This document shows positions 1 through 64,000 of a stretch of DNA of 64,000 nt, piece after piece. Source of the DNA: Clostridia bacterium (GTDB lineage: Bacteria > Bacillota > Clostridia > Acetivibrionales > UBA4821). The stretch lies in NCBI GenBank assembly GCA_041687355.1, contig JAWLCD010000010.1, forward strand, positions 2,371 through 66,370, in the 5' to 3' direction. Position 1 is the stretch's first letter. Every line of letters starts with the position of its first letter. The translations under genes were made by a program, and so were the position numbers. The notes under the pieces were generated by a model, which did not search any database, was not told the DNA's origin, and was given only the letters and a program-made list of their open reading frames with translations.

Positions 1-49
1 TCTGAGCAACAAAAAAATCCTCATATACGCTACGAGGATTTTTCCCTTA

Positions 50-835
50 CTATTTTTTGTGGCATTCGCAGTGCTCAAAGAACTGTTTCTTAAGCTTCTC
101 CACTACTTCAGGCGAGATATGCGCTAGTTCCATATTGTGCTCCCATACATGCTCTCCGAAATCGGTAACAGGATTGATGTTCAGATTTGCTATCTCTTCA
201 ACCTCAGCGGCCACATCAACCACTTTTCTTACTCCAACCAGAGAATGAGGGTGCAGACTCACATAGACTTCACTAGCCCTGCACAGCTTGCTTCCCTCGC
301 CTACCTTAACCTTCTCCGTACAGCTTCCATAGATTCTTGCTCCAGCCTCTATAACAACATTGTCTTCAATTACTGCGTTCTTAACCTCGCAGTTATCCCC
401 TATTCTTACATTATTGCCTATAACACTGTTTTCAACCTTTGCACATTCTTGTATCTCAACAAAGTTACCCATCTCACTGTTGAATACTCTGGCCTCATGG
501 CCTATATACACCCTATGTCCGGTTTTAATGTTGTGAACCGTAGAACGCACGCCGAAGAAAACGTCATAGTCGGTCACTACATGGCCATGAACTACTGCAT
601 AGTGTCCCAGGTTGTTTGTCGGTCCAAGATAAATCCCCCCGGATTCACCGCCATGCGCGTGAAGAAGTGCTCCTTCCTGAAGTGTGCAGCCAGGTCCAAG
701 ATAAATTTCCTCTCCCGGGTCCTTACGTATAATACTTCCTGGCAGCAGTACAATGCTGTCAGCTACAATCTCAGGCTTGTTAACAGGACATTTAAACCAC
801 TTTTTTACCTTGTGCATTCCATCCCTCTTATACAT
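50..835 (-). CDS. left-handed beta-helix (hexapeptide-repeat) protein, gamma-carbonic-anhydrase/acyltransferase-like
   Basis: 261-aa ORF with hexapeptide periodicity (VIGNNVRIGDNCEVKNAVIEDNVVIEAGARI) and a His-rich core (HAHGG, VVHGH). Family-level call only. Confidence 0.6.
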   Translation of the reverse strand: MYKRDGMHKVKKWFKCPVNKPEIVADSIVLLPGSIIRKDPGEEIYLGPGCTLQEGALLHAHGGESGGIYLGPTNNLGHYAVVHGHVVTDYDVFFGVRSTVHNIKTGHRVYIGHEARVFNSEMGNFVEIQECAKVENSVIGNNVRIGDNCEVKNAVIEDNVVIEAGARIYGSCTEKVKVGEGSKLCRASEVYVSLHPHSLVGVRKVVDVAAEVEEIANLNINPVTDFGEHVWEHNMELAHISPEVVEKLKKQFFEHCECHKK

Positions 836-1020
836 CTTATTCCTCCCGTTTTCTTAGATTTCTACTATAGAAATGTTCCTGCAAAACTCTCTTCAAACCC
901 TTTAATTTTGCAACTAAATTATTACGGCTATATTAAATAACTATAAAGATATGGTAAAATATCTTGAGCCTTTTCAACTTAGACTAAAAATTTTAACTTG
1001 TGCAATAAATAGTACAAGAA

Positions 1021-1067
1021 TTAGGTAGGTGGACGCGGCCATTCGCTTCGCTCAAGGAACTTCCCCC
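1021..1067 (+). repeat. RepE copy E1
   Basis: TTAGGTAGGTGGACGCGGCCATTCGCTTCGCTCAAGGAACTTCCCCC. Lies immediately 5' of the RepB left arm. Confidence 0.75.
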
Positions 1068-1076
1068 TTTGATTAA

Positions 1077-1334
1077 GGAAAATGAATTAACTGGCGAATA
1101 AGTTTATGGAGAGATCCAAATGCTATCGGGTAGCCCAGGGCATACAGCTGGGACTTGTGCCCAGCCAAAGCCCGGGCCTACAATTATGCTTAAATTTCAG
1201 GAAGAATTTACAGGACGTCAATTCTAGGAATTATTGAGCCAGGACGGCGAATTAATTCCGGTCTGAAATTTAGTATAACAAGCATCTAGTTTATCTTGAT
1301 TTCGTAATCCTTATGAGTGGCTAATTTATATTCC
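1077..1334 (+). repeat. RepB copy B1 (long hairpin arms 1077-1116 / 1286-1334) enclosing RepD (1117-1185) and RepC copy C1 (1186-1285)
   Basis: Arms GGAAAATGAATTAACTGGCGAATAAGTTTATGGAGAGATC and CTAGTTTATCTTGATTTCGTAATCCTTATGAGTGGCTAATTTATATTCC are imperfectly complementary. Confidence 0.8.
1186..1285 (+). repeat. RepC copy C1 (100 nt, predicted three-way junction)
   Basis: Outer stems ATGCTT/AAGCAT and AAATTTCAG/CTGAAATTT enclose the hairpins GAATTTAC..GTCAATTC and GGAATTATT..AATTAATTCC. Confidence 0.75.
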
Positions 1335-1370
1335 TAAAATATTTCAAAATACTGCACAAGTCAAACTAAA

Positions 1371-1405
1371 AATCTCGATTGACCTCAATCAATCGAGATT
1401 TTTTT
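1371..1405. terminator. bidirectional intrinsic terminator (sigA 3' end)
   Basis: AATCTCGATTG-ACCTCAAT-CAATCGAGATT, flanked by an A-run and a T-run. It abuts the sigA stop codon. Confidence 0.85.
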
Positions 1406-2483
1406 AATCAAGGTAATCCTTTAGCTTCTTGCTCCTACTGGGATGCCTCAGCTTTCTCAGTGCCTTTGCCTCAATCTGTCTGATTCTTTCCCTTGTTACA
1501 TTAAATTCCTTTCCAACCTCTTCAAGGGTTCTTGCACGTCCATCATCCAGTCCGAACCTGAGTCTAAGTACCTTCTCCTCTCTCGGAGTCAGTGTATCAA
1601 GTACGTCAATCAATTGTTCCTTAAGCAGGGTAAACGCTGCAGCCTCTGAAGGAGCAGGCGCATCATCATCAGGTATAAAATCACCCAAATGGCTGTCCTC
1701 TTCTTCACCTATAGGAGTTTCAAGTGACACGGGCTCCTGAGCTATCTTGAGGATTTCCCGTACCTTTTCGACCGAAAGGCCCATTTCATTAGCAATTTCT
1801 TCAGGCTGTGGCTCCCGTCCAAGCTCCTGTAGAAGCTGTCTTGAAACCCTGATAAGCTTATTTATTGTTTCAACCATGTGGACAGGAATCCTTATAGTTC
1901 TTGCCTGGTCAGCGATGGCTCTAGTAATTGCCTGCCTTATCCACCATGTAGCATAGGTACTGAATTTATATCCTTTTGTATAATCAAATTTTTCTACTGC
2001 CTTTATTAACCCAAGGTTACCCTCCTGAATCAAATCCAGGAAAAGCATCCCCCTACCGACATATCTCTTCGCAATACTGACAACAAGTCTGAGGTTGGCT
2101 TCAGCAAGTCTCCTTTTGGCCTCGGTATCACCCATCTCCATTTTCCTTGCGAGGTCAATCTCCTCTTCAGCAGAAAGAAGCGGTACTTTGCCTATTTCCT
2201 TGAGATACATCCTGACTGGGTCATCAATGCTAACCCCTTCAGGAACAGACATATCTTCAAGTTCCTCTTCGGTGAGCTGTAAATCCTCCAGTTCGGCTTC
2301 GATGTCTCCAATTATATCAATACCTACATTCTCCAGGGTATCATATATTTTTTCAATCTGATCGGGGTCAAGGTCTATTTCTTCAAGAGCATCCATAATT
2401 TCTTTATAGGTAAGCATTCCCTTTGCTTTGCCTCTCTCAATCAGCTCTTTTATTATAGCCTTTTTGCCTTCATTACCACTCAC
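1404..2483 (-). CDS. sigA: RNA polymerase primary sigma factor (sigma-70/SigA)
   Basis: 359 aa. Region 2 [19 protein letters not shown] and region 4.2 [20 protein letters not shown]. Lies downstream of dnaG, as in the Firmicute dnaG-sigA operon. Confidence 0.97.
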
Positions 2484-4320
2484 TGTTCACGCCTCCTTTC
2501 TGCATTGGTTTTTTCATAGCTCCAAGTGCAAATGTTAGTGTTTTTAATTCTTCATCCAATTTTCTCAATTCCTCAGCATTAATATTTTTTTCTTTCATCT
2601 GAACATGCAGTTCATGTATTCTGGCCTCAATCTTGCCTCTTTCAACTGTTCCCAGGAGTTCATCGGCAACCTTGTAATTATCTTCAAAATTGTTCTCACC
2701 CTGCATTATTTCTGAAAACAAATTTATTTCTTCCTGTTCTTCAAGCCTGTTCAGTATTTCTGAATGAGTGACTTCACCCAGTTGGTCATAAGCCTTAACT
2801 ATCTTCTCAACAATACATTTCCCGGGTTCCCATCTGAAATCATCAGGTTTAATCTTCTTACTGATGTATCCGAAGAGTTCCTTGTCTCCGAGGCTCATTA
2901 AAGCAATCAGCATTTTCTCGGTCTGTATGATTCTACGGTCCAACCTATTTTCTGTTTTGGCAGTTCTTGGTCTTTCTATCCTGGCATTCTCGGGAACCCT
3001 GAACCGCACCTTGTTCCTGCCATGTACCTGTTTGCTTATCTCTGCATATATCGGTTCAACAGCTATTCCGGTTTCCTCGGATATTTTCCTTACATAAGCA
3101 TCTCTTTCAATATTGTTCTGTACTTTGGCCAGCACTGCTGCCATTTTGTTTAAAAATCCAATCTTTCCTCTTACATCGTTTAAATCATGTTGTTCCTTGA
3201 GAATGTCAATCTTAAACTCAGCCAGGGATTTTGCTGATTTAACCAAATCCCTGAACAGCTTAACCCCTTTTTTCCTTACTAATTCATCAGGGTCTTTAGC
3301 ATCAAGGAGCTTTATAACCCTGACCGGTATTCCCATATCATTCAGGAGGTCCAATCCTCTCACTGCAGCATTCTGGCCTGCCGTATCGGCATCAAAGGAT
3401 ATTATTATTTCATCAAAATACTTCCTGAGCAGCCTACCCTGCTCCTGTGTAAAAGATGTCCCAAGAGATGCAGCTGCATTTTCAATCCCATGCTGGTACA
3501 GAGATATTACATCCATATATCCTTCCACTACAATTACTTTTTTCTCATTCGACTTCTTGGCCAGATTGAGGCCGTAAAGGTTTTTTCTTTTGTTGAACAC
3601 CAAGGTTTCAGGTGAGTTCAAATATTTAGGCATGGAATTGTCCAGTACTCTTCCACCAAACCCTATAACCCTGTCCCTGACATCAAGGATAGGAAAAATA
3701 ATTCTTGCTCTGAATTTATCATTTAAAATATTCCTTTTACTTTTATATGCCAGTCCAGCCTCAACTATTTCTTCTTCACCAAATCCTTTTAATTTCAGCA
3801 GGCTGGCAAGGTCATTATTTATTCCAAAAGCAAAGCCAAGTCCGAATCTCTTAATTATATCTGTAGAAATACCCCTGTCTTTCAGGTACCTTAATGCATC
3901 TGCAGCTTTTGAATCATTCAGGTTCTGGTGAAAATACCTGGCAGCTTCAAGGTTCATTTCCAGAATACGCTGTTTCAGTCTGACCTTTTCAGGTTGGGCG
4001 GCCATATCTCCTTCTTCAGGCAAATGCATTCCAACCCTTTCAGCAAGGTGTCTTACCGATTCCACAAATTCAAGGTTTTCTATTCTGCTGATAAAGTGGA
4101 ATACGTTGCCCCCTGTACCACATCCGAAACAATAATATATCTGCTTCTCAGGAGATACAGAGAATGAAGGAGTTTTCTCTGTATGGAAAGGACACAGACC
4201 GAAATAATTTCTCCCGCTTCGCTTTAACCTTACATATTCGGATATAACATCAACTATATCGTTGGAGCTTTTTACCTCTTCCAGGAGCTCATCTGAAAAA
4301 TAACCTGACATTAAAGACAC
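2473..4320 (-). CDS. dnaG: DNA primase
   Basis: Zinc-finger motif [26 protein letters not shown] and TOPRIM EGYMDV. Overlaps sigA by 11 nt. The ATG at 4311 is an alternative start. Confidence 0.95.
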
Positions 4321-4605
4321 CCAAAATCCTTATCGCTGAATAACGGGCATCAACAGCTTCTGCCCGGAATTCATAATACTTGGCTTCTTTTTCTATTAGT
4401 ACACTTCGACAAAATTAAAATATTTCCTCCTTGACATAAAAATTATAAGTATTAATTAATTTACAGTAAAATTTTATGTACAAAACCTATTTTATATTCG
4501 ACAAGTTAAATTTGTTTTCCTTCTTTTTATTCAAATATTTTCAAGCTTATTTTTAACTTAATTTTACATTTTTATACCAATCCCTTCAGTTCCCCGACTT
4601 CCAAC

Positions 4606-4630
4606 AAAAAATAGGAAGAAGTCTTCCTAT
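4606..4630 (-). terminator. terminator of the HMA-like gene
   Basis: ATAGGAAG-AAGT-CTTCCTAT with UUUUU on the minus strand. Confidence 0.75.
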
Positions 4631-4720
4631 TCCATAAAGAAATTCTTTAAAAATCTAATTGAATTTATTGTCTCATGCTCACTTCTATTTTCTATAACCA
4701 GCTTAATATGGTGAAGAAAT

Positions 4721-4936
4721 TTACTTTATGCCCTTTACATCCAATCCCTCCCGATTGATAAGTAATTTTATCCTCTCGCTGTCATAATCGTCTTCGTCAT
4801 AATCTACAGTTATGGTATCGGCTTGCATATCCACTCTGACTGCAATAATTCCTTCCTGCTTGGTCAAGGTGTGTTTTATCCCGTTCATTGTATCTGCATC
4901 TTTCATATTATTGATAATAAACTTGTCTGCTTTCAC
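4721..4936 (-). CDS. heavy-metal-associated (HMA) fold-like small protein lacking the CxxC metal site
   Basis: 71 aa with a beta-alpha-beta-beta-alpha-beta-like pattern (GIKHTLTKQEGIIAVRVDMQADTITVDYD). No Cys in the protein. A terminator hairpin lies downstream. Confidence 0.5.
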   Translation of the reverse strand: MKADKFIINNMKDADTMNGIKHTLTKQEGIIAVRVDMQADTITVDYDEDDYDSERIKLLINREGLDVKGIK

Positions 4937-5016
4937 GGCGTATCTCTCCTATCTCTTTTTATATATTATTTGTATGCTGCATTGTTTGTTATTCAGCTTT
5001 TTTCCACATACCGTTA

Positions 5017-6042
5017 CTAATCTTCGCTTATCGATGCCTCTGAAATACTTTCAACGTACTTGCTGTACTCATCAAAAAGCTTTCTATTCCTGTCATAGTC
5101 CTGATATGCCTGAAAACTGAATGAAGTAAATTTTTCTACATATTGCCTTTCTGCATTAATCTGCTTAATAATTCTCTCTACTGGGGCAGCGTTGAATTTA
5201 CTCTTCCCGTTTTCAATTTCTTCAACAAAGGTTTCAAGGTCTGACCACAGCTTGGTATTTCTACCCGAATATTCTACAGCATCCCGAGTTGCCTTGAACC
5301 ATTTTCCAACATTCTTTATGGCCTTGGTTCTATCTTTATCTTCACAAACAATCTCCCTTCTGCAACCTATTCCATCCTGAAGGGCGATAATATCTATATC
5401 GGTCTGTGAAAGTATATTGGACCACATATCTTTCCATTTGTTAGGTCCATATACTACATCTAGCGCCCTGTTAAAGAACGGTGAAATCATCAGAGGCAGG
5501 CCTGATACACGCCTGACATGGTTTATTAACAAATTATAATGTCTGGCAAGAATATTCTGCTTTTCGGAGGAGTTAAAATTCAAGTTATCGACTTCAAATG
5601 AACAGTACCAGCCTGCAAGCAGCTGAAACTCGCTTTCTTTCTGAAGCGCCCCATACCTGTTCCAGATATCATCAATAATTTCCCTGGATATCTCTGTTTC
5701 AACATCCATCCATTGATTAAATTCCCGCGGCGTTTTTGAAATGATCTTCCACCACTGGTCATTGGTGTTGAGGCCAATATATATCTTTATACCGTGTTTC
5801 CTGCCATAGGTAAGCATATTGGTAAGTAAGTCCTTCCTCACCACTCTTCCCGGCAGACTGCTCTGGTAGTAGGCTGTAGCCTTGTCATCACTACCCTTCC
5901 TGGTCTCAATCCACTGTAGAATTACATGGTCGAACAGTATTTTTTTGTACCGCTTAAAGTGCTGATCAAACTGTTCCTTATCCCAGTCTACAATATACTC
6001 CGGTTGAATAAACGTCCCTTCAAGATACTTCTTGCTATTCAT
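5017..6042 (-). CDS. DUF4434-like TIM-barrel/glycoside-hydrolase-fold protein (putative)
   Basis: 341-aa ORF. The N-terminal GTFIQP...ILQW...IKIYIGL pattern recalls DUF4434 proteins. Weak family recall. Confidence 0.5.
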   Translation of the reverse strand: MNSKKYLEGTFIQPEYIVDWDKEQFDQHFKRYKKILFDHVILQWIETRKGSDDKATAYYQSSLPGRVVRKDLLTNMLTYGRKHGIKIYIGLNTNDQWWKIISKTPREFNQWMDVETEISREIIDDIWNRYGALQKESEFQLLAGWYCSFEVDNLNFNSSEKQNILARHYNLLINHVRRVSGLPLMISPFFNRALDVVYGPNKWKDMWSNILSQTDIDIIALQDGIGCRREIVCEDKDRTKAIKNVGKWFKATRDAVEYSGRNTKLWSDLETFVEEIENGKSKFNAAPVERIIKQINAERQYVEKFTSFSFQAYQDYDRNRKLFDEYSKYVESISEASISED

Positions 6043-6165
6043 AATATCAAGTCATTCCCGACATTATTTTCTAAGATATTTTACTCGCTCAAGTGGGCAT
6101 TTATTACACCCGGTTTGCACATCAAGGGAATTTATGGGAAATAATTCAGTATGTCAGGCATAAAT

Positions 6166-6300
6166 ATAAACAGGATTCTTGGATTCAGGTGGAGTTTTTT
6201 TCTCCATCTGAATCTTAGAAGCCGTTATCCAGGGGCGTAGCGCCGCTTAGCTCCCGCTTGAAGAAGAGGGAGTCTTAGCGGCGGTAGTCATCGGATAAAA
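6166..6300 (+). repeat. RepA copy A1 (core only, 135 nt)
   Basis: ATAAACAGGATTCTTGGATTCAGGTGGAG...CTCCATCTGAATCTTAGAAGCCGTTATCCAGG..GTAGCGCCGCTTAG..GGAGTCTTAGCGGCGGTAGTCATCGGATAAAA. Sits in the divergent gap upstream of ldcA. Confidence 0.9.
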
Positions 6301-6325
6301 CAAACCAATTTAAGGGCACAAGAAT

Positions 6326-7258
6326 ATGTCGGTTGTCAAACCAAAAGCTTTGCAGCCCGGAGGTACGATAGGAGTTATTTCCCCTGCCGGTCCTATTAAT
6401 GTGGAGAGTCTGCACTCACTTGAGAAGGGGTTATACTGGCTTAAGAAATTAGGCTATGAAGTAGTTCCCGGTCACTATGTCTACTCAAGGAATGGCTACC
6501 TTTCCGGAACCGATAGGCAAAGGGCTTATGACCTTATGAGAATGTTCAGCGATAAGAAAATTGATGCCATTTTCTGTTCGCGCGGTGGATACGGCGCAGA
6601 GAGAATAATTGACTATATTGACCTTGAAGTTATTATTAATAATCCTAAAATATTTGTAGGCTACAGTAACATAACCATTCTTCTCAATCTTCTTAGCCGG
6701 AAAACAAATATGATTACCTTTCACGGCCCTATGGTCAAGGAATTCTGTTCAAGCGACCGTGGCCGTAATCTTGGGACCCTAATGAAAACAGTTTCTTGCC
6801 CTACGGATTTTCATGAAGTTCTTCCGATTGCATGCGGAAAATACAGAACCCTGGTACCTGGAATATGCTGCGGCAAGCTGACAGGCGGTAACCTTTCAAC
6901 AATAATAAGTTCGCTCGGAACCGACTTTGAAATTGATACCGATGGAAAAATACTTTTCCTTGAAGATGTAAACGAGCCTGCCTATGTTGTAGACAGGATG
7001 CTTACACACCTGAAGAATGCCAGGAAGTTTGACCGCTGCCTCGGAATAGTCCTTGGCGAATTTTCTGACTGTGAAGACTCAGATGGCATCTCAGTTGAAG
7101 AGACATTGAGGCAGAACCTGCTCCAGCTTGGAAGGCCGGCAATATCAGGTGTCAACGCCGGCCATGGTTTATACAATATTACCCTTCCTATCGGTGCACT
7201 TGCTGAACTTAACGCTGTCAATGGAAGACTAACCATTGTAGAATCAGTGGTTAGCTAA
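6326..7258 (+). CDS. ldcA: LD-carboxypeptidase (muramoyltetrapeptide carboxypeptidase, peptidase S66)
   Basis: 310 aa with GTIGVISPAGP, GYSNIT (Ser nucleophile region) and a C-terminal GHG motif. Confidence 0.85.
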   Translation: MSVVKPKALQPGGTIGVISPAGPINVESLHSLEKGLYWLKKLGYEVVPGHYVYSRNGYLSGTDRQRAYDLMRMFSDKKIDAIFCSRGGYGAERIIDYIDLEVIINNPKIFVGYSNITILLNLLSRKTNMITFHGPMVKEFCSSDRGRNLGTLMKTVSCPTDFHEVLPIACGKYRTLVPGICCGKLTGGNLSTIISSLGTDFEIDTDGKILFLEDVNEPAYVVDRMLTHLKNARKFDRCLGIVLGEFSDCEDSDGISVEETLRQNLLQLGRPAISGVNAGHGLYNITLPIGALAELNAVNGRLTIVESVVS

Positions 7259-7286
7259 ATATTTAGAGTATTGAACCTATACGTAT

Positions 7287-7325
7287 CGTGACGTGGCCAT
7301 TCACTTCGTTCAAGGAACTTCCCCC
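7287..7325 (+). repeat. RepE copy E2
   Basis: CGTGACGTGGCCATTCACTTCGTTCAAGGAACTTCCCCC, 5' of B2. Confidence 0.75.
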
Positions 7326-7334
7326 TTTGGTTAA

Positions 7335-7412
7335 GGGAAATGAATTAACTGGAGAATAAGTTTATGGAGAAATCTGATTTCGTAATCCTTATGAGCTGTT
7401 AATTTATTTCCC
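7335..7412 (+). repeat. RepB copy B2 (minimal form; arms joined at the GAAATC-T-GATTTC palindrome)
   Basis: GGGAAATGAATTAACTGGAGAATAAGTTTATGGAGAAATCTGATTTCGTAATCCTTATGAGCTGTTAATTTATTTCCC. Confidence 0.8.
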
Positions 7413-7424
7413 TGTATATAAGAT

Positions 7425-7464
7425 AAAGGGGCACGGCTACTCGCTCCGCTCAAGGAGCTTCCCC
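7425..7464 (+). repeat. RepE copy E3 (diverged)
   Basis: AAAGGGGCACGGCTACTCGCTCCGCTCAAGGAGCTTCCCC, 3' of B2. Confidence 0.65.
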
Positions 7465-7487
7465 ACTCTCCACAAGTCAAATAAGCA

Positions 7488-7526
7488 AATAAAAAAACCT
7501 TTAGCAGTTATGCCTGCTATAGGTTT
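7488..7526 (-). terminator. terminator of the coaD-downstream coiled-coil gene
   Basis: AAACCTTTAGCAG-TTATGC-CTGCTATAGGTTT. On the minus strand it is followed by UUUUUUU. Confidence 0.8.
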
Positions 7527-7546
7527 CCTTCTATACAAACCAAAAT

Positions 7547-7984
7547 TTATCTCAATTCTTCTCTGTTGATGCGTATTGTATCTATAGTATCTCTTAGTAT
7601 ATCCTCAAGCTTTGCGAGAACTTCATCGGCATATTCCTTGGCGCCCTGGTGGTACTCCCTTGCTGTGTTGTGAGCATTTTCCACAATCTCCTCAGCCTTC
7701 TCCATAGCCATCTTGGTAATCTCATGCTCGTCAACCATGGACATGATTCTGCTTTCCGTATCCTTTATGACATTGTCTGCTTCTTTCTGAGCTTCATGCA
7801 GTATCCTGTGTCGTTCTTCCTTTACCCACTTAGCTTGTTTTATCTCGTCCGGCAGCTTTAATCTTATTTCCTTAATAATATCAAGTACATCATCCTTCTC
7901 CACCACGGTCTTGCCCCATATCGGTACGGTAAAACTCCTTTCGAGAATATCCTCAATTGTTTCCAACAATGCCATAATGTCCAT
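7547..7984 (-). CDS. coiled-coil protein of unknown function (ATP-synthase-b/DivIVA-like heptads)
   Basis: 145 aa, highly charged and helical. Directly downstream of coaD, with a terminator hairpin at 7494-7526. Confidence 0.5.
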   Translation of the reverse strand: MDIMALLETIEDILERSFTVPIWGKTVVEKDDVLDIIKEIRLKLPDEIKQAKWVKEERHRILHEAQKEADNVIKDTESRIMSMVDEHEITKMAMEKAEEIVENAHNTAREYHQGAKEYADEVLAKLEDILRDTIDTIRINREELR

Positions 7985-7988
7985 GGCT

Positions 7989-8477
7989 TTACCCCTTTCC
8001 TACACGAAATTTATCAAGTACTCTATTCTTAATGATTTCAGGTACAAATTCGTCGATGTTCGCGCCAAGACTTGCCAGTTCCCTGACTATGCTTGAACTA
8101 AGATAAGAGTATTTACTGTTGGTCATCATAAATATGGTTTCAATATCAGCGTCCAGATTCTTATTCAGTAGAGCCATCTGAAACTCATATTCAAAATCTG
8201 TGACAACCCTTAGTCCCTTTACTATCACATTTGCCTTCTTCTGATTCATATAGTCTATCAGAAGCCCTTTAAAACTGTCAACCTCTATATTTGGATTTCC
8301 TGATATGCAGGCCTTAATCAAATCCACTCTTTCATCAAGTGAGAAGGCAGCCTGCTTATTGGAATTAACCAAAACAGCTATAATGAGTCTGTCAAAAATC
8401 TTTGATGCCCTTTCAATGATGTCCATATGACCTTTTGTTATGGGGTCAAAACTTCCTGGATATACACATACCTTCAA
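7989..8477 (-). CDS. coaD: phosphopantetheine adenylyltransferase
   Basis: 162 aa with [21 protein letters not shown] (T/HxGH nucleotidyltransferase motif). Confidence 0.95.
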
Positions 8478-8482
8478 ATCGA

Positions 8483-9040
8483 TTACTCCTTAATCTTCCT
8501 ATAGAAGTTCAGAGCTGTCCTACCATAGCCCCTTTCGTCCACCCTTTTCAAGCAGTTCAATGTCTCGGGCAGAATATCCTTCTGTTCATTTTCAATCACA
8601 ATTATACCATCAGTTCTTATTAGGTTAAAGTATATCAGTAATTCAACGGCCTTATACTCAAAACCCTTGCCATATGGTGGGTCAAGAAATACCAGGTCGT
8701 ATTTTCTTTTCATCCCTGCAATTCTTCTCAATCCATCTTCAAAATTGCTCAGGTATACCTCTGCCTGTTCAGCAAACCCTGTATGCTGAAGATTGGATTT
8801 AACAACCGAAACGCATTCCCTGTTCCTGTCTATAAATGTCACAAATTGTGCGCCTCTGCTTAAAGCTTCTATTCCCAGTGCGCCCGTACCTGCAAACAGG
8901 TCAAGAACATGAGCATCGCATACAATCGGCCTTATTATGTTGAACAGTGACTCTTTAATCCTGTCAGCCGTTGGTCTCACAGCTTGTCCTTTTACCGATT
9001 CAAGCCTGAGCCCTCCGGCCTTTCCCGAAATTACTCTCAA
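8483..9040 (-). CDS. rsmD: 16S rRNA (guanine966-N2)-methyltransferase
   Basis: 185 aa with [32 protein letters not shown] and DPPY. Conserved rsmD-coaD pairing. Confidence 0.93.
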
Positions 9041-9063
9041 GAAACACCACCAATAGCCATTCT

Positions 9064-9307
9064 ATAAACAGGATTCTAAGATTCAGGTGGAGTTTTGGCT
9101 AATAATTTCTTGTTATCTTTGATAACTTAGAAATCATTGTCCACCTTGTGTGCTCCAACTGAATCTTAGAATCCGTTATCCAGGAACGTAGCACCGCCGT
9201 AGACTACTAGTCGCTTGATTTCGAAGAAATCTTAGCGATAGTGTCCATCTTTGATGCTCCCACTTGAATGAGAGGGGAGTCTTAGCGGTGGTAGTCATCG
9301 GATAAAA
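9064..9307 (+). repeat. RepA copy A2 (244 nt; 54-nt modules in both hairpin apices: 9101-9154 and 9203-9256)
   Basis: Same core as A1 plus two insertions. Lies between rsmD and pdp. Confidence 0.9.
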
Positions 9308-9401
9308 ATCCTACTGATTATTTTATAATACATCTGGGAAATGTCAATTGTTTTTAGTTAAACCTTAGCTTGATTATGGAGATTCCCCCTTGTGATTTGA
9401 G

Positions 9402-9473
9402 AGGAAATGAATTAACCGGCGAATAAGTTTACCTTGATTTCGCAGTCCTTATGAGCGGTTAATTTACTTTCCC
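9402..9473 (+). repeat. RepB copy B3 (minimal form)
   Basis: AGGAAATGAATTAACCGGCGAATAAGTTTACCTTGATTTCGCAGTCCTTATGAGCGGTTAATTTACTTTCCC. Confidence 0.8.
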
Positions 9474-9529
9474 TGACTGATAAGAAAAAGGAGCTAAGGG
9501 TGCAATCCTTAACTCCTTCAGCATTAATT

Positions 9530-10834
9530 TCAAGATATAACATCAACAATCAGCGGCATCGGTTCAGGCTTTCTTTCATCTATTGTATACGCTCCCACAA
9601 TCAGTTCCTGGGCCGGCTGCACCCTGTGTTCATGATTGGAATACATCCAGGCCAACGTATCTCCCGCCTTAACCTCATCTCCGATTTTCTTCTCAAGTAC
9701 TATCCCAACATTGAGTTCAATCTCAGAATCCTTGGTTTCCCTTCCAGCTCCAAGCAGCATGGAGGCAACCCCTATAGAGTCGGTCTTCATTTTGGTTATA
9801 TAGCCGTCTCTGGGAGCCTTTACAGGAAGTTTAAGCCTTGCTTCGGGGAACAATGAAGGGTCATCAACCACCTTCACGTCACCTTCCTGATTAATTACCA
9901 TTTCCCTGAATTTCTCAAATGCCTTACCGTTATCCAGCAGACCTTTCAACTCCTCTTTAATCGCATCTATATCCTGTGTCCTGCCTGAGAGTTTGAGCAT
10001 GTATGCTCCAAGGACCAGACAGAGCTCTTCCAGGTCTTTGGGTCCTTTCCCTTTAAGAGTTTGGATAGCTTCCTTCACTTCAAGCGTATTGCCTACTGCA
10101 TATCCCAGGGGCTGGTCCATGTTTGACACCACTGCTACTGTATTCCTCTTCAGGTTTTTTCCTATACTCACCATAACTTTCGCCAGTTCCTTTGCATGGC
10201 TCAGTACTCTCATAAAAGCACCACTGCCGGTTTTCACATCCAGCACTATGGCATCGGCTCCACCGGCAATCTTTTTGCTCATTATACTACTGGCTATCAA
10301 GGGAATACTGCCTACAGTCGCAGTTACATCCCTCAGTGCATAGAGCTTCTTGTCGGCAGGTACCAGGTTTCCGGTCTGACCGGCCAGTGCAATCTTTATA
10401 CGATTGACTCCATCAATCAGCTTATGCATGGGAATATCCGTCCTGAACCCGGGTATGGATTCAAGCTTGTCTATTGTCCCGCCGGTATGGCCAAGGCTCC
10501 TTCCCGACATTTTAGCCACAGGTATGCCTGCCGCAGCTACAAGTGGAGCAACAATCAGTGTAGTTTTGTCACCTACTCCCCCCGTACTGTGCTTGTCTAC
10601 CTTTATTCCCTTTATTTCTGATAAATCAACCATGTCTCCCGATTGTGCCATCTGTATTGTAAGTTCAGCAGTCTCACCCTGATCCATGCCATTCAGGTAT
10701 ATGGCCATCATAAGAGCAGAGGCCTGGTAATCAGGAATTTTGCCGCTGCTGAAGCCGGAGATAAAAAATTTAATTTCATCAGGAGTTAATTCCTTGCCAT
10801 CCCTTTTCTTTTCAAGAATATCGTACATTCTCAT
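9530..10834 (-). CDS. pdp: pyrimidine-nucleoside phosphorylase
   Basis: Contains [12 protein letters not shown] and [16 protein letters not shown]. Start moved to the ATG at 10834 ([13 protein letters not shown]), which has an AGGGGG RBS. The longer ORF would overlap yraN. Confidence 0.93.
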
Positions 10835-10845
10835 AACATTACCCC

Positions 10846-11214
10846 CTAGAAGGCGTTTTTGAGCAGGTTTATATCCATACATTTCCTGCCTTCCTTACTA
10901 TTATCCATCATTACTTCAACAACGTCAAACCTAAAATTGGTGTTGACCAGTTTCTTTAGTGCCAGATAAGTCTGTGCAACCTTTATCAGCGTTTTCTGTT
11001 TTTTCAGGTTTACTGATTCAGCCGGAAAACCATAGTGAGAGTTACTTCGGGTCTTAACCTCAATAAACACAATATACTGTCCATCCATGCCGATAATATC
11101 AATCTCACCAAGCCTGCATCTGAAGTTGGTTTGTAGAATCCTGTATCCCCTGGTCTTTAAGTATTCAGCAGCTGCTTTTTCTCCGGCCTTTCCCAGTTCA
11201 GTCCTGTAAGCCAT
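10846..11214 (-). CDS. yraN: YraN family (UPF0102) endonuclease-like protein
   Basis: Contains [32 protein letters not shown] and VFIEVKTR. Start at 11214 has a GGGAGAAGGA RBS. Confidence 0.88.
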
Positions 11215-11491
11215 ATTTTCCTTCTCCCTTAAGCTTATCAATATCGCTCACAAATACCAGAATCTCTGCAACAATCTCGTACAGTTCCTCCGGGATTTCG
11301 TCTCCGATTGAAAGTGTGTTCAAAATATGTGCAAGCTCTGGATTCTCGTATACAGGTACATTATTGTTCTGTGCAGTTTCAAGAATCTTCTCGGCAATTT
11401 CACCCTTCCCCAGAGCTACGACTTTCGGTGCTGATTCATCCGTATTATACTTTAGAACTGCCGCCTCTTTAATCTTCTTTTTCTGCTCCAT
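11198..11491 (-). CDS. ylqH: FlhB C-terminal-domain-like protein (EscU/YscU/HrcU family, YlqH-type)
   Basis: 97 aa with AAVLKYNTDESAPKVVALGKGEIAEKILETAQNNNVPVYENPELA...IGDEIPEELYEIVAEILVFV. No TM region and no NPTH site. Confidence 0.88.
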   Translation of the reverse strand: MEQKKKIKEAAVLKYNTDESAPKVVALGKGEIAEKILETAQNNNVPVYENPELAHILNTLSIGDEIPEELYEIVAEILVFVSDIDKLKGEGKYGLQD

Positions 11492-11493
11492 GT

Positions 11494-13119
11494 TTACACC
11501 CTCATATCAAACGAAAGTCTTTTAGTCCTGCCACTCAGAACCAGAACCTTATCCATCTCCGGCAGGCCAGTCTTTTTCTGAATAATCCCACAGTCAATAT
11601 TAACTATACTGTATCCCTTCTGGTTCAAGGCCTCTACCAAACTTGTTGTATTCTCCCTGATGAGCGAAGCAATCTCTTCATCCTGCACCCTGAAAGTAAA
11701 TCCTACAGCTCTGCCTGTGAGATTCACAAGCACCTCAGTCAGGCCTATGTTGGGCATCTGAAGTGACATTAGAATACTTGCATTGGATGGGTCAATTTTT
11801 TTTCGGGATTTTTTGAGAATATACAGCTCGCCGTTGGTATGCTGCCCCCAAATGTTAAGTGGTATTTGTATGAAAGTATTGTACTGGCTCATGCTGTTCA
11901 TGAACCTTATATTCTCCTCGGCCTGCCCGGTAAGCGCAAGCATTTCGTTCCTGCCTTCCCCTGTAGATAACACTCCCTTAAGGATATCCAGTTTAACAAG
12001 TATTTCCTTATACGAAGCACTGACCTGGAGGTCTTTTGCCAGGGTTTCAGATTTATTGCTTACAAAGTGCTTTTCAAATACCGCCTTAATCTCTTCCCTG
12101 ACATGTTCGGTACTGGCCCTGACTTCAGGTTGTTTTAAGTCAGTTTTATATATTTCTTCAGTCTTAATTTTCAATATTTGCTGGAACAGATTTTTTAGAG
12201 CTTCAGGCAGTTTGCCCAGAAAATTCTGGACACCATTTGGCTCAATGTTGTTAATCTGTTGTTTGAGCTGGTGGGTATTGAGATTATTAATCTCGCTTCG
12301 TATTTCAGGCAAACCATTTTTAATTTGCTGGTCAATACTATCAAGTAAAGCCTGCTTGATTGCCGGCAGGATGTCTTTACCGATTTGCGTCAAGGCCTCT
12401 GAACCCTGCGATTGTCCACTGGTCTGCAGCCCCTGTACTTCTTTATGCAAAGCAGCAGCCGTATGTCCAACTGCTGAGTTTTTCTTTGGAAGAGCTGAAA
12501 GTTTTTCGTACAGCATCACTATTTCAGTTTCGCTTAAATTGTCAATCAGATTAGTTATTGCCCTTAGCTGATTTCCCAGTACTGCCTTACCTTCTGTATA
12601 TTGGGCAAGCATGCCTATACTCTTCTCATTAGGCTCAATTCCCCTGCAAGTCAGGAATACAGCTTTCTGAACATCGAGTCCAGGGTTCTTTGAAATATGG
12701 TTAAGAACTGCTTGGACTCTTTCCCTGGTTACAGGCAGTTCGCGGGCTGTCAGTTCGTTAATTATTTCAACATTTCTCGGATTATTGGATAGATTCAGAG
12801 ACGCTAGAAGGCTATTTAACTGCTCCCTGCTCAGAGCACTTAATGAATTGCCAGGATTACTCTTCAGTGTTTCGATAAAGATTTTTCCGTCCCTTTTTTC
12901 ATTTATGATAAAGTCGACTACCTTTCCTTCCGTGAGTTCCAATGGAATCAGCATATTGGCAGTTACCGGTTTTCCTTCACCTATAGAGAGAATAACCTCA
13001 CTTCCTGATTTGCTAACAACCTGAGCACGGATAACATCTCCAACCTTGGCCTTTGCCAGTAATTTACCGGCCTCGAGTTCAAGTATATGTGCAATGGGTC
13101 TCAAACCATTAACCTTCAT
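11494..13119 (-). CDS. FliK-like (flagellar hook-length-control C-terminal domain-like) protein, YlqG-position
   Basis: 541 aa with a low-complexity, Q/N/S-rich middle. The C-terminal region (NIWGQHTNGELYIL...LVNLTGRAVGFTFRV) resembles Flg_hook. Adjacent to the FlhB-like gene. Confidence 0.6.
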   Translation of the reverse strand: MKVNGLRPIAHILELEAGKLLAKAKVGDVIRAQVVSKSGSEVILSIGEGKPVTANMLIPLELTEGKVVDFIINEKRDGKIFIETLKSNPGNSLSALSREQLNSLLASLNLSNNPRNVEIINELTARELPVTRERVQAVLNHISKNPGLDVQKAVFLTCRGIEPNEKSIGMLAQYTEGKAVLGNQLRAITNLIDNLSETEIVMLYEKLSALPKKNSAVGHTAAALHKEVQGLQTSGQSQGSEALTQIGKDILPAIKQALLDSIDQQIKNGLPEIRSEINNLNTHQLKQQINNIEPNGVQNFLGKLPEALKNLFQQILKIKTEEIYKTDLKQPEVRASTEHVREEIKAVFEKHFVSNKSETLAKDLQVSASYKEILVKLDILKGVLSTGEGRNEMLALTGQAEENIRFMNSMSQYNTFIQIPLNIWGQHTNGELYILKKSRKKIDPSNASILMSLQMPNIGLTEVLVNLTGRAVGFTFRVQDEEIASLIRENTTSLVEALNQKGYSIVNIDCGIIQKKTGLPEMDKVLVLSGRTKRLSFDMRV

Positions 13120-13160
13120 ACCAGCACCCCACAGTCAGTTAAAGCATTTAGCTTACCTAT

Positions 13161-13335
13161 ATAAACAGGATTCTTGGATTCAGGTGAAGTTTCTCCAACT
13201 GAATCTTAGAAGCCGTTATCCAGGAACTTATCGCCGCTTAGATTACTAGTCGCTTGATTTCAAAGAAATCTTAGCGATAGTGTCCATCTTTGATGCTCCC
13301 GAAGGGAGTCTTAGCGGCGGTAGTCATCGGACAAA
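13161..13335 (+). repeat. RepA copy A3 (175 nt; 54-nt module in hairpin 2 at 13242-13295)
   Basis: Lies between the FliK-like gene and rnhB. It contains the rnhB stop codon. Confidence 0.9.
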
Positions 13336-14031
13336 TCTTCTGGTGAAGCTCCTTCTATGTAATGGACATAAGCCCTTTCGTCTTATTGCTTCAATATGCT
13401 CTGCCGTACCATATCCCTTGTGCCTGGCAAATCCGTAGCCTTCATGTATTTTATCAATTTCTATAATCATTCTGTCTCTTGTAACCTTTGCAATTATGGA
13501 TGCAGCAGCAATGGACTGACTCAATGAGTCGCCTCTTACCATTGGTTTCTGCGGTACTTCTATATCTTCAAGACTTTCAGCATCAATAAACAGCACTTCG
13601 GGCTTAACCTCAAGCTGCTCCACAGCCTTCCTCATTGCAAGCCTGGTTGCGTTTAATATGTTTATTTCATCTATAATATTATTATCGACAATTCCAACTC
13701 CCCAGGCCACTGCTTCCCTTACAATAACATCAAACAATTCTTCCCTTTTCTTTTCACTTAATTTCTTCGAGTCATTGACCCCTTCTATCAATAAACCCTT
13801 TGGAAGTATGACGGCAGAAGCAACAACTGGGCCAGCAAGTGGCCCTCTACCTGCCTCGTCAATTCCGGCGATATATGTTATTCCATTGAGGTATTCTTCA
13901 TCCTCATACTGCATCAGTTTATGCAGCCTGTCCAGCTCTTTCTGTAGATACTTGCTGCCCTCTTTTGACCTTGTAGTAGTCTTTATTAGCTTATACTCCA
14001 CTTTTATCCCCCAATACTTCAGGCTCTTCAA
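13324..14031 (-). CDS. rnhB: ribonuclease HII
   Basis: Contains IAGIDEAGRGPLAGPVVASAV and DSKKLSEKKRE. The stop codon lies inside the 3' end of RepA copy A3. Confidence 0.94.
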   Translation of the reverse strand: MKSLKYWGIKVEYKLIKTTTRSKEGSKYLQKELDRLHKLMQYEDEEYLNGITYIAGIDEAGRGPLAGPVVASAVILPKGLLIEGVNDSKKLSEKKREELFDVIVREAVAWGVGIVDNNIIDEINILNATRLAMRKAVEQLEVKPEVLFIDAESLEDIEVPQKPMVRGDSLSQSIAAASIIAKVTRDRMIIEIDKIHEGYGFARHKGYGTAEHIEAIRRKGLCPLHRRSFTRRFVR

Positions 14032-14863
14032 GAGAAATTCTGCCTAGTTTGCCGTTCCTGAACTCGTCAAGAAGTATTAATGCTGCCCTTTCAAAGTCAA
14101 CTTCCCCACCTGAAACTAGACAGCCTCTTTTCTTCCCGATAAGTTTTACTATATCATATCCACATAGACCTTCAAGGCTATCAAGCTTATACCTTTGGAT
14201 AAGGTTCTTCTCATACCGTTCTCTAAGGTTTTCGGCCAGCTTAACTGCAAGTTCAGCGGTGTCAATAATCTCCGACCTTATAGCCCCTGTCCCTGCCAGA
14301 TTGACTCCTACTTCCGGACTATCAAATTTAGGCCATAGGACGCCAGGAGTATCCATAATCTCTATTCCCTGTCCTGCCTTTACCCACTGTTTCTTCCTTG
14401 TAACGCCCGGCTTATTTGCGGTCGCTGCCGCAGCTCTGTTAGCCACCTTATTTATGTAAGAAGACTTTCCAACATTGGGTATGCCCAGAACCGCTATTCT
14501 TATTGGCCTTCCTATCCGGCCTTTACTGGCGCTCAAATCTAATTTATCCTTCATTATTTCCCTTACTGAGCGTTCGAGCTCTTTCAAGCCCTTTCCGGAG
14601 ACCGAATCAACTGCAACAGCAGGATACCCCTTGCCGTTAAAGTATTGTATCCACTTTCGGGTTACTGGCTCTTCTGCCAAGTCTGACTTGTTGAGTGCTA
14701 TAATCCTTGGCTTGTCCCCTGCAATTTCATCCATATCCGGATTCTGACTGCTGTTAGGAATACGGGCATCAAGAAGCTCAACCACAACATCTACCAGTTT
14801 AAGATTTTCCTTTATCTCTTTTTTGGCCTTAACCATATGGCCGGGAAACCAGTTAATATTCAT
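13991..14863 (-). CDS. rbgA: ribosome biogenesis GTPase A
   Basis: Circularly permuted GTPase with NKSDL, GIPNVGKSS and DTPG. Begins MNINWFPGHMVKAKKE. Confidence 0.95.
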   Translation of the reverse strand: MNINWFPGHMVKAKKEIKENLKLVDVVVELLDARIPNSSQNPDMDEIAGDKPRIIALNKSDLAEEPVTRKWIQYFNGKGYPAVAVDSVSGKGLKELERSVREIMKDKLDLSASKGRIGRPIRIAVLGIPNVGKSSYINKVANRAAAATANKPGVTRKKQWVKAGQGIEIMDTPGVLWPKFDSPEVGVNLAGTGAIRSEIIDTAELAVKLAENLRERYEKNLIQRYKLDSLEGLCGYDIVKLIGKKRGCLVSGGEVDFERAALILLDEFRNGKLGRISLEEPEVLGDKSGV

Positions 14864-14886
14864 TCATTTATACCCCTAATTCTTCC

Positions 14887-14911
14887 GTGACAGGGGACGG
14901 TTCTCTGTCAC
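14887..14911. repeat. RepH hairpin H1 (stem GTGACAG/CTGTCAC, loop GGGACGGTTCT)
   Basis: GTGACAGGGGACGGTTCTCTGTCAC. Exact reverse complement of H2. Confidence 0.85.
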
Positions 14912-14926
14912 ATTTCTTTAACGAAC

Positions 14927-14951
14927 GTGACAGAGAACCGTCCCCTGTCAC
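14927..14951. repeat. RepH hairpin H2
   Basis: GTGACAGAGAACCGTCCCCTGTCAC. Confidence 0.85.
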
Positions 14952-14968
14952 GTTTTAAGAAAAGAAAA

Positions 14969-14997
14969 GTGAGTCAAGGAACCGTCCCCTGACTCAC
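14969..14997 (-). terminator. rplS intrinsic terminator formed by RepH hairpin H3
   Basis: GTGAGTCAAGGAACCGTCCCCTGACTCAC. On the minus-strand RNA the hairpin is followed by UUUUCUUUUCUU. It starts 8 nt after the rplS stop. Confidence 0.8.
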
Positions 14998-15004
14998 TTT
15001 TATG

Positions 15005-15349
15005 CTAATATAATACTTCTTTAACCTTTGCAGCTTTTCCAATTCTGTCACGCAGATAGTACAATCTTGCTCTTCTCACACGGCCTCGTCTAGCTACCTG
15101 AACCCCTTCAATTTTAGGCGAATGAATCAGGAATGTTCTTTCAACACCAACTCCGTAAGATAATCTCCTTACAGTGAATGTCTGGTTTACTCCCCCGCCT
15201 CTTTTTTGAATCACTGTACCCTCGAATTGCTGAATCCTTTCCCTGTTGCCTTCCTTAACCTTAACTGACACTTTTACTGTGTCACCGATATTAAACTTCG
15301 GTACCTCATTCTTTAAGTATTCACTTTCAATAGTTTTGATTATGTCCAT
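15005..15349 (-). CDS. rplS: 50S ribosomal protein L19
   Basis: 114 aa with [29 protein letters not shown]. Confidence 0.98.
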
Positions 15350-15468
15350 ATCAGGACCTCCTCCCTCCGAAGGTGTTCTTGTATAAACAGCGGACCACCC
15401 GTAATAAACACCTAGTTATTTTAGCATAAATATATAACTGTTTCAATAGTTATTTTTCTTATTCATTT

Positions 15469-16197
15469 TCATTTTCCCGCTTCAGCCCTTATTATTAACT
15501 CATCTTCCGGAGTTAATTCTGCTCCTTCGAGCAGGTCCGGCCTCTTCCTGTAAGTCCTGATTAGGGCTTGTTCTCTTCTCCACTTTCCAATATTGGCATG
15601 ATGGCCCGAAATCAGAACCTCCGGCACCTCCCTGTCAAGGAAAACCTGGGGCCGGGTATATTGGGGATACTCAAGCAGCCCTGAACTAAAAGACTCCTGG
15701 CTGCAAGAATCTTCAGCCAGCACACCAGGAATCAGTCTGCTTACTGCATCTATAACCACCATTGCAGGTAATTCTCCACCTGTCAGTACATAGTCACCTA
15801 TTGATATTTCACGGGTTACAATCTCTTCGATAATCCTTTCATCTATTCCTTCATAATGACCGCACAGCAAAACCAAATGTTTATCCCCTGATAACTCTTC
15901 TGCAGTCTTCTGGTTGAATTTTTCACCCTGGGGTGAAAGATATACAACCTGAGGCCTGTAATCGAGTCCTTCCACAATTGACCTGTATGCATCGTAAATG
16001 GGCTGAGGCTGCATAACCATCCCCGGTCCGCCCCCATAAGGATAATCATCCACCCGGTTGTGCTTGTTGTTTGTAAAATCCCTTATGTTAACCGGGTTAA
16101 CAGTAATAAGGCCGGCATTTCTAGCCCTGCCGACTATACTTTCACTCAGAACAGCTTCAAACATCTCCGGAAACAGTGTAAGTATATCAAATCTCAT
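15469..16197 (-). CDS. trmD: tRNA (guanine37-N1)-methyltransferase
   Basis: [26 protein letters not shown] and [10 protein letters not shown]. Confidence 0.98.
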
Positions 16198-16198
16198 T

Positions 16199-16702
16199 TT
16201 ATAATAACCCCTCAGGCAAATCTACCAGCATTTCTCTCTTGTTAAGGTCAATATTCTTCACTACAGACTTCAGTGCCGGTATAAGCAGTTCCTTCTCTTC
16301 ATGTTGCACTACATATACGTCGTTGCCGCCCGTCTTAATGACATCTTTTAAAGTTCCCAGTTTTGACCCATTCATATTAAGAACCTTAATGCCGATAAGG
16401 TCGCAAATAAAATAACTCCCTTCAGGCAGCTTTACTGCATCCTTCCTATGAATCTTCAGGACCCTGCTTTTTAATTTTTCAGCCTCCTCAAGAGTTTCTA
16501 AACCGGAAAGCTTCAGCAGTACAAAATTCTTGTGAAATCTTACTGAATCAATCTTGTATTCCTCAAGCTTACCGTCTTTATCAATCAGAACATACTTAAG
16601 AAGGCTATACCTCAAGGGGTCGTCGGTTAGAGGCATTACCTTCAACTCTCCTTTGACCCCATGAGTATTTACCACTTTTCCTATATCCAGATACTCAATC
16701 AT
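16199..16702 (-). CDS. rimM: 16S rRNA processing protein RimM
   Basis: 167 aa with [16 protein letters not shown]. Conserved rimM-trmD order. Confidence 0.93.
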
Positions 16703-16737
16703 CCTGTACCCCTGATATATTTTTCAAACTGCCGGTA

Positions 16738-16968
16738 TTAATCAACTATATCTATAAATACTTTCTTCCCGGCCCTTACAGCATTGGCTTTTACTAAGGT
16801 TCTCACAGCTCTTGCAATCCTTCCCTGCCTGCCAATCACCTTGCCTATATCTTCAGGTGCAACTCTCAGTTCCAATCTCAAGCTGTCTTCGCTTTCAAAC
16901 TCTGATATCTTGACCTGCTCAGGGTTATCCACAAGTGCTTTTGCTATAACTTCAAGCATGTCCTTCAA
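16738..16968 (-). CDS. ylqC: KH-domain RNA-binding protein (YlqC/UPF0109)
   Basis: Contains GKVIGRQGRIARAVRTL (GxxG KH loop). The start is ambiguous: TTG at 16968 with an AGGTGG RBS, or ATG at 16959. The long ORF would overlap rpsP. Confidence 0.85.
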   Translation of the reverse strand: MKDMLEVIAKALVDNPEQVKISEFESEDSLRLELRVAPEDIGKVIGRQGRIARAVRTLVKANAVRAGKKVFIDIVD

Positions 16969-16999
16969 ATTTAACACCCACCTTTTTCTTTCAGCTGGA

Positions 17000-17245
17000 T
17001 TAAGACTCAATTCCAACCTTCTTGAATAGGGATTTCACTGTGTCCGTCGGCTGAGCTCCGTTCTTAATCCACTTGCTGGCTTTTTCCTTGTCAATATTTA
17101 TCTCTGCTGGACTAACCAAAGGATTGTATGTTCCGATTTCTTCAATAAACCTTCCGTCTCTCGGGCTTCTGGAATCTGCAACCACCAGCCTGTAGTACGG
17201 TGCCTTCTTGGCTCCCATTCTTTTTAGTCTGATTTTTACTGCCAT
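17000..17245 (-). CDS. rpsP: 30S ribosomal protein S16
   Basis: [35 protein letters not shown]. Confidence 0.98.
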
Positions 17246-17297
17246 GTTATATTCACCTCCTTTCGATGCGCAAAAATGGTTATAAGCTTCGTATAAC

Positions 17298-17484
17298 TTA
17301 TCCGATGATTACCGCCGCTAAGACTCCACTCTTCTTCATCTGGGAGACAAGCGGCGCTACGTCCCTGGATAACGGCTTCTAAGATTCAGATAAAGCACAC
17401 AAGGTGGACAATGATTTCTAAGTTATCAAAGATAACAAGAAATTATTAGCCAAAACTCCTCCTGAATCCAAGAATCCTGTTTAT
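17298..17484 (-). repeat. RepA copy A4 (187 nt, inverted orientation; 54-nt module in hairpin 1 at 17394-17447)
   Basis: Reverse complement of the RepA core. Lies between rpsP and ffh and contains the ffh stop codon. Confidence 0.9.
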
Positions 17485-18827
17485 CTAAAGAAAGGCATGT
17501 TGAACATTCCTTTCTTGGATTTCGTCATTGAGGTCATCTGCTTCATCATCTTTCTTAGTTCCTCAAATCGTTTTAGCAAACTGTTGATATCCTGTATGTT
17601 GGTGCCGCTTCCTGAAGCTATCCTTCTTTTCCTGCTGGCGTTGATTATTGAAGGGTCAACCCTTTCTTTCTTTGTCATTGACTGGATAATAGCCTCAAAA
17701 TGCACCAGCTTCTTTTCGTCTATATCTATACCCTTGAGCTGTTTAGGGGAGAGTCCGGGCATCATGCCAAGAATCTGGTCCAGAGGACCGATATTCTTCA
17801 TCTGCTGCATCTGTTCCAGAAAGTCTTCCAGTGTAAACTGCTGGGAGCGCAGCCTCTTCTCCATCTCCAGAGCTTTCTTTTCATCAAATACTTCCTGAGC
17901 TTTCTCTATTAAGCTCATTACATCTCCCATACCCAGAATTCGTGATGCCATTCTTTCAGGGTAGAAGGGTTCAAGCTCATTAAGTTTTTCACCCATACCG
18001 GCAAATTTTATGGGCTTCCCTGTAACTGTCTTTACAGAAAGTGCTGCACCGCCGCGAGTATCACCATCAAGCTTGGTTAGAACAATTCCATCAACCCCCA
18101 GTTTATCATTGAATGATTGAGCAACGTTAACAGCATCCTGACCGGTCATCGAATCGACCACAAGCAGTATTTCATGCGGTCTCACCGCTGACCTGATATC
18201 AACCAATTCGTTCATGAGTTCCTGGTCTATATGCAGTCTTCCCGCCGTATCGATAATAACAAGGTCGTATCCTTTGCTCTCTGCATGACCAAGCGCCTTA
18301 CGTGCAATTTCAACCGGCTTTTTACTATCATGATCTGCATATACGGGAATATCTAGCTGTTTACCTATAACCTCAAGCTGTTTAATGGCGGCCGGCCTGT
18401 ATACGTCACAGGCTGCCATCAACGGATTTTTTCCCTGTTTCCTCAGAAGCCCGGACAGTTTTCCACTTGTTGTGGTCTTACCTGAACCCTGAAGGCCAAC
18501 CATCATTACAACCGTCGGCGGCCTTGGGGAGAAAGATATCCGGCTTTCAGTTCCTCCAAGCAGTGCAACAAGTTCATCATGAATAATCTTTATAACCTGC
18601 TGACCTGGAGTCAGGCTCTCAAGTACATCCTGGCCAACTGCCTTCTGAGATACTATACCAATAAAGTCCTTCACTACTTTAAAGTTTACGTCAGCCTCCA
18701 GAAGAGCCAGCTTCACTTCTCTCATAACTTCTTTTATGTCTGATTCGGTTACTCTTGCCTTCCCTTTAAACTTTTGCACTATATTCTGCAGTTTTGAAGC
18801 CAATCCTTCAAATACCAAAATCATCAC
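17481..18827 (-). CDS. ffh: signal recognition particle protein
   Basis: GLQGSGKTTT, DTAGR and TKLDGD, with a Met-rich M domain. The stop codon lies in the terminal ATAAACAGG of RepA copy A4. Confidence 0.98.
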   Translation of the reverse strand: MMILVFEGLASKLQNIVQKFKGKARVTESDIKEVMREVKLALLEADVNFKVVKDFIGIVSQKAVGQDVLESLTPGQQVIKIIHDELVALLGGTESRISFSPRPPTVVMMVGLQGSGKTTTSGKLSGLLRKQGKNPLMAACDVYRPAAIKQLEVIGKQLDIPVYADHDSKKPVEIARKALGHAESKGYDLVIIDTAGRLHIDQELMNELVDIRSAVRPHEILLVVDSMTGQDAVNVAQSFNDKLGVDGIVLTKLDGDTRGGAALSVKTVTGKPIKFAGMGEKLNELEPFYPERMASRILGMGDVMSLIEKAQEVFDEKKALEMEKRLRSQQFTLEDFLEQMQQMKNIGPLDQILGMMPGLSPKQLKGIDIDEKKLVHFEAIIQSMTKKERVDPSIINASRKRRIASGSGTNIQDINSLLKRFEELRKMMKQMTSMTKSKKGMFNMPFFR

Positions 18828-18834
18828 CCTCAGT

Positions 18835-19197
18835 CTAGTGTTCTGTTATACTTTCAAGCATATTTTTTACAGAGTTAATCTTCAAAAAAGTCTCTTTCAT
18901 ATTCCTGCTCTTCAGTTCATCTTCTACTTCATTTACTATATTCAGTGCCTGTTCCAGCTTATACCTCTGCTCCAGAAATCTTTTGACCAGCCCCAGCTTA
19001 CTTTCCATATTGTACAAGACCTTTTCAGCCCGTTTAATATTATCATACACACCTTGCCTGGTAATACTAAGATTCTCTGCAATTTCTCCAAGACTTAAAT
19101 CATGGTCATAATACATGTGCAGTATTTCTTCCTGTCTCACTGTCAGCAGCTGTCCGTAAAAGTCAAGCATGAGACCTGCCTCTATTTTTTTCTCCAC
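18835..19197 (-). CDS. ylxM: YlxM/UPF0122 putative helix-turn-helix protein
   Basis: 120 aa with LTVRQEEILHMYYDHDLSLGEIAENLSITRQGVYD. Conserved upstream of ffh. Confidence 0.9.
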   Translation of the reverse strand: MEKKIEAGLMLDFYGQLLTVRQEEILHMYYDHDLSLGEIAENLSITRQGVYDNIKRAEKVLYNMESKLGLVKRFLEQRYKLEQALNIVNEVEDELKSRNMKETFLKINSVKNMLESITEH

Positions 19198-19220
19198 TTA
19201 TACCACCTGTTTATGGCTAT

Positions 19221-19266
19221 AAAATATGCTACTGTAAAGTAAAATTGCTTTACAGTAGCATATTTT
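19221..19266 (-). terminator. 19-bp perfect hairpin downstream of the MCP gene
   Basis: AAAATATGCTACTGTAAAG-TAAAATTG-CTTTACAGTAGCATATTTT. Confidence 0.75.
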
Positions 19267-19322
19267 AATTCAATAGTATAGATTTGTCAATCCTTTTGAA
19301 GTCTTGATTATAACTCTATCGG

Positions 19323-21047
19323 CTAGATATTTACTTTAAATTGGGCTACTTTCTCCCTTAAACTATCTGAGGTCACATCAAGCTTAACAGCCATCTGTTC
19401 AATCTGAGACAGTTTTGCAGCCTGCTCCTCTATGGACGCCGAGACCTCCTGAGTACTTGAAGCAGATTGCTCTGCAGCAGTAACCAGCGAACTCATTGCA
19501 GTAACAACCTCCTTACTGTTTTGGGCCTGATTCTGTGTTGCCTGTGATATCTCGTCAACCATCGCAGCAGCATGTTGAGCAGCTTCGATTATTCTCTTAA
19601 ATGATTCTTCGGTGTCATGGATTGATTGTGTTCCTTCTGCAACCTTGGCTGAGTTCAGTTCCATGGATTCTACTGCTTTGGCTGAAGACTGCTGAATTTC
19701 CTGAATAAGTCTTGCAATCTCTTTAGAAGCATTCGCGCTTTGCTCAGCCAGTTTTCGAATCTCATCCGCTACAACTGCAAAGCCTCTCCCCTGTTCACCA
19801 GCCCTTGCAGCCTCAATTGCTGCATTCAAGGCAAGCAGGTTGGTCTGGTCCGCAATCTCAGAAATCAAGTGAACTATCTCCCCTATTTGCGTAGACTTGC
19901 TTCCCAAATCTTTTATTATATGTGACAATCGGTTCACTGTATCATTAATCTCATTCATCTTCTCGATTGTAAAACCTACCGACTTGCCGCCATCCTGCGC
20001 GGAAGAGAATGTATTATCCGAAGCTTCCTTTACGCGTCCTGCTTTGTTTGCGATTTCCTGAATAAGCTTATCCAACTCAACAGTTGTCGACATTATTGAG
20101 TTAATGGTATCGGCTTGATCCTGAAATCCTCTTGCAAGTTCATCCGCAGTATGGGCAACCTGCTTTGATATTTCGGATGTTTCTGCAGTGCCCTCTGATA
20201 CCTTCCGTCCGAACTCGTTAACTTCTTCAGTTGCAGCGGAAACCGACCGTATGAGTTCACTCAGCTTTGCTGTTGCAGTATTAAAAGCTAATCCAAGGCT
20301 TCCAATCTCGTCTCTTGAACTTATTTTAACCGTCTGGGTGAGGTCTCCTGACGCCAGAAGGTTGTTTGCATTAACCAGTCTGTTTATAGGTTTTGTAAAG
20401 ATTCCGGCAACTGCTATACATATAATAATACATAGGACGATTACTAACATTGTAACTATAAGAATTGAAAAGAACAGGGTGCTTAGCTCACCATTAACAT
20501 GCTCCAAAGTATACCCTACAGCTACTACCCCCAGATTATAATTCAAACCTTCAATTCTTATAGGTACCATAACTTCATATACTTCGCTGCCATCTTTGTA
20601 TGCTAATACATTTTTTGAAACTTTTGTTATATTGTCAGGGTTCAGGGGTTGATTATTTACATTTACCTTTAATCCTTCCTTGGCCTTATCGGAATGCACA
20701 AGAGCTTTACCCGTGTCATCAGTAATATATGCATACGCAATATCATTTTGTACAGATGCTTGTTCTGTTTGTGCAGAACTATCTACTCCTGTTATTCCTT
20801 TCATAATATACCTGAGCGTTTTAAAATTCATGGTTAAGACGGCATCACTGCTTATCTCAGCAGCAGTCTGGGTTAATCTGGTACTCTGCTTCTCCAGATC
20901 ATTCCATAAGAGGTTTTTCTCATGGAAATAAACCACGGCTCCAGCAGCAGATATAATCAGACCCATTACAACTGAAAAAAATATTGCCAGTTTAAGTGAA
21001 AAGGATAGTGATACTTCTTTCTTCTGTTTCTTTATCTTATTAGACAC
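19323..21047 (-). CDS. methyl-accepting chemotaxis protein (two TM segments, extracytoplasmic sensor, HAMP, MA domain)
   Basis: 574 aa with the MA hairpin [39 protein letters not shown]. Confidence 0.93.
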
Positions 21048-21150
21048 ATTTTTCCCCTCCCTGAAATATAGGCCTGCTCTCCATTGTATTCCCCTTAACT
21101 TCTGCGGGGTGGCTTGCCACCCCGTCCAGAATAAACCATCACTAACCTTC

Positions 21151-22068
21151 TTACTTTATTCCCAGCATCTGCATAGCTTCACGAATCCACTGGTAATCTT
21201 CATCACTTACATCTGTGAATCCTGTATATTTGGGTTCAATTGTTTTTGCCAGTTCCTCATCCACTTCAAGCAAAGCATTCTTTAATTTTTCCTTTACCTG
21301 GGCATCCATCCCTGGCCTTATAGTATATGGGAATGTAGGAATCTCTGTCTTCCTTGCTATCTCCTTCAAGCCAACACCTTCATTTTTGTGTTTATCAAAG
21401 ACATGCGCCTTAACAGCACCTGCATGAAATTCGCCGCTTATTACAGCCTGGATAACATCATTCTGGCTTGTAATGTTTTTTGCCTCTGCAAAATCCTTTT
21501 CGAATATTCCAACTTTACTGTAGAGGTATTTGGGCGACAGGTTTGAAGAACAGGAGTCCTTGTCTCCAAAAGCCATCTTCTTACCCTTCATATCCTCTAG
21601 CTTGCTTATTAGGCTATCCTTTCTTACGAAAATAACTGACTCATAGAAGGCTTCGCCGCCTTCAAGCGCCTTTACAATTGCTTCACCACCGAAACCATCA
21701 TGGGCTTGTACATATGTAACCGGGCCAAGGCTTGCCATATCAATGGTACCGTCTCTCAGCCACTGAACAGCGTTTTCGTATGTAGGAGCCGGCTTAAACC
21801 TGACTTCCATATTAATCTTTTCACTCAGATAGTCACAAAGTGGCTTAAAGTTTTTAACCATAATTTCAGGGTCTTCCAAACCAATTGCACTGATTGTAAA
21901 TATTTCCTTACTTCCAGTCTGGTCGGATTGGTCAGAATTCTGTATCTGCTCACCGCCAGCCTGTCCCTCCGGCCCTGCAGCAGGTGTCTTGCCTCCGCAC
22001 GCGGTAAAAAGAAATACTGCTAGTGCAACTACCAACATAAGACTTGACAGCTTTAGTAACTTGCTCAT
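21151..22068 (-). CDS. PhnD-family (phosphate/phosphonate-type) ABC substrate-binding lipoprotein, orphan
   Basis: Lipobox LFTAC-G, then [12 protein letters not shown]...[23 protein letters not shown]. No permease or ATPase gene is adjacent. Confidence 0.8.
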
Positions 22069-22343
22069 GTTCTTCCTCCTTTTTTCTGTTTGGTTTAGTT
22101 TTATTATGGGAATACAATGAAGCAGCGCAAAAAAACTAGTTATAACGGCAGTTAAATGTTGGGTGCAGTGTAGAAGATTGGTCTAATTGTGCTATTCATA
22201 AAGTGAATGGAGTGTTTACTCAACGACTCAGCTAAATTATTAATTCTACAATTCTCTGTAAATTCCTTCATAATTTCTGTTGAATTTTAAAAAAACAACA
22301 AAATATTTTTAGTTTTTTTACAAACAAAAAATGTTTTACATAA

Positions 22344-23573
22344 TTAGCCTACCAGCCTTCTCCGGATAATGTCCAGAGTATGCATGGTTGTTATCATTCT
22401 GACTCTGTCCCTATCTCCGGAAATTCTGAGTTCAAAGCTTTCAGCACCTTTACTATCAGCCAAACCTATATATACAAGTCCAACCGGTTTACTTTCGGTT
22501 CCTCCTCCCGGCCCGGCTATACCTGTAACGCTGAGCCCAAGGTCTGTCCCTGCCCTATCCCTGATTCCGATTGCCATCTGCAAGGCAGTTTCATGACTGA
22601 CCGCCCCGAATTCCTTCAGGGTGGTCTCTCTTACTCCAAGCAAATCAATCTTGGAACAATTGGAGTAACTAACCACCGAGCGTTCGAATACCTCGGATGA
22701 ACCTGGAACATCGGTTAGTTTGGAAGCTATAAGTCCTCCTGTGCATGACTCTGCAAGCGAAATAGTTTTTCTTTTCTTTCTAAGAATGTTTACCACTTCT
22801 TCTTGAAGGGTTCTGCCTTCGGTGCTGTATATATAATCCCCAAGTCTGCCCTGAATCTTTTTAATAACTGGTACCAGTTTCCTTTCAGCTGTTCCCTTGT
22901 TCCTGGCTTTTGCCGTTATCCTGAGAATAACTTCACCTTCACTGACATAAGGCGCAATTGTCGGATTTGTCTGCTCTTGAATCAGGTCTATTATCTTCTC
23001 TTCAACTGTAGATTCACCTATACCGAAAATCTTTATATATTTTGAAAGTATCGTTTCCTGATATTTACTTAAATTATCATTGATAAACCTATCAAACATA
23101 GGACTCATTTCAGATGGTGGACCGGGCAGGAGGACAATTGTCCTGTCGTTGGACTTAACTACGCACCCTGGTGCAGTTCCATTTTTATTTATCAGTACAG
23201 TGGCCCCCTTGGGAAACATTGCTTGCTTGAGGTTACCCTCAGCCATGTCCCGGTTTTTATTCTTAAAGAATTTACGGATTCTTTCTTCGCTCTCCTTATG
23301 TATCTGTAAGCTTAAACCACAAACCTCAGAAACAGTCTCCTTGGTTATATCATCCTTTGTTGGCCCCAGCCCTCCGGTAACTATTATCAAATCCGATCTT
23401 TCCAGAGCCAGTTTCAGCGTTTGGGCAAGTCTAAGCCTGTTATCCCCTACAACGCTGTGGTAATATACGTTTATTCCTGCTTCTGCAAGCCTCTGTGATA
23501 TGTACTGTGCATTGGTATTGGCAATCTGGCCTATCAAAAGTTCAGTTCCAACAGCAATAATCTCAGCGTTCAT
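22344..23573 (-). CDS. cinA: competence/damage-inducible protein CinA (NMN amidohydrolase family)
   Basis: MNAEIIAVGTELLIGQIANTNAQYIS, with a C-terminal ESCTGGLIA motif. Confidence 0.94.
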   Translation of the reverse strand: MNAEIIAVGTELLIGQIANTNAQYISQRLAEAGINVYYHSVVGDNRLRLAQTLKLALERSDLIIVTGGLGPTKDDITKETVSEVCGLSLQIHKESEERIRKFFKNKNRDMAEGNLKQAMFPKGATVLINKNGTAPGCVVKSNDRTIVLLPGPPSEMSPMFDRFINDNLSKYQETILSKYIKIFGIGESTVEEKIIDLIQEQTNPTIAPYVSEGEVILRITAKARNKGTAERKLVPVIKKIQGRLGDYIYSTEGRTLQEEVVNILRKKRKTISLAESCTGGLIASKLTDVPGSSEVFERSVVSYSNCSKIDLLGVRETTLKEFGAVSHETALQMAIGIRDRAGTDLGLSVTGIAGPGGGTESKPVGLVYIGLADSKGAESFELRISGDRDRVRMITTMHTLDIIRRRLVG

Positions 23574-23708
23574 TTATTTCCTCCATGGATTTGTTGTACC
23601 CTATTATAGTATTTCATAAATCTATTATTATTCTACCACCTTAAGTAGAAATGGGACACCTGCAGTTGAGGCATCCCATTTTCATCACCAATTCTAAAAA
23701 CTCTATCT

Positions 23709-24944
23709 TTAATACTTCTTAAGAACAATTGTAGCATTGTGCCCGCCAAATCCAAGTGAATTGGATAAAGCATAGCCAATGTCTGCATTCCTTCCCTTAT
23801 TAGGCACATAATCAAGGTCGCATTCAGGGTCAGGATTTGTATAGTTTATTGTTGGTGGAAGGAATCCGTCCTTAAGAGCATATGCCGAAATAATGGCCTC
23901 TATGGCTCCTGCGGCACCCAGCAGGTGTCCGGTCATGGATTTTGTTGAGCTAACTGCCAGCTTATATGCGTGTTCACCAAACACTGTTTTTATTGCCTCT
24001 GTTTCGAGCTTGTCATTTAACGGTGTAGATGTTCCGTGCGCATTTATATAGCCCACTTCCTCAGGAGATATACCTGCATCCTTGACAGCCATAGCCATAG
24101 CCCTTGCTCCGCCCTCTCCCTCAGGGGCTGGTGCAGTTATGTGGTAGGCATCGCATGTTGAACCGTAGCCAACTATCTCTGCCAGTATATTGGCACCCCT
24201 TTTGACAGCATGCTCATATTCCTCAACTATTAGAATACCAGCTCCCTCACTCATTACAAATCCGTCTCTCTCAGCGTCAAACGGCCTGCTTGCAGTCTTC
24301 GGATCATCGTTTCTTCTGGACATGGCTTTCATAGAACAGAATCCGGCAAACGCAATGGGTGTTATAGGTGCTTCTGTTCCACCTGTAACAACAATATCTG
24401 CATCGCCTCTCTGAATACACTTGAAAGCATCCCCAACAGCATTTGTCCCAGATGCACAGGCGGTTACCACCGTTTCATTTACTCCCTTTGCTCCAAGGGC
24501 GATTGCTATCTGACCTGCTGCCATGTTTGCAATCATCATCGGTATAAAGAACGGACTTATCCTCTCCGGACCCTTATTCAATAGAACTTCATGCTGGTCC
24601 TCAAGTGTCTCAATTCCTCCGATTCCTGACCCCAATATTACACCCATCCTGTTTTTATCAACTGCTTCAAGGTCAATACCTGAATCTTCAACTGCCATTC
24701 TGGCCGCAGCAACTGCAAACTGGGTATATCTGTCCATTCTCTTGGCTTCTTTTTTATCTATATACTGCTCCGGTTCAAAGTCTCTGATTTCGCCGGCAAC
24801 CTGTGTAGTGTATTTTGTATAGTCTATCCTTGATACCTGGTCAATTCCGGACTTGCCTTCTTTAATGGCATTCCAGAACTTCTGTGTTCCAATCCCAACA
24901 GGTGTTATAACACCTGTTCCAGTGATAACCACTCTTTTTTTCAT
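23709..24944 (-). CDS. fabF: 3-oxoacyl-ACP synthase II
   Basis: Active-site ACASG, plus HGTSTPLND and GHLLGAAG. Confidence 0.97.
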
Positions 24945-24992
24945 GATACCCCCTCCTTCGAAAGGACTTTAAAATAAAAAGCCGTAATATTT

Positions 24993-25018
24993 AAAAAAGT
25001 CCCGTCGGGGACTTTTTT
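24993..25018. terminator. bidirectional-type hairpin between acpP and fabF
   Basis: AAAAAA-GTCCC-GTCG-GGGAC-TTTTTT. The T-run overlaps the acpP stop codon. Confidence 0.7.
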
Positions 25019-25244
25019 ATGAGTTATTTTTGATGTACTCCACTACATCCGCGACTGTCGAAATTTTCTCGGCCTCCTCATCCGGTATCTCTAAATCGAA
25101 TTCCTCTTCCAGAGCCATTATCAGCTCAACTATGTCCAGTGAATCTGCACCTAAATCATCAATGAAGGAAGATTCCATTGTTACATCCTCTTCTTCTACA
25201 CCAAGCTGGTCAACTACAATTTCCCTTACTTTTTCGAAAATCAT
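25017..25244 (-). CDS. acpP: acyl carrier protein
   Basis: 75 aa with the phosphopantetheine site DLGADSLD. Confidence 0.97.
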
Positions 25245-25324
25245 TTGTTCACCCCCCTTCCACGGCCAAGTGCTATATTGATAATATTATATAACCTCCA
25301 TATCGTCAATCTAAAAAGATAATA

Positions 25325-26068
25325 TTACATAACCATCCCACCGTCAACATTTATTACCTGTCCAGTAATATAGTTTGACTTATCTGATGCCAGAAAAGCA
25401 ACGAGGTTTGCCACATCTTCAGGCGTCCCGAACCTCTTGAGTGGAATATTCCTCATGTATTCTTCCTTTACAGCATCGGATAATTTTGCTGTCATTCTCG
25501 ACTCAATTAAACCTGGTGCAACAGCATTTACAGTAATACCCCTTGATGCAAGTTCCTTTGCCACTGCCTTGGTAAAACCTATCATGCCTGCTTTGGATGA
25601 GGAGTAATTTGCCTGTCCGGCAGCTCCTACAACTCCCGAAACAGAAGCAATGTTAATTATCTTTCCTGACCTCTGCTTCATCATTATCTTTGCTGCTGCC
25701 TTAGTGCAGTTAAAGACACTTTTCAGGTTGGTATCAAGCACTTCATTCCATTCTTCTTCACTCATCCTTACAACCAAATTATCCCTCGTTATTCCTGCAT
25801 TATTCACAAGTATATCGATAGAATCAAAATTTTTCTGAATAGTATCAAACATTTTTTGTGCTTCAACCAGACTGCCAACATTGCATTTTACGGTCAGAAC
25901 CTTTACTCCTTTTGCTTTTAATTCTTTTTCAACCTCATCAACAGCATCCGAAGCCTGGGTAGAATTCAGCACAATGTTTGCTCCCATTTCAGCCAGTGCA
26001 AAAGCTGCTGCCCTTCCTATTCCTCTACTGCTTCCAGTAACTACAGCAGTCTTTCCCTTCAATTCCAT
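25325..26068 (-). CDS. fabG: 3-oxoacyl-ACP reductase
   Basis: TGSSRGIG, NNAG and YSSSKAG. Start moved to the ATG at 26068 (MELKGKTAVVTG), which has an AAAGGGGGG RBS. Confidence 0.95.
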   Translation of the reverse strand: MELKGKTAVVTGSSRGIGRAAAFALAEMGANIVLNSTQASDAVDEVEKELKAKGVKVLTVKCNVGSLVEAQKMFDTIQKNFDSIDILVNNAGITRDNLVVRMSEEEWNEVLDTNLKSVFNCTKAAAKIMMKQRSGKIINIASVSGVVGAAGQANYSSSKAGMIGFTKAVAKELASRGITVNAVAPGLIESRMTAKLSDAVKEEYMRNIPLKRFGTPEDVANLVAFLASDKSNYITGQVINVDGGMVM

Positions 26069-26108
26069 TTTTATTCCCCCCTTTCTACAACTTTCTTCTT
26101 TGAGCTTG

Positions 26109-27050
26109 CTAACTGTTCGCCTCCAGGTGTTCCAATGTCTTATTAAGCGATTCAATATCTTCAACATTTAGGATAGTAACTTCTTTATTTATTTTTTTCA
26201 CAAAACCGCTTAGCACCTTACCTGGGCCTATCTCAACAAATGTGTCCACCCCCTGGTCTATCATGCGGTTAACTGAATCCTCCCATAAAACCGGACTGCT
26301 GACCTGTTTAATAAGAAGGCTTCTTACATCTTCCTCTGACTCTATATATTCTCCGGTTACATTTGAGATTACCGGAATATCCATTGCATTCAACTGAATA
26401 TCTGCAAGTGCCAGCGCAAGATTTTCACCTGCCGGCTTCAACAAACTGCAGTGAAATGGTGCACTAACAGGTAAGATGACCGCACGCTTTGCGCCCTTTT
26501 CCTTTGCAAGCTCCAAAGCCTTCTCAACCGCTTCAATATGTCCGGCAATTACAATCTGACCAGGACAGTTGAAGTTCGCAGGCTCTACAATTCCTATGTC
26601 TGACGTCTGCCTGCAGCATTCAATTACATCTCCTTTTTCAAGGCCCAGAACAGCCGCCATTGTTCCAACTCCCACAGGTACAGCCTCCTGCATAAACTTG
26701 CCTCTTTTTCTGACCAGTCTGACAGCATCCTCAAAAGTAAATGTTCCTGATGCCACATGGGCCGAGTACTCTCCCAGACTCAGTCCGGCAGTAACATAAG
26801 GCTTTATGCCTTTATCAACCAGAGGCTTAAGACATGCTATACTCGTGGTTAAGATAGCCGGCTGAGTATTTTCAGTGATTTTCAGTGTTTCTTCTTCACC
26901 ATTAAACACCATATCTCTTATATTGAATCCAAGAGCCTCAGAAGCTTCATCAAATATTCTGCCTGCGGAATGGTACGCTTCTGCGATTTCCTTCCCCATC
27001 CCTATGTACTGTGCTCCCTGTCCGGAAAATATAAATGCTGTTTTACCCAA
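26109..27050 (-). CDS. fabD: malonyl CoA-ACP transacylase
   Basis: FSGQGAQYIGMG, GLSLGEYSA and APFH. Confidence 0.96.
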   Translation of the reverse strand: MGKTAFIFSGQGAQYIGMGKEIAEAYHSAGRIFDEASEALGFNIRDMVFNGEEETLKITENTQPAILTTSIACLKPLVDKGIKPYVTAGLSLGEYSAHVASGTFTFEDAVRLVRKRGKFMQEAVPVGVGTMAAVLGLEKGDVIECCRQTSDIGIVEPANFNCPGQIVIAGHIEAVEKALELAKEKGAKRAVILPVSAPFHCSLLKPAGENLALALADIQLNAMDIPVISNVTGEYIESEEDVRSLLIKQVSSPVLWEDSVNRMIDQGVDTFVEIGPGKVLSGFVKKINKEVTILNVEDIESLNKTLEHLEANS

Positions 27051-28064
27051 TCAAATCATTCCTTTCTCTTTCTTCCATCTGACTACTGCTGAACCCCATG
27101 TTAGTCCGCCACCAAAGCCTACAAGCACTATCAGTGCCCCACTTTTCACTCTGCCTTCCTTTGTCGCTTCATCTAATGCCACAGGTATTGAGGCTGCAGA
27201 CATGTTCCCATACTTATGTATATTGCTGAATATCTTTTCATGGCTTACTCCCAATCTCTTTGCAGCACCTTCCAGTATTCTGATATTAGCCTGGTGAGGT
27301 ATTATCAAGTCAACATCACTAATGTCCAGGTTCAAATCCTTAAGTGCTTTATTTGTGGCCGAAGCCATAACCCTGACGGCGAATTTGAACACTTCACTTC
27401 CATCCATCCAGATTGACCTGTAATTATCTGATTTTCTTTTCTCAATTTCTTCAGGGGCAATATAACATGATGGTGCAGTCAGATACTTACCCACAGTACC
27501 ATCAGCCCCAATATTTGTCGATAGAATTCCGTGACCATTTCCAACGTCCTCGAGAACTACAGCGCCGGCTCCATCACCGAATAGCACACATGTATTCCTG
27601 TCGGTCCAATCCACTAAAGAACTCAGCTTATCTGCCCCGATTACCAGTGCATTCCTATAGTAGCCGGTCAGAATAAACTGGCTCGCCACCGTTAATCCGT
27701 ATATGAATCCGGTACATGCTGCATTTATATCAAAAGCAGCTGCCTTCACAGCCCCGAGCTTTTCCTGAACTTTACAGGCAGTCGACGGAGTATACATATC
27801 TGAAGTTATTGTAGCAGTAATTATCAGGTCAATATCCTCAGGCTTAATACCTGCATCTGCTATTGCCTTGCGCGCAGCTTCATAGGCCATATCCGATGTC
27901 GCAATACTGTCTCCTGCTATTCTTCTTTGCTCAATACCTGTTCTGGTCTTTATCCACTCATCTGAAGTTTCGACCATTTTTTCCAGGTCGAGGTTGGTTA
28001 ACACCTTGTCTGGTACCCAGCTTCCAACCCCTGTAATTCCAACGTTTCTACTGGCCTGAATCAT
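27051..28064 (-). CDS. fabH: 3-oxoacyl-ACP synthase III
   Basis: Contains AACTGF, HQANIRI and GFGGGLTWG. Start at the ATG at 28064 with a GGAGGGA RBS. Confidence 0.95.
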   Translation of the reverse strand: MIQASRNVGITGVGSWVPDKVLTNLDLEKMVETSDEWIKTRTGIEQRRIAGDSIATSDMAYEAARKAIADAGIKPEDIDLIITATITSDMYTPSTACKVQEKLGAVKAAAFDINAACTGFIYGLTVASQFILTGYYRNALVIGADKLSSLVDWTDRNTCVLFGDGAGAVVLEDVGNGHGILSTNIGADGTVGKYLTAPSCYIAPEEIEKRKSDNYRSIWMDGSEVFKFAVRVMASATNKALKDLNLDISDVDLIIPHQANIRILEGAAKRLGVSHEKIFSNIHKYGNMSAASIPVALDEATKEGRVKSGALIVLVGFGGGLTWGSAVVRWKKEKGMI

Positions 28065-29064
28065 TGATTTCTCCCTCCACCTTGAGTAATTCCCCTCTAA
28101 TCTTCTCAACCGTTTGATTCTTTACAAATGCCTCTGCCTGCTCTATTGTTTTGGCTATCGCCTTTGCATTCGAACTGCCGTGGCACTTAATTACCGGTTT
28201 CTCAATACCCAGGTAAAGTGCACCACCGTACTCAGTATAGTCGAGTTTCTTTTTGAATCTGTCAAAAGCAGGCTTCATGAGTAAAGCTCCCAATTTGGTC
28301 AGCATGTTTTTCTTTATCTCATCTCTGAACAGCTTTGATACCGTCTTTCCCATGCCCTCCATGACCTTCAGGATTACGTTGCCTGTGAACCCGTCACACA
28401 CTGCCACATCAACATTACCCAAAGGAATATCCCTGCCTTCAATATTTCCAATAAAATTCAGGCCTGATTCCTGAAGAAGAGCAAATGCCTGCTTAGTAAG
28501 GTCATTCCCCTTTACGGCTTCAACACCAACGTTGACAAGCCCAACCCTCGGATTTTCAATTCCTATGATACTTTTTACATAAATAGACCCCATGACGGCA
28601 AACTGAAGAAGATTTTCTGGCTTGCAGCTGGTATTTGAACCTGCATCCACAAGCAGTACCGGACCACTATACGAGGGAAGTACAGGGGCAAGTGCCGGCC
28701 TGTCAACGCCCTTTATCCGATCCAACTGTAAAAAAGCACCGGCCATTAGCGCACCAGTATTCCCGGCTGACAGGAAGATGTCACCCTTTCCTTCCTTTAA
28801 TAGGTTCAGGCCAACTACCATTGAAGAGTCTTTCTTAGACTTGATTGCTCTGGTTGGACTGTCTTCATTTGTAACTACTTCAGTCGTATTATGTACTATA
28901 ATATTTGAGCCAGTATATGATAATCTTCTAAGCTCTTTCTTAATTATCTTTTCTATACCGCACAGCACAATCTCTGCGTCTACCTTCCCAGCTGCCTGGA
29001 TACACCCTTTAACTACTTCCTTGGGAGCTTTGTCTCCTCCCATTGCGTCTACAATAATCTTCAT
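28048..29064 (-). CDS. plsX: phosphate acyltransferase PlsX
   Basis: MKIIVDAMGGDKAP, GNTGA and DGFTGN. Confidence 0.96.
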   Translation of the reverse strand: MKIIVDAMGGDKAPKEVVKGCIQAAGKVDAEIVLCGIEKIIKKELRRLSYTGSNIIVHNTTEVVTNEDSPTRAIKSKKDSSMVVGLNLLKEGKGDIFLSAGNTGALMAGAFLQLDRIKGVDRPALAPVLPSYSGPVLLVDAGSNTSCKPENLLQFAVMGSIYVKSIIGIENPRVGLVNVGVEAVKGNDLTKQAFALLQESGLNFIGNIEGRDIPLGNVDVAVCDGFTGNVILKVMEGMGKTVSKLFRDEIKKNMLTKLGALLMKPAFDRFKKKLDYTEYGGALYLGIEKPVIKCHGSSNAKAIAKTIEQAEAFVKNQTVEKIRGELLKVEGEINDSGQ

Positions 29065-29088
29065 TGATGCACCTCTCTAATGTGTTTA

Positions 29089-29649
29089 CTAGTCTAGTGA
29101 TACCAAGATAAACTTTCCTCTGAAGACCTCTGTCTGTTTTTCTTTAATACTAACCCATACAATAAAGCTGTTGGCCCTGGCTTTCTTTACCTCTGCCTTG
29201 GCAACCAGCCTTGCTCCGGCAATCACCGGACTTTTATACTTAATATTTGCAACTCCAATTAACGCCACCTTGGCATCGATTACCGAAATAGCCAAAGTCT
29301 CGGCAAGGGAATATATAAAATGCCCCCGTACTATCTTATTTCTCTCAAAAGCCATCTCCTGACTGGTTTCAAGTATCGAAATACCTTTCAGTCCCAAAGT
29401 CAGGTCCACAAGTTCCCCAACTATCTCCCTGCTTTCCAATGACTTGACCTTTTGATAGTTTCTGGAGGCAACCCCCTTAATTCTCTCTCTTAACTCCGGA
29501 ATCCCCAGTTCCATTCTGTCGAGCCTGATTGTTTGTATGCTTACGTCAAAGTGCTCAGAAAGCTCCTCATCCTTCATAAACGGGTCATCCTTAACCTTCT
29601 CCATTAACTTTTTCTGTCTTTCCTTCTTACTTATTGAGGCCCTAGACAT
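29089..29649 (-). CDS. fapR: fatty acid/phospholipid biosynthesis repressor FapR
   Basis: 186 aa with an N-terminal HTH ([22 protein letters not shown]) and a hot-dog C-terminal domain. First gene of fapR-plsX-fab. Confidence 0.92.
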
Positions 29650-29660
29650 AACAACACCTC

Positions 29661-29678
29661 TTATTACCTGGTACTAAG
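29661..29678 (-). promoter_or_regulatory. putative FapR operator upstream of fapR (autoregulation)
   Basis: On the minus strand it reads CTTAGTACC-A-GGTAATAAG, an imperfect inverted repeat of the TTAGTACC/GGTACTAA type known for FapR boxes. It lies between a TATACT -10 box and the RBS. Confidence 0.6.
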
Positions 29679-29690
29679 TGCGCCAAAGTT

Positions 29691-29719
29691 AGTATATTAT
29701 ATATTTTGATTTAATGCAA
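29691..29719 (-). promoter_or_regulatory. putative sigma-A promoter of fapR-plsX-fab
   Basis: On the minus strand: TTGCAT, 17 nt spacer, TATACT. Confidence 0.55.
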
Positions 29720-29759
29720 CTACTCTTTTAATGAATTCTTCTATTAGTAATAATTAATC

Positions 29760-29788
29760 TTGCATTAAATTCTCGCTCATGGTAAAAT
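29760..29788 (+). promoter_or_regulatory. putative sigma-A promoter of rpsT
   Basis: TTGCAT, 17 nt spacer, TAAAAT. Confidence 0.6.
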
Positions 29789-29871
29789 ATCCTTTGTCAT
29801 TAAAAAAGCTGACTGCTAATATGACTATAAATCATTGACATATGTAATACTAATCTAGGGAGGTGAACAGT

Positions 29872-30147
29872 TTGGCAAATATAAAGTCAGCCATAAAGAG
29901 GGTTAAGATTGCCAAGGCGCAAACACTTAGGAACTCTATCGTGAAGTCGATGTTAAAAACCTGCATAAGGAAGCTGGATGAATCGCTTAAAGCTGGTGAT
30001 GAAGCAGAAATCAAGGAACAATTTATTCAAGCTACAAAACAGATTGACAAGGCTGCAGCTAAGGGAGTAATTCATAAGAATACCGCGGCAAGAAAAAAAT
30101 CCTTGATTTCGAAAAAGCTCAACCAGGCAAATGCCGCAAATGCTTAA
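29872..30147 (+). CDS. rpsT: 30S ribosomal protein S20
   Basis: ANIKSAIKRVK N-terminus. TTG start at 29872 lies 8 nt after a GGGAGG RBS. The listed GTG at 29863 sits inside the RBS. Confidence 0.93.
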   Translation: MANIKSAIKRVKIAKAQTLRNSIVKSMLKTCIRKLDESLKAGDEAEIKEQFIQATKQIDKAAAKGVIHKNTAARKKSLISKKLNQANAANA

Positions 30148-30170
30148 AACGTACACCAGTACGTTTTTTG
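30148..30170 (+). terminator. rpsT terminator
   Basis: AACGTAC-ACCA-GTACGTT followed by TTTTG. Confidence 0.85.
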
Positions 30171-30228
30171 TTTTGATTGATGTTTTTTATCCATTCTGAC
30201 CTTTCCCCACATAATTTTATCCGAGAGG

Positions 30229-31632
30229 ATGGAAAATATGAATAATATGCGTATAGGTAGAAACCTGACTGAGGGTAATATTCTAAAGCTTCTGGTAACC
30301 TTTGCCCTTCCACTTCTTATCGGCAACGCACTTCAGGTTTTGCAGCAGACTATAAATGCGTTCTGGATAGGAAGATTCCTGGGTAAGGATGCTTTTAGCG
30401 CTGTTACAGTGAGTTTCCCTGCGATTTTCGTAATCATTTCGGTTGCAATAGGTCTCACCATGGCAGTAATAACCCTTGTTGCACAATACAAAGGTGCAGG
30501 CAGCAATGAAATGGTAGACAAGATAATAAAAAATTCGTTCATATTTATCATGCTTCTCGGGCTGGCCGCTTCAATCCTCGGAATTATTTTTAACAGGAAC
30601 ATACTTGGTATCCTTGTAAACCCCCATAGTGCACCCGAGGTATTCGAAATGGCTTCAGGGTATCTTGCCATTACCTTCTCCGGACTGATATTCATTTTTG
30701 GATTTAACCTTATAAGTGCTATTCTACGGGGATTGGGAGACTCATGGACGCCTCTTTGGTTTCTTGTATATGCAACTATTCTGAACGCCTTACTGGACCC
30801 ACTCCTGATTCTGGGTTTTGGTGGAATAATTCCGGGTCTGGGAGTCAACGGTTCTGCACTGGCTACCCTAATCTCACAGCTGCTGGCCTTCATATTCGGG
30901 GTAAGGTTTCTACAGTCTAAAGGATATCTCACGCGCTTAAATCTAAAACATTTCAAATTCGATGCCGGTATTATACCGAAAATCCTTAAAATCGGTCTGC
31001 CTACTGCAGGTCAGCAGGCCATAGTTTCGACCGGAATCTTTTTTATAACAGCACTGGTGTCCCGTTTTGGAATTGATACAGTTGCTGCGTTCGGGGTAGG
31101 CACAAGGATAGACAGTTTTGCATTTATGCCTGCAATGGCACTAGGAATATCTGTTTCGGCGCTCACAGGTCAGAACCTGGGTGCTGACAAAAAGGAAAGG
31201 GTTGGCGAAACTGTCAGAATAGCAGCTCTCCTGTCTCTATCTGTTGGAATACTTATACTGCTTGTATGCCTTATCTTTCCCCGTCAGATTATCTGTTTCT
31301 TCCTGAGTGACCCGTCCATAGAGATAATGAACCAGGGGATTCAGTACCTGAGAATTGTTCCCTTTGGGTACCTGGGTTTATCTCTGGTTTTCGTTACCAA
31401 TGGTGTTCTCACTGGAGCCGGTGATACTATTCCACCCTTAATCTTTTCTATTCTCTCTTTCTGGTTGATTCGTATACCCTTAGCCTGGGTATTATCACAA
31501 TTTACTCCGCTTGGCAGTACCGGTATATGGCTCGGAATTTCTGCCGGGTTTATATTCTCCGCTGTCGCCAGCTTCCTCTACTACCGTTTTGGCCCATGGG
31601 AGCGCAGGACAGCCATCAGAAGATGGGCATGA
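30229..31632 (+). CDS. MATE family efflux transporter
   Basis: 467 aa with 12 predicted TM segments and LTEGNILKLLVTFALPLLIGNALQ. The ATG at 30238 (9 nt after GAGAGG) is an alternative start. Confidence 0.9.
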   Translation: MENMNNMRIGRNLTEGNILKLLVTFALPLLIGNALQVLQQTINAFWIGRFLGKDAFSAVTVSFPAIFVIISVAIGLTMAVITLVAQYKGAGSNEMVDKIIKNSFIFIMLLGLAASILGIIFNRNILGILVNPHSAPEVFEMASGYLAITFSGLIFIFGFNLISAILRGLGDSWTPLWFLVYATILNALLDPLLILGFGGIIPGLGVNGSALATLISQLLAFIFGVRFLQSKGYLTRLNLKHFKFDAGIIPKILKIGLPTAGQQAIVSTGIFFITALVSRFGIDTVAAFGVGTRIDSFAFMPAMALGISVSALTGQNLGADKKERVGETVRIAALLSLSVGILILLVCLIFPRQIICFFLSDPSIEIMNQGIQYLRIVPFGYLGLSLVFVTNGVLTGAGDTIPPLIFSILSFWLIRIPLAWVLSQFTPLGSTGIWLGISAGFIFSAVASFLYYRFGPWERRTAIRRWA

Positions 31633-31712
31633 ATTCCATAATCTATCATTTGATTAGAGTACGGTTTTATGTTAACATATTAGTATATAGTCATCGCTTA
31701 GAAGGGGTCTCT

Positions 31713-31973
31713 ATGAAGCACGAACTCAGAGATAAAATAGTCAGGGAAATTGAAAATATAGGTAAGATACCCAGAGCAATAATCAAGTACGGTTCAGTTG
31801 TGTCCGTACTGCTGTTTGTTGGAGCAGCGGCAGTTTATGCCTATAATAACTACTATATAAACAGTTTTGAGCTTATGCATAACTGTATTGCAATGATGAA
31901 AACCAGCACTACTATCCTGGCTGAAATCATTATAGGAAGCCTAATAATTGACCACATATCCAAGAATTATTAA
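31713..31973 (+). CDS. small membrane protein (hypothetical)
   Basis: 86-aa sub-ORF (MKHELRDK...) with two hydrophobic segments. Followed by the terminator at 31989-32019. Confidence 0.4.
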   Translation: MKHELRDKIVREIENIGKIPRAIIKYGSVVSVLLFVGAAAVYAYNNYYINSFELMHNCIAMMKTSTTILAEIIIGSLIIDHISKNY

Positions 31974-31988
31974 AGTGATTAACATAGT

Positions 31989-32019
31989 AAAACCTGTACA
32001 ACAGCTGTACAGGTTTTTT
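31989..32019 (+). terminator. terminator after the small membrane-protein ORF
   Basis: AAAACCTGTACA-ACAG-CTGTACAGGTTTTTT. Confidence 0.8.
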
Positions 32020-32212
32020 ACATTAATTTAACATTGTATTCCAATAATCCTTGTTTACTAATTGTCGGAAATTTTGTATAATTAAAATATATTGTTAAAA
32101 TAAATATCGGTAACGAGCGCCAGGTTACTTCCTGCAGCAGATGTTGAATCTGAAATATACAGGGATATCCTGGTGTTTTTGTTATAAATAAAAAAAAAGG
32201 AGTGTTGTTTTA

Positions 32213-32377
32213 ATGACTCAAAGGTGTGCAGAACTAAAATCGCGGATGCCCAAGTTTGTTGAAGGAAGCCAAGTAGGCTCCCTTATCAGGAGACCTGAGT
32301 TCCGTCAACTCATGGAAATCAAACAAAAATGCAAAGAACTCGGAATTTCCTGTGACAGCTGCCCTGCAAACAAGTAA
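32213..32377 (+). CDS. 54-aa Cys-containing small protein (hypothetical; not in the supplied ORF track)
   Basis: An AAAGGAG RBS lies 7 nt upstream of the ATG. Sequence is MTQRCAELKSRMPKFVEGSQVGSLIRRPEFRQLMEIKQKCKELGISCDSCPANK. A strong terminator follows at 32403-32430. Confidence 0.5.
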   Translation: MTQRCAELKSRMPKFVEGSQVGSLIRRPEFRQLMEIKQKCKELGISCDSCPANK

Positions 32378-32402
32378 CAAATTAAATAGCACATCTATAT
32401 CA

Positions 32403-32430
32403 AAAAGCACTCAATATTGAGTGCTTTTTG
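32403..32430 (+). terminator. terminator after the 54-aa Cys-containing ORF
   Basis: AAAAAGCACTCAA-TA-TTGAGTGCTTTTT. Confidence 0.85.
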
Positions 32431-32499
32431 AATATTAAATGGCTACTTATACTATCAATTGAATCACAATTTATTTCCTTGTACTGAATTAATCAAACA

Positions 32500-32524
32500 G
32501 TGACAAGGAACCGTCCCCTGTCAC
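32500..32524 (-). terminator. RepH hairpin H4 overlapping the nfnB stop codon (putative terminator)
   Basis: GTGACAAGGAACCGTCCCCTGTCAC. The U-tract on the minus strand is weak (UGUUUGAUU). Confidence 0.6.
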
Positions 32525-33942
32525 ACTTTCTTTGTCCTGATGTACTCATCAATAGACTTTGCTGCCTTTTTCCCGGCTCCCATGGCCTGGATAACAGTAG
32601 CTGCACCGGTTACAATATCTCCTCCGGCAAACACACCTTCCCTGCTTGTACGGCCTGTAGACTCGTCAGCCACAATGCCTCCATGCCTGGTAAGCTCTAA
32701 CCCAACGGTAGTACCAGCTATCAAAGGATTAGGGGTTGTCCCTATGGACATTATAACCGTTTCTACTTCGATTACGTGCTCAGAGCCCTGCTTTTCCACA
32801 GGCCTTCTTCTTCCGGATGCATCCGGTTCTCCGAGCTCCATTTCAATGCACTCCAGACCTTTCACCCATCCATCATCAGTCCCCAGTATTCTGACCGGGT
32901 TGGTGAGCAGTCTGAACTCAATACCTTCTTCCTTTGCATGATGCACCTCTTCCCGTCTGGCAGGCATCTCATCCTCAGACCGCCTGTATACTATATAGAC
33001 CTTATCAGCCCCCATCCTGACAGCACAGCGGGCGGCATCCATTGCAACATTTCCGCCTCCAACCACTGCAACCCTTCTACCCACCCTGACTGGTGTATCG
33101 CATTCAGGGAACCTGTAAGCTTTCATTAAATTTATTCTGGTTAGAAACTCGTTTGCAGACATCACACCGTTAAGACTTTCACCCGGTATATTCATGAATG
33201 CCGGAAGGCCTGCTCCCGAGCCAATAAAGACTGCATCATACCCCTGGGTGAATAGTTCATCAATACTCACTATTTTTCCAACAACCATGTTGGTTTTTAT
33301 TTCAACTCCCAGTTTTTTAACACTCTCAATATCTTTCTGAACAATATCCTTTGGAAGCCTAAATTCAGGGATTCCATACATCAGCACCCCTCCGGGTACA
33401 TGAAAAGCTTCAAAAACTGTAACCTTGTAACCTGACTTTGCAAGGTCTCCGGCGCATGTAATTCCTGCTGGACCGGAACCTACTACCGCTACTTTTCCCT
33501 TATTCTCATCTCGTTCCAGACTACAGGCTTCCTCTTCTACTCCCTGTGTACTGCCACCGCAGTAGTCGGCAGCAAAACGCTCAAGCCTTCCGATGCCAAC
33601 CGGTTCACCCTTCTTGCCTCTAAGACAGTACTTCTCACACTGACTCTCCTGTGGGCATACCCTGCCGCAAACAGCCGGTAAGCTGTTGGTTTCTATAATC
33701 TTTCTGTACGCTTTGTCAAACTCCTTTTTCTGTATTAGTTTTATGAACTCGGGTATTTGAACATTTACTGGACAACCTTGCACACACGGTGAGTTTTTAC
33801 ACTGCAGACAGCGCATAGCTTCCTCGACAGCCTGCTCCTGAGTGTACCCTAGTGCGACCTCTTCAAAATTCTTATTTCTAACCTCAGGCTCCTGTTCAGG
33901 GATAGGAACCTTTTTCTCCGACATATTAGGCATTTTCGTCAC
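32521..33942 (-). CDS. nfnB: NADH-dependent reduced ferredoxin:NADP+ oxidoreductase subunit B (GltD/SudA-like, 'homotetrameric glutamate synthase')
   Basis: 473 aa with two Cys clusters (CLQCKNSPCVQGCP, CGRVCPQESQCEKYC) and two GxGxxG dinucleotide folds (VVGSGPAG, VVGGGNVA). Confidence 0.88.
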   Translation of the reverse strand: MTKMPNMSEKKVPIPEQEPEVRNKNFEEVALGYTQEQAVEEAMRCLQCKNSPCVQGCPVNVQIPEFIKLIQKKEFDKAYRKIIETNSLPAVCGRVCPQESQCEKYCLRGKKGEPVGIGRLERFAADYCGGSTQGVEEEACSLERDENKGKVAVVGSGPAGITCAGDLAKSGYKVTVFEAFHVPGGVLMYGIPEFRLPKDIVQKDIESVKKLGVEIKTNMVVGKIVSIDELFTQGYDAVFIGSGAGLPAFMNIPGESLNGVMSANEFLTRINLMKAYRFPECDTPVRVGRRVAVVGGGNVAMDAARCAVRMGADKVYIVYRRSEDEMPARREEVHHAKEEGIEFRLLTNPVRILGTDDGWVKGLECIEMELGEPDASGRRRPVEKQGSEHVIEVETVIMSIGTTPNPLIAGTTVGLELTRHGGIVADESTGRTSREGVFAGGDIVTGAATVIQAMGAGKKAAKSIDEYIRTKKV

Positions 33943-34771
33943 CCCTTATCCTGCACCTGTGTTCCTCAAGTGAATGCTTTTCTTCATTTTTGTACATATT
34001 CTGTCTTCTCATTGCCTCGTCGAAATCCACAAGGTGTCCGTCAAATTCGGGACCGTCAACACATGCGAACCTGGTCTCTCCTCCAACCGTCAGCCTACAG
34101 CCGCCGCACATTCCAGTTCCGTCTATCATAATAGGATTCATGCTTACAACGGTCGGTATACCGTATTCCTTAGTCAGATTGCTTACAACTTTCATCATAA
34201 TTAGTGGACCAACCGCAACCACACGATCATACTTGTTTCCGTCTTCAATAAGTTTTCTAAGTACATCGGTTACAAAGCCCTTTTGCCCTTTTGAGCCATC
34301 ATCTGTAGCTATATAAACATTTTCACAGTAAGGCCTTATTTCTTCCTCAAGTATTATCAGTTCCGCATTCCTGGCACCAATAATGACGTCAACCCTTGTT
34401 CCGTTTCTATGCATTTCTTTTACCTGTGAGAATATTAAGGCTGTCCCAAGACCCCCACCTATTACTGCCACCCTCTCAAGACTGTCCAGTTCTGTAGGCT
34501 TGCCCAATGGGCCAACCAAATCCAGAATGGTGTCACCCTCTTCGAGCTGGCCTAACAGCTCTGTTGTTTTTCCCACTTCCTGAAATATTATGGTGATTGT
34601 CCCTTTTTCAAAGTTGTAATTAGATATGGTAAGGGGTATTCTTTCTCCCTCTTTACTGACTCGAACCATGACAAACTGGCCGGGCTTTGCCTTCTCAGCC
34701 ATTATACGGTTTTGCACTTCAATAAGTTTTATGGCTGGAGCAAGTACTCTTTTGGTTAAAATTCTATTCAA
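33926..34771 (-). CDS. nfnA: NfnA / ferredoxin-NADP+ reductase-like subunit (SudB-like)
   Basis: 281 aa with an FNR-like fold and the [2Fe-2S] motif CGGC...C (GTGMCGGCRLTVGGETRFACVDGPEF). Overlaps nfnB by 17 nt. Confidence 0.85.
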   Translation of the reverse strand: MNRILTKRVLAPAIKLIEVQNRIMAEKAKPGQFVMVRVSKEGERIPLTISNYNFEKGTITIIFQEVGKTTELLGQLEEGDTILDLVGPLGKPTELDSLERVAVIGGGLGTALIFSQVKEMHRNGTRVDVIIGARNAELIILEEEIRPYCENVYIATDDGSKGQKGFVTDVLRKLIEDGNKYDRVVAVGPLIMMKVVSNLTKEYGIPTVVSMNPIMIDGTGMCGGCRLTVGGETRFACVDGPEFDGHLVDFDEAMRRQNMYKNEEKHSLEEHRCRIRGDENA

Positions 34772-34857
34772 TATACCAACCCCCTTCTGAAAGATTATAG
34801 TACAAGTGAGTCAAAGATTTCAATCAAAAAATTAAAGGAGTTTCCTCTTCGGGTTTA

Positions 34858-34891
34858 GGGGAAATGAATTAACTAGTGAATAAGTTTATGG
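34858..34891 (+). repeat. RepB left-arm fragment (B5)
   Basis: GGGGAAATGAATTAACTAGTGAATAAGTTTATGG. No right arm is present. It abuts the recO stop codon. Confidence 0.6.
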
Positions 34892-34897
34892 CTTTCA

Positions 34898-35638
34898 CTA
34901 AATTTTCTCCAGAAACTTTAGAGTCCGGAACTCCTTCTCAAGCTTATCTTTCAGGTAAATTTCACTGATAAACCTTAGCTCTTTGAGCACTTGCTCAGGA
35001 ACTGAAAATGAGAAGAGCTTTCTAAAATCTGAACTGATTATGTATTTCAATGCCCTGACGGTACCTGCTGTAACTGCAATAGAGGACAATCTTTCAGCTC
35101 CACATTCACTGCATACCAATCCATTTTTCTCAAAACTGAAAAAACAGCATTGACCGTCACCAGCGCAGGAAGCACAGCTGTCAACCTGAGGTTTATACCC
35201 TATCATTGCCATAAGTCTGAATTCAAAAGCCCTGCAGATTAATTCAGGCGATTTATCGGTTTCGGAGAGAGCAAACAGTGTATTGAGAAAGAGCTGCAGC
35301 ACCCTGTAACTCTGCATATTCTCGTGAATAACCTCTCGTATTACCTCTGCTGCATACGAAGCGTAGGTCAGTTTTGATATGCTGTTTCTGATATTATAAA
35401 AAGGTTCGATTATATCACAGCTGTTTACCTTATAAATTTCACTTTTGCCCTTAAAAAAGATAAAGTCACTAAAAACAAGAAACTGTGAACAGGCAATCAG
35501 ATTACTGCGCGGTTTTCTGGCTTCTTTTACAGATGCCTGAATTTTGCCATACTTTTTAGTAAAGACTGTAAGAATCTTGTCAGCCTCTCCCGTATTTACT
35601 TCTCCAATTACGATCCCCTGTGTTCTAATCAGACTCAT
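34898..35638 (-). CDS. recO: DNA repair protein RecO
   Basis: 246 aa with TQGIVIGEVNTGEADKILTVFTKKYGKI and the zinc motif CASC...CSEC. Confidence 0.9.
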   Translation of the reverse strand: MSLIRTQGIVIGEVNTGEADKILTVFTKKYGKIQASVKEARKPRSNLIACSQFLVFSDFIFFKGKSEIYKVNSCDIIEPFYNIRNSISKLTYASYAAEVIREVIHENMQSYRVLQLFLNTLFALSETDKSPELICRAFEFRLMAMIGYKPQVDSCASCAGDGQCCFFSFEKNGLVCSECGAERLSSIAVTAGTVRALKYIISSDFRKLFSFSVPEQVLKELRFISEIYLKDKLEKEFRTLKFLEKI

Positions 35639-35740
35639 ATCAAACCTCAGAAAAACCGGACCGGCTGCTTTATTTACTTAATCCCAAAGGTTCTTCAGCA
35701 AATATTCCGATCCGGTTTATTGTAAGAAACTTATAAAGTG

Positions 35741-35884
35741 CTATGATTTGGCTTCAGCCATTTCCTTATCTTTCTCTTCATCTAGTAATATCTGACTTGT
35801 AGGGTTATCAAACTCTTTAAACAGTAAATAGGTATTAAGGTCTCCAGTTTTTTCAAATGTATTCCAGATAAACTCCTTATTCAT
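35741..35884 (-). CDS. yqzL: YqzL-family small protein
   Basis: 47-aa sub-ORF MNKEFIWNTFEKTGDLNTYLLFKEFD with an AGGGGGA RBS. It occupies the era-recO gap, as yqzL does in Bacillus. Confidence 0.7.
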   Translation of the reverse strand: MNKEFIWNTFEKTGDLNTYLLFKEFDNPTSQILLDEEKDKEMAEAKS

Positions 35885-36098
35885 GGCTGGTCCCCCTTGC
35901 AGATGGTAAATATGGAATAGCATACTTCGAATTTCTTTCAGAATTATATAATTAGACTTCCTCAAAAAATTATTTGTATGCATTGTTACCTGCTGGTAGT
36001 TGGTGGTTCTCTTCTATAGTTAATACCAATAGCCTAGAAACTGCAAGGATTCTATATAAACTAAATCCACATTTTTTCAATGTAAATCTCTGTATATA

Positions 36099-36998
36099 TT
36101 ACTTTTTATAATCACTATACAAAGATTTTAGTATTAAATCATTATCCTTCCAATTCTTTCTGACCTTAACCCATAACTCCAGAAATACCTTGCTGGCAAG
36201 AAAAGCTTCAATATCAAGTCTCGCTCGTCTCCCAATCTCCTTGAGCATTGCTCCCTTACTCCCTATAACTATTGGTTTATGGGATTCTTTTTCACAATAT
36301 ATTGTAGCCTGTATTTCAGCAATATCCCTGCCCTCACGTTCCTTCATTGAGGTCACCTCGACTGCAATTCCGTGAGGAACCTCATCCTGAAGCAGATGCA
36401 GCGCTTTTTCCCTTATAATTTCTGCCGCTATCACCCTCTCTGGCTGGTCGGTAATCATATCGTCAGGAAATAGCTTGGGTCCTTCAGGGATAATTTTTTT
36501 TAATTCGTCAATAATTATATCCATACCGTCGCCCTGCAGTGCAGATATGGGTATAACTGAATGATAGCTGAAACTCCCCTTGTACTTCTCTATTAATGGC
36601 AGTATGTCTTCCTTCTTTACAGTATCAATTTTATTTATAAGCAATATTACCGGAACTTTGGAGTTCTTTAACTGTTCGAGGATATACTGGTCACCCGGCC
36701 CTATATGGTTTTCTCCGGCTTCAACCACAAACAAAACGGCGTCAACCTCTCCAATGGTACCTGCTGCAGACTTAACCATGTACTGGTCCAACCTGTGCCT
36801 GGGTTTGTGTATCCCGGGAGTATCAATAAAAATTATCTGATAATCATTTCCATTAACAATGCATCTTATCACATTCCTGGTGGTCTGAGGCCTGTCGGAC
36901 GCTATTACAATCTTCTCTCCGACCAGCTTATTAACCAGTGTCGACTTTCCGACATTGGGCCGTCCTATTATTGCAGCAAATCCTGATTTGAATGCCAT
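36099..36998 (-). CDS. era: GTPase Era
   Basis: GRPNVGKST, DTPG and NKID, plus a C-terminal KH domain. Confidence 0.97.
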   Translation of the reverse strand: MAFKSGFAAIIGRPNVGKSTLVNKLVGEKIVIASDRPQTTRNVIRCIVNGNDYQIIFIDTPGIHKPRHRLDQYMVKSAAGTIGEVDAVLFVVEAGENHIGPGDQYILEQLKNSKVPVILLINKIDTVKKEDILPLIEKYKGSFSYHSVIPISALQGDGMDIIIDELKKIIPEGPKLFPDDMITDQPERVIAAEIIREKALHLLQDEVPHGIAVEVTSMKEREGRDIAEIQATIYCEKESHKPIVIGSKGAMLKEIGRRARLDIEAFLASKVFLELWVKVRKNWKDNDLILKSLYSDYKK

Positions 36999-37108
36999 AA
37001 CCTTTTTGTTCCTCGCTTAAATATTTTTTACCACCTTATTATAACACAAAGAGGGTCGTGCTAGAACTTTCTTAAGCCAAAACATGTTCTGTTTTTAATA
37101 TAAAAAAA

Positions 37109-37135
37109 GTAAGCCAGGGAAGTTCCCTGACTCAC
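37109..37135 (-). terminator. degenerate RepH-like hairpin H6 (terminator of the 50-aa ORF)
   Basis: The minus-strand sequence GTGAGTCAGGGAACTTCCCTGGCTTAC is followed by UUUUUUUAU. It aligns with H3 apart from a loop deletion. Confidence 0.7.
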
Positions 37136-37145
37136 TACAGAAATA

Positions 37146-37298
37146 TTAGCCATGTGTCTCTTCAGTCTCTTTATGCCTGCCTGATCCGCCTTCTTTTTCC
37201 TTTTCCTGCTGTTTCATCTGCTGTAGGATATACGCACTCATCACTGAACTGTTTACTCCGATTCTTTCCTTCTCCTCGTTAAATTTTTCATTCGTCAT
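37146..37298 (-). CDS. 50-aa charged small protein (hypothetical; not in the supplied ORF track)
   Basis: A GGAGGA RBS lies 7 nt upstream of the ATG. Sequence is MTNEKFNEEKERIGVNSSVMSAYILQQMKQQEKEKEGGSGRHKETEETHG. Followed by the RepH-like terminator at 37109-37135. Confidence 0.4.
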   Translation of the reverse strand: MTNEKFNEEKERIGVNSSVMSAYILQQMKQQEKEKEGGSGRHKETEETHG

Positions 37299-37495
37299 TT
37301 TCTATTCCTCCTTCATTTTTACCCGTTAAGGGCGTTATAATCCTCTTTTAATCCTACGTCTTAAGACCATTAACAGCATCCACTGCAAAAATGCAGAAAA
37401 ACGAACACACGACCCATCCGAGTACAATCTGGATGAAAAATATAACTACAAAGTTTCTTTCAGTATACTTCTTTTTACAATATTATGCAAATAAA

Positions 37496-38272
37496 TTAAT
37501 CAGTTTTTCTCTGATGCTGCCTTCCTTCAAAATCTATATAGTAACTATCCTTATAAATCAGCTCAGAAACAGGTACAATGCTGTATTCCTTTTCCTTAAG
37601 CCTCTTAATAAGTTCGGGAAGGGCTTTGGCAGTGTATTTTGTATCATTATGCATCAATATAATAGAGCCGTTTTTCACCTTTCCCAACACCCTGTCGCAA
37701 ATATTCTCTACCGGCAGGTCCTTCCAGTCAAGTGAATCCACATCCCACTGAATCACATACTGTCCCTCTTCAGAAGCCGCCCTTACCACCTTTTCATTGT
37801 AATCTCCATAGGGTGCCCTGAACAGATTGCATTTTTTCCCTGTCAACTGCTCAATTCTTGCATTCGCATTTCTTATCTCCTCTCTGATATTATCTGCAGA
37901 CATAGGTGTCATGTGGGGGTGGGTATCAGAATGATTGGCAATATCATGACCGGCAGCTGCAATCGCTTTAACCTGCTCTGGGTATTTCTGCATCCACTGC
38001 CCAACGATAAAGAAGGTTGCCTTTATGTTTTCCTTTTTCAGCGTTTCAAGAATCTCTCCGATATCCTGCGCTCCCCATGCACAGTCAAATGTAAGAGCCA
38101 CCTTTTTCTCAGCAACATCTACACTATATATGGGAAGTTGTTTTGAATTGCTTGAGAAGACCTCAACCATTTTAGGCGTTACGACACCGGCGCATGAAAC
38201 TATCAAAACTACTGCCAGAAGAATGGACAGGTATATTAGAATTTTCCTTGCATTTAATATATATATCCTCAT
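37496..38272 (-). CDS. polysaccharide deacetylase (PdaB-like sporulation/peptidoglycan deacetylase, CE4)
   Basis: N-terminal TM segment, then NodB motifs TFDCAW, HSDTHP and RAPYG. Confidence 0.88.
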   Translation of the reverse strand: MRIYILNARKILIYLSILLAVVLIVSCAGVVTPKMVEVFSSNSKQLPIYSVDVAEKKVALTFDCAWGAQDIGEILETLKKENIKATFFIVGQWMQKYPEQVKAIAAAGHDIANHSDTHPHMTPMSADNIREEIRNANARIEQLTGKKCNLFRAPYGDYNEKVVRAASEEGQYVIQWDVDSLDWKDLPVENICDRVLGKVKNGSIILMHNDTKYTAKALPELIKRLKEKEYSIVPVSELIYKDSYYIDFEGRQHQRKTD

Positions 38273-38363
38273 ACATTACACCTCTCAAGATACTTATTCC
38301 ATAAAGTGTATGCATGAAGACAAACGCATATACCAACAAGGACTTGCGTACGCGGCGGCCAGT

Positions 38364-39215
38364 CTATGAAAACAGCATCTGAACAGCCTTAGCAACCCCG
38401 TTATCCTGATTTGAATCTGTAATACTGTTTGCAATCCGTTTGAGTTCAGGTATGGCATTACCCATAGCTATGCCCAGGCCGGCTTTCCTAAGCAAGCCAA
38501 TGTCATTCTCATTATCCCCGATGGCGACCGTCTGTGAAGGCGAAATGCCCAGGTAACCACACAAAAATTCAAGTGCTTTACCCTTGCTTACTCCCTTATT
38601 AGTTACCTCAATATTGTCAAAACTCGAACTTGAAATCTCTATGGTTTTTAAAGCCGAAACCTTATCCCTGACATCTTTAAGCAAGGATGAGTGCTCGGCG
38701 ATGATTACCAGCTTGGAAACCGGCTCTCTGCTCAGCTCAATGTACCGTCCCAGGTCCTCAACAACCTTAATATCAATCCTGTCTTCTTCTGCCAGTTCCT
38801 GATTTCTCTCAGAGTATATCAAAGATGAATATTTCAGCTGCTCAGTTACAAGCACTTCCCCAGCGTAAGCATGGATATAAACACCGCTCCCCCTGCAGAT
38901 ATCTATAACATCCTTACAAGCCTGACCTTGAAGTGGGTCAAAATATATTAGCCTGTTGTCCGGCATGGTCTTTATGACCGCTCCATTGCAAGCAATAACG
39001 GGGGCATTGACCTCCAGTTCCCCGGCATATAGTCTTGCCCCCTTGAATATCCTGCCCGAGCATACTACAACCTTTATCCCTTTCCGGATTACGTCTCTAA
39101 TTGCCATTTTATTCTGCTCGGGTATCCTTTTCTTATCATTCAGGACAGTTCCATCAAGGTCAAGAACCAGCATTCTATACCTGTTTTCTCCTGAACTCTC
39201 CATATTCATCTGCAA
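38364..39215 (-). CDS. Cof-type HAD-IIB family hydrolase
   Basis: Contains LDLDGTVL and GDNENDIGLL. Confidence 0.88.
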   Translation of the reverse strand: MQMNMESSGENRYRMLVLDLDGTVLNDKKRIPEQNKMAIRDVIRKGIKVVVCSGRIFKGARLYAGELEVNAPVIACNGAVIKTMPDNRLIYFDPLQGQACKDVIDICRGSGVYIHAYAGEVLVTEQLKYSSLIYSERNQELAEEDRIDIKVVEDLGRYIELSREPVSKLVIIAEHSSLLKDVRDKVSALKTIEISSSSFDNIEVTNKGVSKGKALEFLCGYLGISPSQTVAIGDNENDIGLLRKAGLGIAMGNAIPELKRIANSITDSNQDNGVAKAVQMLFS

Positions 39216-39242
39216 TCGAACCTTCTCCTGTATACTGACAAT

Positions 39243-40424
39243 TTAGTTCCCGGAGCCGTTTCCGAGCTTTTTTACAAACCTCGTTATTCTTTCCAACGCC
39301 TCATTAATAGTTTCAATAGAGTAGGCATACGAGAACCTGACAAAGCCTTCTCCCGATTCACCGAAAGCATTTCCCGGCACCAGTGCAACCTTTTCATCCA
39401 GAAGCAGTTTTTCACAGAATTCGGTTGAGGTAAGTCCGGTCTCCTTAACCGACGGGAATGCATAAAAAGCTCCCATAGGCTCGAAACACTTCAGTCCTGC
39501 CTTTCTCAGCCCCTGAACAACAACCCTTCTTCTCCTGTTATACTCCCGTGCCATCATATCCACATCTTCATCACAGTTTTTCAATGCCTCAATTGCAGCA
39601 TACTGAGCTGTTGTAGGAGAACACATGACTGCATACTGGTGGACCTTGAACATGGCTCCGATTATATCCCTGTGCCCAACTGTATATCCAAGTCTCCAGC
39701 CGGTCATGGCAAACGCCTTGGAAAACCCGTTGATTACTATAGTTCTGTCCCTCATCTGGGGCAGGCTGGCAATGGAAATATGCTTTGTACCATAGGTTAA
39801 TTCACTGTATATTTCATCTGAAATAACAATAAGGTCATGCTTTTTTACAACTTCGGCAATACCTTGCAGCTCCTCACCTGTCATAATTGCGCCTGTTGGA
39901 TTGTTCGGGTAGGATATCATTAAAATTTTGGTCTTTGGCGTTATGTTTTCTTCAAGCTGCTCAGGTGTAAGCTTAAAACTATTCTCTTCTCTGGTCTGAA
40001 TAACAACAGGCGTGGCACCTGTAAACTCTACACAAGGTTTATATGAGACAAAGCACGGCTGCTGTATCAGTACCTCATCCCCCGGCCCCGCAAGTGCACG
40101 CAGCGCAATATCAATCCCTTCACTTCCACCCACCGTAACTATAACTTCATCCTTTGGGTCGTAGGACAGGTTATACTTCCGATTAAGGTATCTTGATATT
40201 TCTTCTCTCAACTCAGCCAATCCCCAATTGGACGTATAATAGGTATGCCCTTTTTCCAGGGAATATATTCCGTACTCTCTAATCCTCCACGGCGTGACAA
40301 AATCCGGTTCGCCTACCCCTAGCGAAATGGCATCCTTCATCTCAGTAACAATATCGAAAAATTTTCTTATACCGGATGGAGGTATATTTCTGACAACAGG
40401 GTTGATTTTGTCAATAAGGCTCAT
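39243..40424 (-). CDS. pyridoxal-phosphate-dependent aminotransferase (class I/II)
   Basis: 393 aa with SFSKAFAMTGWRLGY (PLP Lys) and NPTGA. Confidence 0.9.
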   Translation of the reverse strand: MSLIDKINPVVRNIPPSGIRKFFDIVTEMKDAISLGVGEPDFVTPWRIREYGIYSLEKGHTYYTSNWGLAELREEISRYLNRKYNLSYDPKDEVIVTVGGSEGIDIALRALAGPGDEVLIQQPCFVSYKPCVEFTGATPVVIQTREENSFKLTPEQLEENITPKTKILMISYPNNPTGAIMTGEELQGIAEVVKKHDLIVISDEIYSELTYGTKHISIASLPQMRDRTIVINGFSKAFAMTGWRLGYTVGHRDIIGAMFKVHQYAVMCSPTTAQYAAIEALKNCDEDVDMMAREYNRRRRVVVQGLRKAGLKCFEPMGAFYAFPSVKETGLTSTEFCEKLLLDEKVALVPGNAFGESGEGFVRFSYAYSIETINEALERITRFVKKLGNGSGN

Positions 40425-40909
40425 AAAGTAATTACCTCCCGGTTATCGGTTAATTTATCATGCAGTATAACTCCATCATTCTTGTATTTTTTCAGTACAA
40501 AATGGGTTGCAGTGCTCATAACCGAATCAATGGGAGCAAGCTTTTCGGCAACAAAAAGCGCTACTTCTTTCATGGTCTTTCCCTCTATAATAACAGCAAA
40601 ATCGAAGCTTCCGGACATCAAGTAAAGTGCTTTGACCTCTGGGAAATTGTAGATACGACTCGCTACCTTCTCAAACCCCTGACCTCTACTGGGAGTTACC
40701 TTTACTTCAATAAGGGCAGTAACAAGCTCTGCATCGGTTTTTTCCCAGTTGACTACCGTTGTATAACCTGCAATTACATTATCCTCTTCCAGCTTTTTTA
40801 TCATCTGCTTTACTTCCTCAACATCCCTTCCGGTCATAGCCGCTATCTGCTCCGGGCTGGTTCTGCTGTCCTTTTCAAGTATTTCAAGAATCTCTTTCAT
40901 TTTTATCAC
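40421..40909 (-). CDS. Lrp/AsnC family transcriptional regulator
   Basis: 162 aa with an N-terminal HTH and a C-terminal RAM-like domain. 4-nt overlap with the aminotransferase gene. Confidence 0.85.
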   Translation of the reverse strand: MIKMKEILEILEKDSRTSPEQIAAMTGRDVEEVKQMIKKLEEDNVIAGYTTVVNWEKTDAELVTALIEVKVTPSRGQGFEKVASRIYNFPEVKALYLMSGSFDFAVIIEGKTMKEVALFVAEKLAPIDSVMSTATHFVLKKYKNDGVILHDKLTDNREVITL

Positions 40910-40998
40910 TCCTGTTTGTAAATTTATAATTATTATATAGCTATTATACAGAAAATAGGATTAGTATCAAACAAAAACTCCAAGTATCAAGGGAAGAC

Positions 40999-41060
40999 TG
41001 TCAAGGGGACGGGGTTGTTGACAACTTTCTAAAGTTGTTAACAACCCCGTCCCCTTGACA
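40999..41060. repeat. 62-nt near-perfect palindrome carrying the GGGGACGG motif
   Basis: TGTCAAGGGGACGGGGTTGTTGACAACTTT-CT-AAAGTTGTTAACAACCCCGTCCCCTTGACA. The arms are 30 nt with 1 mismatch. Confidence 0.85.
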
Positions 41061-41083
41061 CCACCGTTAATTGCTCAGCAATT

Positions 41084-42733
41084 TCAGCTCGCATTTCCCA
41101 ATTGCATGTTGAGGTAAGTATCAAAAAGCTTTGCCGCCTCGCTCCTGGTAATATTATCTTCTGGCTTGAAGCTTCCATCAGCATAACCATTCACAAGTTC
41201 ATTCCTGTATGCCTTCAGTATGCTGGACTTAAATCTCGAATCCTCTATATCCGAAAACACGGTTTCATAGAGGTTGTATTCTACAAGAAATCTATCAAAT
41301 AGAGCAACTGCTTCTTCACGGGTTATAGGTTTATTGATATCAAGACTGCTATCAAATATCCTGGTCAGTGCAGCCCGGCCGGCCGGCCCGCTGTACGAGG
41401 GTTCAACCTTCTCAAGACAATTTGCAAGATACACATATTCTTCTCTGGACCAATGGCTGTCCGGATAGTCCGAAAATGTAAAAGCATTATTAGTACCGGC
41501 CTGGTATCCCAGGAAATTCAACATTCTGGAAAACATAACCATAAACTCTATTCTGGTAATTGGCTTATCTGGTCTGAATGTACTGTCTGAATATCCTTTA
41601 ATTATACCTTTTCCATATACACTGTTTACATACTTGTATGCCCAGTTGTTTTGTTTCACATCCTGGAACACTATTTCCTGAGTTTTTTCTATTTCAGATG
41701 GATTTTTAGGCTTTGCTATAGTAACTTCTTCAAGTCTGACCTTATGCTTGACCGGTTCAAGAATAACATCGTTTTCATGTCCCTGATCCACATAGCACGT
41801 CATATCAATATCATGCTTTAATGGATTATGAAGTCCGGTTGCTATATATTGACTGCCCTTGAGTGCTGAGAACCCTTCCCAGTAGACCTGTTTTTCTCCG
41901 TTAACCGTATATATTTGGGTCACTTCTACCGGAATCCAACCGTAGTCCTTGAGATAAAATTCAGCCCAGGCATGGCCGTTTAAATCAGCATTAACCCACT
42001 GGTGGTTTAGAAGTGCATTTGGGCTTCTGTCAAACCTATATCCTTCCACCACTCTTGAAGGTATACCTACTGATCTGCAAAGAGCAGTAAATAGAGTTGC
42101 ATAATCTTCGCATACTCCTCTTCCTGTTGTCAGCGCAGATACTGCCCCTTTATTCCTGTAACGGTCGGACTCATCATATGTCATATATGTATTCACAAAT
42201 TCAAAAATTGCCTTTGCCTTGTAATAATCATCCTCCAGCCCTTCCGTCAGCTGCTGCGCCTTCGAGACAATAACCGGAGCACTGGTTTCAATCTTGTCCA
42301 CATGTCTCAAGTATAATATGTACTGGCTTGCATCAGCCTTATTCTGAGACAGATGCATGGTATCGATTTCGTATTCTATATCAGAACTTGTAGCTATTCG
42401 TATTACTTTAATTTCTATACTTTCTGCAGCCGGTAGATTGCTGAATTCAAACTTCGCAATATCATTACCATACTTGTCGGTAATAATCTGCTTGGGCTCG
42501 GGCTGGTATTCGATACTTGAATCATACTGATAATCAAAAATGTTCTTCCTGCCCACCAGAATCTCTGCACTGACATCGGTTGCATTGCTGGTCCCAGTGT
42601 TTTTAACAACATAGGTTTTTATAAGGGTATAAGTCTTTGGATTTTGTAGTATGTATTTGGGATCCTGAGCATTGGTCTGAAAAGCAAGAACAAAAAGAAT
42701 TAAGAAAACAGGAATCATTAAGAATTTTCTCAT
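41084..42733 (-). CDS. transglutaminase-like cysteine protease domain protein with C-terminal SLH repeats
   Basis: Signal peptide, a TGase core (GRGVCEDYATLFTALCRSVGIPSR...HAWAEFY) and three SLH-like repeats (WAYKYV..GYSDSTFRPDKPITRIEF, and others). Confidence 0.88.
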   Translation of the reverse strand: MRKFLMIPVFLILFVLAFQTNAQDPKYILQNPKTYTLIKTYVVKNTGTSNATDVSAEILVGRKNIFDYQYDSSIEYQPEPKQIITDKYGNDIAKFEFSNLPAAESIEIKVIRIATSSDIEYEIDTMHLSQNKADASQYILYLRHVDKIETSAPVIVSKAQQLTEGLEDDYYKAKAIFEFVNTYMTYDESDRYRNKGAVSALTTGRGVCEDYATLFTALCRSVGIPSRVVEGYRFDRSPNALLNHQWVNADLNGHAWAEFYLKDYGWIPVEVTQIYTVNGEKQVYWEGFSALKGSQYIATGLHNPLKHDIDMTCYVDQGHENDVILEPVKHKVRLEEVTIAKPKNPSEIEKTQEIVFQDVKQNNWAYKYVNSVYGKGIIKGYSDSTFRPDKPITRIEFMVMFSRMLNFLGYQAGTNNAFTFSDYPDSHWSREEYVYLANCLEKVEPSYSGPAGRAALTRIFDSSLDINKPITREEAVALFDRFLVEYNLYETVFSDIEDSRFKSSILKAYRNELVNGYADGSFKPEDNITRSEAAKLFDTYLNMQLGNAS

Positions 42734-42846
42734 GTAATCACCTCATGGTCTTATTATAGCACACCTGAAAATTAAATTGAACGACCTTTTTATGTTCAGA
42801 AAAGGGAAGAAGTTTTGCTTCTTCCCTTAAAAGATATTTCAACGAG

Positions 42847-43044
42847 TTATCTTCCCGACATTGACTGCTCTGCAAACTGTATCATCTTTCTAACCATGTT
42901 TCCGCCTACCTTACCGGCATCTCTAGCCTTAATATCTCCATTATAGCCCTGGTTGAGAGTTACCCCTACTTCACTCGCAACTTCATACTTGAACCTATCA
43001 AGCGCTGACCTTGATTCCGGAACGAGTGTTTTATTATTTGCCAT
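42847..43044 (-). CDS. alpha/beta-type small acid-soluble spore protein
   Basis: 65 aa with LDRFKYEVASEVGV...GGNMVRKMIQFAEQ. Confidence 0.93.
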   Translation of the reverse strand: MANNKTLVPESRSALDRFKYEVASEVGVTLNQGYNGDIKARDAGKVGGNMVRKMIQFAEQSMSGR

Positions 43045-43336
43045 TGAGATTCACCTCCCAGTCTTGGTTTCAATATTAATATGCTCATTAAAAATAATAA
43101 TTAAACTAGGAAATGATGCGTGAAAAACCAGTAAAGCAAGTATACGGTAAATTTTTGTAATTTTTTTATGCAGCTTTTCAGTTATAATTTGGCACAAAAA
43201 ATTGGAAAAGCTCTATTACAGGCTCCTTTAACTATAGTACTTTAATTCTTTCACCTGTAGAATATCGGATTCCTGGCTTGCCCAAATACTTTTTAAATTA
43301 TTGAAAGTATATCAATAACAGCTTATAATAAAATAC

Positions 43337-44173
43337 ATGGGTATCACGTTAATACTTGGGTTCATCTTTGTTATTATCAACACCTTGGATGTATGGTCAA
43401 TAAGAATATTTGCAGAAAAGCTGGGTGAAGATAAATCAATGCTGTTCCGGGGAATAGGGTCAATACTCTTTTCTGCGTTTATTTTACTTCCTCTAGCAAA
43501 AATTTTATCAATAACGGGGTTCTTAATTTTAGTTGCAGCAGCTTTTTATGGAGTGCTTTGTTCTCATATTTCACTGTTAGGAATGACAAGATGTAATGTG
43601 GTCATATCGGAAATGGTAATCAAGATATCTTTCATACTTAATATTATTATTGATTTGTTAATAGGATACTTAAAGTACAACATTTACATAATAGTTGGCG
43701 GAATAACATTGTTTTTTGCATTGATATTATTAGTCGATATTAAAGGGAAGTATATTGAAAGAAAGACATTGATTTATCCCTTCATAGCTTTTTTTATGTT
43801 TGGCCTTCAGCCATATATTGTCAGGTATGGGTACGAGAAGAGTTTATACAATACGGAAGCTTACGTTTTAGTATATTTAATTGCTTTGATTATTTACTTT
43901 ATTTTAAGAATTGGTGTTAGAAAAGTCAAAATTGAGAGAACAGATATAAAGTATATTGGTGCACTGGGTGGAATATTCTTTGCTGCTATGCTTCTTCAGT
44001 CGTTAGGACATACAATATGCATTCCAAGTATATTTAGAGGGATTACTGTTTTTGCATTAGGCTTGATATATATTGTGGGATTGGTTAATAAAAGAGAGAT
44101 TCTAGCTATGGATAAAGTGATTGGGGTTTTATTAAGTATAATTGGAGTTGGTATTTTGTCGTTATCACAGTAG
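43337..44173 (+). CDS. DMT/EamA-like multi-pass membrane protein (putative)
   Basis: 278 aa with about 10 hydrophobic segments in two similar halves. The gene is markedly AT-rich relative to its neighbours. Confidence 0.55.
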   Translation: MGITLILGFIFVIINTLDVWSIRIFAEKLGEDKSMLFRGIGSILFSAFILLPLAKILSITGFLILVAAAFYGVLCSHISLLGMTRCNVVISEMVIKISFILNIIIDLLIGYLKYNIYIIVGGITLFFALILLVDIKGKYIERKTLIYPFIAFFMFGLQPYIVRYGYEKSLYNTEAYVLVYLIALIIYFILRIGVRKVKIERTDIKYIGALGGIFFAAMLLQSLGHTICIPSIFRGITVFALGLIYIVGLVNKREILAMDKVIGVLLSIIGVGILSLSQ

Positions 44174-44194
44174 ATTAAAGTTTACTGCGGCCAT

Positions 44195-44240
44195 GACTGC
44201 GACAGATTGAGAACCGTCCCCTGTCGCAGTCCCTCGTTTT
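44195..44240 (+). terminator. RepH hairpin H5 plus T-tract (terminator of the DMT-like gene; possibly bidirectional with dcd)
   Basis: GACTGCGACAG-ATTGAGAACCGTCCC-CTGTCGCAGTC followed by CCTCGTTTTT. Confidence 0.75.
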
Positions 44241-44324
44241 TCGTCGTAAACAACATTGATTATGTCGTTCACAATAAAAAACTAACCGTTCGCCAATTCA
44301 TTCAGCAATAGATCTGATTCCATC

Positions 44325-44870
44325 TTAGTTCTTCTTATCAGCTTCGCAGTCGTTATATACCTTGCTGCCGATTGCATTTCTCTGTCCCTGATACTTGCCG
44401 TCGTACGGATTCTCTGCTTCAACATCCATTTCTGCGATAACCAGCTGGCAAAGCCTTCTTCCAGCCGTCAGCTTGATTGGAAGTCTGTTTGCATTATAAA
44501 GTTCCAGGGTAATCTCGCCTTCAAAGCCAGGGTCTACCCATCCTGCATTCTGGATAAACAGCCCCATTCTGCCTATTGAGCTTCTGCCTTCAACAAATGC
44601 AGTTAGATTATTTGGGAGCTTTATGTACTCCATGGTTGTAGCAAGCAGGAAGGAATGCGGGGGTATAATTACTTCATCCGCCTCAAATTCAGAATACTTA
44701 ATTGGTGTACTCAGTGTCATACACTCTACCTGGTTTTCCTCCACCTTCAGAAAGTGCCTGCCCAAACGCATGTCAATCGATGCGGGTTGAATTTGTTCCT
44801 CAGTGAGAGGTTCAACAATCAGATCCTTTGCTTCAATGAGTTTTTTAATTGTCTTGTCCGATAAAATCAT
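44325..44870 (-). CDS. dcd: dCTP deaminase
   Basis: [21 protein letters not shown] and [10 protein letters not shown]. Confidence 0.93.
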
Positions 44871-44894
44871 TACTATTCTCCTTCTCAGGCAAAT

Positions 44895-45893
44895 TTATAT
44901 TCTCCATGAAGCCGGGATGAAGAAATCTGAAAACCTTCTGACCGCATAGGTATCGGTCATCCCGGCAATATAATCACAGACTATCCTATCGAGGTCGTAC
45001 TCTCCCAACAAATCTTTGATGTCTTCAGGCAGCAGCTCAGGGTTATTTTTTATATGGCTGTACAATTGGCTTATTATATTCTGTGTTTTTCTTTCTTCAA
45101 CTTTTGCGGCTGAACCTACATATACATTCTCATACATGAATTTGCGTAGCTTGAGGGTCGCATCTCCGGCTTCCCCGTTCATAACAATCTTTTCCTTCCC
45201 CTCGCTTGAGCGTATGAGATTCATAATCATTGTATTAATACGGTCACTGCTTGTATCTCCAAGAACCTCTATGCAGGACCTCGGAAGGTCTTCAGAATTC
45301 AGGATTCCAGCCCTTATGGCATCATCTATATCATGATTGATGTATGCTATCCTGTCGGCATACCTTACAATCTGTCCTTCCAAGGTAAACGGCAGGTTTT
45401 CACCTGTATGGTTAAGTATTCCATCACGCACTTCGAATGTTAGATTTAACCCGCCTTTTCTCTCTATCAGGTCTACTACCCTGAGGCTTTGTTCATTGTG
45501 TTTGAATCCATGCGGGCATATTTTATTTAATACCGCTTCTCCAGAATGTCCAAAAGGAGTATGGCCAAGGTCATGCCCTAGAGCTATTGCCTCAGTCAAA
45601 TCTTCATTGAGTCTCAGAGCTCTGGCTACCGTACGAGCTATCTGTGAAACTTCAAGCGTATGGGTTAACCTTGTCCTGTAATGGTCCCCTTCGGGTGATA
45701 TAAAAACCTGTGTTTTATGCTTGAGCCTCCTGAAAGACTTGGAGTGAATAATCCTGTCCCTGTCCCTCTGAAACTCGGTCCTTATTTCACACTTATCCTC
45801 TTCCGCCATCCTGCCTCGGGACCTGCTGCTAAAGGCTGCATAAGGCGAAAGAATCTGCTCTTCAATTTGTTCTGTATTTCTCCGTAAATCCAT
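44895..45893 (-). CDS. dGTP triphosphohydrolase-like HD-domain protein
   Basis: Contains FQRDRDRIIHSKSFRRLKHKTQVF, RLTHTLEV and GHDLGHTPFGH. Confidence 0.9.
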   Translation of the reverse strand: MDLRRNTEQIEEQILSPYAAFSSRSRGRMAEEDKCEIRTEFQRDRDRIIHSKSFRRLKHKTQVFISPEGDHYRTRLTHTLEVSQIARTVARALRLNEDLTEAIALGHDLGHTPFGHSGEAVLNKICPHGFKHNEQSLRVVDLIERKGGLNLTFEVRDGILNHTGENLPFTLEGQIVRYADRIAYINHDIDDAIRAGILNSEDLPRSCIEVLGDTSSDRINTMIMNLIRSSEGKEKIVMNGEAGDATLKLRKFMYENVYVGSAAKVEERKTQNIISQLYSHIKNNPELLPEDIKDLLGEYDLDRIVCDYIAGMTDTYAVRRFSDFFIPASWRI

Positions 45894-45966
45894 ATTCCCA
45901 CCCAGAATATTTATCCTATGCTATTTTACATTTGAACCATTCCATTATCAACAGTTATTTACATAA

Positions 45967-46560
45967 CTACTTCCGTGCTCCGGCAGCCTTGCAGGCCTCT
46001 ACCATTCTTTCTGCGAGTATTCCGGCCCTTGTAAGTGCAAACTGGTCATCCCTTGACGGCCGCTGAGCACAAACTCCATGGTGTCCTGCATCATATTCTG
46101 TCTGCCCGTCTCCAACAATTGTCATCCCGTGAACCAGCATAATATCGTGAAGCGCTTTCATGGTTGTTTCCTGACCACCGTACTTTGAGGCTCCAACAGT
46201 AACACCAGCCGCAACTTTATTTATCCACGTCTTCCCGCTTCTCATACTCCTGGACTTGTCAAAAAATGCCTTCAACTGGGCTGAAACGGTACCGAAATAT
46301 ACAGGACTACCAATCAGTATTCCGTTAGCCTTAGAAATCAACTCAAAGGCCTTTTCAAGCTCACTTCCTTTAAAGCATATGCCGCTGCATGGATTACTGC
46401 ATGCTGTACAGAAAGGCTTTTTGCAGGACAGTACAGCTTCTCCGGCATGAATAATTTCCGTACTACACCCCAAAGCCTCGGCCTTCTCGAGAATATTATT
46501 GATAAGAAACGCTGTGTTTCCTTCTCTATTGGGACTTCCGTTCAAGCCTACTATACGCAC
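45967..46560 (-). CDS. iron-sulfur flavoprotein-like NADPH-dependent FMN reductase
   Basis: Flavodoxin-like fold (GLNGSPNREGNT, GSPVYFG) with the Cys cluster CKKPFCTACSNPCSGIC. Confidence 0.75.
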   Translation of the reverse strand: MRIVGLNGSPNREGNTAFLINNILEKAEALGCSTEIIHAGEAVLSCKKPFCTACSNPCSGICFKGSELEKAFELISKANGILIGSPVYFGTVSAQLKAFFDKSRSMRSGKTWINKVAAGVTVGASKYGGQETTMKALHDIMLVHGMTIVGDGQTEYDAGHHGVCAQRPSRDDQFALTRAGILAERMVEACKAAGARK

Positions 46561-46628
46561 TATACGTACCCCTTTCTGATAACTCTTTTAATGCTATTAT
46601 ATTCTTGAATTTGAGTTGTGCAATAGAT

Positions 46629-46910
46629 TCATGTTGGGTTTTTATCAGGTATTATTTTTTTCGGAATAAGCAGATTTAATGCAGTAGGCAAAAACAATAC
46701 TGCGAGAGCAAACAACACAGATACTGCAGCAATTATCATTGACTTAAAATGAATCAGCCCGTTTAGTGTAAACACGCTCTGCTCCTGCTCGACATAGGTT
46801 CGAATATCTAAAAGATTGCTAAATGAAATTTTATACATTACAACAAACATTATTACCAAAAGAACTATATTTGCCAGTATTCTGAGTATCCTTCCAACAC
46901 CGTTTCCCAT
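46629..46910 (-). CDS. small two-TM membrane protein (hypothetical)
   Basis: 93-aa sub-ORF starting MGNGVGRILRILANIVLL. A GGGAGG RBS lies 6 nt upstream. Confidence 0.45.
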   Translation of the reverse strand: MGNGVGRILRILANIVLLVIMFVVMYKISFSNLLDIRTYVEQEQSVFTLNGLIHFKSMIIAAVSVLFALAVLFLPTALNLLIPKKIIPDKNPT

Positions 46911-47071
46911 TCCTGTCCTCCCAAGATTATATTGATTAAACGGAAATGACTTCCATGAGATAGTATACCACTTCAAGTCAATATAAATCAATTACTGTCG
47001 AACAAAACAAAAGTGACATTTTAAAAAGTTTACCTTATAATTAGAATAGAAATAGATAAGGAGATTTTTAC

Positions 47072-47602
47072 ATGAACGTTTGGCATGATTTTAATATTAC
47101 CAGAATGAAGCCCGATGACTTCTATACCGTTATTGAAATTTCCAAGGGCAGCAAGAAAAAGTATGAGATGGACAAGGAAACAGGTATGATTGTCCTGGAC
47201 AGGATACTTTACACCTCTACACATTACCCGGCTAACTACGGCTTTCTTCCCAGGACATATTCCGAAGACGGCGACCCTCTTGATGCTCTTGTCCTGTGCC
47301 AGGAAGAACTGGACCCGCTGACACTTGTGCGATGCTATCCAATCGGAGCAATCAAGATGGTCGATGATGACGAGATTGACGAAAAAATTATTGCTGTCCC
47401 TTTCAAAGACCCATCACTGACTGATTATAAAGATATAAGCGAGCTTCCGTCCCATATATTCAATGAAATATCACACTTCTTTGAAGTCTACAAACATCTT
47501 GAACATAAGGTTACAAGCGTAAAAGAAGTTCTGGGAAGGGATACTGCAGTAAAAATCATAGAAGACTGCCTGGATGCTTATAAAAAAGAATTCCCAGGCT
47601 GA
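47072..47602 (+). CDS. ppa: inorganic pyrophosphatase (family I)
   Basis: Contains YEMDKETG, YPANYGF.P.T, DGDPLDALV and DEKIIAV. Confidence 0.95.
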   Translation: MNVWHDFNITRMKPDDFYTVIEISKGSKKKYEMDKETGMIVLDRILYTSTHYPANYGFLPRTYSEDGDPLDALVLCQEELDPLTLVRCYPIGAIKMVDDDEIDEKIIAVPFKDPSLTDYKDISELPSHIFNEISHFFEVYKHLEHKVTSVKEVLGRDTAVKIIEDCLDAYKKEFPG

Positions 47603-47627
47603 TATACTCTCTCATAATAAGAAAAAC

Positions 47628-47667
47628 ATGCCGGCAGGTCAGTACTTATGTGCGGTTCTGCCGGCAT
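47628..47667. terminator. convergent-gene hairpin between ppa and the zinc-ribbon gene
   Basis: 10-bp stem ATGCCGGCAG...CTGCCGGCAT. Confidence 0.65.
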
Positions 47668-47676
47668 CTACTCTCT

Positions 47677-47955
47677 TTAATCAAAGTCAAACATTCTTTC
47701 CAGGAATGACTCTTTCTTGTGTTTCTTATGTTGATGGTATTTACGATTGTCATACTCACTATGGCGCAAATCCTTGTGTGTATCCTGATATGGATTTACA
47801 TGATGGCTGTCGTGAGTCCCACCCCTTGACTGCTCGATTATCTTGTCAAGCTCTCCGCGGTCAAGCCAGACTCCTCTGCACTTGGGGCAGTAGTCAATCT
47901 CAACATTCTGACGCTCTGTCATATGGAGCTCTACATTGCATACCGGACAATTCAT
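47677..47955 (-). CDS. zf-TFIIB-type zinc-ribbon protein
   Basis: MNCPVCNVELHMTERQNVEIDYCPKCRGVWLDRGELDKI, followed by a His-rich tail. Confidence 0.8.
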   Translation of the reverse strand: MNCPVCNVELHMTERQNVEIDYCPKCRGVWLDRGELDKIIEQSRGGTHDSHHVNPYQDTHKDLRHSEYDNRKYHQHKKHKKESFLERMFDFD

Positions 47956-48014
47956 TCTGTTTCTACCTCCTCATCTGGATGTTATGGTTTTATTAGCTTG
48001 GTTTACAAGTATTA

Positions 48015-48701
48015 TTATATAAAAATTCCCATTAAATGCAACCCTGTTAGAATGATTGGCTGGTGAATCAGGTAAATAATCAGTGAATGCCTGCCAAGAA
48101 AATTTATTAAATTTGGTTTCAGATTTGATGATAAAAGACTCTTTTTATTAGCATACAGGGTTTTGCCGGCCAGGGCTCCCATCAAAAAGACTCCAAACCA
48201 TGGCAGAACAGGATAATAGTCAAGAGAACAGAAACTATGTGACGTTAGCCCTGCTGCAAACAAATAGGATGTTTCCACACTGATGTCCGCTAAAAATATA
48301 CCGCTAATGATAATTACCACTGACAGCAGCAGAGCTGTTTTCCTCCCGATATTCTTCGCGAAATGATATATTACCATGCTGAATCCCATGAAATGCAGTA
48401 TGCCGAAAACAATAAATTTCTGTGGGTTGTATACGTACGTAACAAGGGTTAGCAGCATTCCCCAGGTAAATACCAACAAACCCCTCTTAAGATTATTCCT
48501 GCTTAAGGTACTGCTGATGCCGGCAGCTAGAATGAATAATATGGCAGATACCTTTCCCTCAAAGTACCAAAATCCTTCAAGGTAATCAATACCTGCCGAA
48601 TAAAAGTCAGTCAGGTCCACAACTGCATGAAACAAGACCATCAGTATAATGGCTATTCCTCTGGCAAAATCAATCTCCCATATACGACAGGCATTGCTCA
48701 T
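48015..48701 (-). CDS. DUF1624 / heparan-alpha-glucosaminide N-acetyltransferase-like membrane acyltransferase
   Basis: 228 aa. Contains RIWEIDFARGIAIILMVLFH. Multi-pass. Confidence 0.7.
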   Translation of the reverse strand: MSNACRIWEIDFARGIAIILMVLFHAVVDLTDFYSAGIDYLEGFWYFEGKVSAILFILAAGISSTLSRNNLKRGLLVFTWGMLLTLVTYVYNPQKFIVFGILHFMGFSMVIYHFAKNIGRKTALLLSVVIIISGIFLADISVETSYLFAAGLTSHSFCSLDYYPVLPWFGVFLMGALAGKTLYANKKSLLSSNLKPNLINFLGRHSLIIYLIHQPIILTGLHLMGIFI

Positions 48702-48804
48702 ATATCTTACACCTGACTCCTATGCCTGGTTGATTTTTTCTCATTCCATTTGCTACATCCAGACCCTGTCAGTATATCACTTTGCATTACATCGGACAAG
48801 GGTA

Positions 48805-49488
48805 TCAGGGACTGACTACAGTACCGGTCTGACCGATACCCCTGGCCAGCCTTGTAAGCCTCTGCCATGTAGCGCATCCAACGATGCCGTCTGCGGTAAG
48901 CCCCTGTGAGGCCTGAAAATTGATTACAGCCTGCTGAGTCCCGGGACCAAATACGCCATCAAGACCTGAGCCCGTAAACCCTACTGCATTCAGCGCATCC
49001 TGGAGAACAAGAACATATACGCCCCTGCTTCCAAGTGACTGCTGAGGATAACCTCCGCCAGGACAGGCAGGAGGACCGATTCTCCTGTCGACGTGAACCC
49101 AGGTAGGAGTTAAGTAAGCCGGTTCTACGTATGACCATACCCCGGAGTTTATTGCGGTCTGCCGGAGCTGGTTCCTGGTTGCAGGGTCCAGAACCTGCCC
49201 CATATCAAGGGCTGTTCCTGCATAATGCTGGGACTGGAAGCCATGTCCCCCTTCCCAGATTCTCTTAAAAGCAAAGCCTACATATATACTTCTTCCCCAT
49301 AATCTCCTGAAGACATTCCATGCATCCATTACCCTCCGGTCGGTCCAGAGCACATTAGCCCTCGAGCTGCCTCTAAATTCATTTACAGTGAGTGTCCCTC
49401 CGATATTATACGGCATGGGTTCAAATTCTTCTCTTTCATATCTTTCTATCGCATTTGTCTGAGGATTATATACAAGTATTACAGCCAA
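48805..49488 (-). CDS. peptidase M15-like (zinc D-Ala-D-Ala carboxypeptidase fold) protein with C-terminal peptidoglycan-binding domain
   Basis: H-x6-D (QHYAGTALD) and WVHVD motifs. The C-terminal PG_binding_1-like region is LQDALNAVGF..LDGVFGPGTQQAVINFQASQGLTADGIVG. Confidence 0.7.
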   Translation of the reverse strand: MAVILVYNPQTNAIERYEREEFEPMPYNIGGTLTVNEFRGSSRANVLWTDRRVMDAWNVFRRLWGRSIYVGFAFKRIWEGGHGFQSQHYAGTALDMGQVLDPATRNQLRQTAINSGVWSYVEPAYLTPTWVHVDRRIGPPACPGGGYPQQSLGSRGVYVLVLQDALNAVGFTGSGLDGVFGPGTQQAVINFQASQGLTADGIVGCATWQRLTRLARGIGQTGTVVSP

Positions 49489-49508
49489 AATAAATACCTC
49501 CCGATTTT

Positions 49509-49553
49509 AAGGTAGGGGGACGCGACCATTCGCTTCGCTCAAGGAACGTCCCC
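49509..49553 (+). repeat. RepE copy E4 (best stem GGGGACG/CGTCCCC)
   Basis: AAGGTAGGGGGACGCGACCATTCGCTTCGCTCAAGGAACGTCCCC, 5' of B4. Confidence 0.75.
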
Positions 49554-49610
49554 TTCTGATTATAGGGAAGATGAATTTAACTGGCGAATAAGTTTGCGGA
49601 GAAATCTTAG

Positions 49611-49741
49611 ATAAACAGGATTCTTGGGTTCAGGTGGAGTTTTGGCTCCAACTGAATCTTAGAAGCCGTTATCCAGGGACGTAGCGCCGCTTTTCTATAA
49701 TATTAAAGCTGGAGTCTTAGCGGCGGTAGTCATCGGATAAA
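49611..49741 (+). repeat. RepA copy A5 (core only, 131 nt), nested inside RepB copy B4
   Basis: The core sequence is flanked by the RepB left arm and RepC. Confidence 0.9.
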
Positions 49742-49753
49742 TTATGCGAAGTT

Positions 49754-49853
49754 ATGCTCAAATTTCAGGAAGAATTGACAGGACGTCAATTCTAGGAATT
49801 ATTGAGCCACGATGGCGAATTAATTCCGGTCTGAAATTTAGTATAACAAGCAT
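49754..49853 (+). repeat. RepC copy C2
   Basis: Differs from C1 at only a handful of positions. Confidence 0.75.
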
Positions 49854-49958
49854 CTAGTTTATCTTGATTTCGCAGTCCTTATGAGTTGCTAATTCATTTT
49901 CCCTAACTAATGAATTACCCCTTAATCACATTATATGACCTGCGTATCGGGAGGGTTC

Positions 49959-50137
49959 ATAAACAGGATTCTTGGATTCAGGTGGAGTTTTTGGCTCCAT
50001 CTGAATCTTAGAAGCCGTTATCCAGGGACGTAGCGCCGCTTAGACTACTAGTCGCTTGTTTTCAAAGAAATCTTAGCGATAGTGTCCATCTTTGATGCTC
50101 CCGAGGGGAGTCTTAGCGGCGGTAGTCATCGGATAAA
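49959..50137 (+). repeat. RepA copy A6 (179 nt; 54-nt module in hairpin 2 at 50044-50097)
   Basis: Core plus module. Lies just upstream (on the + strand) of the yebC terminator hairpin. Confidence 0.9.
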
Positions 50138-50145
50138 CTGCAAAA

Positions 50146-50187
50146 GGACAGGAACAGTAGCACAATATTGTGATACTGTTCCTGTCC
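50146..50187 (-). terminator. yebC terminator
   Basis: GGACAGGAACAGTA..TACTGTTCCTGTCC (14-bp stem plus an inner palindrome). On the minus strand it is followed by UUUUGCAGUUU. Confidence 0.8.
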
Positions 50188-50221
50188 CCCTGACATAAAA
50201 GGCTAAAATGTATGCTTACCC

Positions 50222-50947
50222 CTACTCCTGCTCCCAGTTGTGATACACGCTCTGCACATCATCATTGTCCTCAAGCTTCTCAATAAGAATCTCCATCTTC
50301 TTTGCCGCTTCCTCATCAAGCTTCACATAGTTTTGCGGGAGCATCTGGATTTCAGCTGTCGAAAAAACTATGCCCTTACCCTCAAGCTCCTCACGCACCT
50401 TTGAAAAATCCTCAGGCACAGTAATTATCTCAAAATACTCGTCCTCAGCATTAAAGTCCTCTGCCCCGGCTTCGAGAGCAAGCATCATAAGGGAGTCCTC
50501 CTCGACACCTTCATTTTTATCAACAAGGATTAACCCTTTCTTGTCAAACATCCAGGCAACAGAACCGGTTGTTCCAAGGTTACCCCCGTACTTATCAAAG
50601 AGATGCCTCATCTCTCCGGCCGTCCTGTTCCTGTTATCGGTCATGGCTTCAACAATTACCGCCACACCGCTGGGTCCATAGCCTTCATACACAATTTCCT
50701 CATAACCGGCACCATCTGCTTCACCCGAAGCCTTCTTGATGCTCCTCGTTATGGTATCATTAGGCATATTTGAAGCCTTTGCCTTAGCTATTACATCCCT
50801 GAGCCTTGTATTGGCATTTGGGTCAGGCCCGCCTTCCTTTACAGCTACTGCAATTTCTCTACCCAGTTTGGTAAATACCTTGCCTCTCTGGGCATCGGTT
50901 GATTCTTTCCTGCGTTTGATATTGGCCCACTTCGAATGTCCCGACAT
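50222..50947 (-). CDS. yebC: YebC/PmpR family DNA-binding transcriptional regulator
   Basis: [32 protein letters not shown]. Confidence 0.96.
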
Positions 50948-51126
50948 ATGCTTTACCTCCTTGCTCAGTTTGCGCTACTATTCTATCATAAAATTCAAAG
51001 ATATTGACACTTCATTTTTTTTTGGAAATATGATAGGATTCTATAAATAATTCTTTTAATATCTTAATCTCATCGACTATGTAACGAGATGCCTTATACC
51101 AATTACTTTGGGAAGGGGGTTATTAA

Positions 51127-52410
51127 ATGTTGTCGAAGAAGGCTCCGCGCGTCTTACCACTGAAGATGGCACTAATGGTTAAGGATGTGAATCAGAAAGG
51201 TCAGGATTTTCTCAAGGTGTATTATGAACTGGAGGATTTATTCATGGAACTTTCCTTCTTGGAGGAAGAATCCCTGAATGCCCTTGACGACCAATACCTA
51301 CCGGAGAATTTCAATTTTGAAAATGAGTTGAACCGGCTGTATTCACGCTCAGTAGAGAAGCTTAATGAGTGGCGGGAAGCCTTAAACTCTCTGCGCCCCG
51401 AATACAAGGAATGGGCCTCCATGCAAAGCAGTATATCGCCTTCACTTAAGTTGAATGACCACATAGACATTTTTGAACCCTCACTGGAATCAATAGTAAT
51501 TGACTCCCGGCAGCTTCTTAAATCTATCAATGGATATGTTGGTGCAAGTGATGATGTTACTGCGCTTAAAAATTTACCACCTCATACGGTGACTGCTGAT
51601 GAACTTCGGTCTGAAATAAACCCTCTATTAGAATCGGCAAATACCAGACAGGAAAAAGCAGATGTATCTATTGATAAGCTGTATTTTTTCCGCGACCTGC
51701 TGCTCAATATACATTCGGTTAATGACTTCAACGCTTTCACCAGCTTGATGGATTTATTCGATGAAATTTGTTTTGCTGTGGAGGATGATTGGGGAGCATA
51801 CTATGAAGCGGTCGAGCAATTGCACTTGCGTGTTTACGAGTGGGCAACTCCTCAGCAGAAATGGAATCATCCGGTCATATCTGAGATTACGTTCCGTGCC
51901 GCCCCACACGCAGGTTTTCTAGAAACCAATCAGGTTCTAATAGACGTAATCAGCCAATGCAGCTCCCACTTTGAGAAACTGGAGAAAAGACTCAATGTTT
52001 CAAGTAAGGAAGAAAATCTTATCAGGTTCTTAACAAGACGTGCAGCTCATGAAAGGCATAACTTTCTCTCCTCAATGGAGAGACTGTATGATTTTTATAC
52101 TAAAATAAGCTGTCCGGATTCAGCTGTATATGAAGCTTCGTCCGATAACTGGAGTCATTATAGGACAGTGCGCCAAAACATTCTCAGAAACTACCGTGAC
52201 TTCAGAAAATACACACAAATGCTTATCGATAACTATAATAATGCTGTTGATTCAGGCCTAGCTTTACGAACTGCAAATTCCGTTCAGATTGAAGAACTGC
52301 TGAATTATTATAGGGGAAATATTATCTGCCTCAAGCGTAACATGAGGCGAATGCTCAGGTGGAGTAGAAAAAGAATTAAGAGGATGGAAGGAAGAAAATC
52401 TATTATATAA
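51127..52410 (+). CDS. hypothetical 427-aa helical protein (no recognisable domain)
   Basis: A GAAGGGGG RBS lies 7 nt upstream of the ATG. A terminator follows at 52420-52448. The C-terminal tail is basic (RRMLRWSRKRIKRMEGRK). Confidence 0.7.
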   Translation: MLSKKAPRVLPLKMALMVKDVNQKGQDFLKVYYELEDLFMELSFLEEESLNALDDQYLPENFNFENELNRLYSRSVEKLNEWREALNSLRPEYKEWASMQSSISPSLKLNDHIDIFEPSLESIVIDSRQLLKSINGYVGASDDVTALKNLPPHTVTADELRSEINPLLESANTRQEKADVSIDKLYFFRDLLLNIHSVNDFNAFTSLMDLFDEICFAVEDDWGAYYEAVEQLHLRVYEWATPQQKWNHPVISEITFRAAPHAGFLETNQVLIDVISQCSSHFEKLEKRLNVSSKEENLIRFLTRRAAHERHNFLSSMERLYDFYTKISCPDSAVYEASSDNWSHYRTVRQNILRNYRDFRKYTQMLIDNYNNAVDSGLALRTANSVQIEELLNYYRGNIICLKRNMRRMLRWSRKRIKRMEGRKSII

Positions 52411-52419
52411 ATTCAGATT

Positions 52420-52448
52420 GATAAGGCTCTTCTGCCTTATCTTTTTTT
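52420..52448 (+). terminator. terminator of the 427-aa hypothetical gene
   Basis: GATAAGGC-TCTTCT-GCCTTATC followed by TTTTTTT. Confidence 0.85.
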
Positions 52449-52595
52449 AAATATCTCATCAAGTTGTTACGTTCTTCAGAAAATTATGATAGAATAGAAT
52501 ATAACATAAATTGGATTTATTGTTGATGTAGGATTCTATGTCAGGACGTTAGTGAAACCAAATAACAATTTTTGTTTGAAGGGAGGATGTTTAAA

Positions 52596-53087
52596 TTGTA
52601 CTCTAATGAACTGCAGCAATCCATGCGCTGTGAACCTGAGATACCCGGTCTGGGAACTACCAGCAGCATATGGTTCTATCTTAAACACCCTCTGAAGGCA
52701 GCAGATAAAAAAAGACATACACTTAAGCTGTTGATTGAGAGTACGAAGGTTTTCTGGCGCCATTTGGCCGTGTCACATTCAACTGACACTATAACAACTC
52801 TAAAAGATTTGACCGAACAGGTAGACAAGCAGGCTGTGCAATTCGAAACCGAATACGCATCCTATGTTTATTTATGTAGGTATATTGAATACGTATTCGG
52901 CCAATGGATTGGAACCGAGGAACATTTAAACTGCGGCGATTTCTGGGACATAAAGTATTCAGTTATCCACCATATTGAACCAGGAAAACTTAACGACGAG
53001 TTTAAAAAACATAATCAAGCCTGTAAAGAGGAACTGGAGAGGCTCAGAAGTATAATCAACAAAGATAAAATGGACAAATCATCATGA
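52596..53087 (+). CDS. hypothetical ~163-aa protein (no recognisable domain)
   Basis: The ORF opens at 52572. TTG at 52596 is 9 nt after GAAGGGAGG, and the ATG at 52587 is too close to the RBS. A terminator hairpin follows at 53107-53131. Confidence 0.55.
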   Translation: MYSNELQQSMRCEPEIPGLGTTSSIWFYLKHPLKAADKKRHTLKLLIESTKVFWRHLAVSHSTDTITTLKDLTEQVDKQAVQFETEYASYVYLCRYIEYVFGQWIGTEEHLNCGDFWDIKYSVIHHIEPGKLNDEFKKHNQACKEELERLRSIINKDKMDKSS

Positions 53088-53106
53088 AAAAATTGCGACA
53101 ATACTC

Positions 53107-55130
<2,024 letters not shown>

Positions 55131-55195
55131 TTACCTTCAATACGGGATTAATTATATTTAAAAAACAGTGAAAAAAAAAGAGTCTTTTTAAGACC

Positions 55196-56053
55196 CTACA
55201 TTGTACCTGTATTCTTCTCCTCCTGGAAGCTTATTGCCTCAAGCAGCAGCTCTTCTGCCTCCTCAATCCCGGAGGGTACAGGCAGAAGAATTCCCCGTTT
55301 ATTCAGTCTTCTGAATAATTCTACTATAACCGGAGGCTCAAGATTAGCCTCCCTGATTGTTTCAGCCATTGAAAATATTTCAGCCGGTGTTCCCCTGGCA
55401 GCAATATGTCCACGGTTCAATACATATATGACATCTGCTATCTCCGGCACAACATTAATATCATGTGTGGTAACTAAAATAGTTGTACCAAAACTGCGGT
55501 TAAGCCTGTTAAGTAGGTTCATTATCTCCCTCTTGGCTCCCGGATCAAGCCCATCAAAGGGTTCGTCCAGAACCAGCAGCTGTGGATTGGTAACCATTGC
55601 CCCTGCCAGAGCCACCTTTTTTTTCTGCCCTCCGCTGAGGTAATGAGGAACCTTATTTAGAAGCTCACATATACCCAACTCCATGCAGACATTTTTAACA
55701 CACTCATCAATTTCTTCTTTCTTCCGGCCTTCATTCCTTAGTGAAAAAGCAATATCATCAAAAACGGTCGGACCTATTATCTGCTCATCAACATTCTGAA
55801 AGACTACGCCCATTTCTTTTCTCAGCTTCCTGAAGTCTTTTTTGGGGTTCATGCCGGCAACCGTAATTTCCCCCTCAACGGGTTCAAGAAGTCCCAGAAT
55901 ATGAGACAGCAGAGTGGTCTTGCCTGCACCGTTAGGTCCAAGAACAGCAACCCTCTCCCCTTTGTTTACAATAAAATCAAGTCCGCATATTCCAACCTCT
56001 GTTTTATCCGGGTAAACATGCCTTATGCACCTTACCTTTACCAGCTCGTCCAT
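55196..56053 (-). CDS. cbiO: ECF/cobalt-type ABC transporter ATP-binding protein
   Basis: GPNGAGKTT, LSGGQKKKVALA and LLVLDEP. Start at the ATG at 56053 (MDELVKV), overlapping cbiQ by 16 nt. Confidence 0.9.
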   Translation of the reverse strand: MDELVKVRCIRHVYPDKTEVGICGLDFIVNKGERVAVLGPNGAGKTTLLSHILGLLEPVEGEITVAGMNPKKDFRKLRKEMGVVFQNVDEQIIGPTVFDDIAFSLRNEGRKKEEIDECVKNVCMELGICELLNKVPHYLSGGQKKKVALAGAMVTNPQLLVLDEPFDGLDPGAKREIMNLLNRLNRSFGTTILVTTHDINVVPEIADVIYVLNRGHIAARGTPAEIFSMAETIREANLEPPVIVELFRRLNKRGILLPVPSGIEEAEELLLEAISFQEEKNTGTM

Positions 56054-56754
56054 GGTATCACTCCTATCAGCAGTACAGACAGTCCGAAAAATATTGGTAG
56101 AACATCCACAGTTTTCGGAACATTCCACACCGCTCCGGTTTGCAGTTTTCCTTCATATCCTCTCAGGGTATAGATATTATACATACGTTCTGACATGTCG
56201 AAAGTATTGATTATCAGCATTCCCAATGTACCCGCAGTGCTTTTCAGATAAAAAAACAGGTTCGCAGGCCTTAGCCCACCTCTGAGTCTAAGCATGGACA
56301 GCGTGCTTTGAATTTTGTCTGTCAAAATAAAGATTATTCTATATGTGAAGAACATTGCGTCTACAATAATGTCCGGTAAAAATAACCGCATTATGGAAAA
56401 CAGATGCGTATAAGGCGTTGATGCTATAACTACCAGTAAGCCTGCAGCTATCCCCATCGACTTTAAAGTAATAAGCAGTCCACCGGTTATGCTGTAGGAT
56501 GATTTAATGACTGCGAAGGGCAGACTGAAAAGAAAGGGATACAAAAGGAAATAGAGTACCCTTTTGAAACTAATTCCGGTAAACCTAGTAAGAATCAAAA
56601 CGACAGCTAGTATTGCAGCAGCCTTGACCCAGTCTCCAATCATTATCATGGTCACCGTTATCAGTACAGCCATTATGACCTTGGACAAGACCGAAGATTT
56701 ATTAAGCCATGTATTCTCATTATTTGAAATATAATCTATATAGGCTAAATCCAC
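56038..56754 (-). CDS. cbiQ: ECF/cobalt transporter transmembrane (T) component
   Basis: 238 aa, multi-pass, with the C-terminal ARG-type motif region (MLRLRGG). An AGGAGG RBS is present. Confidence 0.85.
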   Translation of the reverse strand: MDLAYIDYISNNENTWLNKSSVLSKVIMAVLITVTMIMIGDWVKAAAILAVVLILTRFTGISFKRVLYFLLYPFLFSLPFAVIKSSYSITGGLLITLKSMGIAAGLLVVIASTPYTHLFSIMRLFLPDIIVDAMFFTYRIIFILTDKIQSTLSMLRLRGGLRPANLFFYLKSTAGTLGMLIINTFDMSERMYNIYTLRGYEGKLQTGAVWNVPKTVDVLPIFFGLSVLLIGVIPWTSW

Positions 56755-56782
56755 AGAAACAACCTCCTAAGCTTGGATATTT

Positions 56783-56827
56783 AAGGTAGAGGGACGCGTC
56801 ATTCGCTTCGCCCAAGAAACGTCCTCC
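56783..56827 (+). repeat. RepE copy E5
   Basis: AAGGTAGAGGGACGCGTCATTCGCTTCGCCCAAGAAACGTCCTCC, in the cbiM-cbiQ gap. Confidence 0.75.
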
Positions 56828-56837
56828 TTGATTACCA

Positions 56838-56874
56838 TGGTCACACCATTCACTTCACTCAAGGAACTTCCCCC
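56838..56874 (+). repeat. RepE copy E6
   Basis: TGGTCACACCATTCACTTCACTCAAGGAACTTCCCCC, in tandem with E5. Confidence 0.7.
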
Positions 56875-56896
56875 TTTGATTAAATGAGTCAATCTG

Positions 56897-57640
56897 TTAG
56901 CTGTGTCCTTTCAGCATCTCCGGCCTCACCTTCAGAAAATACCTTACAATCAGCACTGTCACAAGGGTCTCAATGACAATACCCAGTCCCCACATGAACC
57001 CCAGTGCCATCCAGCCGCTTTGAAACAGAAACCTCGTTTCAGAAGGGCTTACATTATGCCCATTACCATGGTCGTGAATTTCTCCGGCCGTAATATGGTG
57101 CTCGTTGTTTCCCTGGTCCTCACTGTGGTGATGTTCGTCCGGGGCATGGTTATGCATCAGCGTACTTTCCCAACCTGCGTTGGTTACGCCTACAATACCA
57201 ACCATGAGTGAGGTTGAAATCAGTAATGCAGTCACTGTTGCAGCAGCAGCTGATGCAGCGGGTTTAATTCTTTCTTTAAGCACTATAAATAAGAACCATC
57301 CTATCAATGCTTGCGAACCTACGATAAGGGTGTTTAGCCCAACAACAGTTATACCTCCATGGCCCAGCATGGCAAGTATCAAATTAACTATAAATACAGC
57401 TGTAAAGACTACCCATGGTCCGGTCAGAATTCCTGCCAGAACTGCAAGGTTTGCATGCAAGGGGAAGGACATTACAACCAGCATTAGAGCACTTATAACA
57501 CCAATCATGGGAACCTTTTTCGCAATATTCCCATATTTAAGATTCTTAACACAGAAACCCAGCATTACAAACACAGCTATAAAGCTTGGCACCCAGAGTA
57601 CAGGTGATATTACTCCATCCGGCAAATGAATATGATTCAA
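56897..57640 (-). CDS. cbiM: CbiM/NikM-family metal (Co/Ni) uptake substrate component with His-rich loop
   Basis: N-terminus MNHIHLPDG (canonical is MHIPDG) and 6-7 TM segments. The His-rich loop is HNHAPDEHHHSEDQGNNEHHITAGEIHDHGNGH. Confidence 0.8.
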   Translation of the reverse strand: MNHIHLPDGVISPVLWVPSFIAVFVMLGFCVKNLKYGNIAKKVPMIGVISALMLVVMSFPLHANLAVLAGILTGPWVVFTAVFIVNLILAMLGHGGITVVGLNTLIVGSQALIGWFLFIVLKERIKPAASAAAATVTALLISTSLMVGIVGVTNAGWESTLMHNHAPDEHHHSEDQGNNEHHITAGEIHDHGNGHNVSPSETRFLFQSGWMALGFMWGLGIVIETLVTVLIVRYFLKVRPEMLKGHS

Positions 57641-57663
57641 TACTATTCAACTCCTCACATATT

Positions 57664-58077
57664 CTACGACGTCTGACACTGGGAACAGTAGCCATATACT
57701 TCAAGCTTGTGGCCTGTTACCTTGAAGCTTCCGTCCCGGCATACCTTCCTTTCGAGCTCTTGCACCGGGCATTCCTTAAGCTCCATGGTTCTCTTGCAGT
57801 TCAAGCATATTGCATGGTGGCTGTGTCTATCCGAGACGGCCTGGTACCTGTATTTATTGTCGCCAAAATTGAGCTTGTTTAACAATCCTTTTTTGCAAAG
57901 CAAATCAACTGTCCTGTATATTGTACTGAGATTGGTTGAGGGATTCAGCTTCTTAACTTCAAAGAAGATTTCCTCAGCAGTCATACAATGTTTACTGACT
58001 GCCAGGACCTTAATTATATCCGAGCGCTGTTTTGTTATCTTATATCCCTTGTCTGCAAAGTTTCCTTTTATATTCAA
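57664..58077 (-). CDS. Fur family metal-responsive transcriptional regulator
   Basis: 137 aa with a winged helix (TKQRSDIIKVL...STIYRTVDLL), HHAICLNC and a C-terminal CSQC. Lies 23 nt upstream of cbiM. Confidence 0.88.
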   Translation of the reverse strand: MNIKGNFADKGYKITKQRSDIIKVLAVSKHCMTAEEIFFEVKKLNPSTNLSTIYRTVDLLCKKGLLNKLNFGDNKYRYQAVSDRHSHHAICLNCKRTMELKECPVQELERKVCRDGSFKVTGHKLEVYGYCSQCQTS

Positions 58078-58097
58078 TAGCTATGACACTCTCCTTA

Positions 58098-58120
58098 TTG
58101 CAAATGATTCTCATTTGCAA
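58098..58120. promoter_or_regulatory. perfect 10-3-10 palindromic operator upstream of the Fur-family gene
   Basis: TTGCAAATGA-TTC-TCATTTGCAA. It lies 21-43 nt upstream of the start codon, next to a minus-strand TATAAT box (58124-58129). Confidence 0.65.
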
Positions 58121-58156
58121 GCTATTATATTATGGCTTTATATTCCTGTCAATATA

Positions 58157-58189
58157 CAAAAAAACAGACAAACACCCGTCTGTTTTTTG
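58157..58189. terminator. bidirectional-type terminator between the pseudo-PP2C gene and the fur-like operon
   Basis: AAAAAAA-CAGAC-AAACACCC-GTCTG-TTTTTT. Confidence 0.8.
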
Positions 58190-58234
58190 TGCATGGTTAC
58201 TAATGTCTGCCTGCTAAGTCAATATGTTTACAAA

Positions 58235-59881
58235 TCAATCTTTTATTCTCATAACAACAAAGGCGATATCAGAATCTATATAACTACCGGACAGTGCCCT
58301 TGTCATATTATGTGTTATGTTTTCTTCAACTTCAACCAGAGGCTTATCATGTCTTGCTTTCAGGGTCTCTTCCACAACCCTTAAAATACTTTGCTCAATA
58401 TCTGAAGGCGTATCCGGGCTGCACCCAGGAAAAAAGACAACCAACTGCTTTCCTTTAAGCGTCAGTTTTCCTTCGGTAATCCTTTGGGACTGGTCTTCCC
58501 CAGCATTTCGCTGTTCACTGCCTTTAAGTTCAATTAGCCTGAAACCTGTTTGAGGATCAAATACCATAATGCTGTTCCGTGTACCTGTATATGCGTATAC
58601 TAAAGAATTCAGGTCAGGGTTATATGAAGCCAGCATGAGGGAAATATCATTCTCAACCTTCAGTTCATCGTAGTGCTTTAGTACTTTTTCCAGCACCCGC
58701 TTAAGGGACAGCCCGTTGAGTTCATGATTTGATATTACAGTCCTTATTGTTTGGTCAAGAAAAATCGAAAGCATTGTTGAAGGAATACCACGGCTGGATA
58801 TGTTTCCGGTTAGAATCCCTATGCTATTGTTATCCAGGTGTATCAAGTCGTAGAATTGCCCAGTGATTTCATTACCTGCAGCATACCTTGAATACATCTC
58901 TGCTGCTGCACAGTCTATGTGCTTCGCGGGAAGTATCATTTTTTTTATATCCCTGGCATATCCCAGGTCTATCAGTAGTTTCTCATTAACCTCCCTGATT
59001 TTTGCCGTCCCCTCCTCAACCAGTAACTTAAGGTCATTGGTATATCTACCCAAATCGGCCCGTGCATCCGCAAGCTGGGCATAGGGCTTTCTAACACTGA
59101 ACGTAAACATAGACTGAAACAACAGAAACCCAGCTGTAATCCGCAGCAGATGACCTATTACTTCATAGCTGTCTGTGACTGTGTAGTGCCCTGTGAATAG
59201 CGCCTCAACTACCACCTGAATAAAAACAGCCGCTGCCAGCATCTGCATCCCTGGTTCCCTTCTTCTGAAAAACTCCATTATATACTTGATAAGAGCAATT
59301 ATCAGAAATCCAATAACTATATATTGGCACACTTCAAGGTAAATCCCCATGGATTCACTTGGGAAGTTTAAGGCACCTTCCCTTATGGTTTGGGTTATAA
59401 ATAGAATATTAATAAATGTAACAAGTGTCAGAATCATGGTCCTTGAATAATACCGTTTGCTATCCATAGTGATGAATGCTGCAGCCAGAATTCCAATACC
59501 AAACAGCAGTCTTGCAGCCGCATATAATTTAAAGGCAGTATAATCTGAAGCGGCTAAGTGGCTATATACTGTTCCCTCATAGGTAAGGTTATGAAATACA
59601 TCTATAAGTGCTACATTTACCAGGACTACTCCTATTACTACGGTTCTTAAGTTCTTTGACCAGCTGTAAGAGTAGAAGGTAACCAGGAAAGTCATAATAT
59701 ATATGAATATGCATATACCTTCCAGTATACTATGTCCTGCCAAATAACCGGCTTCTGACTTAAACTTCTCAAAGAGAAAAACAGCAGGTATAATCACTGC
59801 TAATACCAAAGCAGCCAAAAAAACAAGTCCTCTGTATTCAACTGCAGTGTTTAACACATTATTTCTTTTAACTTCAGGCAT
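58235..59881 (-). CDS. membrane sensor (MASE3-like) with degenerate SpoIIE/PP2C domain (predicted pseudophosphatase)
   Basis: 548 aa with about 8 TM segments. The PP2C fold is present but the metal-binding Asp motifs are replaced: TGQFYD for GGDFxx, GNISSRG for GDVSGHG, FFPGCS for YTDGLV. Confidence 0.75.
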   Translation of the reverse strand: MPEVKRNNVLNTAVEYRGLVFLAALVLAVIIPAVFLFEKFKSEAGYLAGHSILEGICIFIYIMTFLVTFYSYSWSKNLRTVVIGVVLVNVALIDVFHNLTYEGTVYSHLAASDYTAFKLYAAARLLFGIGILAAAFITMDSKRYYSRTMILTLVTFINILFITQTIREGALNFPSESMGIYLEVCQYIVIGFLIIALIKYIMEFFRRREPGMQMLAAAVFIQVVVEALFTGHYTVTDSYEVIGHLLRITAGFLLFQSMFTFSVRKPYAQLADARADLGRYTNDLKLLVEEGTAKIREVNEKLLIDLGYARDIKKMILPAKHIDCAAAEMYSRYAAGNEITGQFYDLIHLDNNSIGILTGNISSRGIPSTMLSIFLDQTIRTVISNHELNGLSLKRVLEKVLKHYDELKVENDISLMLASYNPDLNSLVYAYTGTRNSIMVFDPQTGFRLIELKGSEQRNAGEDQSQRITEGKLTLKGKQLVVFFPGCSPDTPSDIEQSILRVVEETLKARHDKPLVEVEENITHNMTRALSGSYIDSDIAFVVMRIKD

Positions 59882-59895
59882 ACTCTTCTCCTCTG

Positions 59896-60084
59896 ATAAA
59901 CAGGATTCTTAGGTTCAGGTGGAGTTTTAGGCTAATAATTTCTTGTTATCTTTGATAACTTAGAAATCATTGTCCACCTTGTGTGCTCCGACTGAATCTT
60001 AGAAGCCGTTATCCAGGGACGTAGCGCCGCTTCTCCCTCACTTGAAGAAGAGGGGAGTCTTAGCGGCGGTAGTCATCGGATAAA
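59896..60084 (+). repeat. RepA copy A7 (189 nt; 54-nt module in hairpin 1 at 59934-59987)
   Basis: Fills the whole gap between the two PP2C genes. Confidence 0.9.
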
Positions 60085-60085
60085 A

Positions 60086-61810
60086 TTATTTTGCTTCCAG
60101 CAGAATAAATGAGACATCATCATTGAATCTGTCCTGGCAGGTAAATTGTTTCAGGTCACACACAATGGACTCAACTATTCTGTCCAAACTATTTCCGGAA
60201 TTTTCCGCAATTAGTTTTTCGAGCTTATCCCTGCCGTACCTGCTGCCCAGTAAATCCTCAGAATCTACCAAGCCATCGGTATACAACAGTATCCTGTCCC
60301 CAGTGTTAAGTTTTAAAAGCTTGTCTTCAAAATCTCCAGGAACCAGTCCCGGCAGTTTACATATGGGAAAACCCCCGGTCTTAAGGTACTTAGCAGTTCC
60401 CCCAGAATTGAATACTATAGGGATAGTATTCATCCCTGCAGAACAGAACCTGAAATCTTTTGTTCGAAGGTTATAAACTGCATAAAATAAGCCTATATAC
60501 ATATCTTCATCAAAACTGCTGTAGTTAAAGGCGTCGTACACCATTCTCTGAACCTGAGCGGGAGCAGACAAATCATACCTGCCTGTTAAATTATCCTTCT
60601 GAACCGCTGATGCTATGGTCTGATTCACAAACATTGTCAGCATAGCAGCCCGGACACCATGCCCGGATACATCTCCAATGTATATGCCTATATTTTCTTC
60701 ATCCACCCTGATAACTCTGCAAAAGTCACCGCCCAGAGCCTGGCATGGCCTGTACTCCACATAGAATTCCATACCTTTCAGGCAGAAGTGGCTGGCCGGA
60801 ATCATTTTCATCTGTATGTTCTTTGCTATTTCAATATCACTTAAAAGTTTTTCATTTACCCTGCCTATTTCAAATGTTTTTTCAGTTATGAGTGCTTCAA
60901 GGTTTTCGGTATGCTCTTCAAGCTTCTCCCTTGCAAGGTCTAGCTCACTGTATGGCTTTTGAACATAGCAGAAAAAAATTGCTCTGAACAGAAGATATCC
61001 AGCTCCTACCCTGAGCAGTAGAGCCGCATAATTAAAGGAATGTCCTACTTCAGGGGAAAGTTCATAAAGAAAATGGCTCGATATGCTGCATACTATCGAA
61101 AGAACTATGAAACCGATATGCTTTTCGTGCTGCTTGAGGTATTCTCTGGCTAATAATACGGCTGCCAGAAAGTAACAGATTATTATAAGCCATCTTAAGC
61201 CGAAATAGTTTATAACCGGATTGCCTGGTGGGCTGCTGTAGAATGATTCAAGTATGGTACAAATACTTCCTATATTATTGGCTATTAGAAAATATATCCC
61301 TAATATTCCGATGACTGCAGCCAGTATCGTAGGAATTACAATGGAATTTCTCCTGATTGTGGTGACTGCGTCAACTCCTATCAGGGCAAAAACTATAAGC
61401 CCTGCTGATTTTATCAACCTTCCAGCAAAGTATGCAGTCTGGGCAAAAAAATAATCCGGCTGGTTTAATTTCTCAACCTCAAGATATGCAAGCATATGCA
61501 CAGTATCAAGAATTGCCACAACTAAAAAGATTAAACAAAGAGTAATTGTCCTTACTCTTTTGGTATGGGTAAAAGCATGGTAAGTAGAAAGGAATATTAC
61601 TATTGAGAACATCACACTCATGGAGTCAAAAAGAGTATGCCAGATAAATTCCAACTTATAATAGCTCAGCAGGATATTAGCTGCATCAATTAATGCAGCA
61701 CACAGTATTATCACCATTAAAGGCTTGAAAATCACCTTGTATCTGTCCAGCATCCTGCCTGCTGTACTTATTAAGACTGTTCCATCTTTCATTCCGTCTC
61801 GACCCCACAC
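60086..61810 (-). CDS. membrane sensor (MASE3-like) SpoIIE/PP2C-family protein phosphatase
   Basis: 574 aa, multi-pass N-terminus. Canonical motifs are present: LGGDFCRV, GDVSGHGVRAAM, LYTDGLVD and NDDVSFILL. Confidence 0.85.
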   Translation of the reverse strand: MWGRDGMKDGTVLISTAGRMLDRYKVIFKPLMVIILCAALIDAANILLSYYKLEFIWHTLFDSMSVMFSIVIFLSTYHAFTHTKRVRTITLCLIFLVVAILDTVHMLAYLEVEKLNQPDYFFAQTAYFAGRLIKSAGLIVFALIGVDAVTTIRRNSIVIPTILAAVIGILGIYFLIANNIGSICTILESFYSSPPGNPVINYFGLRWLIIICYFLAAVLLAREYLKQHEKHIGFIVLSIVCSISSHFLYELSPEVGHSFNYAALLLRVGAGYLLFRAIFFCYVQKPYSELDLAREKLEEHTENLEALITEKTFEIGRVNEKLLSDIEIAKNIQMKMIPASHFCLKGMEFYVEYRPCQALGGDFCRVIRVDEENIGIYIGDVSGHGVRAAMLTMFVNQTIASAVQKDNLTGRYDLSAPAQVQRMVYDAFNYSSFDEDMYIGLFYAVYNLRTKDFRFCSAGMNTIPIVFNSGGTAKYLKTGGFPICKLPGLVPGDFEDKLLKLNTGDRILLYTDGLVDSEDLLGSRYGRDKLEKLIAENSGNSLDRIVESIVCDLKQFTCQDRFNDDVSFILLEAK

Positions 61811-61839
61811 TCTTCACATAGCACTGCAATTTACGGGTT

Positions 61840-62721
61840 TTACTCTTGCTGGGAACTCTGCTCACTATGATATTCTACAAACTGTTTACCGTTCCACTTG
61901 TACCATGACCTATGGATAATATCTTCAGATATGCTGGAGGTATAAAGTTCCATTCTACCATCGTGGTCAAAATCCTTTACTTCCAGTTCAGGACCTGAAT
62001 CACGAGTATAAAATTCGGAAAAGCTTCTCCCTACCATAACCAGAACTTTTATCATGCTGGTTCCGGTTCCTTCTGGATCTTTTTGCAGGAAGGAGAACTC
62101 TTTGTTCCCTCCTGTAATTATATCTCCTGAAACCACTTCGCTTAACTGAACGCTGTAACCATCCTGTTTAAGCACAGAATCTATATCCTTTATAAATTTA
62201 CCGTTTTCGTATCTTATTGCAGAAAACATTAAATACTTTTGGTCTCCCTCCGGCTTTTCATACATTATACCCAACTCTCTTGTTCCATCATTATTCAGGT
62301 CGTCCATGCAGTAGGAGACTATAGTACAACTGCCTGGAACAAACAGGTTAATATTGTTATCAATAAACCCGGCTACTTTCTCCCAATTCAGTACGCCATC
62401 ATTTATCAGAGTATACTTCTGCGCGCTTAGCACTGCATTGATACTCCTCACATCTACTTCACCAACTATATTGGATAAGGTAGGAACTTCAGTTTGGTTT
62501 GAGGGACCGCTGACTGACAGGCCGCCACTGTCATCACTATCCTTAGCACTGCCAGCTTGTCCATCAGGCAGCTGGTTGGCTGTAGGACTAGCATTATAAT
62601 TCTGAAGCTTTTCCCCCTGATTATTTAACAAAAATACCAGAATTATGGCCAGAATGATGCAAAATGAAATAACAGTAGACATGACAATTATAAAAAACTT
62701 CCGTGGCTCGATATTCTTCAT
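61840..62721 (-). CDS. membrane-anchored hypothetical protein with FG-GAP/VCBS-like DxDxDG loops
   Basis: 293 aa with an N-terminal TM segment and a low-complexity linker, plus DDLNNDGTRELG and DFDHDGRMELY. Confidence 0.6.
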   Translation of the reverse strand: MKNIEPRKFFIIVMSTVISFCIILAIILVFLLNNQGEKLQNYNASPTANQLPDGQAGSAKDSDDSGGLSVSGPSNQTEVPTLSNIVGEVDVRSINAVLSAQKYTLINDGVLNWEKVAGFIDNNINLFVPGSCTIVSYCMDDLNNDGTRELGIMYEKPEGDQKYLMFSAIRYENGKFIKDIDSVLKQDGYSVQLSEVVSGDIITGGNKEFSFLQKDPEGTGTSMIKVLVMVGRSFSEFYTRDSGPELEVKDFDHDGRMELYTSSISEDIIHRSWYKWNGKQFVEYHSEQSSQQE

Positions 62722-62846
62722 GAAAACAGCTCCTGTTTACCCGATGACTACTGCGGATACATTCATTGAGTAGTCGGTTAATGTATAATAATTATACATT
62801 AATTTTCTGAATTAATAAACATATTATAATGAGAGTTGATATATTA

Positions 62847-64000
62847 TTACAGACTATTCTTTTTCTTCACAAGTCCCAGCAGCACATGCTTCTGATTCAG
62901 GCTTGGGTCTTCCAGAACTTTTTTTATAAGATAATTCAATGCAGCTTTTATATCCTGTCCCTCTCTGACCCCTGCATTTAGTAAGTCATTCCCATTAACC
63001 ACCAACTCCTTTAAACTCAGTGGGTCTCCGGAATTCAGCACTTTCCTGTATATACCTTCAATCATCCTTTGTTGCTCAAGCTTTTCATCAAGGTATCTGC
63101 TTCCCTGAGCTCTGATATCGGCATTCCTGATTAACAGGTAGTCTTCGAAATCTTCCTTGCCTATTCTGTATACTGCCTTACGAACTGACACCTCACAAGG
63201 CTTTATTCTATAATCGTGCCACCTTACAAGCCTGATAACTTTCTCCCTGGTGCGATTATCGTACTTCATCCTCTTCATAATTGTATCGGCTATCTTGACA
63301 CTCATTATTTCATGATTGTAGAAGTGCCCCACACCATTTTTGTCCACAGTTTTAGTATATATCTTCCCTACATCATGAAAAAGCATTGCAAGCCTTAACT
63401 GTAGTTGAGGGTTGATATTTCCAACTGACTTGATGGTATGTTCAAATAAACTGAATTCATGGTGAGGGTTATTCTGGGAGAAATCAACGCTTTGTTCAAT
63501 TTCAGGCAGGACTTCCCCAAGAAGGCCTGTCAGGTGTAAGAGACGCAGACCTTTCTCCACTTTTTCAGCAACCAATATTTTATTGAATTCCTCACGTATC
63601 CTTTCAACCGCAATTCTATTAATCAGCTCTGCATTAGCCTGTATTGCCTTAATAACATCAGAGTCAAGTTCAAAATCCAGCTGAACTGCAAACCTAACCG
63701 CTCGTATCATCCTCAACGCATCTTCCCTGAAACGTTCGGAAGAGCTGCCCACACACCTAATTATCCCGGACTTAATGTCTTCAGTACCTTGACTGTAATC
63801 AATCAATCCCTCGGCAGGGCTAAAAGCAATTGCATTGATGGTAAAGTCCCTTCTTGCTAGGTCTTCCTGAAGGGATGAAACAAACTCGACCGAATCAGGC
63901 CTCCTGCTGTCCGAATAAGAGCTTTCCCTTCTGTATGTAGTCACCTCTACCATTTCACCGTCCTGTACCACAGATACTGTACCATGTTTTAGCCCTGTAT
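62847..64000 (-). CDS. cca: CCA tRNA nucleotidyltransferase with HD domain (partial; N-terminus beyond the window)
   Basis: GLKHGTVSVV and RRDFTINAIA motifs, plus an HD domain (FHDVGK). The reading frame is open to position 64000. Confidence 0.9.
   Translation of the reverse strand, partial: TGLKHGTVSVVQDGEMVEVTTYRRESSYSDSRRPDSVEFVSSLQEDLARRDFTINAIAFSPAEGLIDYSQGTEDIKSGIIRCVGSSSERFREDALRMIRAVRFAVQLDFELDSDVIKAIQANAELINRIAVERIREEFNKILVAEKVEKGLRLLHLTGLLGEVLPEIEQSVDFSQNNPHHEFSLFEHTIKSVGNINPQLQLRLAMLFHDVGKIYTKTVDKNGVGHFYNHEIMSVKIADTIMKRMKYDNRTREKVIRLVRWHDYRIKPCEVSVRKAVYRIGKEDFEDYLLIRNADIRAQGSRYLDEKLEQQRMIEGIYRKVLNSGDPLSLKELVVNGNDLLNAGVREGQDIKAALNYLIKKVLEDPSLNQKHVLLGLVKKKNSL

Follow-up and report, generated by a model that had tools for sequence, protein, structure and literature searches.

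A conserved T·T mismatch within the covarying hairpins of RepA, a mobile repeat of Clostridia

Introduction

The 64,000-nucleotide stretch of Clostridia DNA analysed here (the window) carries at 13161-13335 a copy of a repeat, RepA, whose hairpins place a T opposite a T within otherwise paired arms; six other copies lie in the same window. This locus raises the question of why the stems keep such an irregularity, and of whether it marks a site that is read by a protein. A reading made from the DNA letters alone had proposed a structure-specific site of the HUH/Y1 kind, and had placed the same element in RepA, in two 54-nt modules inserted into it (M1 and M2) and in a second repeat, RepB.

That HUH/Y1 enzymes recognise imperfect hairpins, as this sequence-only reading noted, agrees with the literature, in which stem irregularities serve these enzymes as determinants of recognition and strand discrimination (PMC8266576, PMC5027513). 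The bulge in the REP stem is required by TnpA_REP, and restoration of a regular stem abolishes activity, while T17 and T37 of IS608 and the stem mismatch of ISDra2 are contacted by the enzyme and give strand specificity (PMC8266576, PMC5027513). The sequence 5'-CTT(T/C)AG-3', consisting of a C-G pair, a T-A Hoogsteen pair and two loop pyrimidines, forms a DNA-specific hairpin apex bound by TnpA (bioRxiv 10.1101/2024.12.22.630000). IS200/IS605 elements show a bias towards the template of the lagging strand (PMC5027513).

Results

RepA proved to be a family: 1.4 Mb of DNA from Clostridia MAGs and metagenomes contains at least 134 near-full copies, and a search of a plasmid collection revealed one further copy on a Clostridium tetani plasmid; a phage collection gave no match. 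In addition to that plasmid, the family occurs in Tindallia, Lutispora, several uncultured lineages, and fermentation and soda-lake metagenomes. Copies within one genome are 85-97% identical. Three RepA copies compared with Rfam 15, at gathering as well as permissive thresholds, returned only sub-threshold noise resembling miRNAs or CRISPR repeats, and a literature search with RepA sequence strings produced zero matches.

In the copy at 13161-13335 (Table 1), hairpin 1 (H1) is formed by the pairing of TTCTTGGATTC (13171-13181) with GAATCTTAGAA (13201-13211). CTTGG (13173-13177) lies opposite CTTAG (13205-13209) and the helix reads C-G, T-A, T13175·T13207, G·T, G-C. The outer helix of hairpin 2 (H2) pairs CCGCTTAG (13234-13241) with CTTAGCGG (13310-13317). 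Inserted in H2 is M1, whose hairpin joins CGCTTGATTTC (13251-13261) to GAAATCTTAGCG (13265-13276) and contains a T·T plus a bulged T; the M2 hairpin, CTTGTTATC with GATAACTTAG, occurs in the three M2 copies of the table, one of them on the reverse strand. The hairpins start 8 nt from the 5' end of RepA and finish 12 nt from its 3' end, the junctions ATAAACAG, CGTTATCCAGGGACGTAGC and GGTAGTCATCGGATAAA are invariant, and the GTAG before H2 is nearly so. All the sequences quoted by the sequence-only reading were present, and the inner CTCCC/GGGAG helix indeed lacks the element.

Table 1. Positions of the RepA and RepB features in the window
Feature	Position	Strand	Remarks
RepA, module-free reference copy	6166-6300	+	
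RepA with both modules	9064-9307	+	M2 at 9099-9152, M1 at 9203-9256; H1 5' arm CTAAG, mismatch repaired
RepA copy of the finding	13161-13335	+	ATAAA, CAG, H1, CC, P2 5' half, junction, H2 with inserted M1, TCATC, P2 3' half ending ACAAA
Hairpin 1 (H1)	13168-13214	+	5' arm 13168-13189, 3' arm 13193-13214
P2 5' half, TTATCC	13216-13221	+	pairs with GGACAA 13329-13334; most copies GGATAA
H2 outer helix, 5' arm, CGCCGCTTAG	13232-13241	+	CTT 13237-13239; T13239 faces T13312
54-nt module M1	13242-13295	+	hairpin followed by mini-hairpin CATC-TTT-GATG
H2 apex, CTCCC-GAA-GGGAG	13296-13308	+	without the motif
H2 outer helix, 3' arm	13309-13323	+	bulged T13309, CTTAG 13310-13314, CGGCG, then GTAG
RepA with M2	17298-17484	-	M2 at 17396-17449
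RepB basal stem, 5' strand, GAGAAAT-CTTAG-ATAAAC	49599-49616	+	CTTAG 49606-49610
RepA in RepB (TwoAYGGAY)	49611-49742	+	inserted at ATAAA of the basal stem
RepB basal stem, 3' strand, GTTTAT-CTTG-ATTTCG	49857-49872	+	pairs with 49599-49616, T/TT internal loop
RepA with M1	49959-50138	+	M1 at 50044-50097
RepA with M2	59896-60085	+	M2 at 59932-59985; occupies the entire spacer between two MASE3/SpoIIE genes

Covariation and mismatches were counted in an alignment of 93 distinct RepA copies from many genomes and metagenomes; since the copies share descent, these counts are not numbers of independent events. Both hairpins covary, with 26 pairs showing double changes and 311 compensatory cells compared to 99.5 ± 11.8 in shuffled alignments, none of 500 of which reached the observed value. 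The outer stem of H2, for example, occurs as ACCGC/GCGGT, AGCTC/GAGCT, CGCTC/GAGCG, TGCTC/GAGCA, GCCGC/GCGGC and GCCAC/GTGGC. An alternative register was excluded: when the 3' partners were slid by 1-3 columns, pairing fell to 38-54% (81.8% unshifted) and the covariation score to 0.04-0.06 (0.215 unshifted). The P2 helix is paired in 96% of cells with zero double changes; its sequence is invariant, so covariation speaks neither for nor against it. The earlier claim of a mismatch embedded in covarying stems thus holds for the RepA hairpins, while for the modules covariation comes from one comparison, M1 with M2.

The mismatch was not lost in the further copies. T faces T in 88 of 93 copies in H2 and in 81 of 92 in H1 as aligned, or 86 of 92 after correction of five mini-hairpin copies that had been misaligned. 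The adjoining T-A pair is kept in 88 of 92 copies (H1) and 89 of 93 (H2), and the C-G pair in 78 of 93 plus 10 with T·G (H1) and 86 of 93 (H2); the whole core of C-G, T-A and T·T is retained in about 93% of copies in H1 and 95% in H2. Even the mini-H1 variants keep TTCTTAG/CTTAGAA around inner stems as different as GAG/CTC, CATC/GATG and TGC/GCA. Where CTT(A/G)G had been described in the same polarity on both arms, the facing Ts are borne out, but the conserved element is 5'-CTT(N) on the 5' arm and 5'-TTAG on the 3' arm. The fourth base of the 5' arm varies among G, A and T, and H2 mostly has CTT plus C, A, G or T on this arm instead of CTTAG. On the 3' strand the second T is invariant, irrespective of whether it forms a regular pair, a wobble, a mismatch or a bulge.

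The mismatch is repaired in ten copies; each is a singleton, and its nearest relative has T·T. Several of the repairs changed more than one base and made the arms exactly complementary (a perfect 22-bp H1 in L086, CCAAG in L009, CTAAT in L144), and these match what template switching in a DNA quasi-palindrome produces.

RepA folds better than chance, the copies at 13161 and 6166 (module-free) having z-scores of -4.7 and -9.0, respectively, and the forward strand is the more stable one in 43 of 46 copies. Forward and reverse folding energies were -68.7 versus -53.5 kcal/mol as RNA and -36.5 versus -28.6 kcal/mol as DNA, and G·T cells numbered 180 versus 95 for A·C. The conserved irregularity sits on one specific strand.

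RepA is mobile DNA that occupies ATAAA sites: it interrupts two genes, forms tandem arrays and has empty sites. Deleting the 129 nt of RepA restores a RAYT-like ORF in L031, and a second RAYT-like gene, in L067, is cut by RepA at TTTAT. Tandem copies have one common pentamer. RepB offers the empty site as CTTAG-ATAAA-CTATGCG (the RepA-free copies L046 and L008) and the filled site as CTTAG-ATAAA(CAGG...CATCGGATAAA)CTATGCG. Empty sites have a single pentamer and filled ones have it on either side of the insert, which fits target-adjacent insertion with an element-borne terminal ATAAA and equally a 5-bp duplication; another empty-site pair, L118/L107, is ambiguous, with AT-rich and diverged flanks. 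More than 90% of copies are flanked by ATAAA, with no site-to-site variation. RepA has no terminal inverted repeats, its 5' end (CAGGATTCTTGG) being unrelated to the reverse complement of its 3' end (CCGATGACTACC). RepA does not fit a classical MITE of a DDE transposon, which would have such terminal repeats and a target-site duplication constant in length but variable in sequence.

Orientation relative to genes was unbiased among 171 copies (86 vs 85), so that the copies can be accounted for without any function within transcripts. Nor was there a replication-orientation bias as judged by local GC skew, which placed 85 copies on the C-rich and 86 on the G-rich strand (p = 1), or 64 vs 72 where |skew| exceeded 0.08. 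An orientation bias seen in the first 48 copies (33:15) was dropped, as it was gone at 171.

RepB was identified as TwoAYGGAY (RF01731), window positions 49731-49878 and 1178-1305 scoring 56.8 and 45.5 bits, respectively, against a gathering score of 43; as in that family, a basal stem carries two hairpins with AYGGAY loops. The pairing of GAGAAATCTTAG (49599-49610) with CTTGATTTCG (49863-49872) had been taken for an apical RepB stem with the same element as RepA. CTTAG and CTTG are present there, but the helix is the basal stem of TwoAYGGAY. The Rfam consensus for this stem sets CU[U]AG against CUAG and includes a conserved bulged U, in the same place as the CTTAG/CTTG loop of RepB and with nearly the same sequence. 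The RepB copies give no covariation test of this helix, as they come from two close lineages only. TwoAYGGAY is listed as a probable RNA (PMC2864571); the family resembles mobile elements, is present in multiple copies and, in Pseudomonas, is associated with REP arrays (bioRxiv 10.64898/2026.09.22.753630). RepA gave no match to the TwoAYGGAY model; it is an insertion in the RepB stem, and in other lineages it occurs without TwoAYGGAY, which is absent at 11 metagenome loci carrying RepA. No M1 or M2 was found as a free element or in other lineages; both were confined to RepA copies of the window and of one MAG, which represent two close lineages.

We also looked for a cognate enzyme. The 1.4 Mb around RepA copies contained no recurrent flanking transposase or protein family and no autonomous long element with RepA ends, since none of the paired 5' and 3' ends were separated by over 150 nt. 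The window showed no Y1 gene, and hairpins with a CTT(T/C)AG apex, a sign of a resident IS200-type system, are not enriched there (one match versus 0.27 expected). The two RAYT-like genes mentioned above are interrupted, not flanked, by RepA. The L067 RAYT-like gene matches Y1_Tnp, and NF047646 at 77.6 bits versus a cut-off of 80; the inverted repeats on its two sides are hairpins of another type, GACAAGGGGACG(C/T)TTCTCTTGTC. An IS200-like tnpA with CTTTAG-apex hairpins resides on the RepA-bearing contig L119; the ends of that element are unrelated to RepA.

Discussion

We tentatively favour the reading that a single-strand DNA enzyme of the HUH/Y1 type uses the T·T motif to recognise its substrate and to tell the strands apart. 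RepA is, in this reading, a non-autonomous mobile DNA element of ~130 nt at 5'-ATAAA-3' sites, with the pentamer on both flanks, and its propagation would depend on the fold of one particular single strand. That strand folds into two subterminal hairpins, H1 and H2, with the closing pairing TTATCC/GGATAA and the invariant junctions, each hairpin presenting the irregularity once, as C-G, T-A and then a 5'-strand T facing a 3'-strand TT. A protein probably reads the motif, presumably in DNA rather than RNA, and the enzyme processing the folded strand in trans would most likely be of the HUH/Y1 type. M1, M2 and the RepB/TwoAYGGAY stem, which have this irregularity too, may be bound by the same factor or may share their origin with these hairpins. 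The structure-specific site first suggested from the sequence agrees with a mismatch conserved on one strand, with repaired copies that founded no subfamilies, with the mobility of the DNA and with literature precedent. It finds no counterpart in a Y1 transposase with RepA-like ends, in the L067 RAYT-like gene, whose flanking hairpin is a different one, or in the replication orientation of the copies (85 vs 86).

Alternatively, RepA could act as RNA, the U·U/bulged-U loop (5'-CUU/5'-UUAG) of the forward transcript binding an RNA-binding protein or nuclease, with the same factor binding the TwoAYGGAY basal stem and the copies being spread either by way of an RNA intermediate or as RNA modules with a function. 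A classic RNA signature is seen in the covariation, the G·U pairs and the ~9 kcal/mol by which the forward strand is more stable. The conserved bulged U in the TwoAYGGAY consensus, the listing of that family as a probable RNA, the location of RepA inside its stem, which the ATAAAC end of RepA extends, and the placement of modules in loops, like expansion segments, all point in the same direction. We nevertheless regard this as unlikely. With no orientation preference relative to flanking genes, about half of the RepA copies would be transcribed as the weaker strand; inspection by eye disclosed no promoter- or terminator-like sequence in the conserved element and no T run after H2. RepA also interrupts coding genes and forms tandem arrays like selfish DNA, its whole-arm corrections to perfect complementarity point to DNA hairpins, 11 other loci have it without TwoAYGGAY, and no Rfam family matches it.

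The motif might also reflect inheritance and not selection. H1, H2, M1, M2 and the RepB stem would then be paralogous descendants of one ancestral hairpin, and the survival of T·T would reflect the recent origin of the copies from a few masters. M2 (TTTCTTG...CTTAGAAA) does resemble H1 (ATTCTTGG...CTTAGAAG), M1 (CGCTTG...CTTAGCG) resembles the H2 outer helix, and M1 and the RepB stem have the exact strings CTTGATTTC and GAAATCTTAG in common. The high identity within genomes and the restriction of the modules to RepA in two close lineages fit as well, and the motif shared by the modules and RepB may be inherited without independent maintenance. As a whole this account seems improbable: the divergence of the subfamilies was sufficient for many compensatory changes to become fixed right beside the motif, and a T-to-A change, which would improve each helix under selection for pairing, arose at least ten times and never spread. 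The second 3' T, moreover, is unchanged whether it faces G, A, T or no partner at all.

A distinctly remote alternative is that the mismatch does no more than guard host or element against the instability (SbcCD cleavage, slippage) to which long perfect palindromes are prone, in which case any irregularity would do. The hairpins do carry further conserved irregularities, namely a G·G at the H2 foot in 77 of 93 copies and a variable A·G, G·A or A·A at H1 position 10, and the perfect 22-bp H1 is known only from the singleton L086. The identity of the T·T, its position and its flanking pairs are, however, equal in two unrelated stems and in all subfamilies, and short helices of 10-14 bp (M1, M2, mini-H1) keep it although they are too short for the risk. 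Least probable is a sequence-specific factor that needs TTAG/CTTAG on each arm with one polarity, making a direct repeat in duplex DNA or in the unfolded strand, with the mismatch as a by-product: the 3'-arm TTAG is nearly invariant in H1 and H2, and the Tindallia type keeps TTAG on both arms despite an extra G·G mismatch (TTTAG/GTTAG), but the 5' arm of H1 is more often CTTGG, CTTTG or CTTGA than CTTAG and that of H2 is just CTT and any base, so only the facing Ts, and not the direct repeat, are conserved.

To return to a HUH/Y1-type enzyme: like IS200/IS605 elements and their gene-less derivatives (PATEs), RepA lacks terminal inverted repeats, has an imperfect subterminal hairpin close to each end, folds strand-specifically and is inserted beside a short specific sequence. 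An unpaired or mismatched stem T is used for recognition in IS200/IS605 (PMC5027513, PMC8266576), and pairing between the internal TTAT(CC) and the terminal (GG)ATAA of RepA recalls that between guide and cleavage site. The C-G, T-A and T,T make-up is that of the CTT(T/C)AG apex (bioRxiv 10.1101/2024.12.22.630000), a likeness that is an analogy only, since the two Ts of RepA are separated by a helix. The motif lies inside the stem in canonical RepA and not at the apex; some RepA variants have a CTTCAG apex on the same hairpins. Unlike the ends of IS608, which share a whole hairpin, H1 and H2 have only the CTT/TTAG T·T core in common, and the 3 nt between the left boundary and the H1 foot leave no room for a left guide.

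The comparison with REP elements and the RAYT/TnpA_REP tyrosine transposases that serve them (REPtrons, REPINs, BIMEs) is similarly mixed. Both involve high-copy intergenic hairpin repeats that also occur in tandem, REPs are recognised strand-specifically as folded single strands, and RAYT-like genes are present in RepA-bearing genomes. REPs have a 5' GTAG and a stem irregularity that the enzyme requires for activity (PMC8266576), and H2 of RepA has GTAG before it as well as the T·T. In contrast to the 20-40 nt REP palindrome, RepA is a fixed unit of two hairpins and ~130 nt with invariant junctions and an ATAAA site; no REPtron with RepA was seen, and the sole repeat-flanked RAYT-like gene has the other hairpin type. 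Membership of RepA in IS200/IS605 or REP/RAYT is not established, as neither a cognate tnpA with matching ends nor a replication-orientation bias (85:86) was found. We counted against the HUH/Y1 reading that covariation and G·T pairs suit RNA equally, that no transposase recurs near RepA, that orientation is unbiased and that H1 and H2 differ outside the motif.

BOX (pneumococcal), RUP, Correia/NEMIS and ERIC are structured non-autonomous intergenic repeats, and BOX is modular. RepA is like them in being intergenic, modular (the optional 54-nt M1 and M2), strongly folding, non-coding and presumably mobilised in trans; it differs in showing no sequence similarity to them, no terminal inverted repeats, extensive compensatory covariation and a conserved mismatch. 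Integron attC-like sites and IS110 bridge RNAs were rejected because RepA has no matching conserved sequences or variable internal loops. CsrA-type GGA sites were also set aside; the GGA triplets of RepA lie inside stems, and one is lost in a subfamily.

A more speculative form of the single-strand DNA reading, which we consider improbable, is that RepA is the substrate of an unrecognised Clostridia mobilisation system that reads a 'split' Hoogsteen-type CTT|TAG motif inside stems. Pairing of the internal TTATCC with the terminal GGATAA/ATAAA would direct insertion to ATAAA without replication-strand bias, and the same factor would act on TwoAYGGAY. If this were true, the orphan TwoAYGGAY family would gain a mechanism.

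RepA represents a widespread family of structured repeats in Clostridia, without an Rfam 15 entry or a sequence-string match in the literature searched. Its comparative evidence is unusually clean, with many compensatory changes around a mismatch that has not been fixed to pair. RepA fills entire intergenic spacers and can disrupt genes, so that recognising it during annotation should give fewer false ORF starts and fewer false small-RNA calls. The family bears on two open problems, the movement of REP-like elements outside Proteobacteria and the nature of the multicopy TwoAYGGAY elements, and it provides a testable recognition determinant (C-G, T-A and a T facing TT) together with a defined insertion site, ATAAA.

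Conserved Irregularity in Covarying Stems

To compare the hairpins of RepA, we aligned 93 distinct module-free copies, specified the structure by hand and counted pairs. Standard pairs made up 81.8% of cells versus 74.7% in shuffles, 26 pairs were changed on both sides, and compensatory cells numbered 311 versus 99.5 ± 11.8 in shuffles, where the observed value was reached in 0 of 500. The outer stem of hairpin 2 (H2), for example, reads ACCGC/GCGGT, AGCTC/GAGCT, CGCTC/GAGCG, TGCTC/GAGCA, GCCGC/GCGGC, or GCCAC/GTGGC. When the 3' partners were shifted by 1 to 3 columns, the covariation score fell from 0.215 to 0.04–0.06; thus, no alternative register, a possibility raised in the sequence-only reading, explains the helices.

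That reading had described a T-T (U-U) mismatch in these stems, and further copies preserve it. The T·T is present in 88 of 93 H2 stems and in 81 of 92 hairpin 1 (H1) stems as aligned, or 86 of 92 when five misaligned mini-H1 copies, actually TTCTTAG/CTTAGAA, are read correctly. The T-A pair beside it is kept in 88/92 (H1) and 89/93 (H2), and a nearby C-G pair in 78/93 plus 10 T·G (H1) and 86/93 (H2). The 3'-strand base following the mismatch is a nearly invariant T, whose partner in H1 is G (39), A (32), or T (11), and which is bulged and partnerless in the optional modules M1 and M2, in RepB, another repeat of the window, and in one H2 subfamily. The conserved object is therefore 5'-CTT(N) opposite 5'-TTAG, comprising C-G, T-A, and a single T opposite two Ts. 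When the window was scanned for it, the arrangement came up only in RepA and its modules, apart from one likely chance match. All sequences quoted in the sequence-only reading were found as described, and the analysis confirms and refines its observation: only some copies have CTTAG on both arms, the H2 5' arm usually being CTT plus any base.

Insertion Site and Mobility

RepA lacks terminal inverted repeats, carries ATAAA at both ends in >90% of copies, and has one pentamer in common between neighbouring tandem copies. RepB without RepA (loci L046 and L008) reads CTTAG-ATAAA-CTATGCG, and filled RepB reads CTTAG-ATAAA[CAGG...CATCGGATAAA]CTATGCG. Contig L031, from Tindallia, has a RAYT-like gene with RepA inside it; removal of 129 nt (RepA and one of two pentamers) restores the open reading frame, which aligns end to end with an intact homologue. 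The second, truncated RAYT-like gene of locus L067 is cut by RepA at ACC-TTTAT, where the intact paralogue has ACCTTCATG. One further empty-site pair was ambiguous. The flanks fit a 5-bp duplication and insertion beside ATAAA by an ATAAA-ending element alike, and RepA behaves as selfish DNA. Of the three RAYT-like genes in the retrieved DNA, RepA interrupts two (L031:55-990, L067:7712-8000), in different codons and each at TTTAT. Chance could account for this, as could tolerance of insertions by a dispensable gene or local hopping close to the enzyme source.

RepB matches the Rfam family TwoAYGGAY, and its CTTAG/CTTG helix, taken as apical in the sequence-only reading, is instead the basal stem of that family. 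The Rfam consensus of this stem (gcagcuUagauac / guauCcuagcugc) has CU[U]AG with CUAG and a conserved bulged U; RepB of the window has CTTAG facing CTTG. TwoAYGGAY is described as multicopy, mobile-element-like, and linked to REP arrays in Pseudomonas (2026 preprint, bioRxiv 10.64898/2026.09.22.753630). RepA entered the ATAAA of the RepB basal stem later, and elsewhere it occurs without TwoAYGGAY. The RepB copy at 1023-1343 holds a GC-rich insert of ~66 nt (CAAATGCTATCGGGTAGCCCAGGG...) rather than RepA as at 49611-49742, and the point seems to be an insertion hot spot. Partial RepB shells without the TwoAYGGAY core, in one of which (7366-7380) GGAGAAATC is joined straight to TGATTTCG, look like deletion derivatives between short direct repeats. 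The RepB 5' piece (GGACGCGGCCATTCGCTTCGCTCAAGGAAC(T/G)TCCCC) was also found alone.

Favoured Strand and Repaired Copies

Of 46 copies, 43 fold more stably as the strand bearing T·T and G·T than as the complement (mean −59.1 versus −50.2 kcal/mol with RNA parameters), as does the reference copy with DNA parameters (−36.5 versus −28.6 kcal/mol), and G·T cells number 180 versus 95 A·C cells. It is thus one single strand that is under selection, and these data fit DNA and RNA alike. The main rival reading, a rather unlikely one, takes RepA as RNA whose U·U loop, shared with TwoAYGGAY, would be the target of an RNA-binding protein. Orientation relative to flanking genes showed no preference (86 versus 85 in 171 copies), so read-through transcription would yield the favoured strand in only half of cases.

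The T·T has been converted to a standard pair in six copies in H1 and four in H2. Every repaired copy is a singleton whose nearest relative retains T·T; repairs arise repeatedly without founding subfamilies in this sample, an indirect sign that propagation depends on the mismatch. In at least three of the ten, the repair is a multi-base conversion that made one arm exactly complementary to its partner (a perfect 22 bp H1 in L086, CCAAG in L009, CTAAT in L144), a signature of template switching in DNA quasi-palindromes. These conversions, together with the selfish behaviour and the lack of gene-orientation preference, lean towards DNA as the substrate.

RepA would work like a strand-specific, folded single-stranded DNA substrate with a conserved stem irregularity, and four rivals, including the RNA reading, rank beneath it. 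Somewhat less probable than RNA is inheritance of the motif from one ancestral hairpin, which accounts for its sharing by the modules and RepB but leaves the resistance of the mismatch to repair unexplained. Protection from palindrome instability is improbable, as it gives no reason for the mismatch to be constant in identity and context, and a direct-repeat sequence requirement on both arms is contradicted by the variable 5' arm and very improbable.

Likeness to Y1/HUH Systems

The closest precedent for the RepA motif comes from the published biochemistry of Y1/HUH enzymes. E. coli TnpA_REP requires a REP-stem bulge (two conserved mismatches) and a 5' GTAG, and mutations restoring a regular stem abolish its activity; strand specificity comes, in IS608, from an unpaired T of the stem that fits into a hydrophobic pocket of TnpA and, in ISDra2, from a mismatched base of the stem with which TnpA makes contact (PMC8266576, PMC5027513). 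Hairpins bound by the IS608 and ISDra2 enzymes have the apex 5'-CTT(T/C)AG-3', termed DNA-specific, with C-G, a T-A Hoogsteen pair, and two loop pyrimidines (bioRxiv 10.1101/2024.12.22.630000). The RepA core has the same three elements, although its chain runs into a further helix between the two Ts; we infer a likeness and do not claim homology. This likeness is less arbitrary because in some RepA variants the same hairpins end in a CTTCAG apex (mini-H1 TTCTTAGTG-CTTCAG-CACTTAGAA; H2 CTCCCA-CTTCAG-TGGGAG) and because a RepA-bearing contig, L119, has a genuine IS200-like tnpA that lies between hairpins with a CTTTAG apex and is accompanied by a CTTTAG repeat array. The L119 hairpins are CCCGA-CTTTAG-TCGGG upstream and CCCTGTA-CTTTAG-TGCAGGG downstream; between them lie about seven CTTTAG repeats at 12–18 nt spacing, several in mini-hairpins, which is unusual for an IS200 end.

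Recognition by a structure-specific protein of the HUH/Y1 kind, as the sequence-only reading suggested, is partly supported: the conserved irregularity and the TnpA precedents favour it, and the missing cognate transposase and orientation bias do not. We do not claim membership in IS200/IS605 or REP/RAYT, because the orientation bias expected of IS200/IS605 was not seen in 171 copies, neither a cognate transposase nor a long element ending like RepA turned up in the DNA examined, the L067 RAYT-like gene (Y1_Tnp; NF047646 score just under the cut-off) is flanked by an inverted non-RepA hairpin, GACAAGGGGACG(C/T)TTCTCTTGTC, and H1 and H2 share the motif alone. Searched with query sequences, the window yielded no Y1 gene.

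Another hairpin repeat, GTGACA-GGGGACGGTTCT-CTGTCAC, whose loop is conserved and whose stem varies, forms an inverted doublet in the window, with a third copy; in L067, an intact RAYT-like gene lies between inverted copies, as in a classical REPtron. The enzyme likely has this hairpin and not RepA as its cognate REP. The AGGGGACG of the hairpin is similar to CAGGGACGT, an invariant junction of RepA.

Organization and Distribution of RepA

The copy at 13161-13335, between a FliK-like gene and rnhB, is one of seven in the window (six +, one −). A unit without a module (~134 nt) runs ATAAA-CAG, H1, CC, GTTATCC, AGGGAC, GTAG plus H2, TCATC, GGATAAA, and its TTATCC pairs with GGATAA; M2, related to M1, occupies the H1 loop of other copies. 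RepA folds are well beyond shuffled controls in stability (z = −4.7 and z = −9.0). At 13222-13233, AGGAACTTATC replaces the otherwise invariant AGGGACGTAGC and GTAG is gone; such junctions also occur at L009:5222 and L013:5599, and these copies may form a small subfamily or belong to a lineage in decay. The mechanical rnhB reading frame (13324-14031, −) starts at a TTG within the RepA 3' end, but the RNase HII domain begins only at residue 55; rnhB probably starts farther downstream and so is probably clear of RepA.

Coordinates of features in the window and in retrieved loci
Feature	Position	Strand	Remark
FliK-like gene	11494-13119	−	Pfam
rnhB (RNase HII)	other side of RepA 13161-13335	−	Pfam
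RepA	6166-6300	+	
RepA	9064-9307	+	
RepA	13161-13335	+	
RepA	17298-17484	−	
RepA	49611-49742	+	
RepA	49959-50138	+	
RepA	59896-60085	+	
M1	13242-13295		54 nt, within H2 of RepA 13161-13335
RepB insert	1118-1183		
RepB shells	7331-7421, 9398-9481, 34855-34891, 56783-56882		
GTGACA/CTGTCAC hairpin	14887-14911	+	
GTGACA/CTGTCAC hairpin	14927-14951, 14968-14995	opposite	
GTGACA/CTGTCAC hairpin	32495-32529		
GTGACA/CTGTCAC hairpin	L067:75-100, about 925-950		
IS200-like tnpA with its hairpins	L119:5060-5740		tnpA 142 aa; Y1_Tnp 150 bits
RepA (L195)	NC_022778.1 46702-46839		somewhat degenerate; unannotated spacer upstream of hypothetical gene
RepA tandem arrays	L008:2197-2465, L071:5243-5499, L044:3880-4135, L072:2250-2471, L013:5473-5727, L081:1983-2219, L149:1171-1399		
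RepA, 5' half duplicated	L097, L103, L104, L111, L165, L173, L181, L187		

An exact-pattern search of representative genomes placed RepA, among the matches listed, in several Clostridia MAGs (Tindallia, Lutispora, "Clostridiaceae", "Clostridia"). A scan with a junction sequence, which excludes the motif and so does not select for it, returned many more copies from fermentation, digester, and soda-lake metagenomes, and a profile search of the 1.4 Mb retrieved gave 264 matches, 134 near-full. The copy on a Clostridium tetani plasmid (L195, 73% identity) is the only one found here in a cultured, named organism. RepA matched no Rfam 15 family, and a sequence-string search of the papers covered returned no occurrence of its conserved strings.

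Head-to-tail tandem arrays comprise two or three units with one ATAAA-type pentamer common to each junction, and some units are shortened, as in L072 without the H2 apex. Other variants duplicate the 5' half internally (TTAACAGG, mini-hairpin, GCGTTATCC), and the L173 copy has an extra 51-nt insert bearing its own hairpin, which shows that modular growth recurs across different lineages. RepA is a new family of a known element type, the structured, non-autonomous interspersed repeat, and it brings a well-defined candidate recognition motif together with an insertion site.

Follow-up and report, generated by a model that had tools for sequence, protein, structure and literature searches.

The REP and REPIN systems of Proteobacteria, such as the REP/BIME sequences of E. 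coli and the REPINs of Pseudomonas fluorescens, consist of short, multi-copy, extragenic imperfect palindromes that form inverted doublets and are accompanied by a Y1/HUH transposase gene (RAYT) flanked by inverted copies. The palindromes often lie at the 3' ends of genes, where they sometimes serve as terminators, and their classical hallmark is a terminal GTAG tag. E. coli TnpA-REP and the TnpA enzymes of IS200/IS605 elements act on single-stranded DNA, in which they bind hairpins and which they cleave and religate. The IS200/IS605 elements themselves (IS608, ISDra2) have a multi-copy transposase and end in two different subterminal hairpins in direct orientation. Work on REPs and RAYTs has, to our knowledge, dealt almost exclusively with Proteobacteria, and how RAYTs move REPINs is unsettled.

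RAYT-like genes flanked by inverted repeats with the sequence GGGGWSAS have been described as TIRYT or 'TIRtrons', and some of these repeats are dispersed as moderately abundant families and occur in dimers (Di Nocera et al. 2013, PMC3733652). The TnpA-Y1 transposases of subclass 2.1 have a C-terminal HTH, and no REP-like sequences were found for this subclass (Quentin et al. 2018, PMC6006769). Among the RAYT groups, Group 1 is the one with the most IS-like traits; it occurs in Clostridia and is flanked by modestly repeated 16-mers (Bertels et al. 2017, PMC5581495). TIRYT corresponds to TnpA-Y1 subclass 2.1, and this class in turn probably corresponds to RAYT Group 1.

The stretch analysed here, hereafter called the window, comprises 64 kb from a Clostridia bacterium and contains a family of recurring hairpins. 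The hairpins are in all likelihood a non-autonomous REP-type element mobilised by a RayT/RAYT-like Y1 transposase, i.e. an element of a known kind, of which this family itself has apparently not been described before. The nearest published class is TIRYT/'TIRtron', with which the family shares a transposase with a RAYT-like core and possibly a C-terminal HTH, the matches to which are below threshold. The core of the hairpins, GGGGACGG, matches seven of the eight positions of GGGGWSAS but has G rather than A at position 7, which places it outside the published consensus, and each repeat of the present family is itself a hairpin.

The 11-mer GGGGACGGTTC was found at five exact sites in the window, at 14893 on the plus strand and at 14935, 14979, 32508 and 44211 on the minus strand, and all five extend to CAGGGGACGGTTCY. 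When up to one mismatch was allowed, dinucleotide-preserving shuffles contained on average 0.43 such sites and none of 100 shuffles contained five. The 7-mer GGGGACG occurred 10 times, compared with 2.6 expected. The corresponding hairpins span 14887-14911, 14927-14951, 14969-14997, 32500-32524 and 44195-44231; their outer stems differ, with the pairing kept. A search for the stems with any loop found the pairs GTGACA...TGTCAC and GTGAGTCA...TGACTCAC with no other loop in the window. A covariance model (R1) built from 127 copies of other genomes was run unfiltered over the window and returned the five copies, with E values from 3e-11 to 5e-4, and a hairpin at 37107-37137 (E 0.03), and nothing else. 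An earlier reading of the stretch from its sequence only had claimed that such hairpins recur at these positions, and the exact core, the shuffles and the model R1 all agree with it. At gathering thresholds, no Rfam family matched any of the copies, the only matches in the window being to TwoAYGGAY.

The sequence-only reading had also described the core as a conserved loop. The core is indeed invariant, but it forms a loop on the C-rich strand only. On the G-rich strand, CAGGGGAC-G-GTTCTCTG is fully paired by way of two G.U (in DNA, G.T) wobbles and a loop of three nucleotides, CGG, remains, whereas on the C-rich strand the wobble positions become A.C mismatches, which results in an open loop of 11-13 nt. 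Folding energies of the window copies ranged from -15 to -23 kcal/mol (G-form) and from -10 to -20 kcal/mol (C-form). All five copies are extragenic, one of them overlapping a stop codon by 4 nt, and they occur in both orientations relative to transcription, as had been noted before. Three of the five are singletons and the other two form a doublet.

Copies 1 to 3 are located between rplS (L19) and a ylqF/rbgA-like GTPase gene. Copy 1 (14887-14911, plus strand) has the structure GTGACAG-GGGACGGTTCT-CTGTCAC with an exact core and the G-form on the plus strand (R1 37.3 bits, E 2.8e-10; RNA MFE -15.1 kcal/mol for the G-form and -10.1 kcal/mol for the C-form). Copy 2 (14927-14951, minus strand) has its G-form on the minus strand (R1 40.2 bits, E 2.7e-11). 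The two copies are not independent, being the left and right halves of one inverted pair, a REPIN-like doublet (14886-14952, assigned to neither strand) with the polarity G-> <-C, in which the 29-nt arms are 97 % complementary, the spacer is 9 nt and the cores lie 42 nt apart. Copy 3 together with its A/U extension occupies 14957-15001 on the minus strand, with the core hairpin at 14969-14997 followed by UUUUCUUUUCUU. It forms a 17-bp helix (-22.7 kcal/mol, z -6.6), was reported by the terminator scan, and no other terminator was found in the spacer between rplS and ylqF. Copy 3 is thus, as had been proposed, the probable intrinsic terminator of rplS (15005-15349, minus strand), having a long helix and a U-tract and being the sole terminator of the spacer.

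A close relative, GCA_041685035.1, was compared with the window at two places, where its nucleotide identity was 84-88 % in long blocks and the compared proteins were 93-95 % identical. In the rplS-ylqF locus of the relative (L368), the flanks of which are 88 % identical, copy 3 is identical to that of the window, copy 1 has two changes in its core, and copy 2 is rearranged exactly after GGGACGG, giving the perfect palindrome GGGACGGaagaaCCGTCCC. In a more distant relative (L369) the rplS-ylqF spacer is 59 nt long and contains an ordinary terminator and no REP, and no core was found anywhere in the 18 kb of that locus.

Copy 4 (32500-32524) is contained in a block of 53 nt (32488-32540, minus strand; R1 E 5.2e-09) that appears as an alignment gap in relatives. 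The gap is clean both in the second locus of GCA_041685035.1 (L370, 93 % amino acid identity) and in a more distant relative (L371, 81 % amino acid identity). Read in order, this block comprises the duplicated target (14 nt, 32527-32540), the dinucleotide GT, the REP itself and another 12 bases, TGTTTGATTAAT. The target duplicate is imperfect (TCAGGACAAAGAAA versus TCAGTACAAGGAAA), and the second target copy, with the old TAA stop codon (32471-32487), is still present downstream of the block. By these alignments, copy 4 is shown to be a recent insertion that is absent from close relatives. The gene it borders codes for an NfnB/GltD-like protein (Fer4_20/Pyr_redox_2), and the previously claimed overlap of the copy with the nfnB stop was confirmed, the new stop codon TGA (32521-32523) lying within the GTGACA stem. 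The predicted protein ends in ...RTKKV in the window, compared with ...RTRN before the insertion. The copy passes a simple terminator scan, yet the gene's own two-way terminator (32402-32429), which is conserved and ancestral, sits downstream of it. Since the insertion took place upstream of this existing terminator, copy 4 is predicted to be dispensable for termination.

Copy 5 (44195-44231, minus strand) has an exact core, an outer stem of 11 bp (GACTGCGACAG) and four extra nucleotides (CAAT) between the core and the right arm (R1 E 5e-4; MFE -22.2 kcal/mol for the G-form and -19.7 kcal/mol for the C-form). It lies between two convergent genes, an ORF at 43337-44173 (plus strand) and dcd at 44325-44870 (minus strand). 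It had been taken as the terminator of the former, a 'DMT-like' gene. This could not be upheld, as copy 5 failed the terminator criteria on both strands and has no terminator-like tail, and the ORF had no Pfam match at E<=1e-4. The features of an intrinsic terminator, a GC-rich hairpin and a U-tract on the same strand, are present at copy 3 and at 37107-37137. The more general suggestion that several copies have been co-opted as terminators therefore holds cleanly for copy 3 and not for copy 4, with its ancestral terminator downstream, or for copy 5.

The hairpin at 37107-37137 (minus strand), which was also reported by the terminator scan, has a U7 tail and is a candidate decayed REP. The 11-mer GTGAGTCAGGG is common to it and copy 3, its tip is short by 2 nt, and it is conserved in L370. 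Judged by its sequence it is a good terminator, conserved in the relative, and it may descend from a REP, although this is uncertain: the two missing nucleotides agree with its earlier description (as 37109-37135) as a degenerate copy with a deletion, but at an R1 E value of 0.03 its membership is marginal.

Further hairpins of the window had been linked to the motif through the word GGGGACG/CGTCCCC. The 62-nt palindrome at 40999-41060 comprises two inverted copies of GTCAAGGGGACGGGGTTGTTGACAAC, a variant unit in which the core has an extra GG (41000-41059, assigned to neither strand, -54.4 kcal/mol). Its polarity, G-> <-C, and the 42-nt spacing of its cores are as in the doublets, and the variant unit also occurs twice in another locus (L175), but in the window it was undetected by R1, and it is at best a related but distinct subfamily. 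The repeat RepE (49517-49553) overlaps a degenerate core, AAGGGGAC-GTTCCTTGAGC (49537-49555, minus strand), with a deletion of one nucleotide and no matching outer stem, which R1 does not detect and which is possibly a relic. The word is thus present in both, but neither is a member of the family according to R1. In the hairpins at 21105-21124 and 24999-25012 the word is absent; these are ordinary GC hairpins, and the link made to them was dropped.

One genome per species was scanned for CAGGGGACGGTTCTCTG, resulting in at least 120 matching loci. The matches listed included Lachnospiraceae, Oscillospiraceae, Acutalibacteraceae, Anaerovoracaceae, Christensenellales, Syntrophomonadaceae, Peptococcaceae and Thermacetogeniaceae, two Bacillaceae isolates (Sutcliffiella halmapala and Salipaludibacillus neizhouensis) and four Atribacterota MAGs. 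A few matches were found in contigs of Prevotella, Treponemataceae and Desulfovibrio MAGs, for which mis-binning is possible, and part of the taxonomic breadth rests on these. A metagenome scan with the stem variant of the window, GTGACAGGGGACGGTTC, gave at least 120 loci (595 kb). The combined sample, fetched by motif, consisted of 240 loci (120 from genomes and 120 from metagenomes) with 433 cores in 1.5 Mb.

The outer stems are genome-specific (TAAGACA, AACACA, GGAGACA, CAATCA, GGAAGCA, ACCACACA and others), and the tip, CA-GGGGACGGTTC-YY-TG, is constant across Lachnospiraceae, Oscillospiraceae, Syntrophomonadaceae, the Bacillaceae isolates and the Atribacterota MAGs. The conservation of the core in further copies, on which the earlier reading had staked its case, is also evident from the counts in the locus flanks, where 433 exact cores were found compared with 97 one-mismatch variants (approximately 24 expected by chance). 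In 127 copies that had been picked solely for their different left arms and placed in a fixed register, the pairs of the outer stem had undergone 269 double-sided changes, compared with 118 ± 13.5 in shuffles, none of 500 shuffles being as high. The covariation score was 0.35 and fell to 0.09-0.15 when the partners were slid by one to three columns.

Copies lay within stop-to-stop ORFs of at least 120 amino acids in 33 % of cases, compared with 82 % of random positions, so that the enrichment in intergenic regions that had been named as a test of the motif is found in the related loci as a depletion from long ORFs. Among pairs of cores within 120 nt of each other, 55 were inverted with the G-form followed by the C-form, none had the opposite order and 38 were in tandem. 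The modal spacing of the inverted pairs was approximately 40 nt, compared with 42 nt for the pair in the window. The element is a hairpin of 25-37 nt, extragenic, and either single or in an inverted doublet of fixed polarity.

The family resembles the REPs of Proteobacteria in being short, extragenic, imperfectly palindromic and multi-copy, in forming inverted doublets, in having a Y1/HUH transposase gene flanked by inverted copies, and in lying often at gene 3' ends and sometimes serving as a terminator. It differs from them in the part that is conserved. The GTAG tag of the proteobacterial repeats is absent, and neither GTAG nor CGTC was found where the stem ends at its foot. Conservation is instead seen in the tip, CAGGGGACGGTTCYYTG, 17 nt that are common across phyla, and the base of the stem is lineage-specific. 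Hosts of the family are mainly Bacillota, along with Atribacterota, and the associated transposase is longer (approximately 250 amino acids) with a candidate C-terminal HTH. Full-text literature searches for the motif and its sub-words gave only unrelated eukaryotic or primer matches, none in a bacterial context, and the sequence was absent from the papers on TIRYT, on subclass 2.1 and on RAYT Group 1 cited above as well as from the supplements of two key REP papers. The long tip shared across phyla, the lineage-specific covarying stems and the strict polarity of the doublets were features not found in the literature searched.

All-against-all clustering of the ORFs in the 120 genome loci identified one family that adjoins copies of the repeat, in five loci. 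The predicted protein of approximately 250 amino acids has an HUH motif (GNHxHLL) and a tyrosine motif (Y-x-x-x-NP), and matched Pfam Y1_Tnp with E values of 1e-13 to 1e-16. The best NCBIfam model was NF047646, REP-associated tyrosine transposase, with 68-79 bits, just below its cut-off of 80. A PDB search with a single sequence gave no match; with a profile of 29 members a single solved structure was matched, PDB 4ER8, which is E. coli TnpA-REP, a further likeness to the proteobacterial systems. All 29 proteins matched Y1_Tnp, and their last 25 or so residues gave sub-threshold matches to HTH_23 (11 of 29), HTH_38, HTH_7 and HTH_28, and none to Bac_DnaA_C.

The metagenome loci contained 10 further homologues. 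In eight of these the stop codon is followed, at a distance of 7-46 nt, by the CCGTCCCC part of the core. Of the other two, one has the core minus one C (L296) and one has the left arm only, at the edge of the stretch read (L258). On the upstream side of these 10 genes the exact core was found in only three cases, and a degenerate copy in two more. Altogether 15 RAYT-like genes were found in the 240 loci, nearly all with a core within approximately 65 nt. As a control from the protein side, the family was found to comprise at least 6442 clusters, several of which are named 'REP element-mobilizing transposase RayT' by JGI. In all four of the homologues retrieved in this way (55-58 % identical), the G-form core is located approximately 55-65 nt upstream of the gene and the C-form core at most 15 nt after the stop codon. 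The polarity around the transposase gene, G-form and then C-form, is thus the polarity of the doublets. The right arm of the upstream repeat runs into TTGACA, 17 nt and TAnnnT, suggesting that the repeat overlaps the probable promoter of the transposase gene. TTGAC was found within 16 nt of 63 of 439 copies on the right-arm side, compared with 10 on the other side.

A tblastn search of the 64-kb window revealed no RAYT gene (best E 0.19), and for the genome of the window the link to a transposase would thus be drawn from other genomes. The association with a RAYT or IS200-like gene that the sequence-only reading had proposed to look for was therefore found in related loci, where the motif flanks RAYT-like Y1 genes, and not within the window. 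Its central proposal, a DNA-level, mobile and REP-like origin, is supported by the flanking of the transposase genes, the depletion from ORFs, the polar doublets and the insertion of copy 4.

The hairpins could alternatively be the ends of an active IS200/IS605-type insertion sequence, a selfish multi-copy gene with miniature (PATE- or MITE-like) derivatives. The enzymes belong to the same superfamily, with a Y1 HUH catalytic domain and a biology of single-stranded DNA hairpins in common, and the gene is flanked by repeats. In one locus (L366), a truncated second fragment of Y1_Tnp lies 5 kb away from the complete gene, and the IS-like character that Bertels et al. (2017, PMC5581495) describe for the clostridial RAYT Group 1 would fit as well. 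We nevertheless consider this improbable. The best family matches of the protein are to RAYT and not to IS200 TnpA, the homologue P0088 was found in one chromosomal context across three samples, the number of cores (433) far exceeds that of the genes (approximately 15) in 1.5 Mb, and the ends of IS200/IS605 elements are not inverted copies of one palindrome. A bias of orientation with respect to replication would be expected of IS200/IS605 elements, and a weak one was seen: the G-form was on the G-rich strand in 134 cases compared with 92, and in four of the five copies of the window. This weak bias fits action on the lagging-strand template and is inseparable from a bias in orientation towards transcription.

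The latter bias is one of the points in favour of regarding the hairpins as RNA-level elements under selection, i.e. as terminators, 3'-end stabilisers or protein-binding sites in mRNA that are not mobile. Copies lie just after stop codons, and of the two forms it is the G-form that more often faces the upstream gene (116 cases, compared with 58 for the C-form), 13 of the 116 being due to the TGA contained in the GTGACA stem. The G-form is also the more stable as RNA (mean -13.8 kcal/mol, compared with -9.0 kcal/mol for the C-form), and copy 3 is a textbook terminator. However, one third of the gene-proximal copies are in the weaker orientation, the strand bias in replication would explain the orientation equally well, and only 22-26 of 270 well-paired copies elsewhere (approximately 8-10 %) had a T-rich tail. 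Copy 3 and the hairpin at 37107-37137 resemble intrinsic terminators in their GC-rich stem and U-tract, but most copies have no U-tract and sequence conservation is much higher than termination would require. The fixed polarity of the doublets, the flanking of the transposase gene, the truncated tandem units described below and the insertion of copy 4 upstream of an existing terminator also argue against this explanation, which we regard as very improbable, more so than that of an insertion sequence.

That the hairpins are unrelated GC-rich terminators with a word in common by chance or composition is hardly credible, even though the window hairpins at 21105 and 24999 are plain GC hairpins and some GGGGACGG hairpins in viral contigs are plain terminators with the word itself as the stem, since no shuffle reached the observed count and the 17-mer occurs in its hairpin context in hundreds of loci. 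When viral contigs were scanned with a 14-mer, most of the matches were due to chance. DNA uptake sequences, polar motifs of the Chi/KOPS/SRS type, integron attC sites, CRISPR repeats, domain V of group II introns, mimicry of the tRNA T-arm and an artefact of Nextera adapters were dropped as candidates, as none of them would be expected to combine a constant tip and a variable stem with the flanking of a Y1 transposase gene and an occurrence in isolates.

Upstream of many full copies there are short units in tandem, made up of the left arm and part of the core (e.g. in L161, L133, L149, L132 and L176), and these share a 5' boundary and have varied ends within the tip. Partial copies of the left half with at least three bases of the core numbered 82, compared with approximately 10 expected, and those of the right half 38, compared with approximately 12. 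The truncated tandem units and the rearrangement after GGGACGG in L368 place breakpoints at the tip of the hairpin. These may have resulted either from an enzyme acting there or from slippage or template switching provoked by the hairpin during replication. Isolated copies gave no general signal of a flanking duplication, the mean longest shared word being 5.41 nt compared with 5.0 nt in controls. There were two striking exceptions, copy 4 with a duplication of 14 nt and L349 with one of 34 nt. Since isolated copies have no consistent flanking duplication, what is seen at copy 4 does not characterise the family in general.

For the REP-type element favoured here, the following mechanism may be proposed. 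The family would be mobilised by a RayT/RAYT-like single-domain Y1 (HUH) transposase of approximately 250 amino acids with a candidate short C-terminal HTH, which would act on DNA in its single-stranded state, the replication fork being the probable place. The transposase would recognise the folded tip on one strand, and the G.T wobbles, which give a continuous helix on the G strand and A.C mismatches on the C strand, could allow it to discriminate between the strands. Cutting and rejoining would then move either a doublet, which corresponds to the two ends of the gene without the transposase gene, or a single unit. Inserted copies would mostly be neutral passengers at gene ends, and effects on the host seem to be secondary. 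A copy in G-orientation ahead of a U-rich stretch could serve as an intrinsic terminator, as copy 3 probably does after rplS, and an insertion could rewrite the 3' end of a coding sequence together with its stop codon, as has happened with copy 4.

A more far-reaching interpretation is that the family represents a new REP superfamily spanning Bacillota, Atribacterota and perhaps other phyla, which is the missing repeat partner of the HTH-bearing subclass 2.1/TIRYT, and in which breakage and rejoining may take place at the tip and not, as in IS608 and E. coli TnpA-REP, beside the foot of the hairpin. Breakage at the tip is suggested by the core-truncated tandem units, the rearrangement after GGGACGG in L368 and the relics of left halves. 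We put this interpretation forward tentatively, as a possibility that is rather less likely to be right than wrong.

The combination of a long invariant recognition block with lineage-specific stems provides a natural experiment on what the enzyme reads, and fresh insertion polymorphisms are a source from which the rules of the junctions could be derived. The family is widespread in Firmicutes of the gut, the rumen and sediments. In annotation, such hairpins should not be taken as terminators or regulatory RNAs by default, and in metagenome assemblies the repeats account for many contig breaks. The insertion of copy 4, by which the NfnB/GltD-like gene received different terminal codons and a different stop, indicates that REPs can alter the ends of genes. 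The family would carry greater weight if the tip were the site of cleavage, or if the HTH-bearing RAYT subclass had in this family its missing repeat partner.

Alignment with the closest relative at the NfnB/GltD-like gene (window 32471-32540) showed that insertion of the REP, the recurring hairpin with a constant tip and a genome-specific outer stem, had imperfectly duplicated 14 nt of the target and shifted the stop codon, which now lies inside the REP stem. The old TAA stop persists as a relic, and the C-terminus of the protein is ...RTKKV, compared with ...RTRN in the relative. An ancestral two-way terminator, AAAAAGCACTCAatatTGAGTGCTTTTT, is located nearby (window 32402-32429) and is kept in the related genome GCA_041685035.1 (locus L370). 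It was not picked up by a simple terminator scan, because its A and T runs pair with each other and the T-tail is thereby consumed.

Rearranged copies were also found. At seven loci from other genomes or metagenomes (L161:1130-1200, L133:1400-1470, L149:1690-1760, L132 on the - strand, L176, L142 and L163), 3'-truncated REP units, consisting of the left arm and part of the core, form tandem arrays immediately 5' of a full REP copy. The truncated units have a common 5' boundary, and their 3' ends vary within the hairpin tip. In GCA_041685035.1 (L368:4330-4400), the position of REP copy 2, the right half of the inverted doublet in the rplS-ylqF spacer (window 14927-14951, - strand), is occupied by GAGGGACGGaagaaCCGTCCCgCCGTCCC, in which the tip of the former quasi-palindrome has been converted so that the palindrome is perfect, a change expected from template switching. 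An isolated REP in a metagenome contig (L349) has a perfect 34-nt direct repeat, CATGTGATAATAAGAAAACCAACTGTGGTGAAAA, on either side. Four REP copies with ACACA-type stems were present in IMGVR_UViG_3300028805_000089 (88.7 kb, loci L033 and L040); this contig is classed as viral and could represent either a prophage or a piece of chromosome that was misclassified.

Across positions 1-64000 the + strand shows a strongly negative GC skew (-0.11 to -0.21), and the - strand carries most of the long ORFs. The entire window therefore belongs to a single replichore, and its - strand is the leading-strand sequence. The TwoAYGGAY RNA motif (RF01731, gathering score 43 bits) is matched twice on the + strand, at 1178-1305 (45.5 bits) and at 49731-49878 (56.8 bits), the latter approximately 180 nt downstream of the RepE hairpin.

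Upstream of the RayT gene, which encodes a Y1/HUH transposase, the right arm of the REP continues into TTGACA, 17 nt and TAnnnT (L361:90-160, L362:9930-10000, L363:930-997 and L366:150-212), so that the repeat overlaps the probable promoter of the gene. This overlap suggests that the RayT gene may be autoregulated via the putative C-terminal HTH of its product. TTGAC is also present on the right-arm side of 63 of the 439 REP copies elsewhere, and such copies could therefore donate a -35 box.

Follow-up and report, generated by a model that had tools for sequence, protein, structure and literature searches.

The window, that is, the whole 64,000-nt stretch of Clostridia bacterium DNA that was analysed, contains a 733-nt intergenic gap (49489-50221) between the stop codon of yebC and the start of a gene that codes for a peptidoglycan-binding-domain protein (100%-identical match, P0121). 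An earlier note on this DNA placed the gap upstream of yebC; however, yebC lies on the − strand, so that the gap is downstream of it. The genes and features of the locus are as follows.

48805-49488, − strand: peptidoglycan-binding-domain gene; the gap lies upstream of it
49509-49562, + strand: RepE, a 53-nt repeat often found directly next to the TwoAYGGAY-type unit on its 5' side
49563-49610, + strand: RepB-left, the 5' strand of the long P1 stem; ends in ...GAAATCTTAG and aligns with the RepA-free paralogs L031 and L049
49611-49736, + strand: RepA copy A5, short form; element-borne ATAAA and the two-hairpin core CAGGATTC...GTCATCGG
49737-49741, + strand: ATAAA pentamer of the host that served as target (TTTAT on the − strand); lies in the 5' strand of the P1 stem
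49742-49853, + strand: TwoAYGGAY core, equal to RepC; inner stem and hairpins 1 and 2, RF01731 match
49771-49793, + strand: TwoAYGGAY hairpin 1, loop AGGAC
49796-49826, + strand: TwoAYGGAY hairpin 2, loop ACGAU
49854-49904, + strand: RepB-right, the 3' strand of the long P1 stem; also present in L001
49905-49958, no strand: unique, nonrepeat spacer; its sole match is the orthologous stretch of L001 (96%)
49959-50132, + strand: RepA copy A6, long form, with an extra module of ~57 nt inside hairpin 2
50133-50137, + strand: ATAAA pentamer targeted by A6 (TTTAT on the − strand), immediately beyond the terminator of yebC; the position of the empty-site comparison with L001
50139-50194, − strand: transcript-ending hairpin of yebC, a perfect inverted repeat conserved in L001; context, outside the repeats
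50222-50947, − strand: yebC, with TACO1/YebC domains

The earlier note had described these modules as a nest of several repeat families, and its map stands: the repeat finder recovers every named family at the positions given there, with matches far beyond chance. With a covariance model derived from 27 copies of RepA, A5 maps to 49611-49741 (full length, 153.7 bits, E value of 1e-34) and A6 to 49959-50137 (125.7 bits). RepC is 92% identical to positions 1184-1341, and the RepB arms match the arms at 1073-1116/1288-1343, 7328-7412, and 9400-9474. RepB-left was seen in the BLAST census and, in the RNA fold, pairs with RepB-right (49563-49610 with 49854-49904); the arms of a paralog likewise pair in a DNA fold. 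When the block is folded as 636 nt of RNA, as that note had suggested, the RepB arms pair around the two RepA hairpins and a three-way junction, with a free energy of −239.7 kcal/mol (z-score of −10.8) for the + strand and −202.6 kcal/mol (z-score of −7.3) for the − strand. A tRNA or tmRNA origin was considered, and no such gene was found; no transposase is among the small open reading frames of the window, and BLAST searches of the gap against plasmid (72,556 plasmids) and phage collections returned no match.

The TwoAYGGAY-type host unit and its variants

RepB-left, RepC, and RepB-right make up one divergent, ~225-nt member of the Rfam family TwoAYGGAY (RF01731), in which the RepB arms are the very long closing P1 stem, extended to ~45 to 50 positions. 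The RF01731 match at 49731-49878 scores 56.8 bits (gathering score, 43), and a second one, at 1178-1305, scores 45.5 bits, also above the gathering score. Two RepA-free paralogs (L031 and L049) come from the nearest sequenced relative, Clostridia bacterium 30dZY2.bin.108, a metagenome-assembled genome (MAG) with 3x coverage, and score 71.1 and 65.9 bits, respectively, compared with 48.6 to 56.8 bits for the copies interrupted by RepA. In such uninterrupted paralogs, the outer stem of RF01731 aligns GAGAAAUCUUAGAUAAACUA with UAGUUUAUCUUGAUUUC. According to the authors of the family, the closing P1 stem of TwoAYGGAY “is often very large” (Weinberg 2010 supplement; PMC2864571). The host unit thus passes the curated score of the family and has the pair of neighbouring hairpins and the extensive P1 stem known from it, but it is dispersed in multiple copies, is interrupted by RepA, and carries terminal loops AGGAC and ACGAU (AGGAC twice at 1178-1305) in place of the family motif AYGGAY. 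Because of these deviating loops, we file it as a divergent TwoAYGGAY member. The canonical loop, AUGGAU, is seen in hairpin 2 of L024. Based on the GGA loops, a CsrA-sponge role has been proposed for TwoAYGGAY (PMC4333381). The description of RepB in the earlier note, a hairpin that carries RepC as its cargo, has to be abandoned, since the arms and RepC score as one Rfam family with RepB as its P1 stem.

In this lineage, the host unit is a multicopy dispersed repeat with deletion and replacement variants. The variable content between constant arms was rightly described in the earlier note, as were the directly joined arms in its copies B2 and B3 and the combination of RepD with RepC in B1: the same arms hold RepC, RepA plus RepC, RepD plus RepC, RepF, or nothing. 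The arms-only copies (7328-7412, 9400-9474, L038:5429-5512, and L005:2118-2182) have their junctions at the short direct repeats GTTTAT and ATCT of the full unit, as expected of deletions. They look like internal deletions between these short repeats, by which the arms would have become joined, and not like empty vehicles. RepF is a GC-rich module that replaces RepC between the same arms in L019 and L038, of which the former retains a 5'-truncated RepA and the latter a RepA remnant, GTCATCGGATAAA. No second copy of RepD was found in 725 kb of DNA (the window and related DNA), and therefore, on present data, RepD does not constitute a repeat family. RepE is represented by 5 other copies in the window and by 4 in related contigs (these copies include those at 1023, 7281, 56783, and 56830 of the window and those in L007, L023, and L038), and at three window loci as well as in L023 and L038 it directly adjoins the host unit on the 5' side. 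The view of RepE as a structured RNA is unsupported, with fold z-scores ranging from −2.3 to +0.8.

RepA, its flanking pentamers, and its empty sites

RepA is a previously undescribed gene-less mobile element of 120 to 240 nt that consists of two long hairpins. All 7 window copies have in common an invariant core, in which the two hairpins are joined by CCGUUAUCC, and differ by optional modules of ~55 nt at the tip of hairpin 1 and inside hairpin 2. The predicted folds have free energies of −50.5 kcal/mol for A5 (z-score of −5.4) and −68.7 kcal/mol for the copy at 6164-6302 (z-score of −7.6). The covariance model detects 61 copies in 379 kb (the window and 48 genome contigs). In these 61 copies, 98% of the cells in 32 pairs are standard pairs, and 10 pairs display compensatory changes, such as CGCCGC/GCGGCG versus CAGUGC/GCACUG; the pairing and covariation values were matched by none of the 500 shuffles and by no slid register. 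As it was fitted to the model, this alignment favours pairing; an alignment made with MAFFT gives the same covariation. The + strand of RepA folds 11 to 15 kcal/mol more stably than the − strand and has 104 G·U pairs versus 17 A·C pairs (57 versus 17 without one fixed pair). Since the mutation bias expected here runs in the opposite direction, this asymmetry may point to selection on the fold of the + strand, as either RNA or DNA. When both strands of RepA were searched against Rfam, no hit reached the gathering score, nor was there any at E values up to 5. RepA is therefore neither a described RNA family nor a TnpB/IscB guide RNA. An IS110-type element with a bridge RNA was likewise rejected, as conservation of the target is limited to about 5 nt.

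In a set of genomes from 185,579 species, a 21-mer from the RepA core is found in 48 contigs, of which ~36 belong to 30dZY2.bin.108, the single short-read MAG with 3x coverage that supplies most of the comparison copies and in which repeats could be misassembled. The remaining contigs belong to further uncultured Clostridia, to Clostridium brassicae, to a genome of Lutispora, and to one genome that carries the label Deltaproteobacteria. A degenerate 23-mer of RepA matches 52 metagenome contigs and no viral contig. Outside the composites with the host unit, RepA is found in a solo form about 50 times. In the 725 kb of window and related DNA, the gene families that recur beside RepA are only ordinary paralogs, such as sigma-54 activators and ABC transporters, and no autonomous RepA with a gene between its ends was found. 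A long left-to-right pair of RepA ends in L081 turned out to be spurious and does not delimit a gene-carrying element. In tblastn searches, approximate IS200/IS608 TnpA queries had no match in the 725 kb around the copies, a result that we take as no more than a lead.

The comparison with related genomes that the earlier note had called for, with a block of fixed composition as the outcome that would speak against nesting, revealed variants that lack individual modules, and the nest indeed consists of separable parts: A6 is missing at the orthologous site of L001, and RepB-RepC-RepB paralogs exist without RepA. In L001, which represents the nearest genome (its YebC is 97% identical), the orthologous A6 site is clean, empty, and located within the contig. 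Just past the yebC terminator, L001 reads GTTC ATAAA TGTC and the window reads GTTC ATAAA [A6] ATAAA CTGC. A6 is also 94% identical over 143 nt (49995-50137 versus 13193-13335) to the RepA copy at 13161-13335. By these sequence comparisons, A6 is a recent insertion, and RepA is apparently still mobile. The A5 site is free of RepA in L031 and L049, where the unfilled TwoAYGGAY paralogs read GAAATCTTAG ATAAA CTATGCGAAG with a single pentamer, and is filled in 8 complete composites (the window copy, L005, L009, L022, L023, L024, L033, and L041). These empty alleles of the A5 site are paralogous only, the L001 contig being broken inside RepC. L002, which is more distantly related, lacks all of the repeats at this locus, contains an additional beta-lactamase-fold gene there, and is therefore uninformative with respect to the insertion order.

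The ATAAA pair that flanks RepA in the window is not a target-site duplication: one pentamer is borne by the element, and the other one is the target. Among the 82 RepA copies with both ends, the two pentamers are identical in 24 and unequal in 58. In the + orientation of RepA, copies of the window subfamily have ATAAA as their left pentamer, and those of the metagenome subfamily have ATCAA or ATTAA; on the right, ATAAA, ACAAA, or GTAAA is seen in both. Two cases of RepA nested in RepA, both in metagenome contigs, show how these pentamers are apportioned: the host loop CCCACTT-ATAGA-AGTGGG has become CCCACTT ATCAA[RepA]ATAGT AGTGGG, with the host loop intact and ATCAA (or ATTAA) as the extra sequence. 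In the composites with the host unit, the left pentamer follows the RepA lineage (ACAAA in L009 and L033, ATAAG in L024 and L041), whereas the right one follows the host (ATATA in L033 resembles TTATA of the unfilled L049). From the nestings and the composite pentamers, it follows that RepA consists of ATNAA and the core, placed immediately 5' of the target ATAAA. Read on the opposite strand, this layout (TTTAT, junction, core, TTTAT, junction) corresponds to insertion 3' of a fixed pentamer of an element that itself ends in a similar pentamer. In head-to-tail RepA arrays, neighbouring copies share one pentamer because the end of RepA recreates a target. RepA inserts beside an ATAAA/TTTAT pentamer, whatever the context in which this pentamer lies; in the window, one-mismatch variants are included.

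Insertion routes and formation of the nest

We read the gap as a pile-up of small noncoding repeats formed by target-specific insertion and assign to this reading a probability of roughly 0.75. According to it, the insertion of A5 would have split the 5' strand of the host stem right next to ATAAA, and A6 would have inserted later beside another ATAAA, just past the yebC terminator. On the opposite strand, both events would amount to insertion 3' of TTTAT without duplication, the pattern of the “peel-and-paste” single-strand transposition of the IS200/IS605 type. RepA may accordingly be mobilised in trans by a transposase of the HUH class of single-strand-DNA nucleases encoded elsewhere in the genome, a proposal that we infer from the layout alone and advance tentatively, at somewhat less than even odds. 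In ISGst2, an IS605-family element from Geobacillus whose gene-less derivatives are moved in trans, TTTAT has been established by experiment as the target motif (PMC10055086). At 41 of 58 sites, TTTAT precedes RepA on the G-rich strand, i.e., the lagging-strand template; with duplicate contigs removed, the figures are 41 of 64 (p = 0.03), and at sites with strong skew, 36 of 51 (p = 0.005). The direction of this bias is the one predicted by a single-strand model, and its size (64 to 71%) is modest. L031, the single unfilled host copy with an intact site, has the opposite orientation (a single case). Against such a model, the better-folding + strand is the nontransferred one, no transposase was found in the 725 kb around the copies, and the hairpins of RepA are much larger than is typical of IS200/IS605 ends.

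A site-specific, recombination-like reaction across a 5-nt core, catalysed by a recombinase, would account for several of the same observations: a similar pentamer is present at both junctions and in a single copy at empty sites, arrays share one pentamer, and the transferred strand need not fold better. This route has been proposed in the literature for the TTTAT-flanked bcr elements, bcr1 among them (PMC6542083, PMC6199540). However, no recombinase gene is associated with RepA in the 725 kb, donor and target pentamers often differ at one or two positions (ATCAA versus ATAGT), a mismatch that does not suit recombinases with a need for identical overlaps, and a replication-strand bias is not predicted. 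We consider this route rather unlikely but still a serious rival.

The earlier note saw RepA as drawn to hairpin apices, and one could envisage that the accessible apex of RepB serves as a generic site of integration or expansion for RepA, RepC, and RepD. The varied content of the arms fits this idea, as do the two RepA-in-RepA nestings, which sit in an apical loop, and the long forms of RepA, whose extra modules are at or near hairpin tips. Nevertheless, the target of RepA is the pentamer, and in the host unit, this ATAAA is base-paired within the 5' strand of P1 in both RNA and single-strand DNA folds. Only 1 of the 7 RepA copies of the window is inside a RepB; the other 6 are outside any RepB, always beside ATAAA or its one-mismatch variant. 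Given also that the arms belong with RepC to one Rfam family and that the arms-only junctions have the appearance of deletions, an attraction of RepA to apices seems unlikely.

Target-specific insertion also agrees with the history of the composites. Their RepA copies fall into two clades, one with the window copy, L009, L022, and L033 and the other with L005, L023, L024, and L041, with 90 to 99% identity within the clades and 80 to 84% between them. The host parts, judged by their identities, do not group in the same way as these clades, and A5 is no closer to the composite RepA copies than to the solo ones; therefore, either more than one RepA lineage has inserted at this site of the host unit, or conversion has homogenised it. 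The view of the earlier note that the families interact is thus borne out, with one and the same site taken by two RepA lineages in different host copies. The synteny of L023 and L024 shows that their composite has also been inherited vertically. The nesting itself is ordinary for target-specific repeats.

Two further explanations fare poorly. RepA as a classical miniature inverted-repeat element (MITE), moved by DDE-type cut-and-paste with a 5-bp target-site duplication, would fit the window subfamily, which has ATAAA on both flanks and one ATAAA at the empty site, but this reading is contradicted by the pentamer census (unequal, in a subfamily-specific manner, in 58 of 82 copies) and by the nestings, in which the left pentamer was not copied from the target; terminal inverted repeats are absent as well (ends CAGGATTC... 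and ...GTCATCGG; also CAGGATTCTTGG... versus ...GGTAGTCATCGG), as is the target-site duplication, and we regard it as very improbable. No better are the prospects of the RepB-RepA-RepC-RepB composite as one conserved functional RNA that is duplicated as a unit: such a composite, of ~350 nt, recurs at least 8 times with 87 to 92% identity, is present at a syntenic locus in two MAGs (L023 and L024), and folds into one nested structure, but RepA-free versions exist and fit the Rfam model better, RepA is abundant in solo form, and the RepA clades are incongruent with the host identities.

Relation to known repeats

ERIC elements of enterobacteria have internal insertion/deletion variants, and REP units are palindromes of 20 to 40 nt associated with a dedicated transposase gene. 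BIMEs, which are built from REP units, are mosaic repeat clusters of enterobacteria (PMC3184786). As in BIME and ERIC clusters, several small structured repeat families are found here together in intergenic gaps in variable combinations; however, the sequences, the sizes, and the host phylum are all different, and no dedicated transposase gene is seen here.

RepA resembles the gene-less derivatives of IS200/IS605 elements (PATEs). Like these, it has no gene, inserts on the 3' side of a fixed pentamer that is not duplicated, and carries a motif similar to this pentamer at its own end. Hairpins lie at both ends of RepA, and its sites lean modestly towards the lagging-strand template. Unlike in PATEs, the hairpins of RepA span the whole element and the better fold is on the nontransferred strand; in addition, no TnpA or TnpB is encoded near any RepA copy, and there is no Rfam match to TnpB/IscB guide-RNA families.

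To our knowledge, the mobility of bcr1-type repeats has been without an explanation since 2004. bcr1 is an element of ~155 bp with two stem-loops that show compensatory changes; it lies between TTTAT pentamers, its presence differs from strain to strain, and no transposase is known for it (PMC3184786, PMC6199540, PMC6542083). Compared by description with bcr1 and the group A “Bacillus cereus repeats,” RepA is likewise small and gene-less, has two covarying stem-loops and TTTAT on both sides, and varies in its presence between close strains. On the other hand, bcr1 is reported to be restricted to the B. cereus group, whereas RepA is found in Clostridia MAGs, C. brassicae, and Lutispora, and where the literature speaks of a possible duplication, the pentamer pair of RepA is shown not to be duplicated. 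RepA cannot be filed under either bcr1 or the IS200/IS605 derivatives, because bcr1 is reported only from the B. cereus group and was compared by description and because the transposase that defines the latter group is missing. RepA represents a new family of elements that shows signs of recent movement, found in Clostridia from digesters and sediments, and offers a clue to bcr1-type repeats, in that its two pentamers, one from the target and one from the element end, point towards single-strand or site-specific insertion and not cut-and-paste.

A far-reaching joint reading would be that RepA and bcr1 belong to a widespread class of gene-less HUH-type single-strand transposons of Firmicutes, that the “TTTAT duplication” combines a target motif with an element-end motif, that the conserved fold of the nontransferred strand, with its two domains, encodes a functional RNA, and that the TwoAYGGAY stem is a preferred landing pad for elements of the RepA/bcr1 type. 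In its entirety, this combination strikes us as quite improbable.

For the RNA family itself, the host unit illustrates that an orphan TwoAYGGAY can act as a dispersed, decaying repeat and a recurrent insertion target, which bears on the question of whether every instance of TwoAYGGAY is a functional RNA. Such repeats also break short-read assemblies, as seen in the nearest genome, whose contig ends inside RepC.

Internal modules of RepA and its contacts with genes

Several window copies of RepA, a gene-less mobile element with a two-hairpin core, carry optional modules in one or both hairpins, and three of them lie directly against, or extend into, the stop codon of an ORF; all three ORFs are on the minus strand.

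RepA copies with optional modules and the ORFs whose stop codons they meet
9064-9306, modules in hairpins 1 and 2
13161-13335, module in hairpin 2; ORF 13324..14031 (-)
17297-17484, module in hairpin 1; ORF 17481..18827 (-)
49959-50137 (A6), module in hairpin 2
59896-60084, module in hairpin 1; ORF 60086..61810 (-)

These modules, of ~55 nt, have no occurrence outside RepA. They reproduce a sub-motif of RepA itself, in which a stem that ends in CUUAG is followed by ...GU.UCCA, so that the long forms of RepA look like internal unit duplications. RepA insertions may also have reshaped gene 3' ends.

Borders of the repeats in the yebC gap

The 8 nt that separate the stem of the yebC terminator from the A6 insertion differ between the window (50133-50150) and L001 (4592-4606), a relative in which the A6 site is empty: on the minus strand, they read CCTTTTGCAG in the former and CCCCCTGACA in the latter. 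Compared with L001, the window terminator has a shorter stem and has gained a U-run. The 8-nt difference may be a footprint of the A6 insertion or, alternatively, an independent change.

At the junction of RepE (a 53-nt repeat) with RepB-left, the left stem arm of the TwoAYGGAY-type unit, there is a promoter-like TCGCCA-17-TATAAT sequence (49559-49587, minus strand). It points toward the peptidoglycan-binding gene at a distance of about 70 nt, and the repeat may thus contribute an outward promoter. An isolated RepB-left fragment with no matching right arm is found at 34848-34891; ORF 33926..34771 (-) begins about 80 nt downstream of it.

Related hairpins, RepF, and gene order in relatives

In the window, short perfect hairpins carry a motif also present in RepE, AAGGAAC(C)GTCCCC or the complement of this sequence, and may represent a further repeat or terminator family.

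Short perfect hairpins with the RepE motif
14922-15000
32495-32529
40999-41060

In the more distant relative L002 (YebC identity, 80%), yebC and the peptidoglycan-binding gene are separated by a gene with a beta-lactamase fold (10726-11997), and none of the gap's repeats is present in this interval. Window positions 52596-53106 do not align with 1195-2136 of L001, the relative with 97% YebC identity, so a different gene is present at that position. In two related contigs (L019, 650-815; L038, 330-515), RepF, a GC-rich module with CCCTCCC/GGGAGGG hairpins, takes the place of the TwoAYGGAY core between the same long arms, with truncated RepA remnants adjacent to it.

Follow-up and report, generated by a model that had tools for sequence, protein, structure and literature searches.

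Pseudoenzymes that regulate an active paralogue are well documented among eukaryotic kinases and phosphatases; to our knowledge, few such pseudoenzymes have been described in bacterial Ser/Thr phosphatase signalling. The nearest precedent, by analogy, for the gene pair considered here, which lies in a 64,000-nucleotide stretch of a Clostridia genome (hereafter, the window), is RsbU (CT588) and CT589 of Chlamydia trachomatis, which are encoded by adjacent paralogous genes and span the membrane with the sensor outside and the PP2C domain in the cytoplasm (PMC4552016). The window pair likewise consists of adjacent membrane sensor-PP2C paralogues, one of them without metal ligands. The sensors differ, however, being a periplasmic domain with a HAMP linker in Chlamydia and an integral-membrane MASE3 domain in the window; the phylum differs too, and whereas the Chlamydia genome encodes RsbV/RsbW partners, none were found near the window pair. 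Common descent of the two pairs is unlikely because their sensor domains differ.

Escherichia coli RssB, a ClpXP adaptor for sigma-S, offers another point of comparison. It is termed a pseudophosphatase (PMC6546054, PMC10755785) and, like the shorter window protein, retains, after a helical linker, a degenerate PP2C domain with a non-catalytic function, but it is soluble, takes its input from a receiver domain, has a truncated PP2C domain and lacks a neighbouring active paralogue. Bacillus subtilis RsbU and Pseudomonas aeruginosa RssB share with the window proteins the succession of sensor, crossing helical linker and PPM domain, and they dimerize via alpha0–alpha2; across diverse sensor domains, PPM phosphatases of the RsbU type are activated by linker-mediated dimerization (PMC12143880). 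Both window proteins find their best match, in sequence and in structure, in P. aeruginosa RssB, but this protein and B. subtilis RsbU are homodimers of active subunits, with N-terminal domains unrelated to MASE3. We know of no description of a mixed active/dead dimer for either protein.

The MASE3-SpoIIE phosphatases of Tissierella, Sedimentibacter, Gudongella and Ruminiclostridium (~555–565 aa, annotated as "SpoIIE family protein phosphatase" or "RsbU") have the three-part architecture of the longer window protein and share with it the linker motif PYxEL...LVEERTxEL...N..L..D.EYA..IQ..LLP and the catalytic motifs. They differ in being single genes without a dead partner and are only 28–33% identical to the window's active protein. 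The two window genes are composed as follows:

60086..61810, minus strand: active paralogue, MASE3 + coiled-coil linker + SpoIIE/PP2C phosphatase (ORF and Pfam)
60953..61645, minus strand: MASE3 membrane sensor domain of the active paralogue, aa 56–286 (Pfam PF17159)
60095..60700, minus strand: SpoIIE/PP2C catalytic domain of the active paralogue, aa 371–572 (Pfam PF07228)
58235..59881, minus strand: predicted pseudophosphatase paralogue, MASE3 + coiled-coil linker + degenerate PP2C domain, 548 aa (ORF, Pfam and orthologues)
59084..59752, minus strand: MASE3 domain of the pseudophosphatase, aa 44–266 (Pfam PF17159)
58922..59083, minus strand: putative coiled-coil signalling linker of the pseudophosphatase, aa 267–320 (conservation)
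58238..58921, minus strand: degenerate PP2C domain of the pseudophosphatase, aa 321–548 (alignments, hmmalign and codon check)

A sequence-only reading of this region had described the same two proteins, of 548 and 574 aa, likened their N-terminal domains to MASE3, and found the PP2C motifs LGGDF, GDVSGHG, YTDG and NDDVS in the longer protein; all of this is borne out. Both MASE3 matches lie far above the cutoff of 31 bits, at 69.2 bits for the active paralogue (E = 5.1e-19, profile positions 8–226 of 226) and 103.1 bits for the shorter protein (E = 2.2e-29, positions 4–226 of 226). The four motifs of the active paralogue are all present and its metal site is complete, with four of four Asp (D362, D380, D512 and D565) plus the GHG, as seen in the alignments, in hmmalign and in a codon check. 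Its PP2C domain matches SpoIIE PF07228 with 126.7 bits (E = 1.4e-36), and phmmer relates it to P. aeruginosa RssB (3eq2, 5.4e-17), Rv1364c and SiaA; a match to the NCBIfam RssB model (66 bits, cutoff 700) spans the linker and PP2C part only. Judged by these residues, the 574-aa protein would be a catalytically competent PPM phosphatase. Its length assumes a GTG start at 61810; the public gene call (P0002) has 568 aa and implies an ATG start at 61792, which is probably the true one. The 548-aa and 574-aa proteins are paralogues, with 26% identity over 458 aa in BLASTP (E = 3e-43). Another 574-aa ORF, at 19323–21047, was rejected, since it encodes an unrelated methyl-accepting chemotaxis protein.

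The metal-ligand aspartates of SpoIIE are D610, D628, D746 and D795 (PMC3517971). In the 548-aa protein, LGGDF aligns with TGQFY (D to Q342, codon 58856–58858), GDVSGHG with GNISSRG (D to N360, codon 58802–58804; G to S363, H to R364), YTDGL with FFPGC (D to P485, codon 58427–58429), and NDDVS with DSDIA, where the first Asp is replaced by S537 and the second, D538, is retained (codon 58268–58270). The codon coordinates were verified, and the register was fixed by four independent alignments (BLASTP, phmmer against P. aeruginosa RssB 3eq2, MAFFT and hmmalign). The loss of three of the four acidic metal ligands, also proposed in the sequence-only reading, recurs in every alignment. Rescue of the acidic ligands in a shifted register is rejected, as the four methods concur and no acidic residue lies close to these positions in the orthologues. 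Among 169 fetched PP2C relatives aligned by hmmalign, the Asp set is missing only in the window protein and its two orthologues, whose active-site patterns are QNSRPSD, QSSQGTD and QSYNEKD; 155 of the 169 relatives have DDGHDDD. Without the full set of four Asp and without DxxGHG, the 548-aa protein is predicted not to be a catalytically competent PPM phosphatase, and its active site would be unable to bind two catalytic metal ions.

The PP2C fold itself seems to persist. The 548-aa protein matches PF07228 over aa 352–546 (25.3 bits, cutoff 25; E = 1.7e-5). Its AlphaFold2 model (pLDDT 78.6) has eight long helices in MASE3, the last of which runs on unbroken into the linker (H238–316), and is least confident at aa 455–464, the flap region, where pLDDT falls below 50. 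The best Foldseek matches of the model are PP2C domains, among them RssB 3f79 (E = 2.4e-10, TM 0.75–0.79), with further matches to RsbX, Rv1364c, SpoIIE and SiaA, as well as to the pseudophosphatases E. coli RssB (6z4e, 8t85) and TAB1. The Pfam match and the modelled fold place the protein, as a prediction, in the SpoIIE/RsbU-type PPM fold. With MASE3 at its N-terminus and no Response_reg match, its architecture is not that of an RssB-type adaptor.

HMMER, run in full against 1.84 billion representative proteins, identified two orthologues of the pseudophosphatase (P0122 and P0123; 34–36% identity), each of which repeats the Asp-to-Gln change and likewise has a degenerate active site. They surfaced only in this exhaustive search: a word-indexed homologue search with the pseudophosphatase and a three-sequence profile returned the query only, and scans of GTDB representative genomes and JGI metagenomes with the pseudophosphatase profile gave zero further members. 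A scan with the active-family profile yielded 80 loci; their identities do not exceed 32%, and a tandem MASE3 pair is missing from all of them. The pseudophosphatase clade thus comprises three sequences, all from metagenome-type assemblies of distantly related, uncultured bacteria. In each of the three lineages the dead gene lies directly 3' of its active partner, at a divergence that has reached ~35–42% identity, and its ORF is intact and full length (543–551 aa). At the two orthologous loci it follows an intact MASE3-SpoIIE gene after 15 and 22 bp and has its own ribosome-binding site. Because the two orthologues share both the Asp-to-Gln change and the tandem position, the 548-aa protein appears, on sequence grounds, to be a conserved pseudoenzyme and not a decaying gene.

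The pseudophosphatase clade is monophyletic (100% bootstrap) on a long stem, with the highest root-to-tip distances in the tree (0.93–0.98 versus ~0.78). Its topology, (window,(L001,L002)), where L001 and L002 are the orthologous loci, is mirrored in the partner clade (100 and 95%). Deep nodes have less than 40% bootstrap, and the clade is not resolved as sister of the partner clade. It nests inside the MASE3-SpoIIE proteins of Bacillota, and hence the predicted loss of catalysis would be independent of the Chlamydia event.

Conservation is uneven along the protein. The linker is the best-conserved segment, with 50–65% identity among the pseudophosphatase orthologues and 31–41% to the active proteins. 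Of 57 family-conserved columns, 22 are kept in all three pseudophosphatases, and 11 of these are in the linker, which has 13 such columns in total. Identity in the PP2C domain is 30–39%, compared with 45% among the actives. Whereas 27 active relatives conserve the flap motif GFPICK to at least 89%, all three pseudophosphatases have unrelated, non-conserved residues in its place (GSEQRNAG stands where GFPICKL would be in the window protein). The alpha1 switch helix is also partly altered (AA to ST), and the clade-specific replacements Q342, K313 and S368-T369 are common to all three. MASE3 identity between pseudophosphatases and their active partners is only 20–27%.

The surroundings of the genes contain three further features:

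59882..60085, unstranded: intergenic spacer of 204 bp, holding a dispersed two-hairpin repeat copy ("RepA") at 59896–60085 (repeat families D1/D3/D8, alignment and blastn)
58159..58188, minus strand: terminator-like hairpin and T-run just 3' of the pseudophosphatase stop (consensus scan, a pattern match only)
61840..62721, minus strand: syntenic conserved neighbour immediately upstream, 293 aa, with an N-terminal membrane anchor (synteny with L002)

The RepA copy that the sequence-only reading had put between the paralogues is indeed one of seven copies of the dispersed repeat in the window (core ~135 nt), and it immediately follows the active gene's stop codon. Folded as minus-strand RNA, the spacer has an energy of –63.1 kcal/mol (z = –4.2) and leaves unpaired the strong ribosome-binding site of the pseudophosphatase gene, AGGAG at ~59889–59893. 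The repeat was rejected as a known RNA, having no Rfam match at gathering or permissive thresholds, and as a terminator or promoter, the minus strand having no consensus for either. Neither signal occurs between the genes, and the terminator-like hairpin after the second probably ends the transcription unit, which fits a two-gene module; a perfect sigma-70 consensus serving a Fur-family gene follows that hairpin at 58152–58124. The orthologous loci have no such insertion, and in this genome the repeat could alter the relative expression of the two cistrons. The upstream 293-aa neighbour has 35% identity (E = 5e-54) to the gene in the same position at L002 and no match in Pfam or NCBIfam; by synteny it is only a candidate member of the system. 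Its single-sequence structure model was unusable (pLDDT 44.8).

The proposal that the pair acts in a partner-switching pathway finds no support, because STAS and anti-sigma kinase domains are absent among the 57 window ORFs (at least 100 aa) scanned with Pfam, a set that excludes seven ORFs of intermediate length located at 33.9–44.2 kb. For these 57 ORFs the companion statement, that the window has no anti-sigma or STAS genes, stands. Nor were such genes found at L001 and L002 or adjoining the related MASE3-SpoIIE genes inspected; the combination that would define a partner-switching module, a STAS substrate gene with a HATPase_c anti-sigma kinase gene, did not occur in these neighbourhoods.

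We interpret the locus as a two-gene sensor module in which an active membrane PP2C phosphatase is accompanied by an ancient dead paralogue that pairs with it as a regulator, and assign this interpretation a rough probability of 0.5. That the dead paralogue acts as a non-catalytic regulator of some kind is probable. The upstream gene would encode a functional membrane-bound PP2C (PPM) serine phosphatase, whose activity is presumably set by the MASE3 transmembrane sensor via the coiled-coil linker. The downstream gene would encode an ancient paralogue of the same architecture, a pseudophosphatase that may pair with the active protein, using the MASE3 helices and the crossing helices of the linker, and so tune the dimerization-dependent activation of that protein. 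Given activation by linker zipping and phosphatase-domain dimerization, a dimer that includes a dead partner would have a single catalytic site; the dead partner could keep the active subunit switched off or make it ready for activation, and its own sensor would supply a second input. The heteromeric model fits three observations: the two clades diverged in parallel, their genes form a tight operon at the orthologous loci, and the linker looks selectively retained. Against pairing, the three available gene pairs do not suffice for a co-evolution analysis, the partners' MASE3 domains have perhaps diverged too far to form a mixed transmembrane dimer, the alpha1 switch helix is partly altered, the sister relationship of the two clades lacks bootstrap support, the family is very rare, and the structured 204-bp insertion could uncouple the two genes in this genome. 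A stricter version, which we regard as tentative, is an obligate asymmetric heterodimer of one catalytic and one dead PP2C domain, with a mixed coiled coil under two different MASE3 sensors and the dead subunit as the allosteric on-switch for the single active site.

Alternatively, and with rather less than even odds, the dead paralogue could be an independent non-catalytic sensor-adaptor like E. coli RssB, a homodimer with its own MASE3 signal whose remodelled PP2C surface binds a partner and sequesters or delivers it. It would then have no contact with the active paralogue, and the adjacency of the genes would stem from duplication and a common pathway. The replacements conserved in all three orthologues (Q342, K313, S368-T369) suggest a newly selected surface, its MASE3 domain outscores that of the active paralogue and is only distantly similar to it, and its structural neighbours include TAB1 as well as the adaptor E. 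coli RssB. However, the tight, translationally coupled spacing of 15–22 bp suits a complex better, as does the strict inheritance of the dead gene together with one particular active paralogue, and none of the ~25 MASE3-SpoIIE loci of named genomes has a stand-alone dead copy.

Substrate trapping is the classic mode of action of pseudophosphatases. The dead paralogue, which retains the PP2C fold, might bind a phosphorylated substrate (e.g., a phospho-STAS protein) without hydrolysis and compete for it with the active phosphatase, as in the competitive option of the sequence-only reading. In SpoIIE and RsbU, the flap and switch loops form part of the surface at which the substrate docks, and the metals help position the substrate (PMC11418112). 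Because of this role, the replacement of the flap motif in all three pseudophosphatases, together with the low model confidence there, weakens a competitive trap, and no candidate substrate gene was found nearby among the scanned window ORFs or at the orthologous locus; we regard this explanation as improbable.

It is very unlikely that the 548-aa ORF is a functionless, decaying duplicate, or that only its MASE3 part still matters. The SpoIIE match barely over the cutoff, the long stem branch with its high root-to-tip distances and the repeat inserted upstream in this genome would agree with decay, but the full-length ORFs in three lineages at 34–36% identity, the retention of Q342 and of 22 family-conserved columns in all three, a PP2C-domain identity only modestly under that of the actives, the confidently predicted fold and the strong ribosome-binding site all speak against it.

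Finally, Gln and Asn can ligate Mg2+ or Mn2+, and D538 and the invariant D350 are retained. Yet we give hardly any credence to a phosphatase or other hydrolase that uses alternative metal ligands (Gln/Asn carbonyls and D538), as the replacements vary (N/S/S at position 360, P/G/E at 485, S-R/S-Q/Y-N for GHG) with only Q342 constant, and, by the SpoIIE definition of the M1 and M2 sites (PMC3517971), neither site survives the loss of either carboxylate set.

The practical weight of the finding is limited by the tiny size of the clade, three sequences from uncultured Bacillota. A pair whose dead subunit keeps the linker would nevertheless be a test case for the coiled-coil zipping model, asking whether two active sites are needed or just two bodies. 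MASE3 is a widespread membrane sensor domain for which we know of no established ligand, and the window pair would offer it a tractable readout. Chlamydia genetics has been difficult, and the pair would provide a second, independently evolved example beside RsbU/CT589. If the heterodimer is real, it would constitute a bacterial counterpart to kinase/pseudokinase pairs and the first defined role of a membrane pseudo-PP2C, and could also account for the RsbU/CT589 pair of Chlamydia.

The active and the dead phosphatase genes follow one another in the same orientation:

60086-61810, minus strand: active gene, 574 aa from a GTG start; the public gene call gives 568 aa, and hence an ATG start at 61792
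58235-59881, minus strand: dead gene, 548 aa, preceded at 7 nt by the ribosome-binding site AGGAG

The domain composition proposed in the sequence-only reading was borne out by Pfam, which matched MASE3 over its full length and SpoIIE/PP2C in both the active (5.1e-19 and 1.4e-36, respectively) and the dead protein (2.2e-29 and 1.7e-5), the SpoIIE score of the latter being 25.3 bits against a cutoff of 25 bits. Judged from their BLASTP alignment (458 aa, 26% identity, E = 3e-43), which covers nearly all of both sequences, the two proteins are paralogues.

In SpoIIE, metal M1 is coordinated by Asp628, Asp746, and Asp795, and metal M2 by Asp610, Asp628, and the backbone of Gly629 (PMC3517971). 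All four aspartates (D362, D380, D512, D565) and the GHG motif are present in the 574-aa protein, which matches RssB of P. aeruginosa, Rv1364c, and SiaA. The equivalent sites of the 548-aa protein, whose codon coordinates were confirmed, are Q342, N360, P485, and D538, and G-H of the GHG motif is replaced by S-R. The earlier claim that this protein has lost three of the four acidic ligands thus stands: the motif register is identical in BLASTP, in phmmer against RssB, in two MAFFT alignments, and in hmmalign, which rules out acidic ligands in a shifted register. Such a loss is rare, as 155 of the 169 relatives gathered with an alignable PP2C domain read DDGHDDD at the ligand and GHG positions (hmmalign), and the aspartates are absent in only three.

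A word-indexed search with the dead protein returned the query itself only. Exhaustive HMMER against 1.84 billion cluster representatives yielded two full-length relatives, P0122 (543 aa, 36% identity) and P0123 (551 aa, 34%), all remaining matches having at most 32% identity. Both orthologues share the Asp-to-Gln replacement at the first ligand and keep the last Asp; DVSGHG has degenerated to SSASQG and SLPYNG, and TDG to AGG and AED. Their contigs, L001 and L002, share with the window the gene order active-then-dead. In L002, the gene for the intact MASE3-SpoIIE protein P0003, 42% identical to the active protein of the window, stops 15 bp short of the dead gene, and the flanking synteny comprises the CCA-adding enzyme, a 293-aa membrane-anchored protein, the active and dead genes and, further on, LigA. 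L001 contains the 3′ portion of an intact MASE3-SpoIIE gene (ALGGDF, GDVSGHG, YTDG, EDDVT), whose end lies 22 bp upstream of the dead gene. In a neighbour-joining tree of the linker and PP2C regions, the dead proteins form a clade with 100% support and a long stem, and the active partners (100% and 95%) branch in the same order, (window,(L001,L002)). The two genes have therefore been passed on as a pair from a time before the lineages separated. The pair is clearly real and conserved. No close relative of it was found among GTDB representative genomes. Sampling of the source lineage is very sparse; among about 15 billion proteins, ribosomal protein L19 (15005-15349), LigA (53124-55112), and the two phosphatase-family proteins remain singletons at 90% identity. 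Its SLH, flagellar, and Clostridia-like features point to Bacillota.

The spacer between the active and dead genes is 204 bp long and holds, as had been noticed earlier, a copy of RepA, a dispersed intergenic repeat with seven copies in the window; this copy starts directly behind the active gene's stop codon. Since the orthologous spacers are only 15–22 bp long, the repeat is a secondary insertion into the operon. Folding predicts two long hairpins on either strand of the element (z about -4.2 and -4.4) and leaves the downstream ribosome-binding site free; a consensus scan of its coding strand found neither a promoter nor a terminator, and no Rfam match to RepA was found. Downstream of the dead gene, a terminator-like hairpin is directly followed by a sigma-70 consensus with 12 of 12 matches (TTGACA-17-TATAAT) upstream of a Fur-family gene (57664-58077), which gives a sharply defined, if predicted, boundary between transcription units. 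Short intergenic repeats are unusually abundant in this genome. The repeats and other non-coding features of the window are as follows:

6166-6300, 9064-9307, 13157-13336, 49610-49742, 49959-50138, 59896-60085, plus orientation: RepA copies, the last in the spacer
17298-17484: inverted RepA copy
58124-58188, minus strand: hairpin with a 13-bp stem, then the promoter (pattern match)
1178-1305, plus strand: TwoAYGGAY RNA motif (Rfam RF01731)
49731-49878, plus strand: second TwoAYGGAY motif, between two RepA copies
1023-1075, 7281-7333, 7421-7473, 49510-49562, 56783-56835, 56830-56882: D2 repeat, about 53 nt, 62–91% identity
1288, 7366, 9426, 49856: D6 repeat, a third family

The RepA core (about 135 nt, intergenic) has two conserved hairpin modules, with optional loop inserts of about 55–60 nt in some copies; RNAalifold gives 47 pairs with compensatory changes in only two. 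Six short metagenome contigs (L087-L092) with unrelated flanks also carry the core, at 80–90% identity; RepA is therefore a mobile or recurrent element that other organisms have as well. The TwoAYGGAY motifs (45.5 and 56.8 bits; cutoff 43) both lie in repeat-rich intergenic regions and overlap repeat family D4 (1184-1341 and 49752-49909, 92% identical). Two tandem D2 copies separate the CbiQ (56038-56754) and CbiM (56897-57640) genes.

Identity among the dead orthologues is 34–47% in MASE3, 50–65% in the linker, and 30–39% in the PP2C part, compared to 42, 43, and 45%, respectively, among the active partners. Of 57 alignment columns at least 85% conserved across 27 active family members, 22 are retained by all three dead proteins, and one-half of these fall in the linker, where 11 of 13 conserved columns are kept. 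Another 21 are lost from all three, namely the ligands, V-x-G-H, the flap PICK, T-D of TDG, and the first D of DD. An AlphaFold2 model of the dead protein (pLDDT 78.6, 19-sequence alignment) features eight membrane helices, a continuous helix at 238-316, and a beta-sandwich with TM scores of 0.75–0.79 to the PP2C structures of RssB, RsbX, Rv1364c, SpoIIE, and SiaA.

RsbU/RssB-type PPM phosphatases are switched on when the helices between sensor and catalytic domain cross in a coiled coil and so bring the phosphatase domains together as a dimer, a mechanism proposed to hold for sensors in general (PMC12143880). In SpoIIE and RsbU, substrate docking involves flap and switch loops (PMC11418112). 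What the dead protein has retained is exactly what such a dimer requires (MASE3, linker, PP2C core), and what it has lost is exactly what chemistry and substrate docking require; its gene always immediately follows one particular active paralogue. From these observations we infer, with a probability of about 0.5, that the dead protein associates with its active paralogue, modulating the activation of the latter and adding a second sensory input. The main rival, an independent RssB-like adaptor or scaffold, is less likely; the modelled beta-sandwich also matches E. coli RssB and TAB1, both known pseudophosphatases, but the constant place of the gene beside the active paralogue fits a complex better. 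A substrate trap could use the retained core, but is improbable because the flap is lost. Non-functional decay is quite unlikely, and the protein is a conserved pseudoenzyme rather than a wreck; several of its replacements (Q342, K313, S368-T369) are themselves conserved within the dead clade. Residual catalysis, with a single ligand aspartate left, is very unlikely.

A Pfam scan of 57 ORFs across the window identified housekeeping genes, including those for RpoD, DnaG, Ffh, fatty-acid synthesis, LigA, CbiMQO, Fur, and an MCP, and found no STAS or anti-sigma kinase domain, in line with the absence reported earlier; none was found in L001, L002, or the neighbourhoods of related MASE3-SpoIIE genes either. 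The suggested partner-switching pathway is therefore unsupported. Other neighbours are as follows:

61840-62721, minus strand (L002 3943-4824): 293-aa protein with an N-terminal membrane anchor
L002 205-2472: MASE3-PAS-HisKA-HATPase histidine kinase, just upstream of the CCA-enzyme gene
51127-52410 (plus), 52572-53087 (plus), 47574-47996 (plus), 46629-46991 (minus), 7547-7984 (minus): ORFs of 120–427 aa lacking a Pfam match

The 293-aa protein, with a Ser/Gly/Gln-rich spacer and a beta-rich domain containing DxDxDG-like motifs, matched no Pfam or NCBIfam family. It is kept (35% identity) directly upstream of the active gene in L002, and given this conserved position could belong to the same module as the phosphatase pair. 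The histidine kinase is the third MASE3 sensor within an 8-kb stretch of L002; its equivalent position on the contig of the window would fall past base 64000. The ORFs without Pfam matches either use the minority strand or are flanked by housekeeping genes; those of 427 and 171 aa also match no NCBIfam family.

MASE3-SpoIIE phosphatases encoded by a single gene occur fairly often in Clostridia, Tissierellales-like members among them. In contrast to the active protein of the window they stand alone, with a dead partner in none of those inspected. Among the papers searched, none names MASE3 together with SpoIIE. The closest precedent is Chlamydia trachomatis, where RsbU (CT588) and CT589 are adjacent membrane-spanning paralogues, the latter without metal ligands (PMC4552016). 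Dead PP2C paralogues are thus not a new idea; the window pair represents an independent case, in Bacillota and MASE3-based, for which the mechanism outlined here is a proposal.
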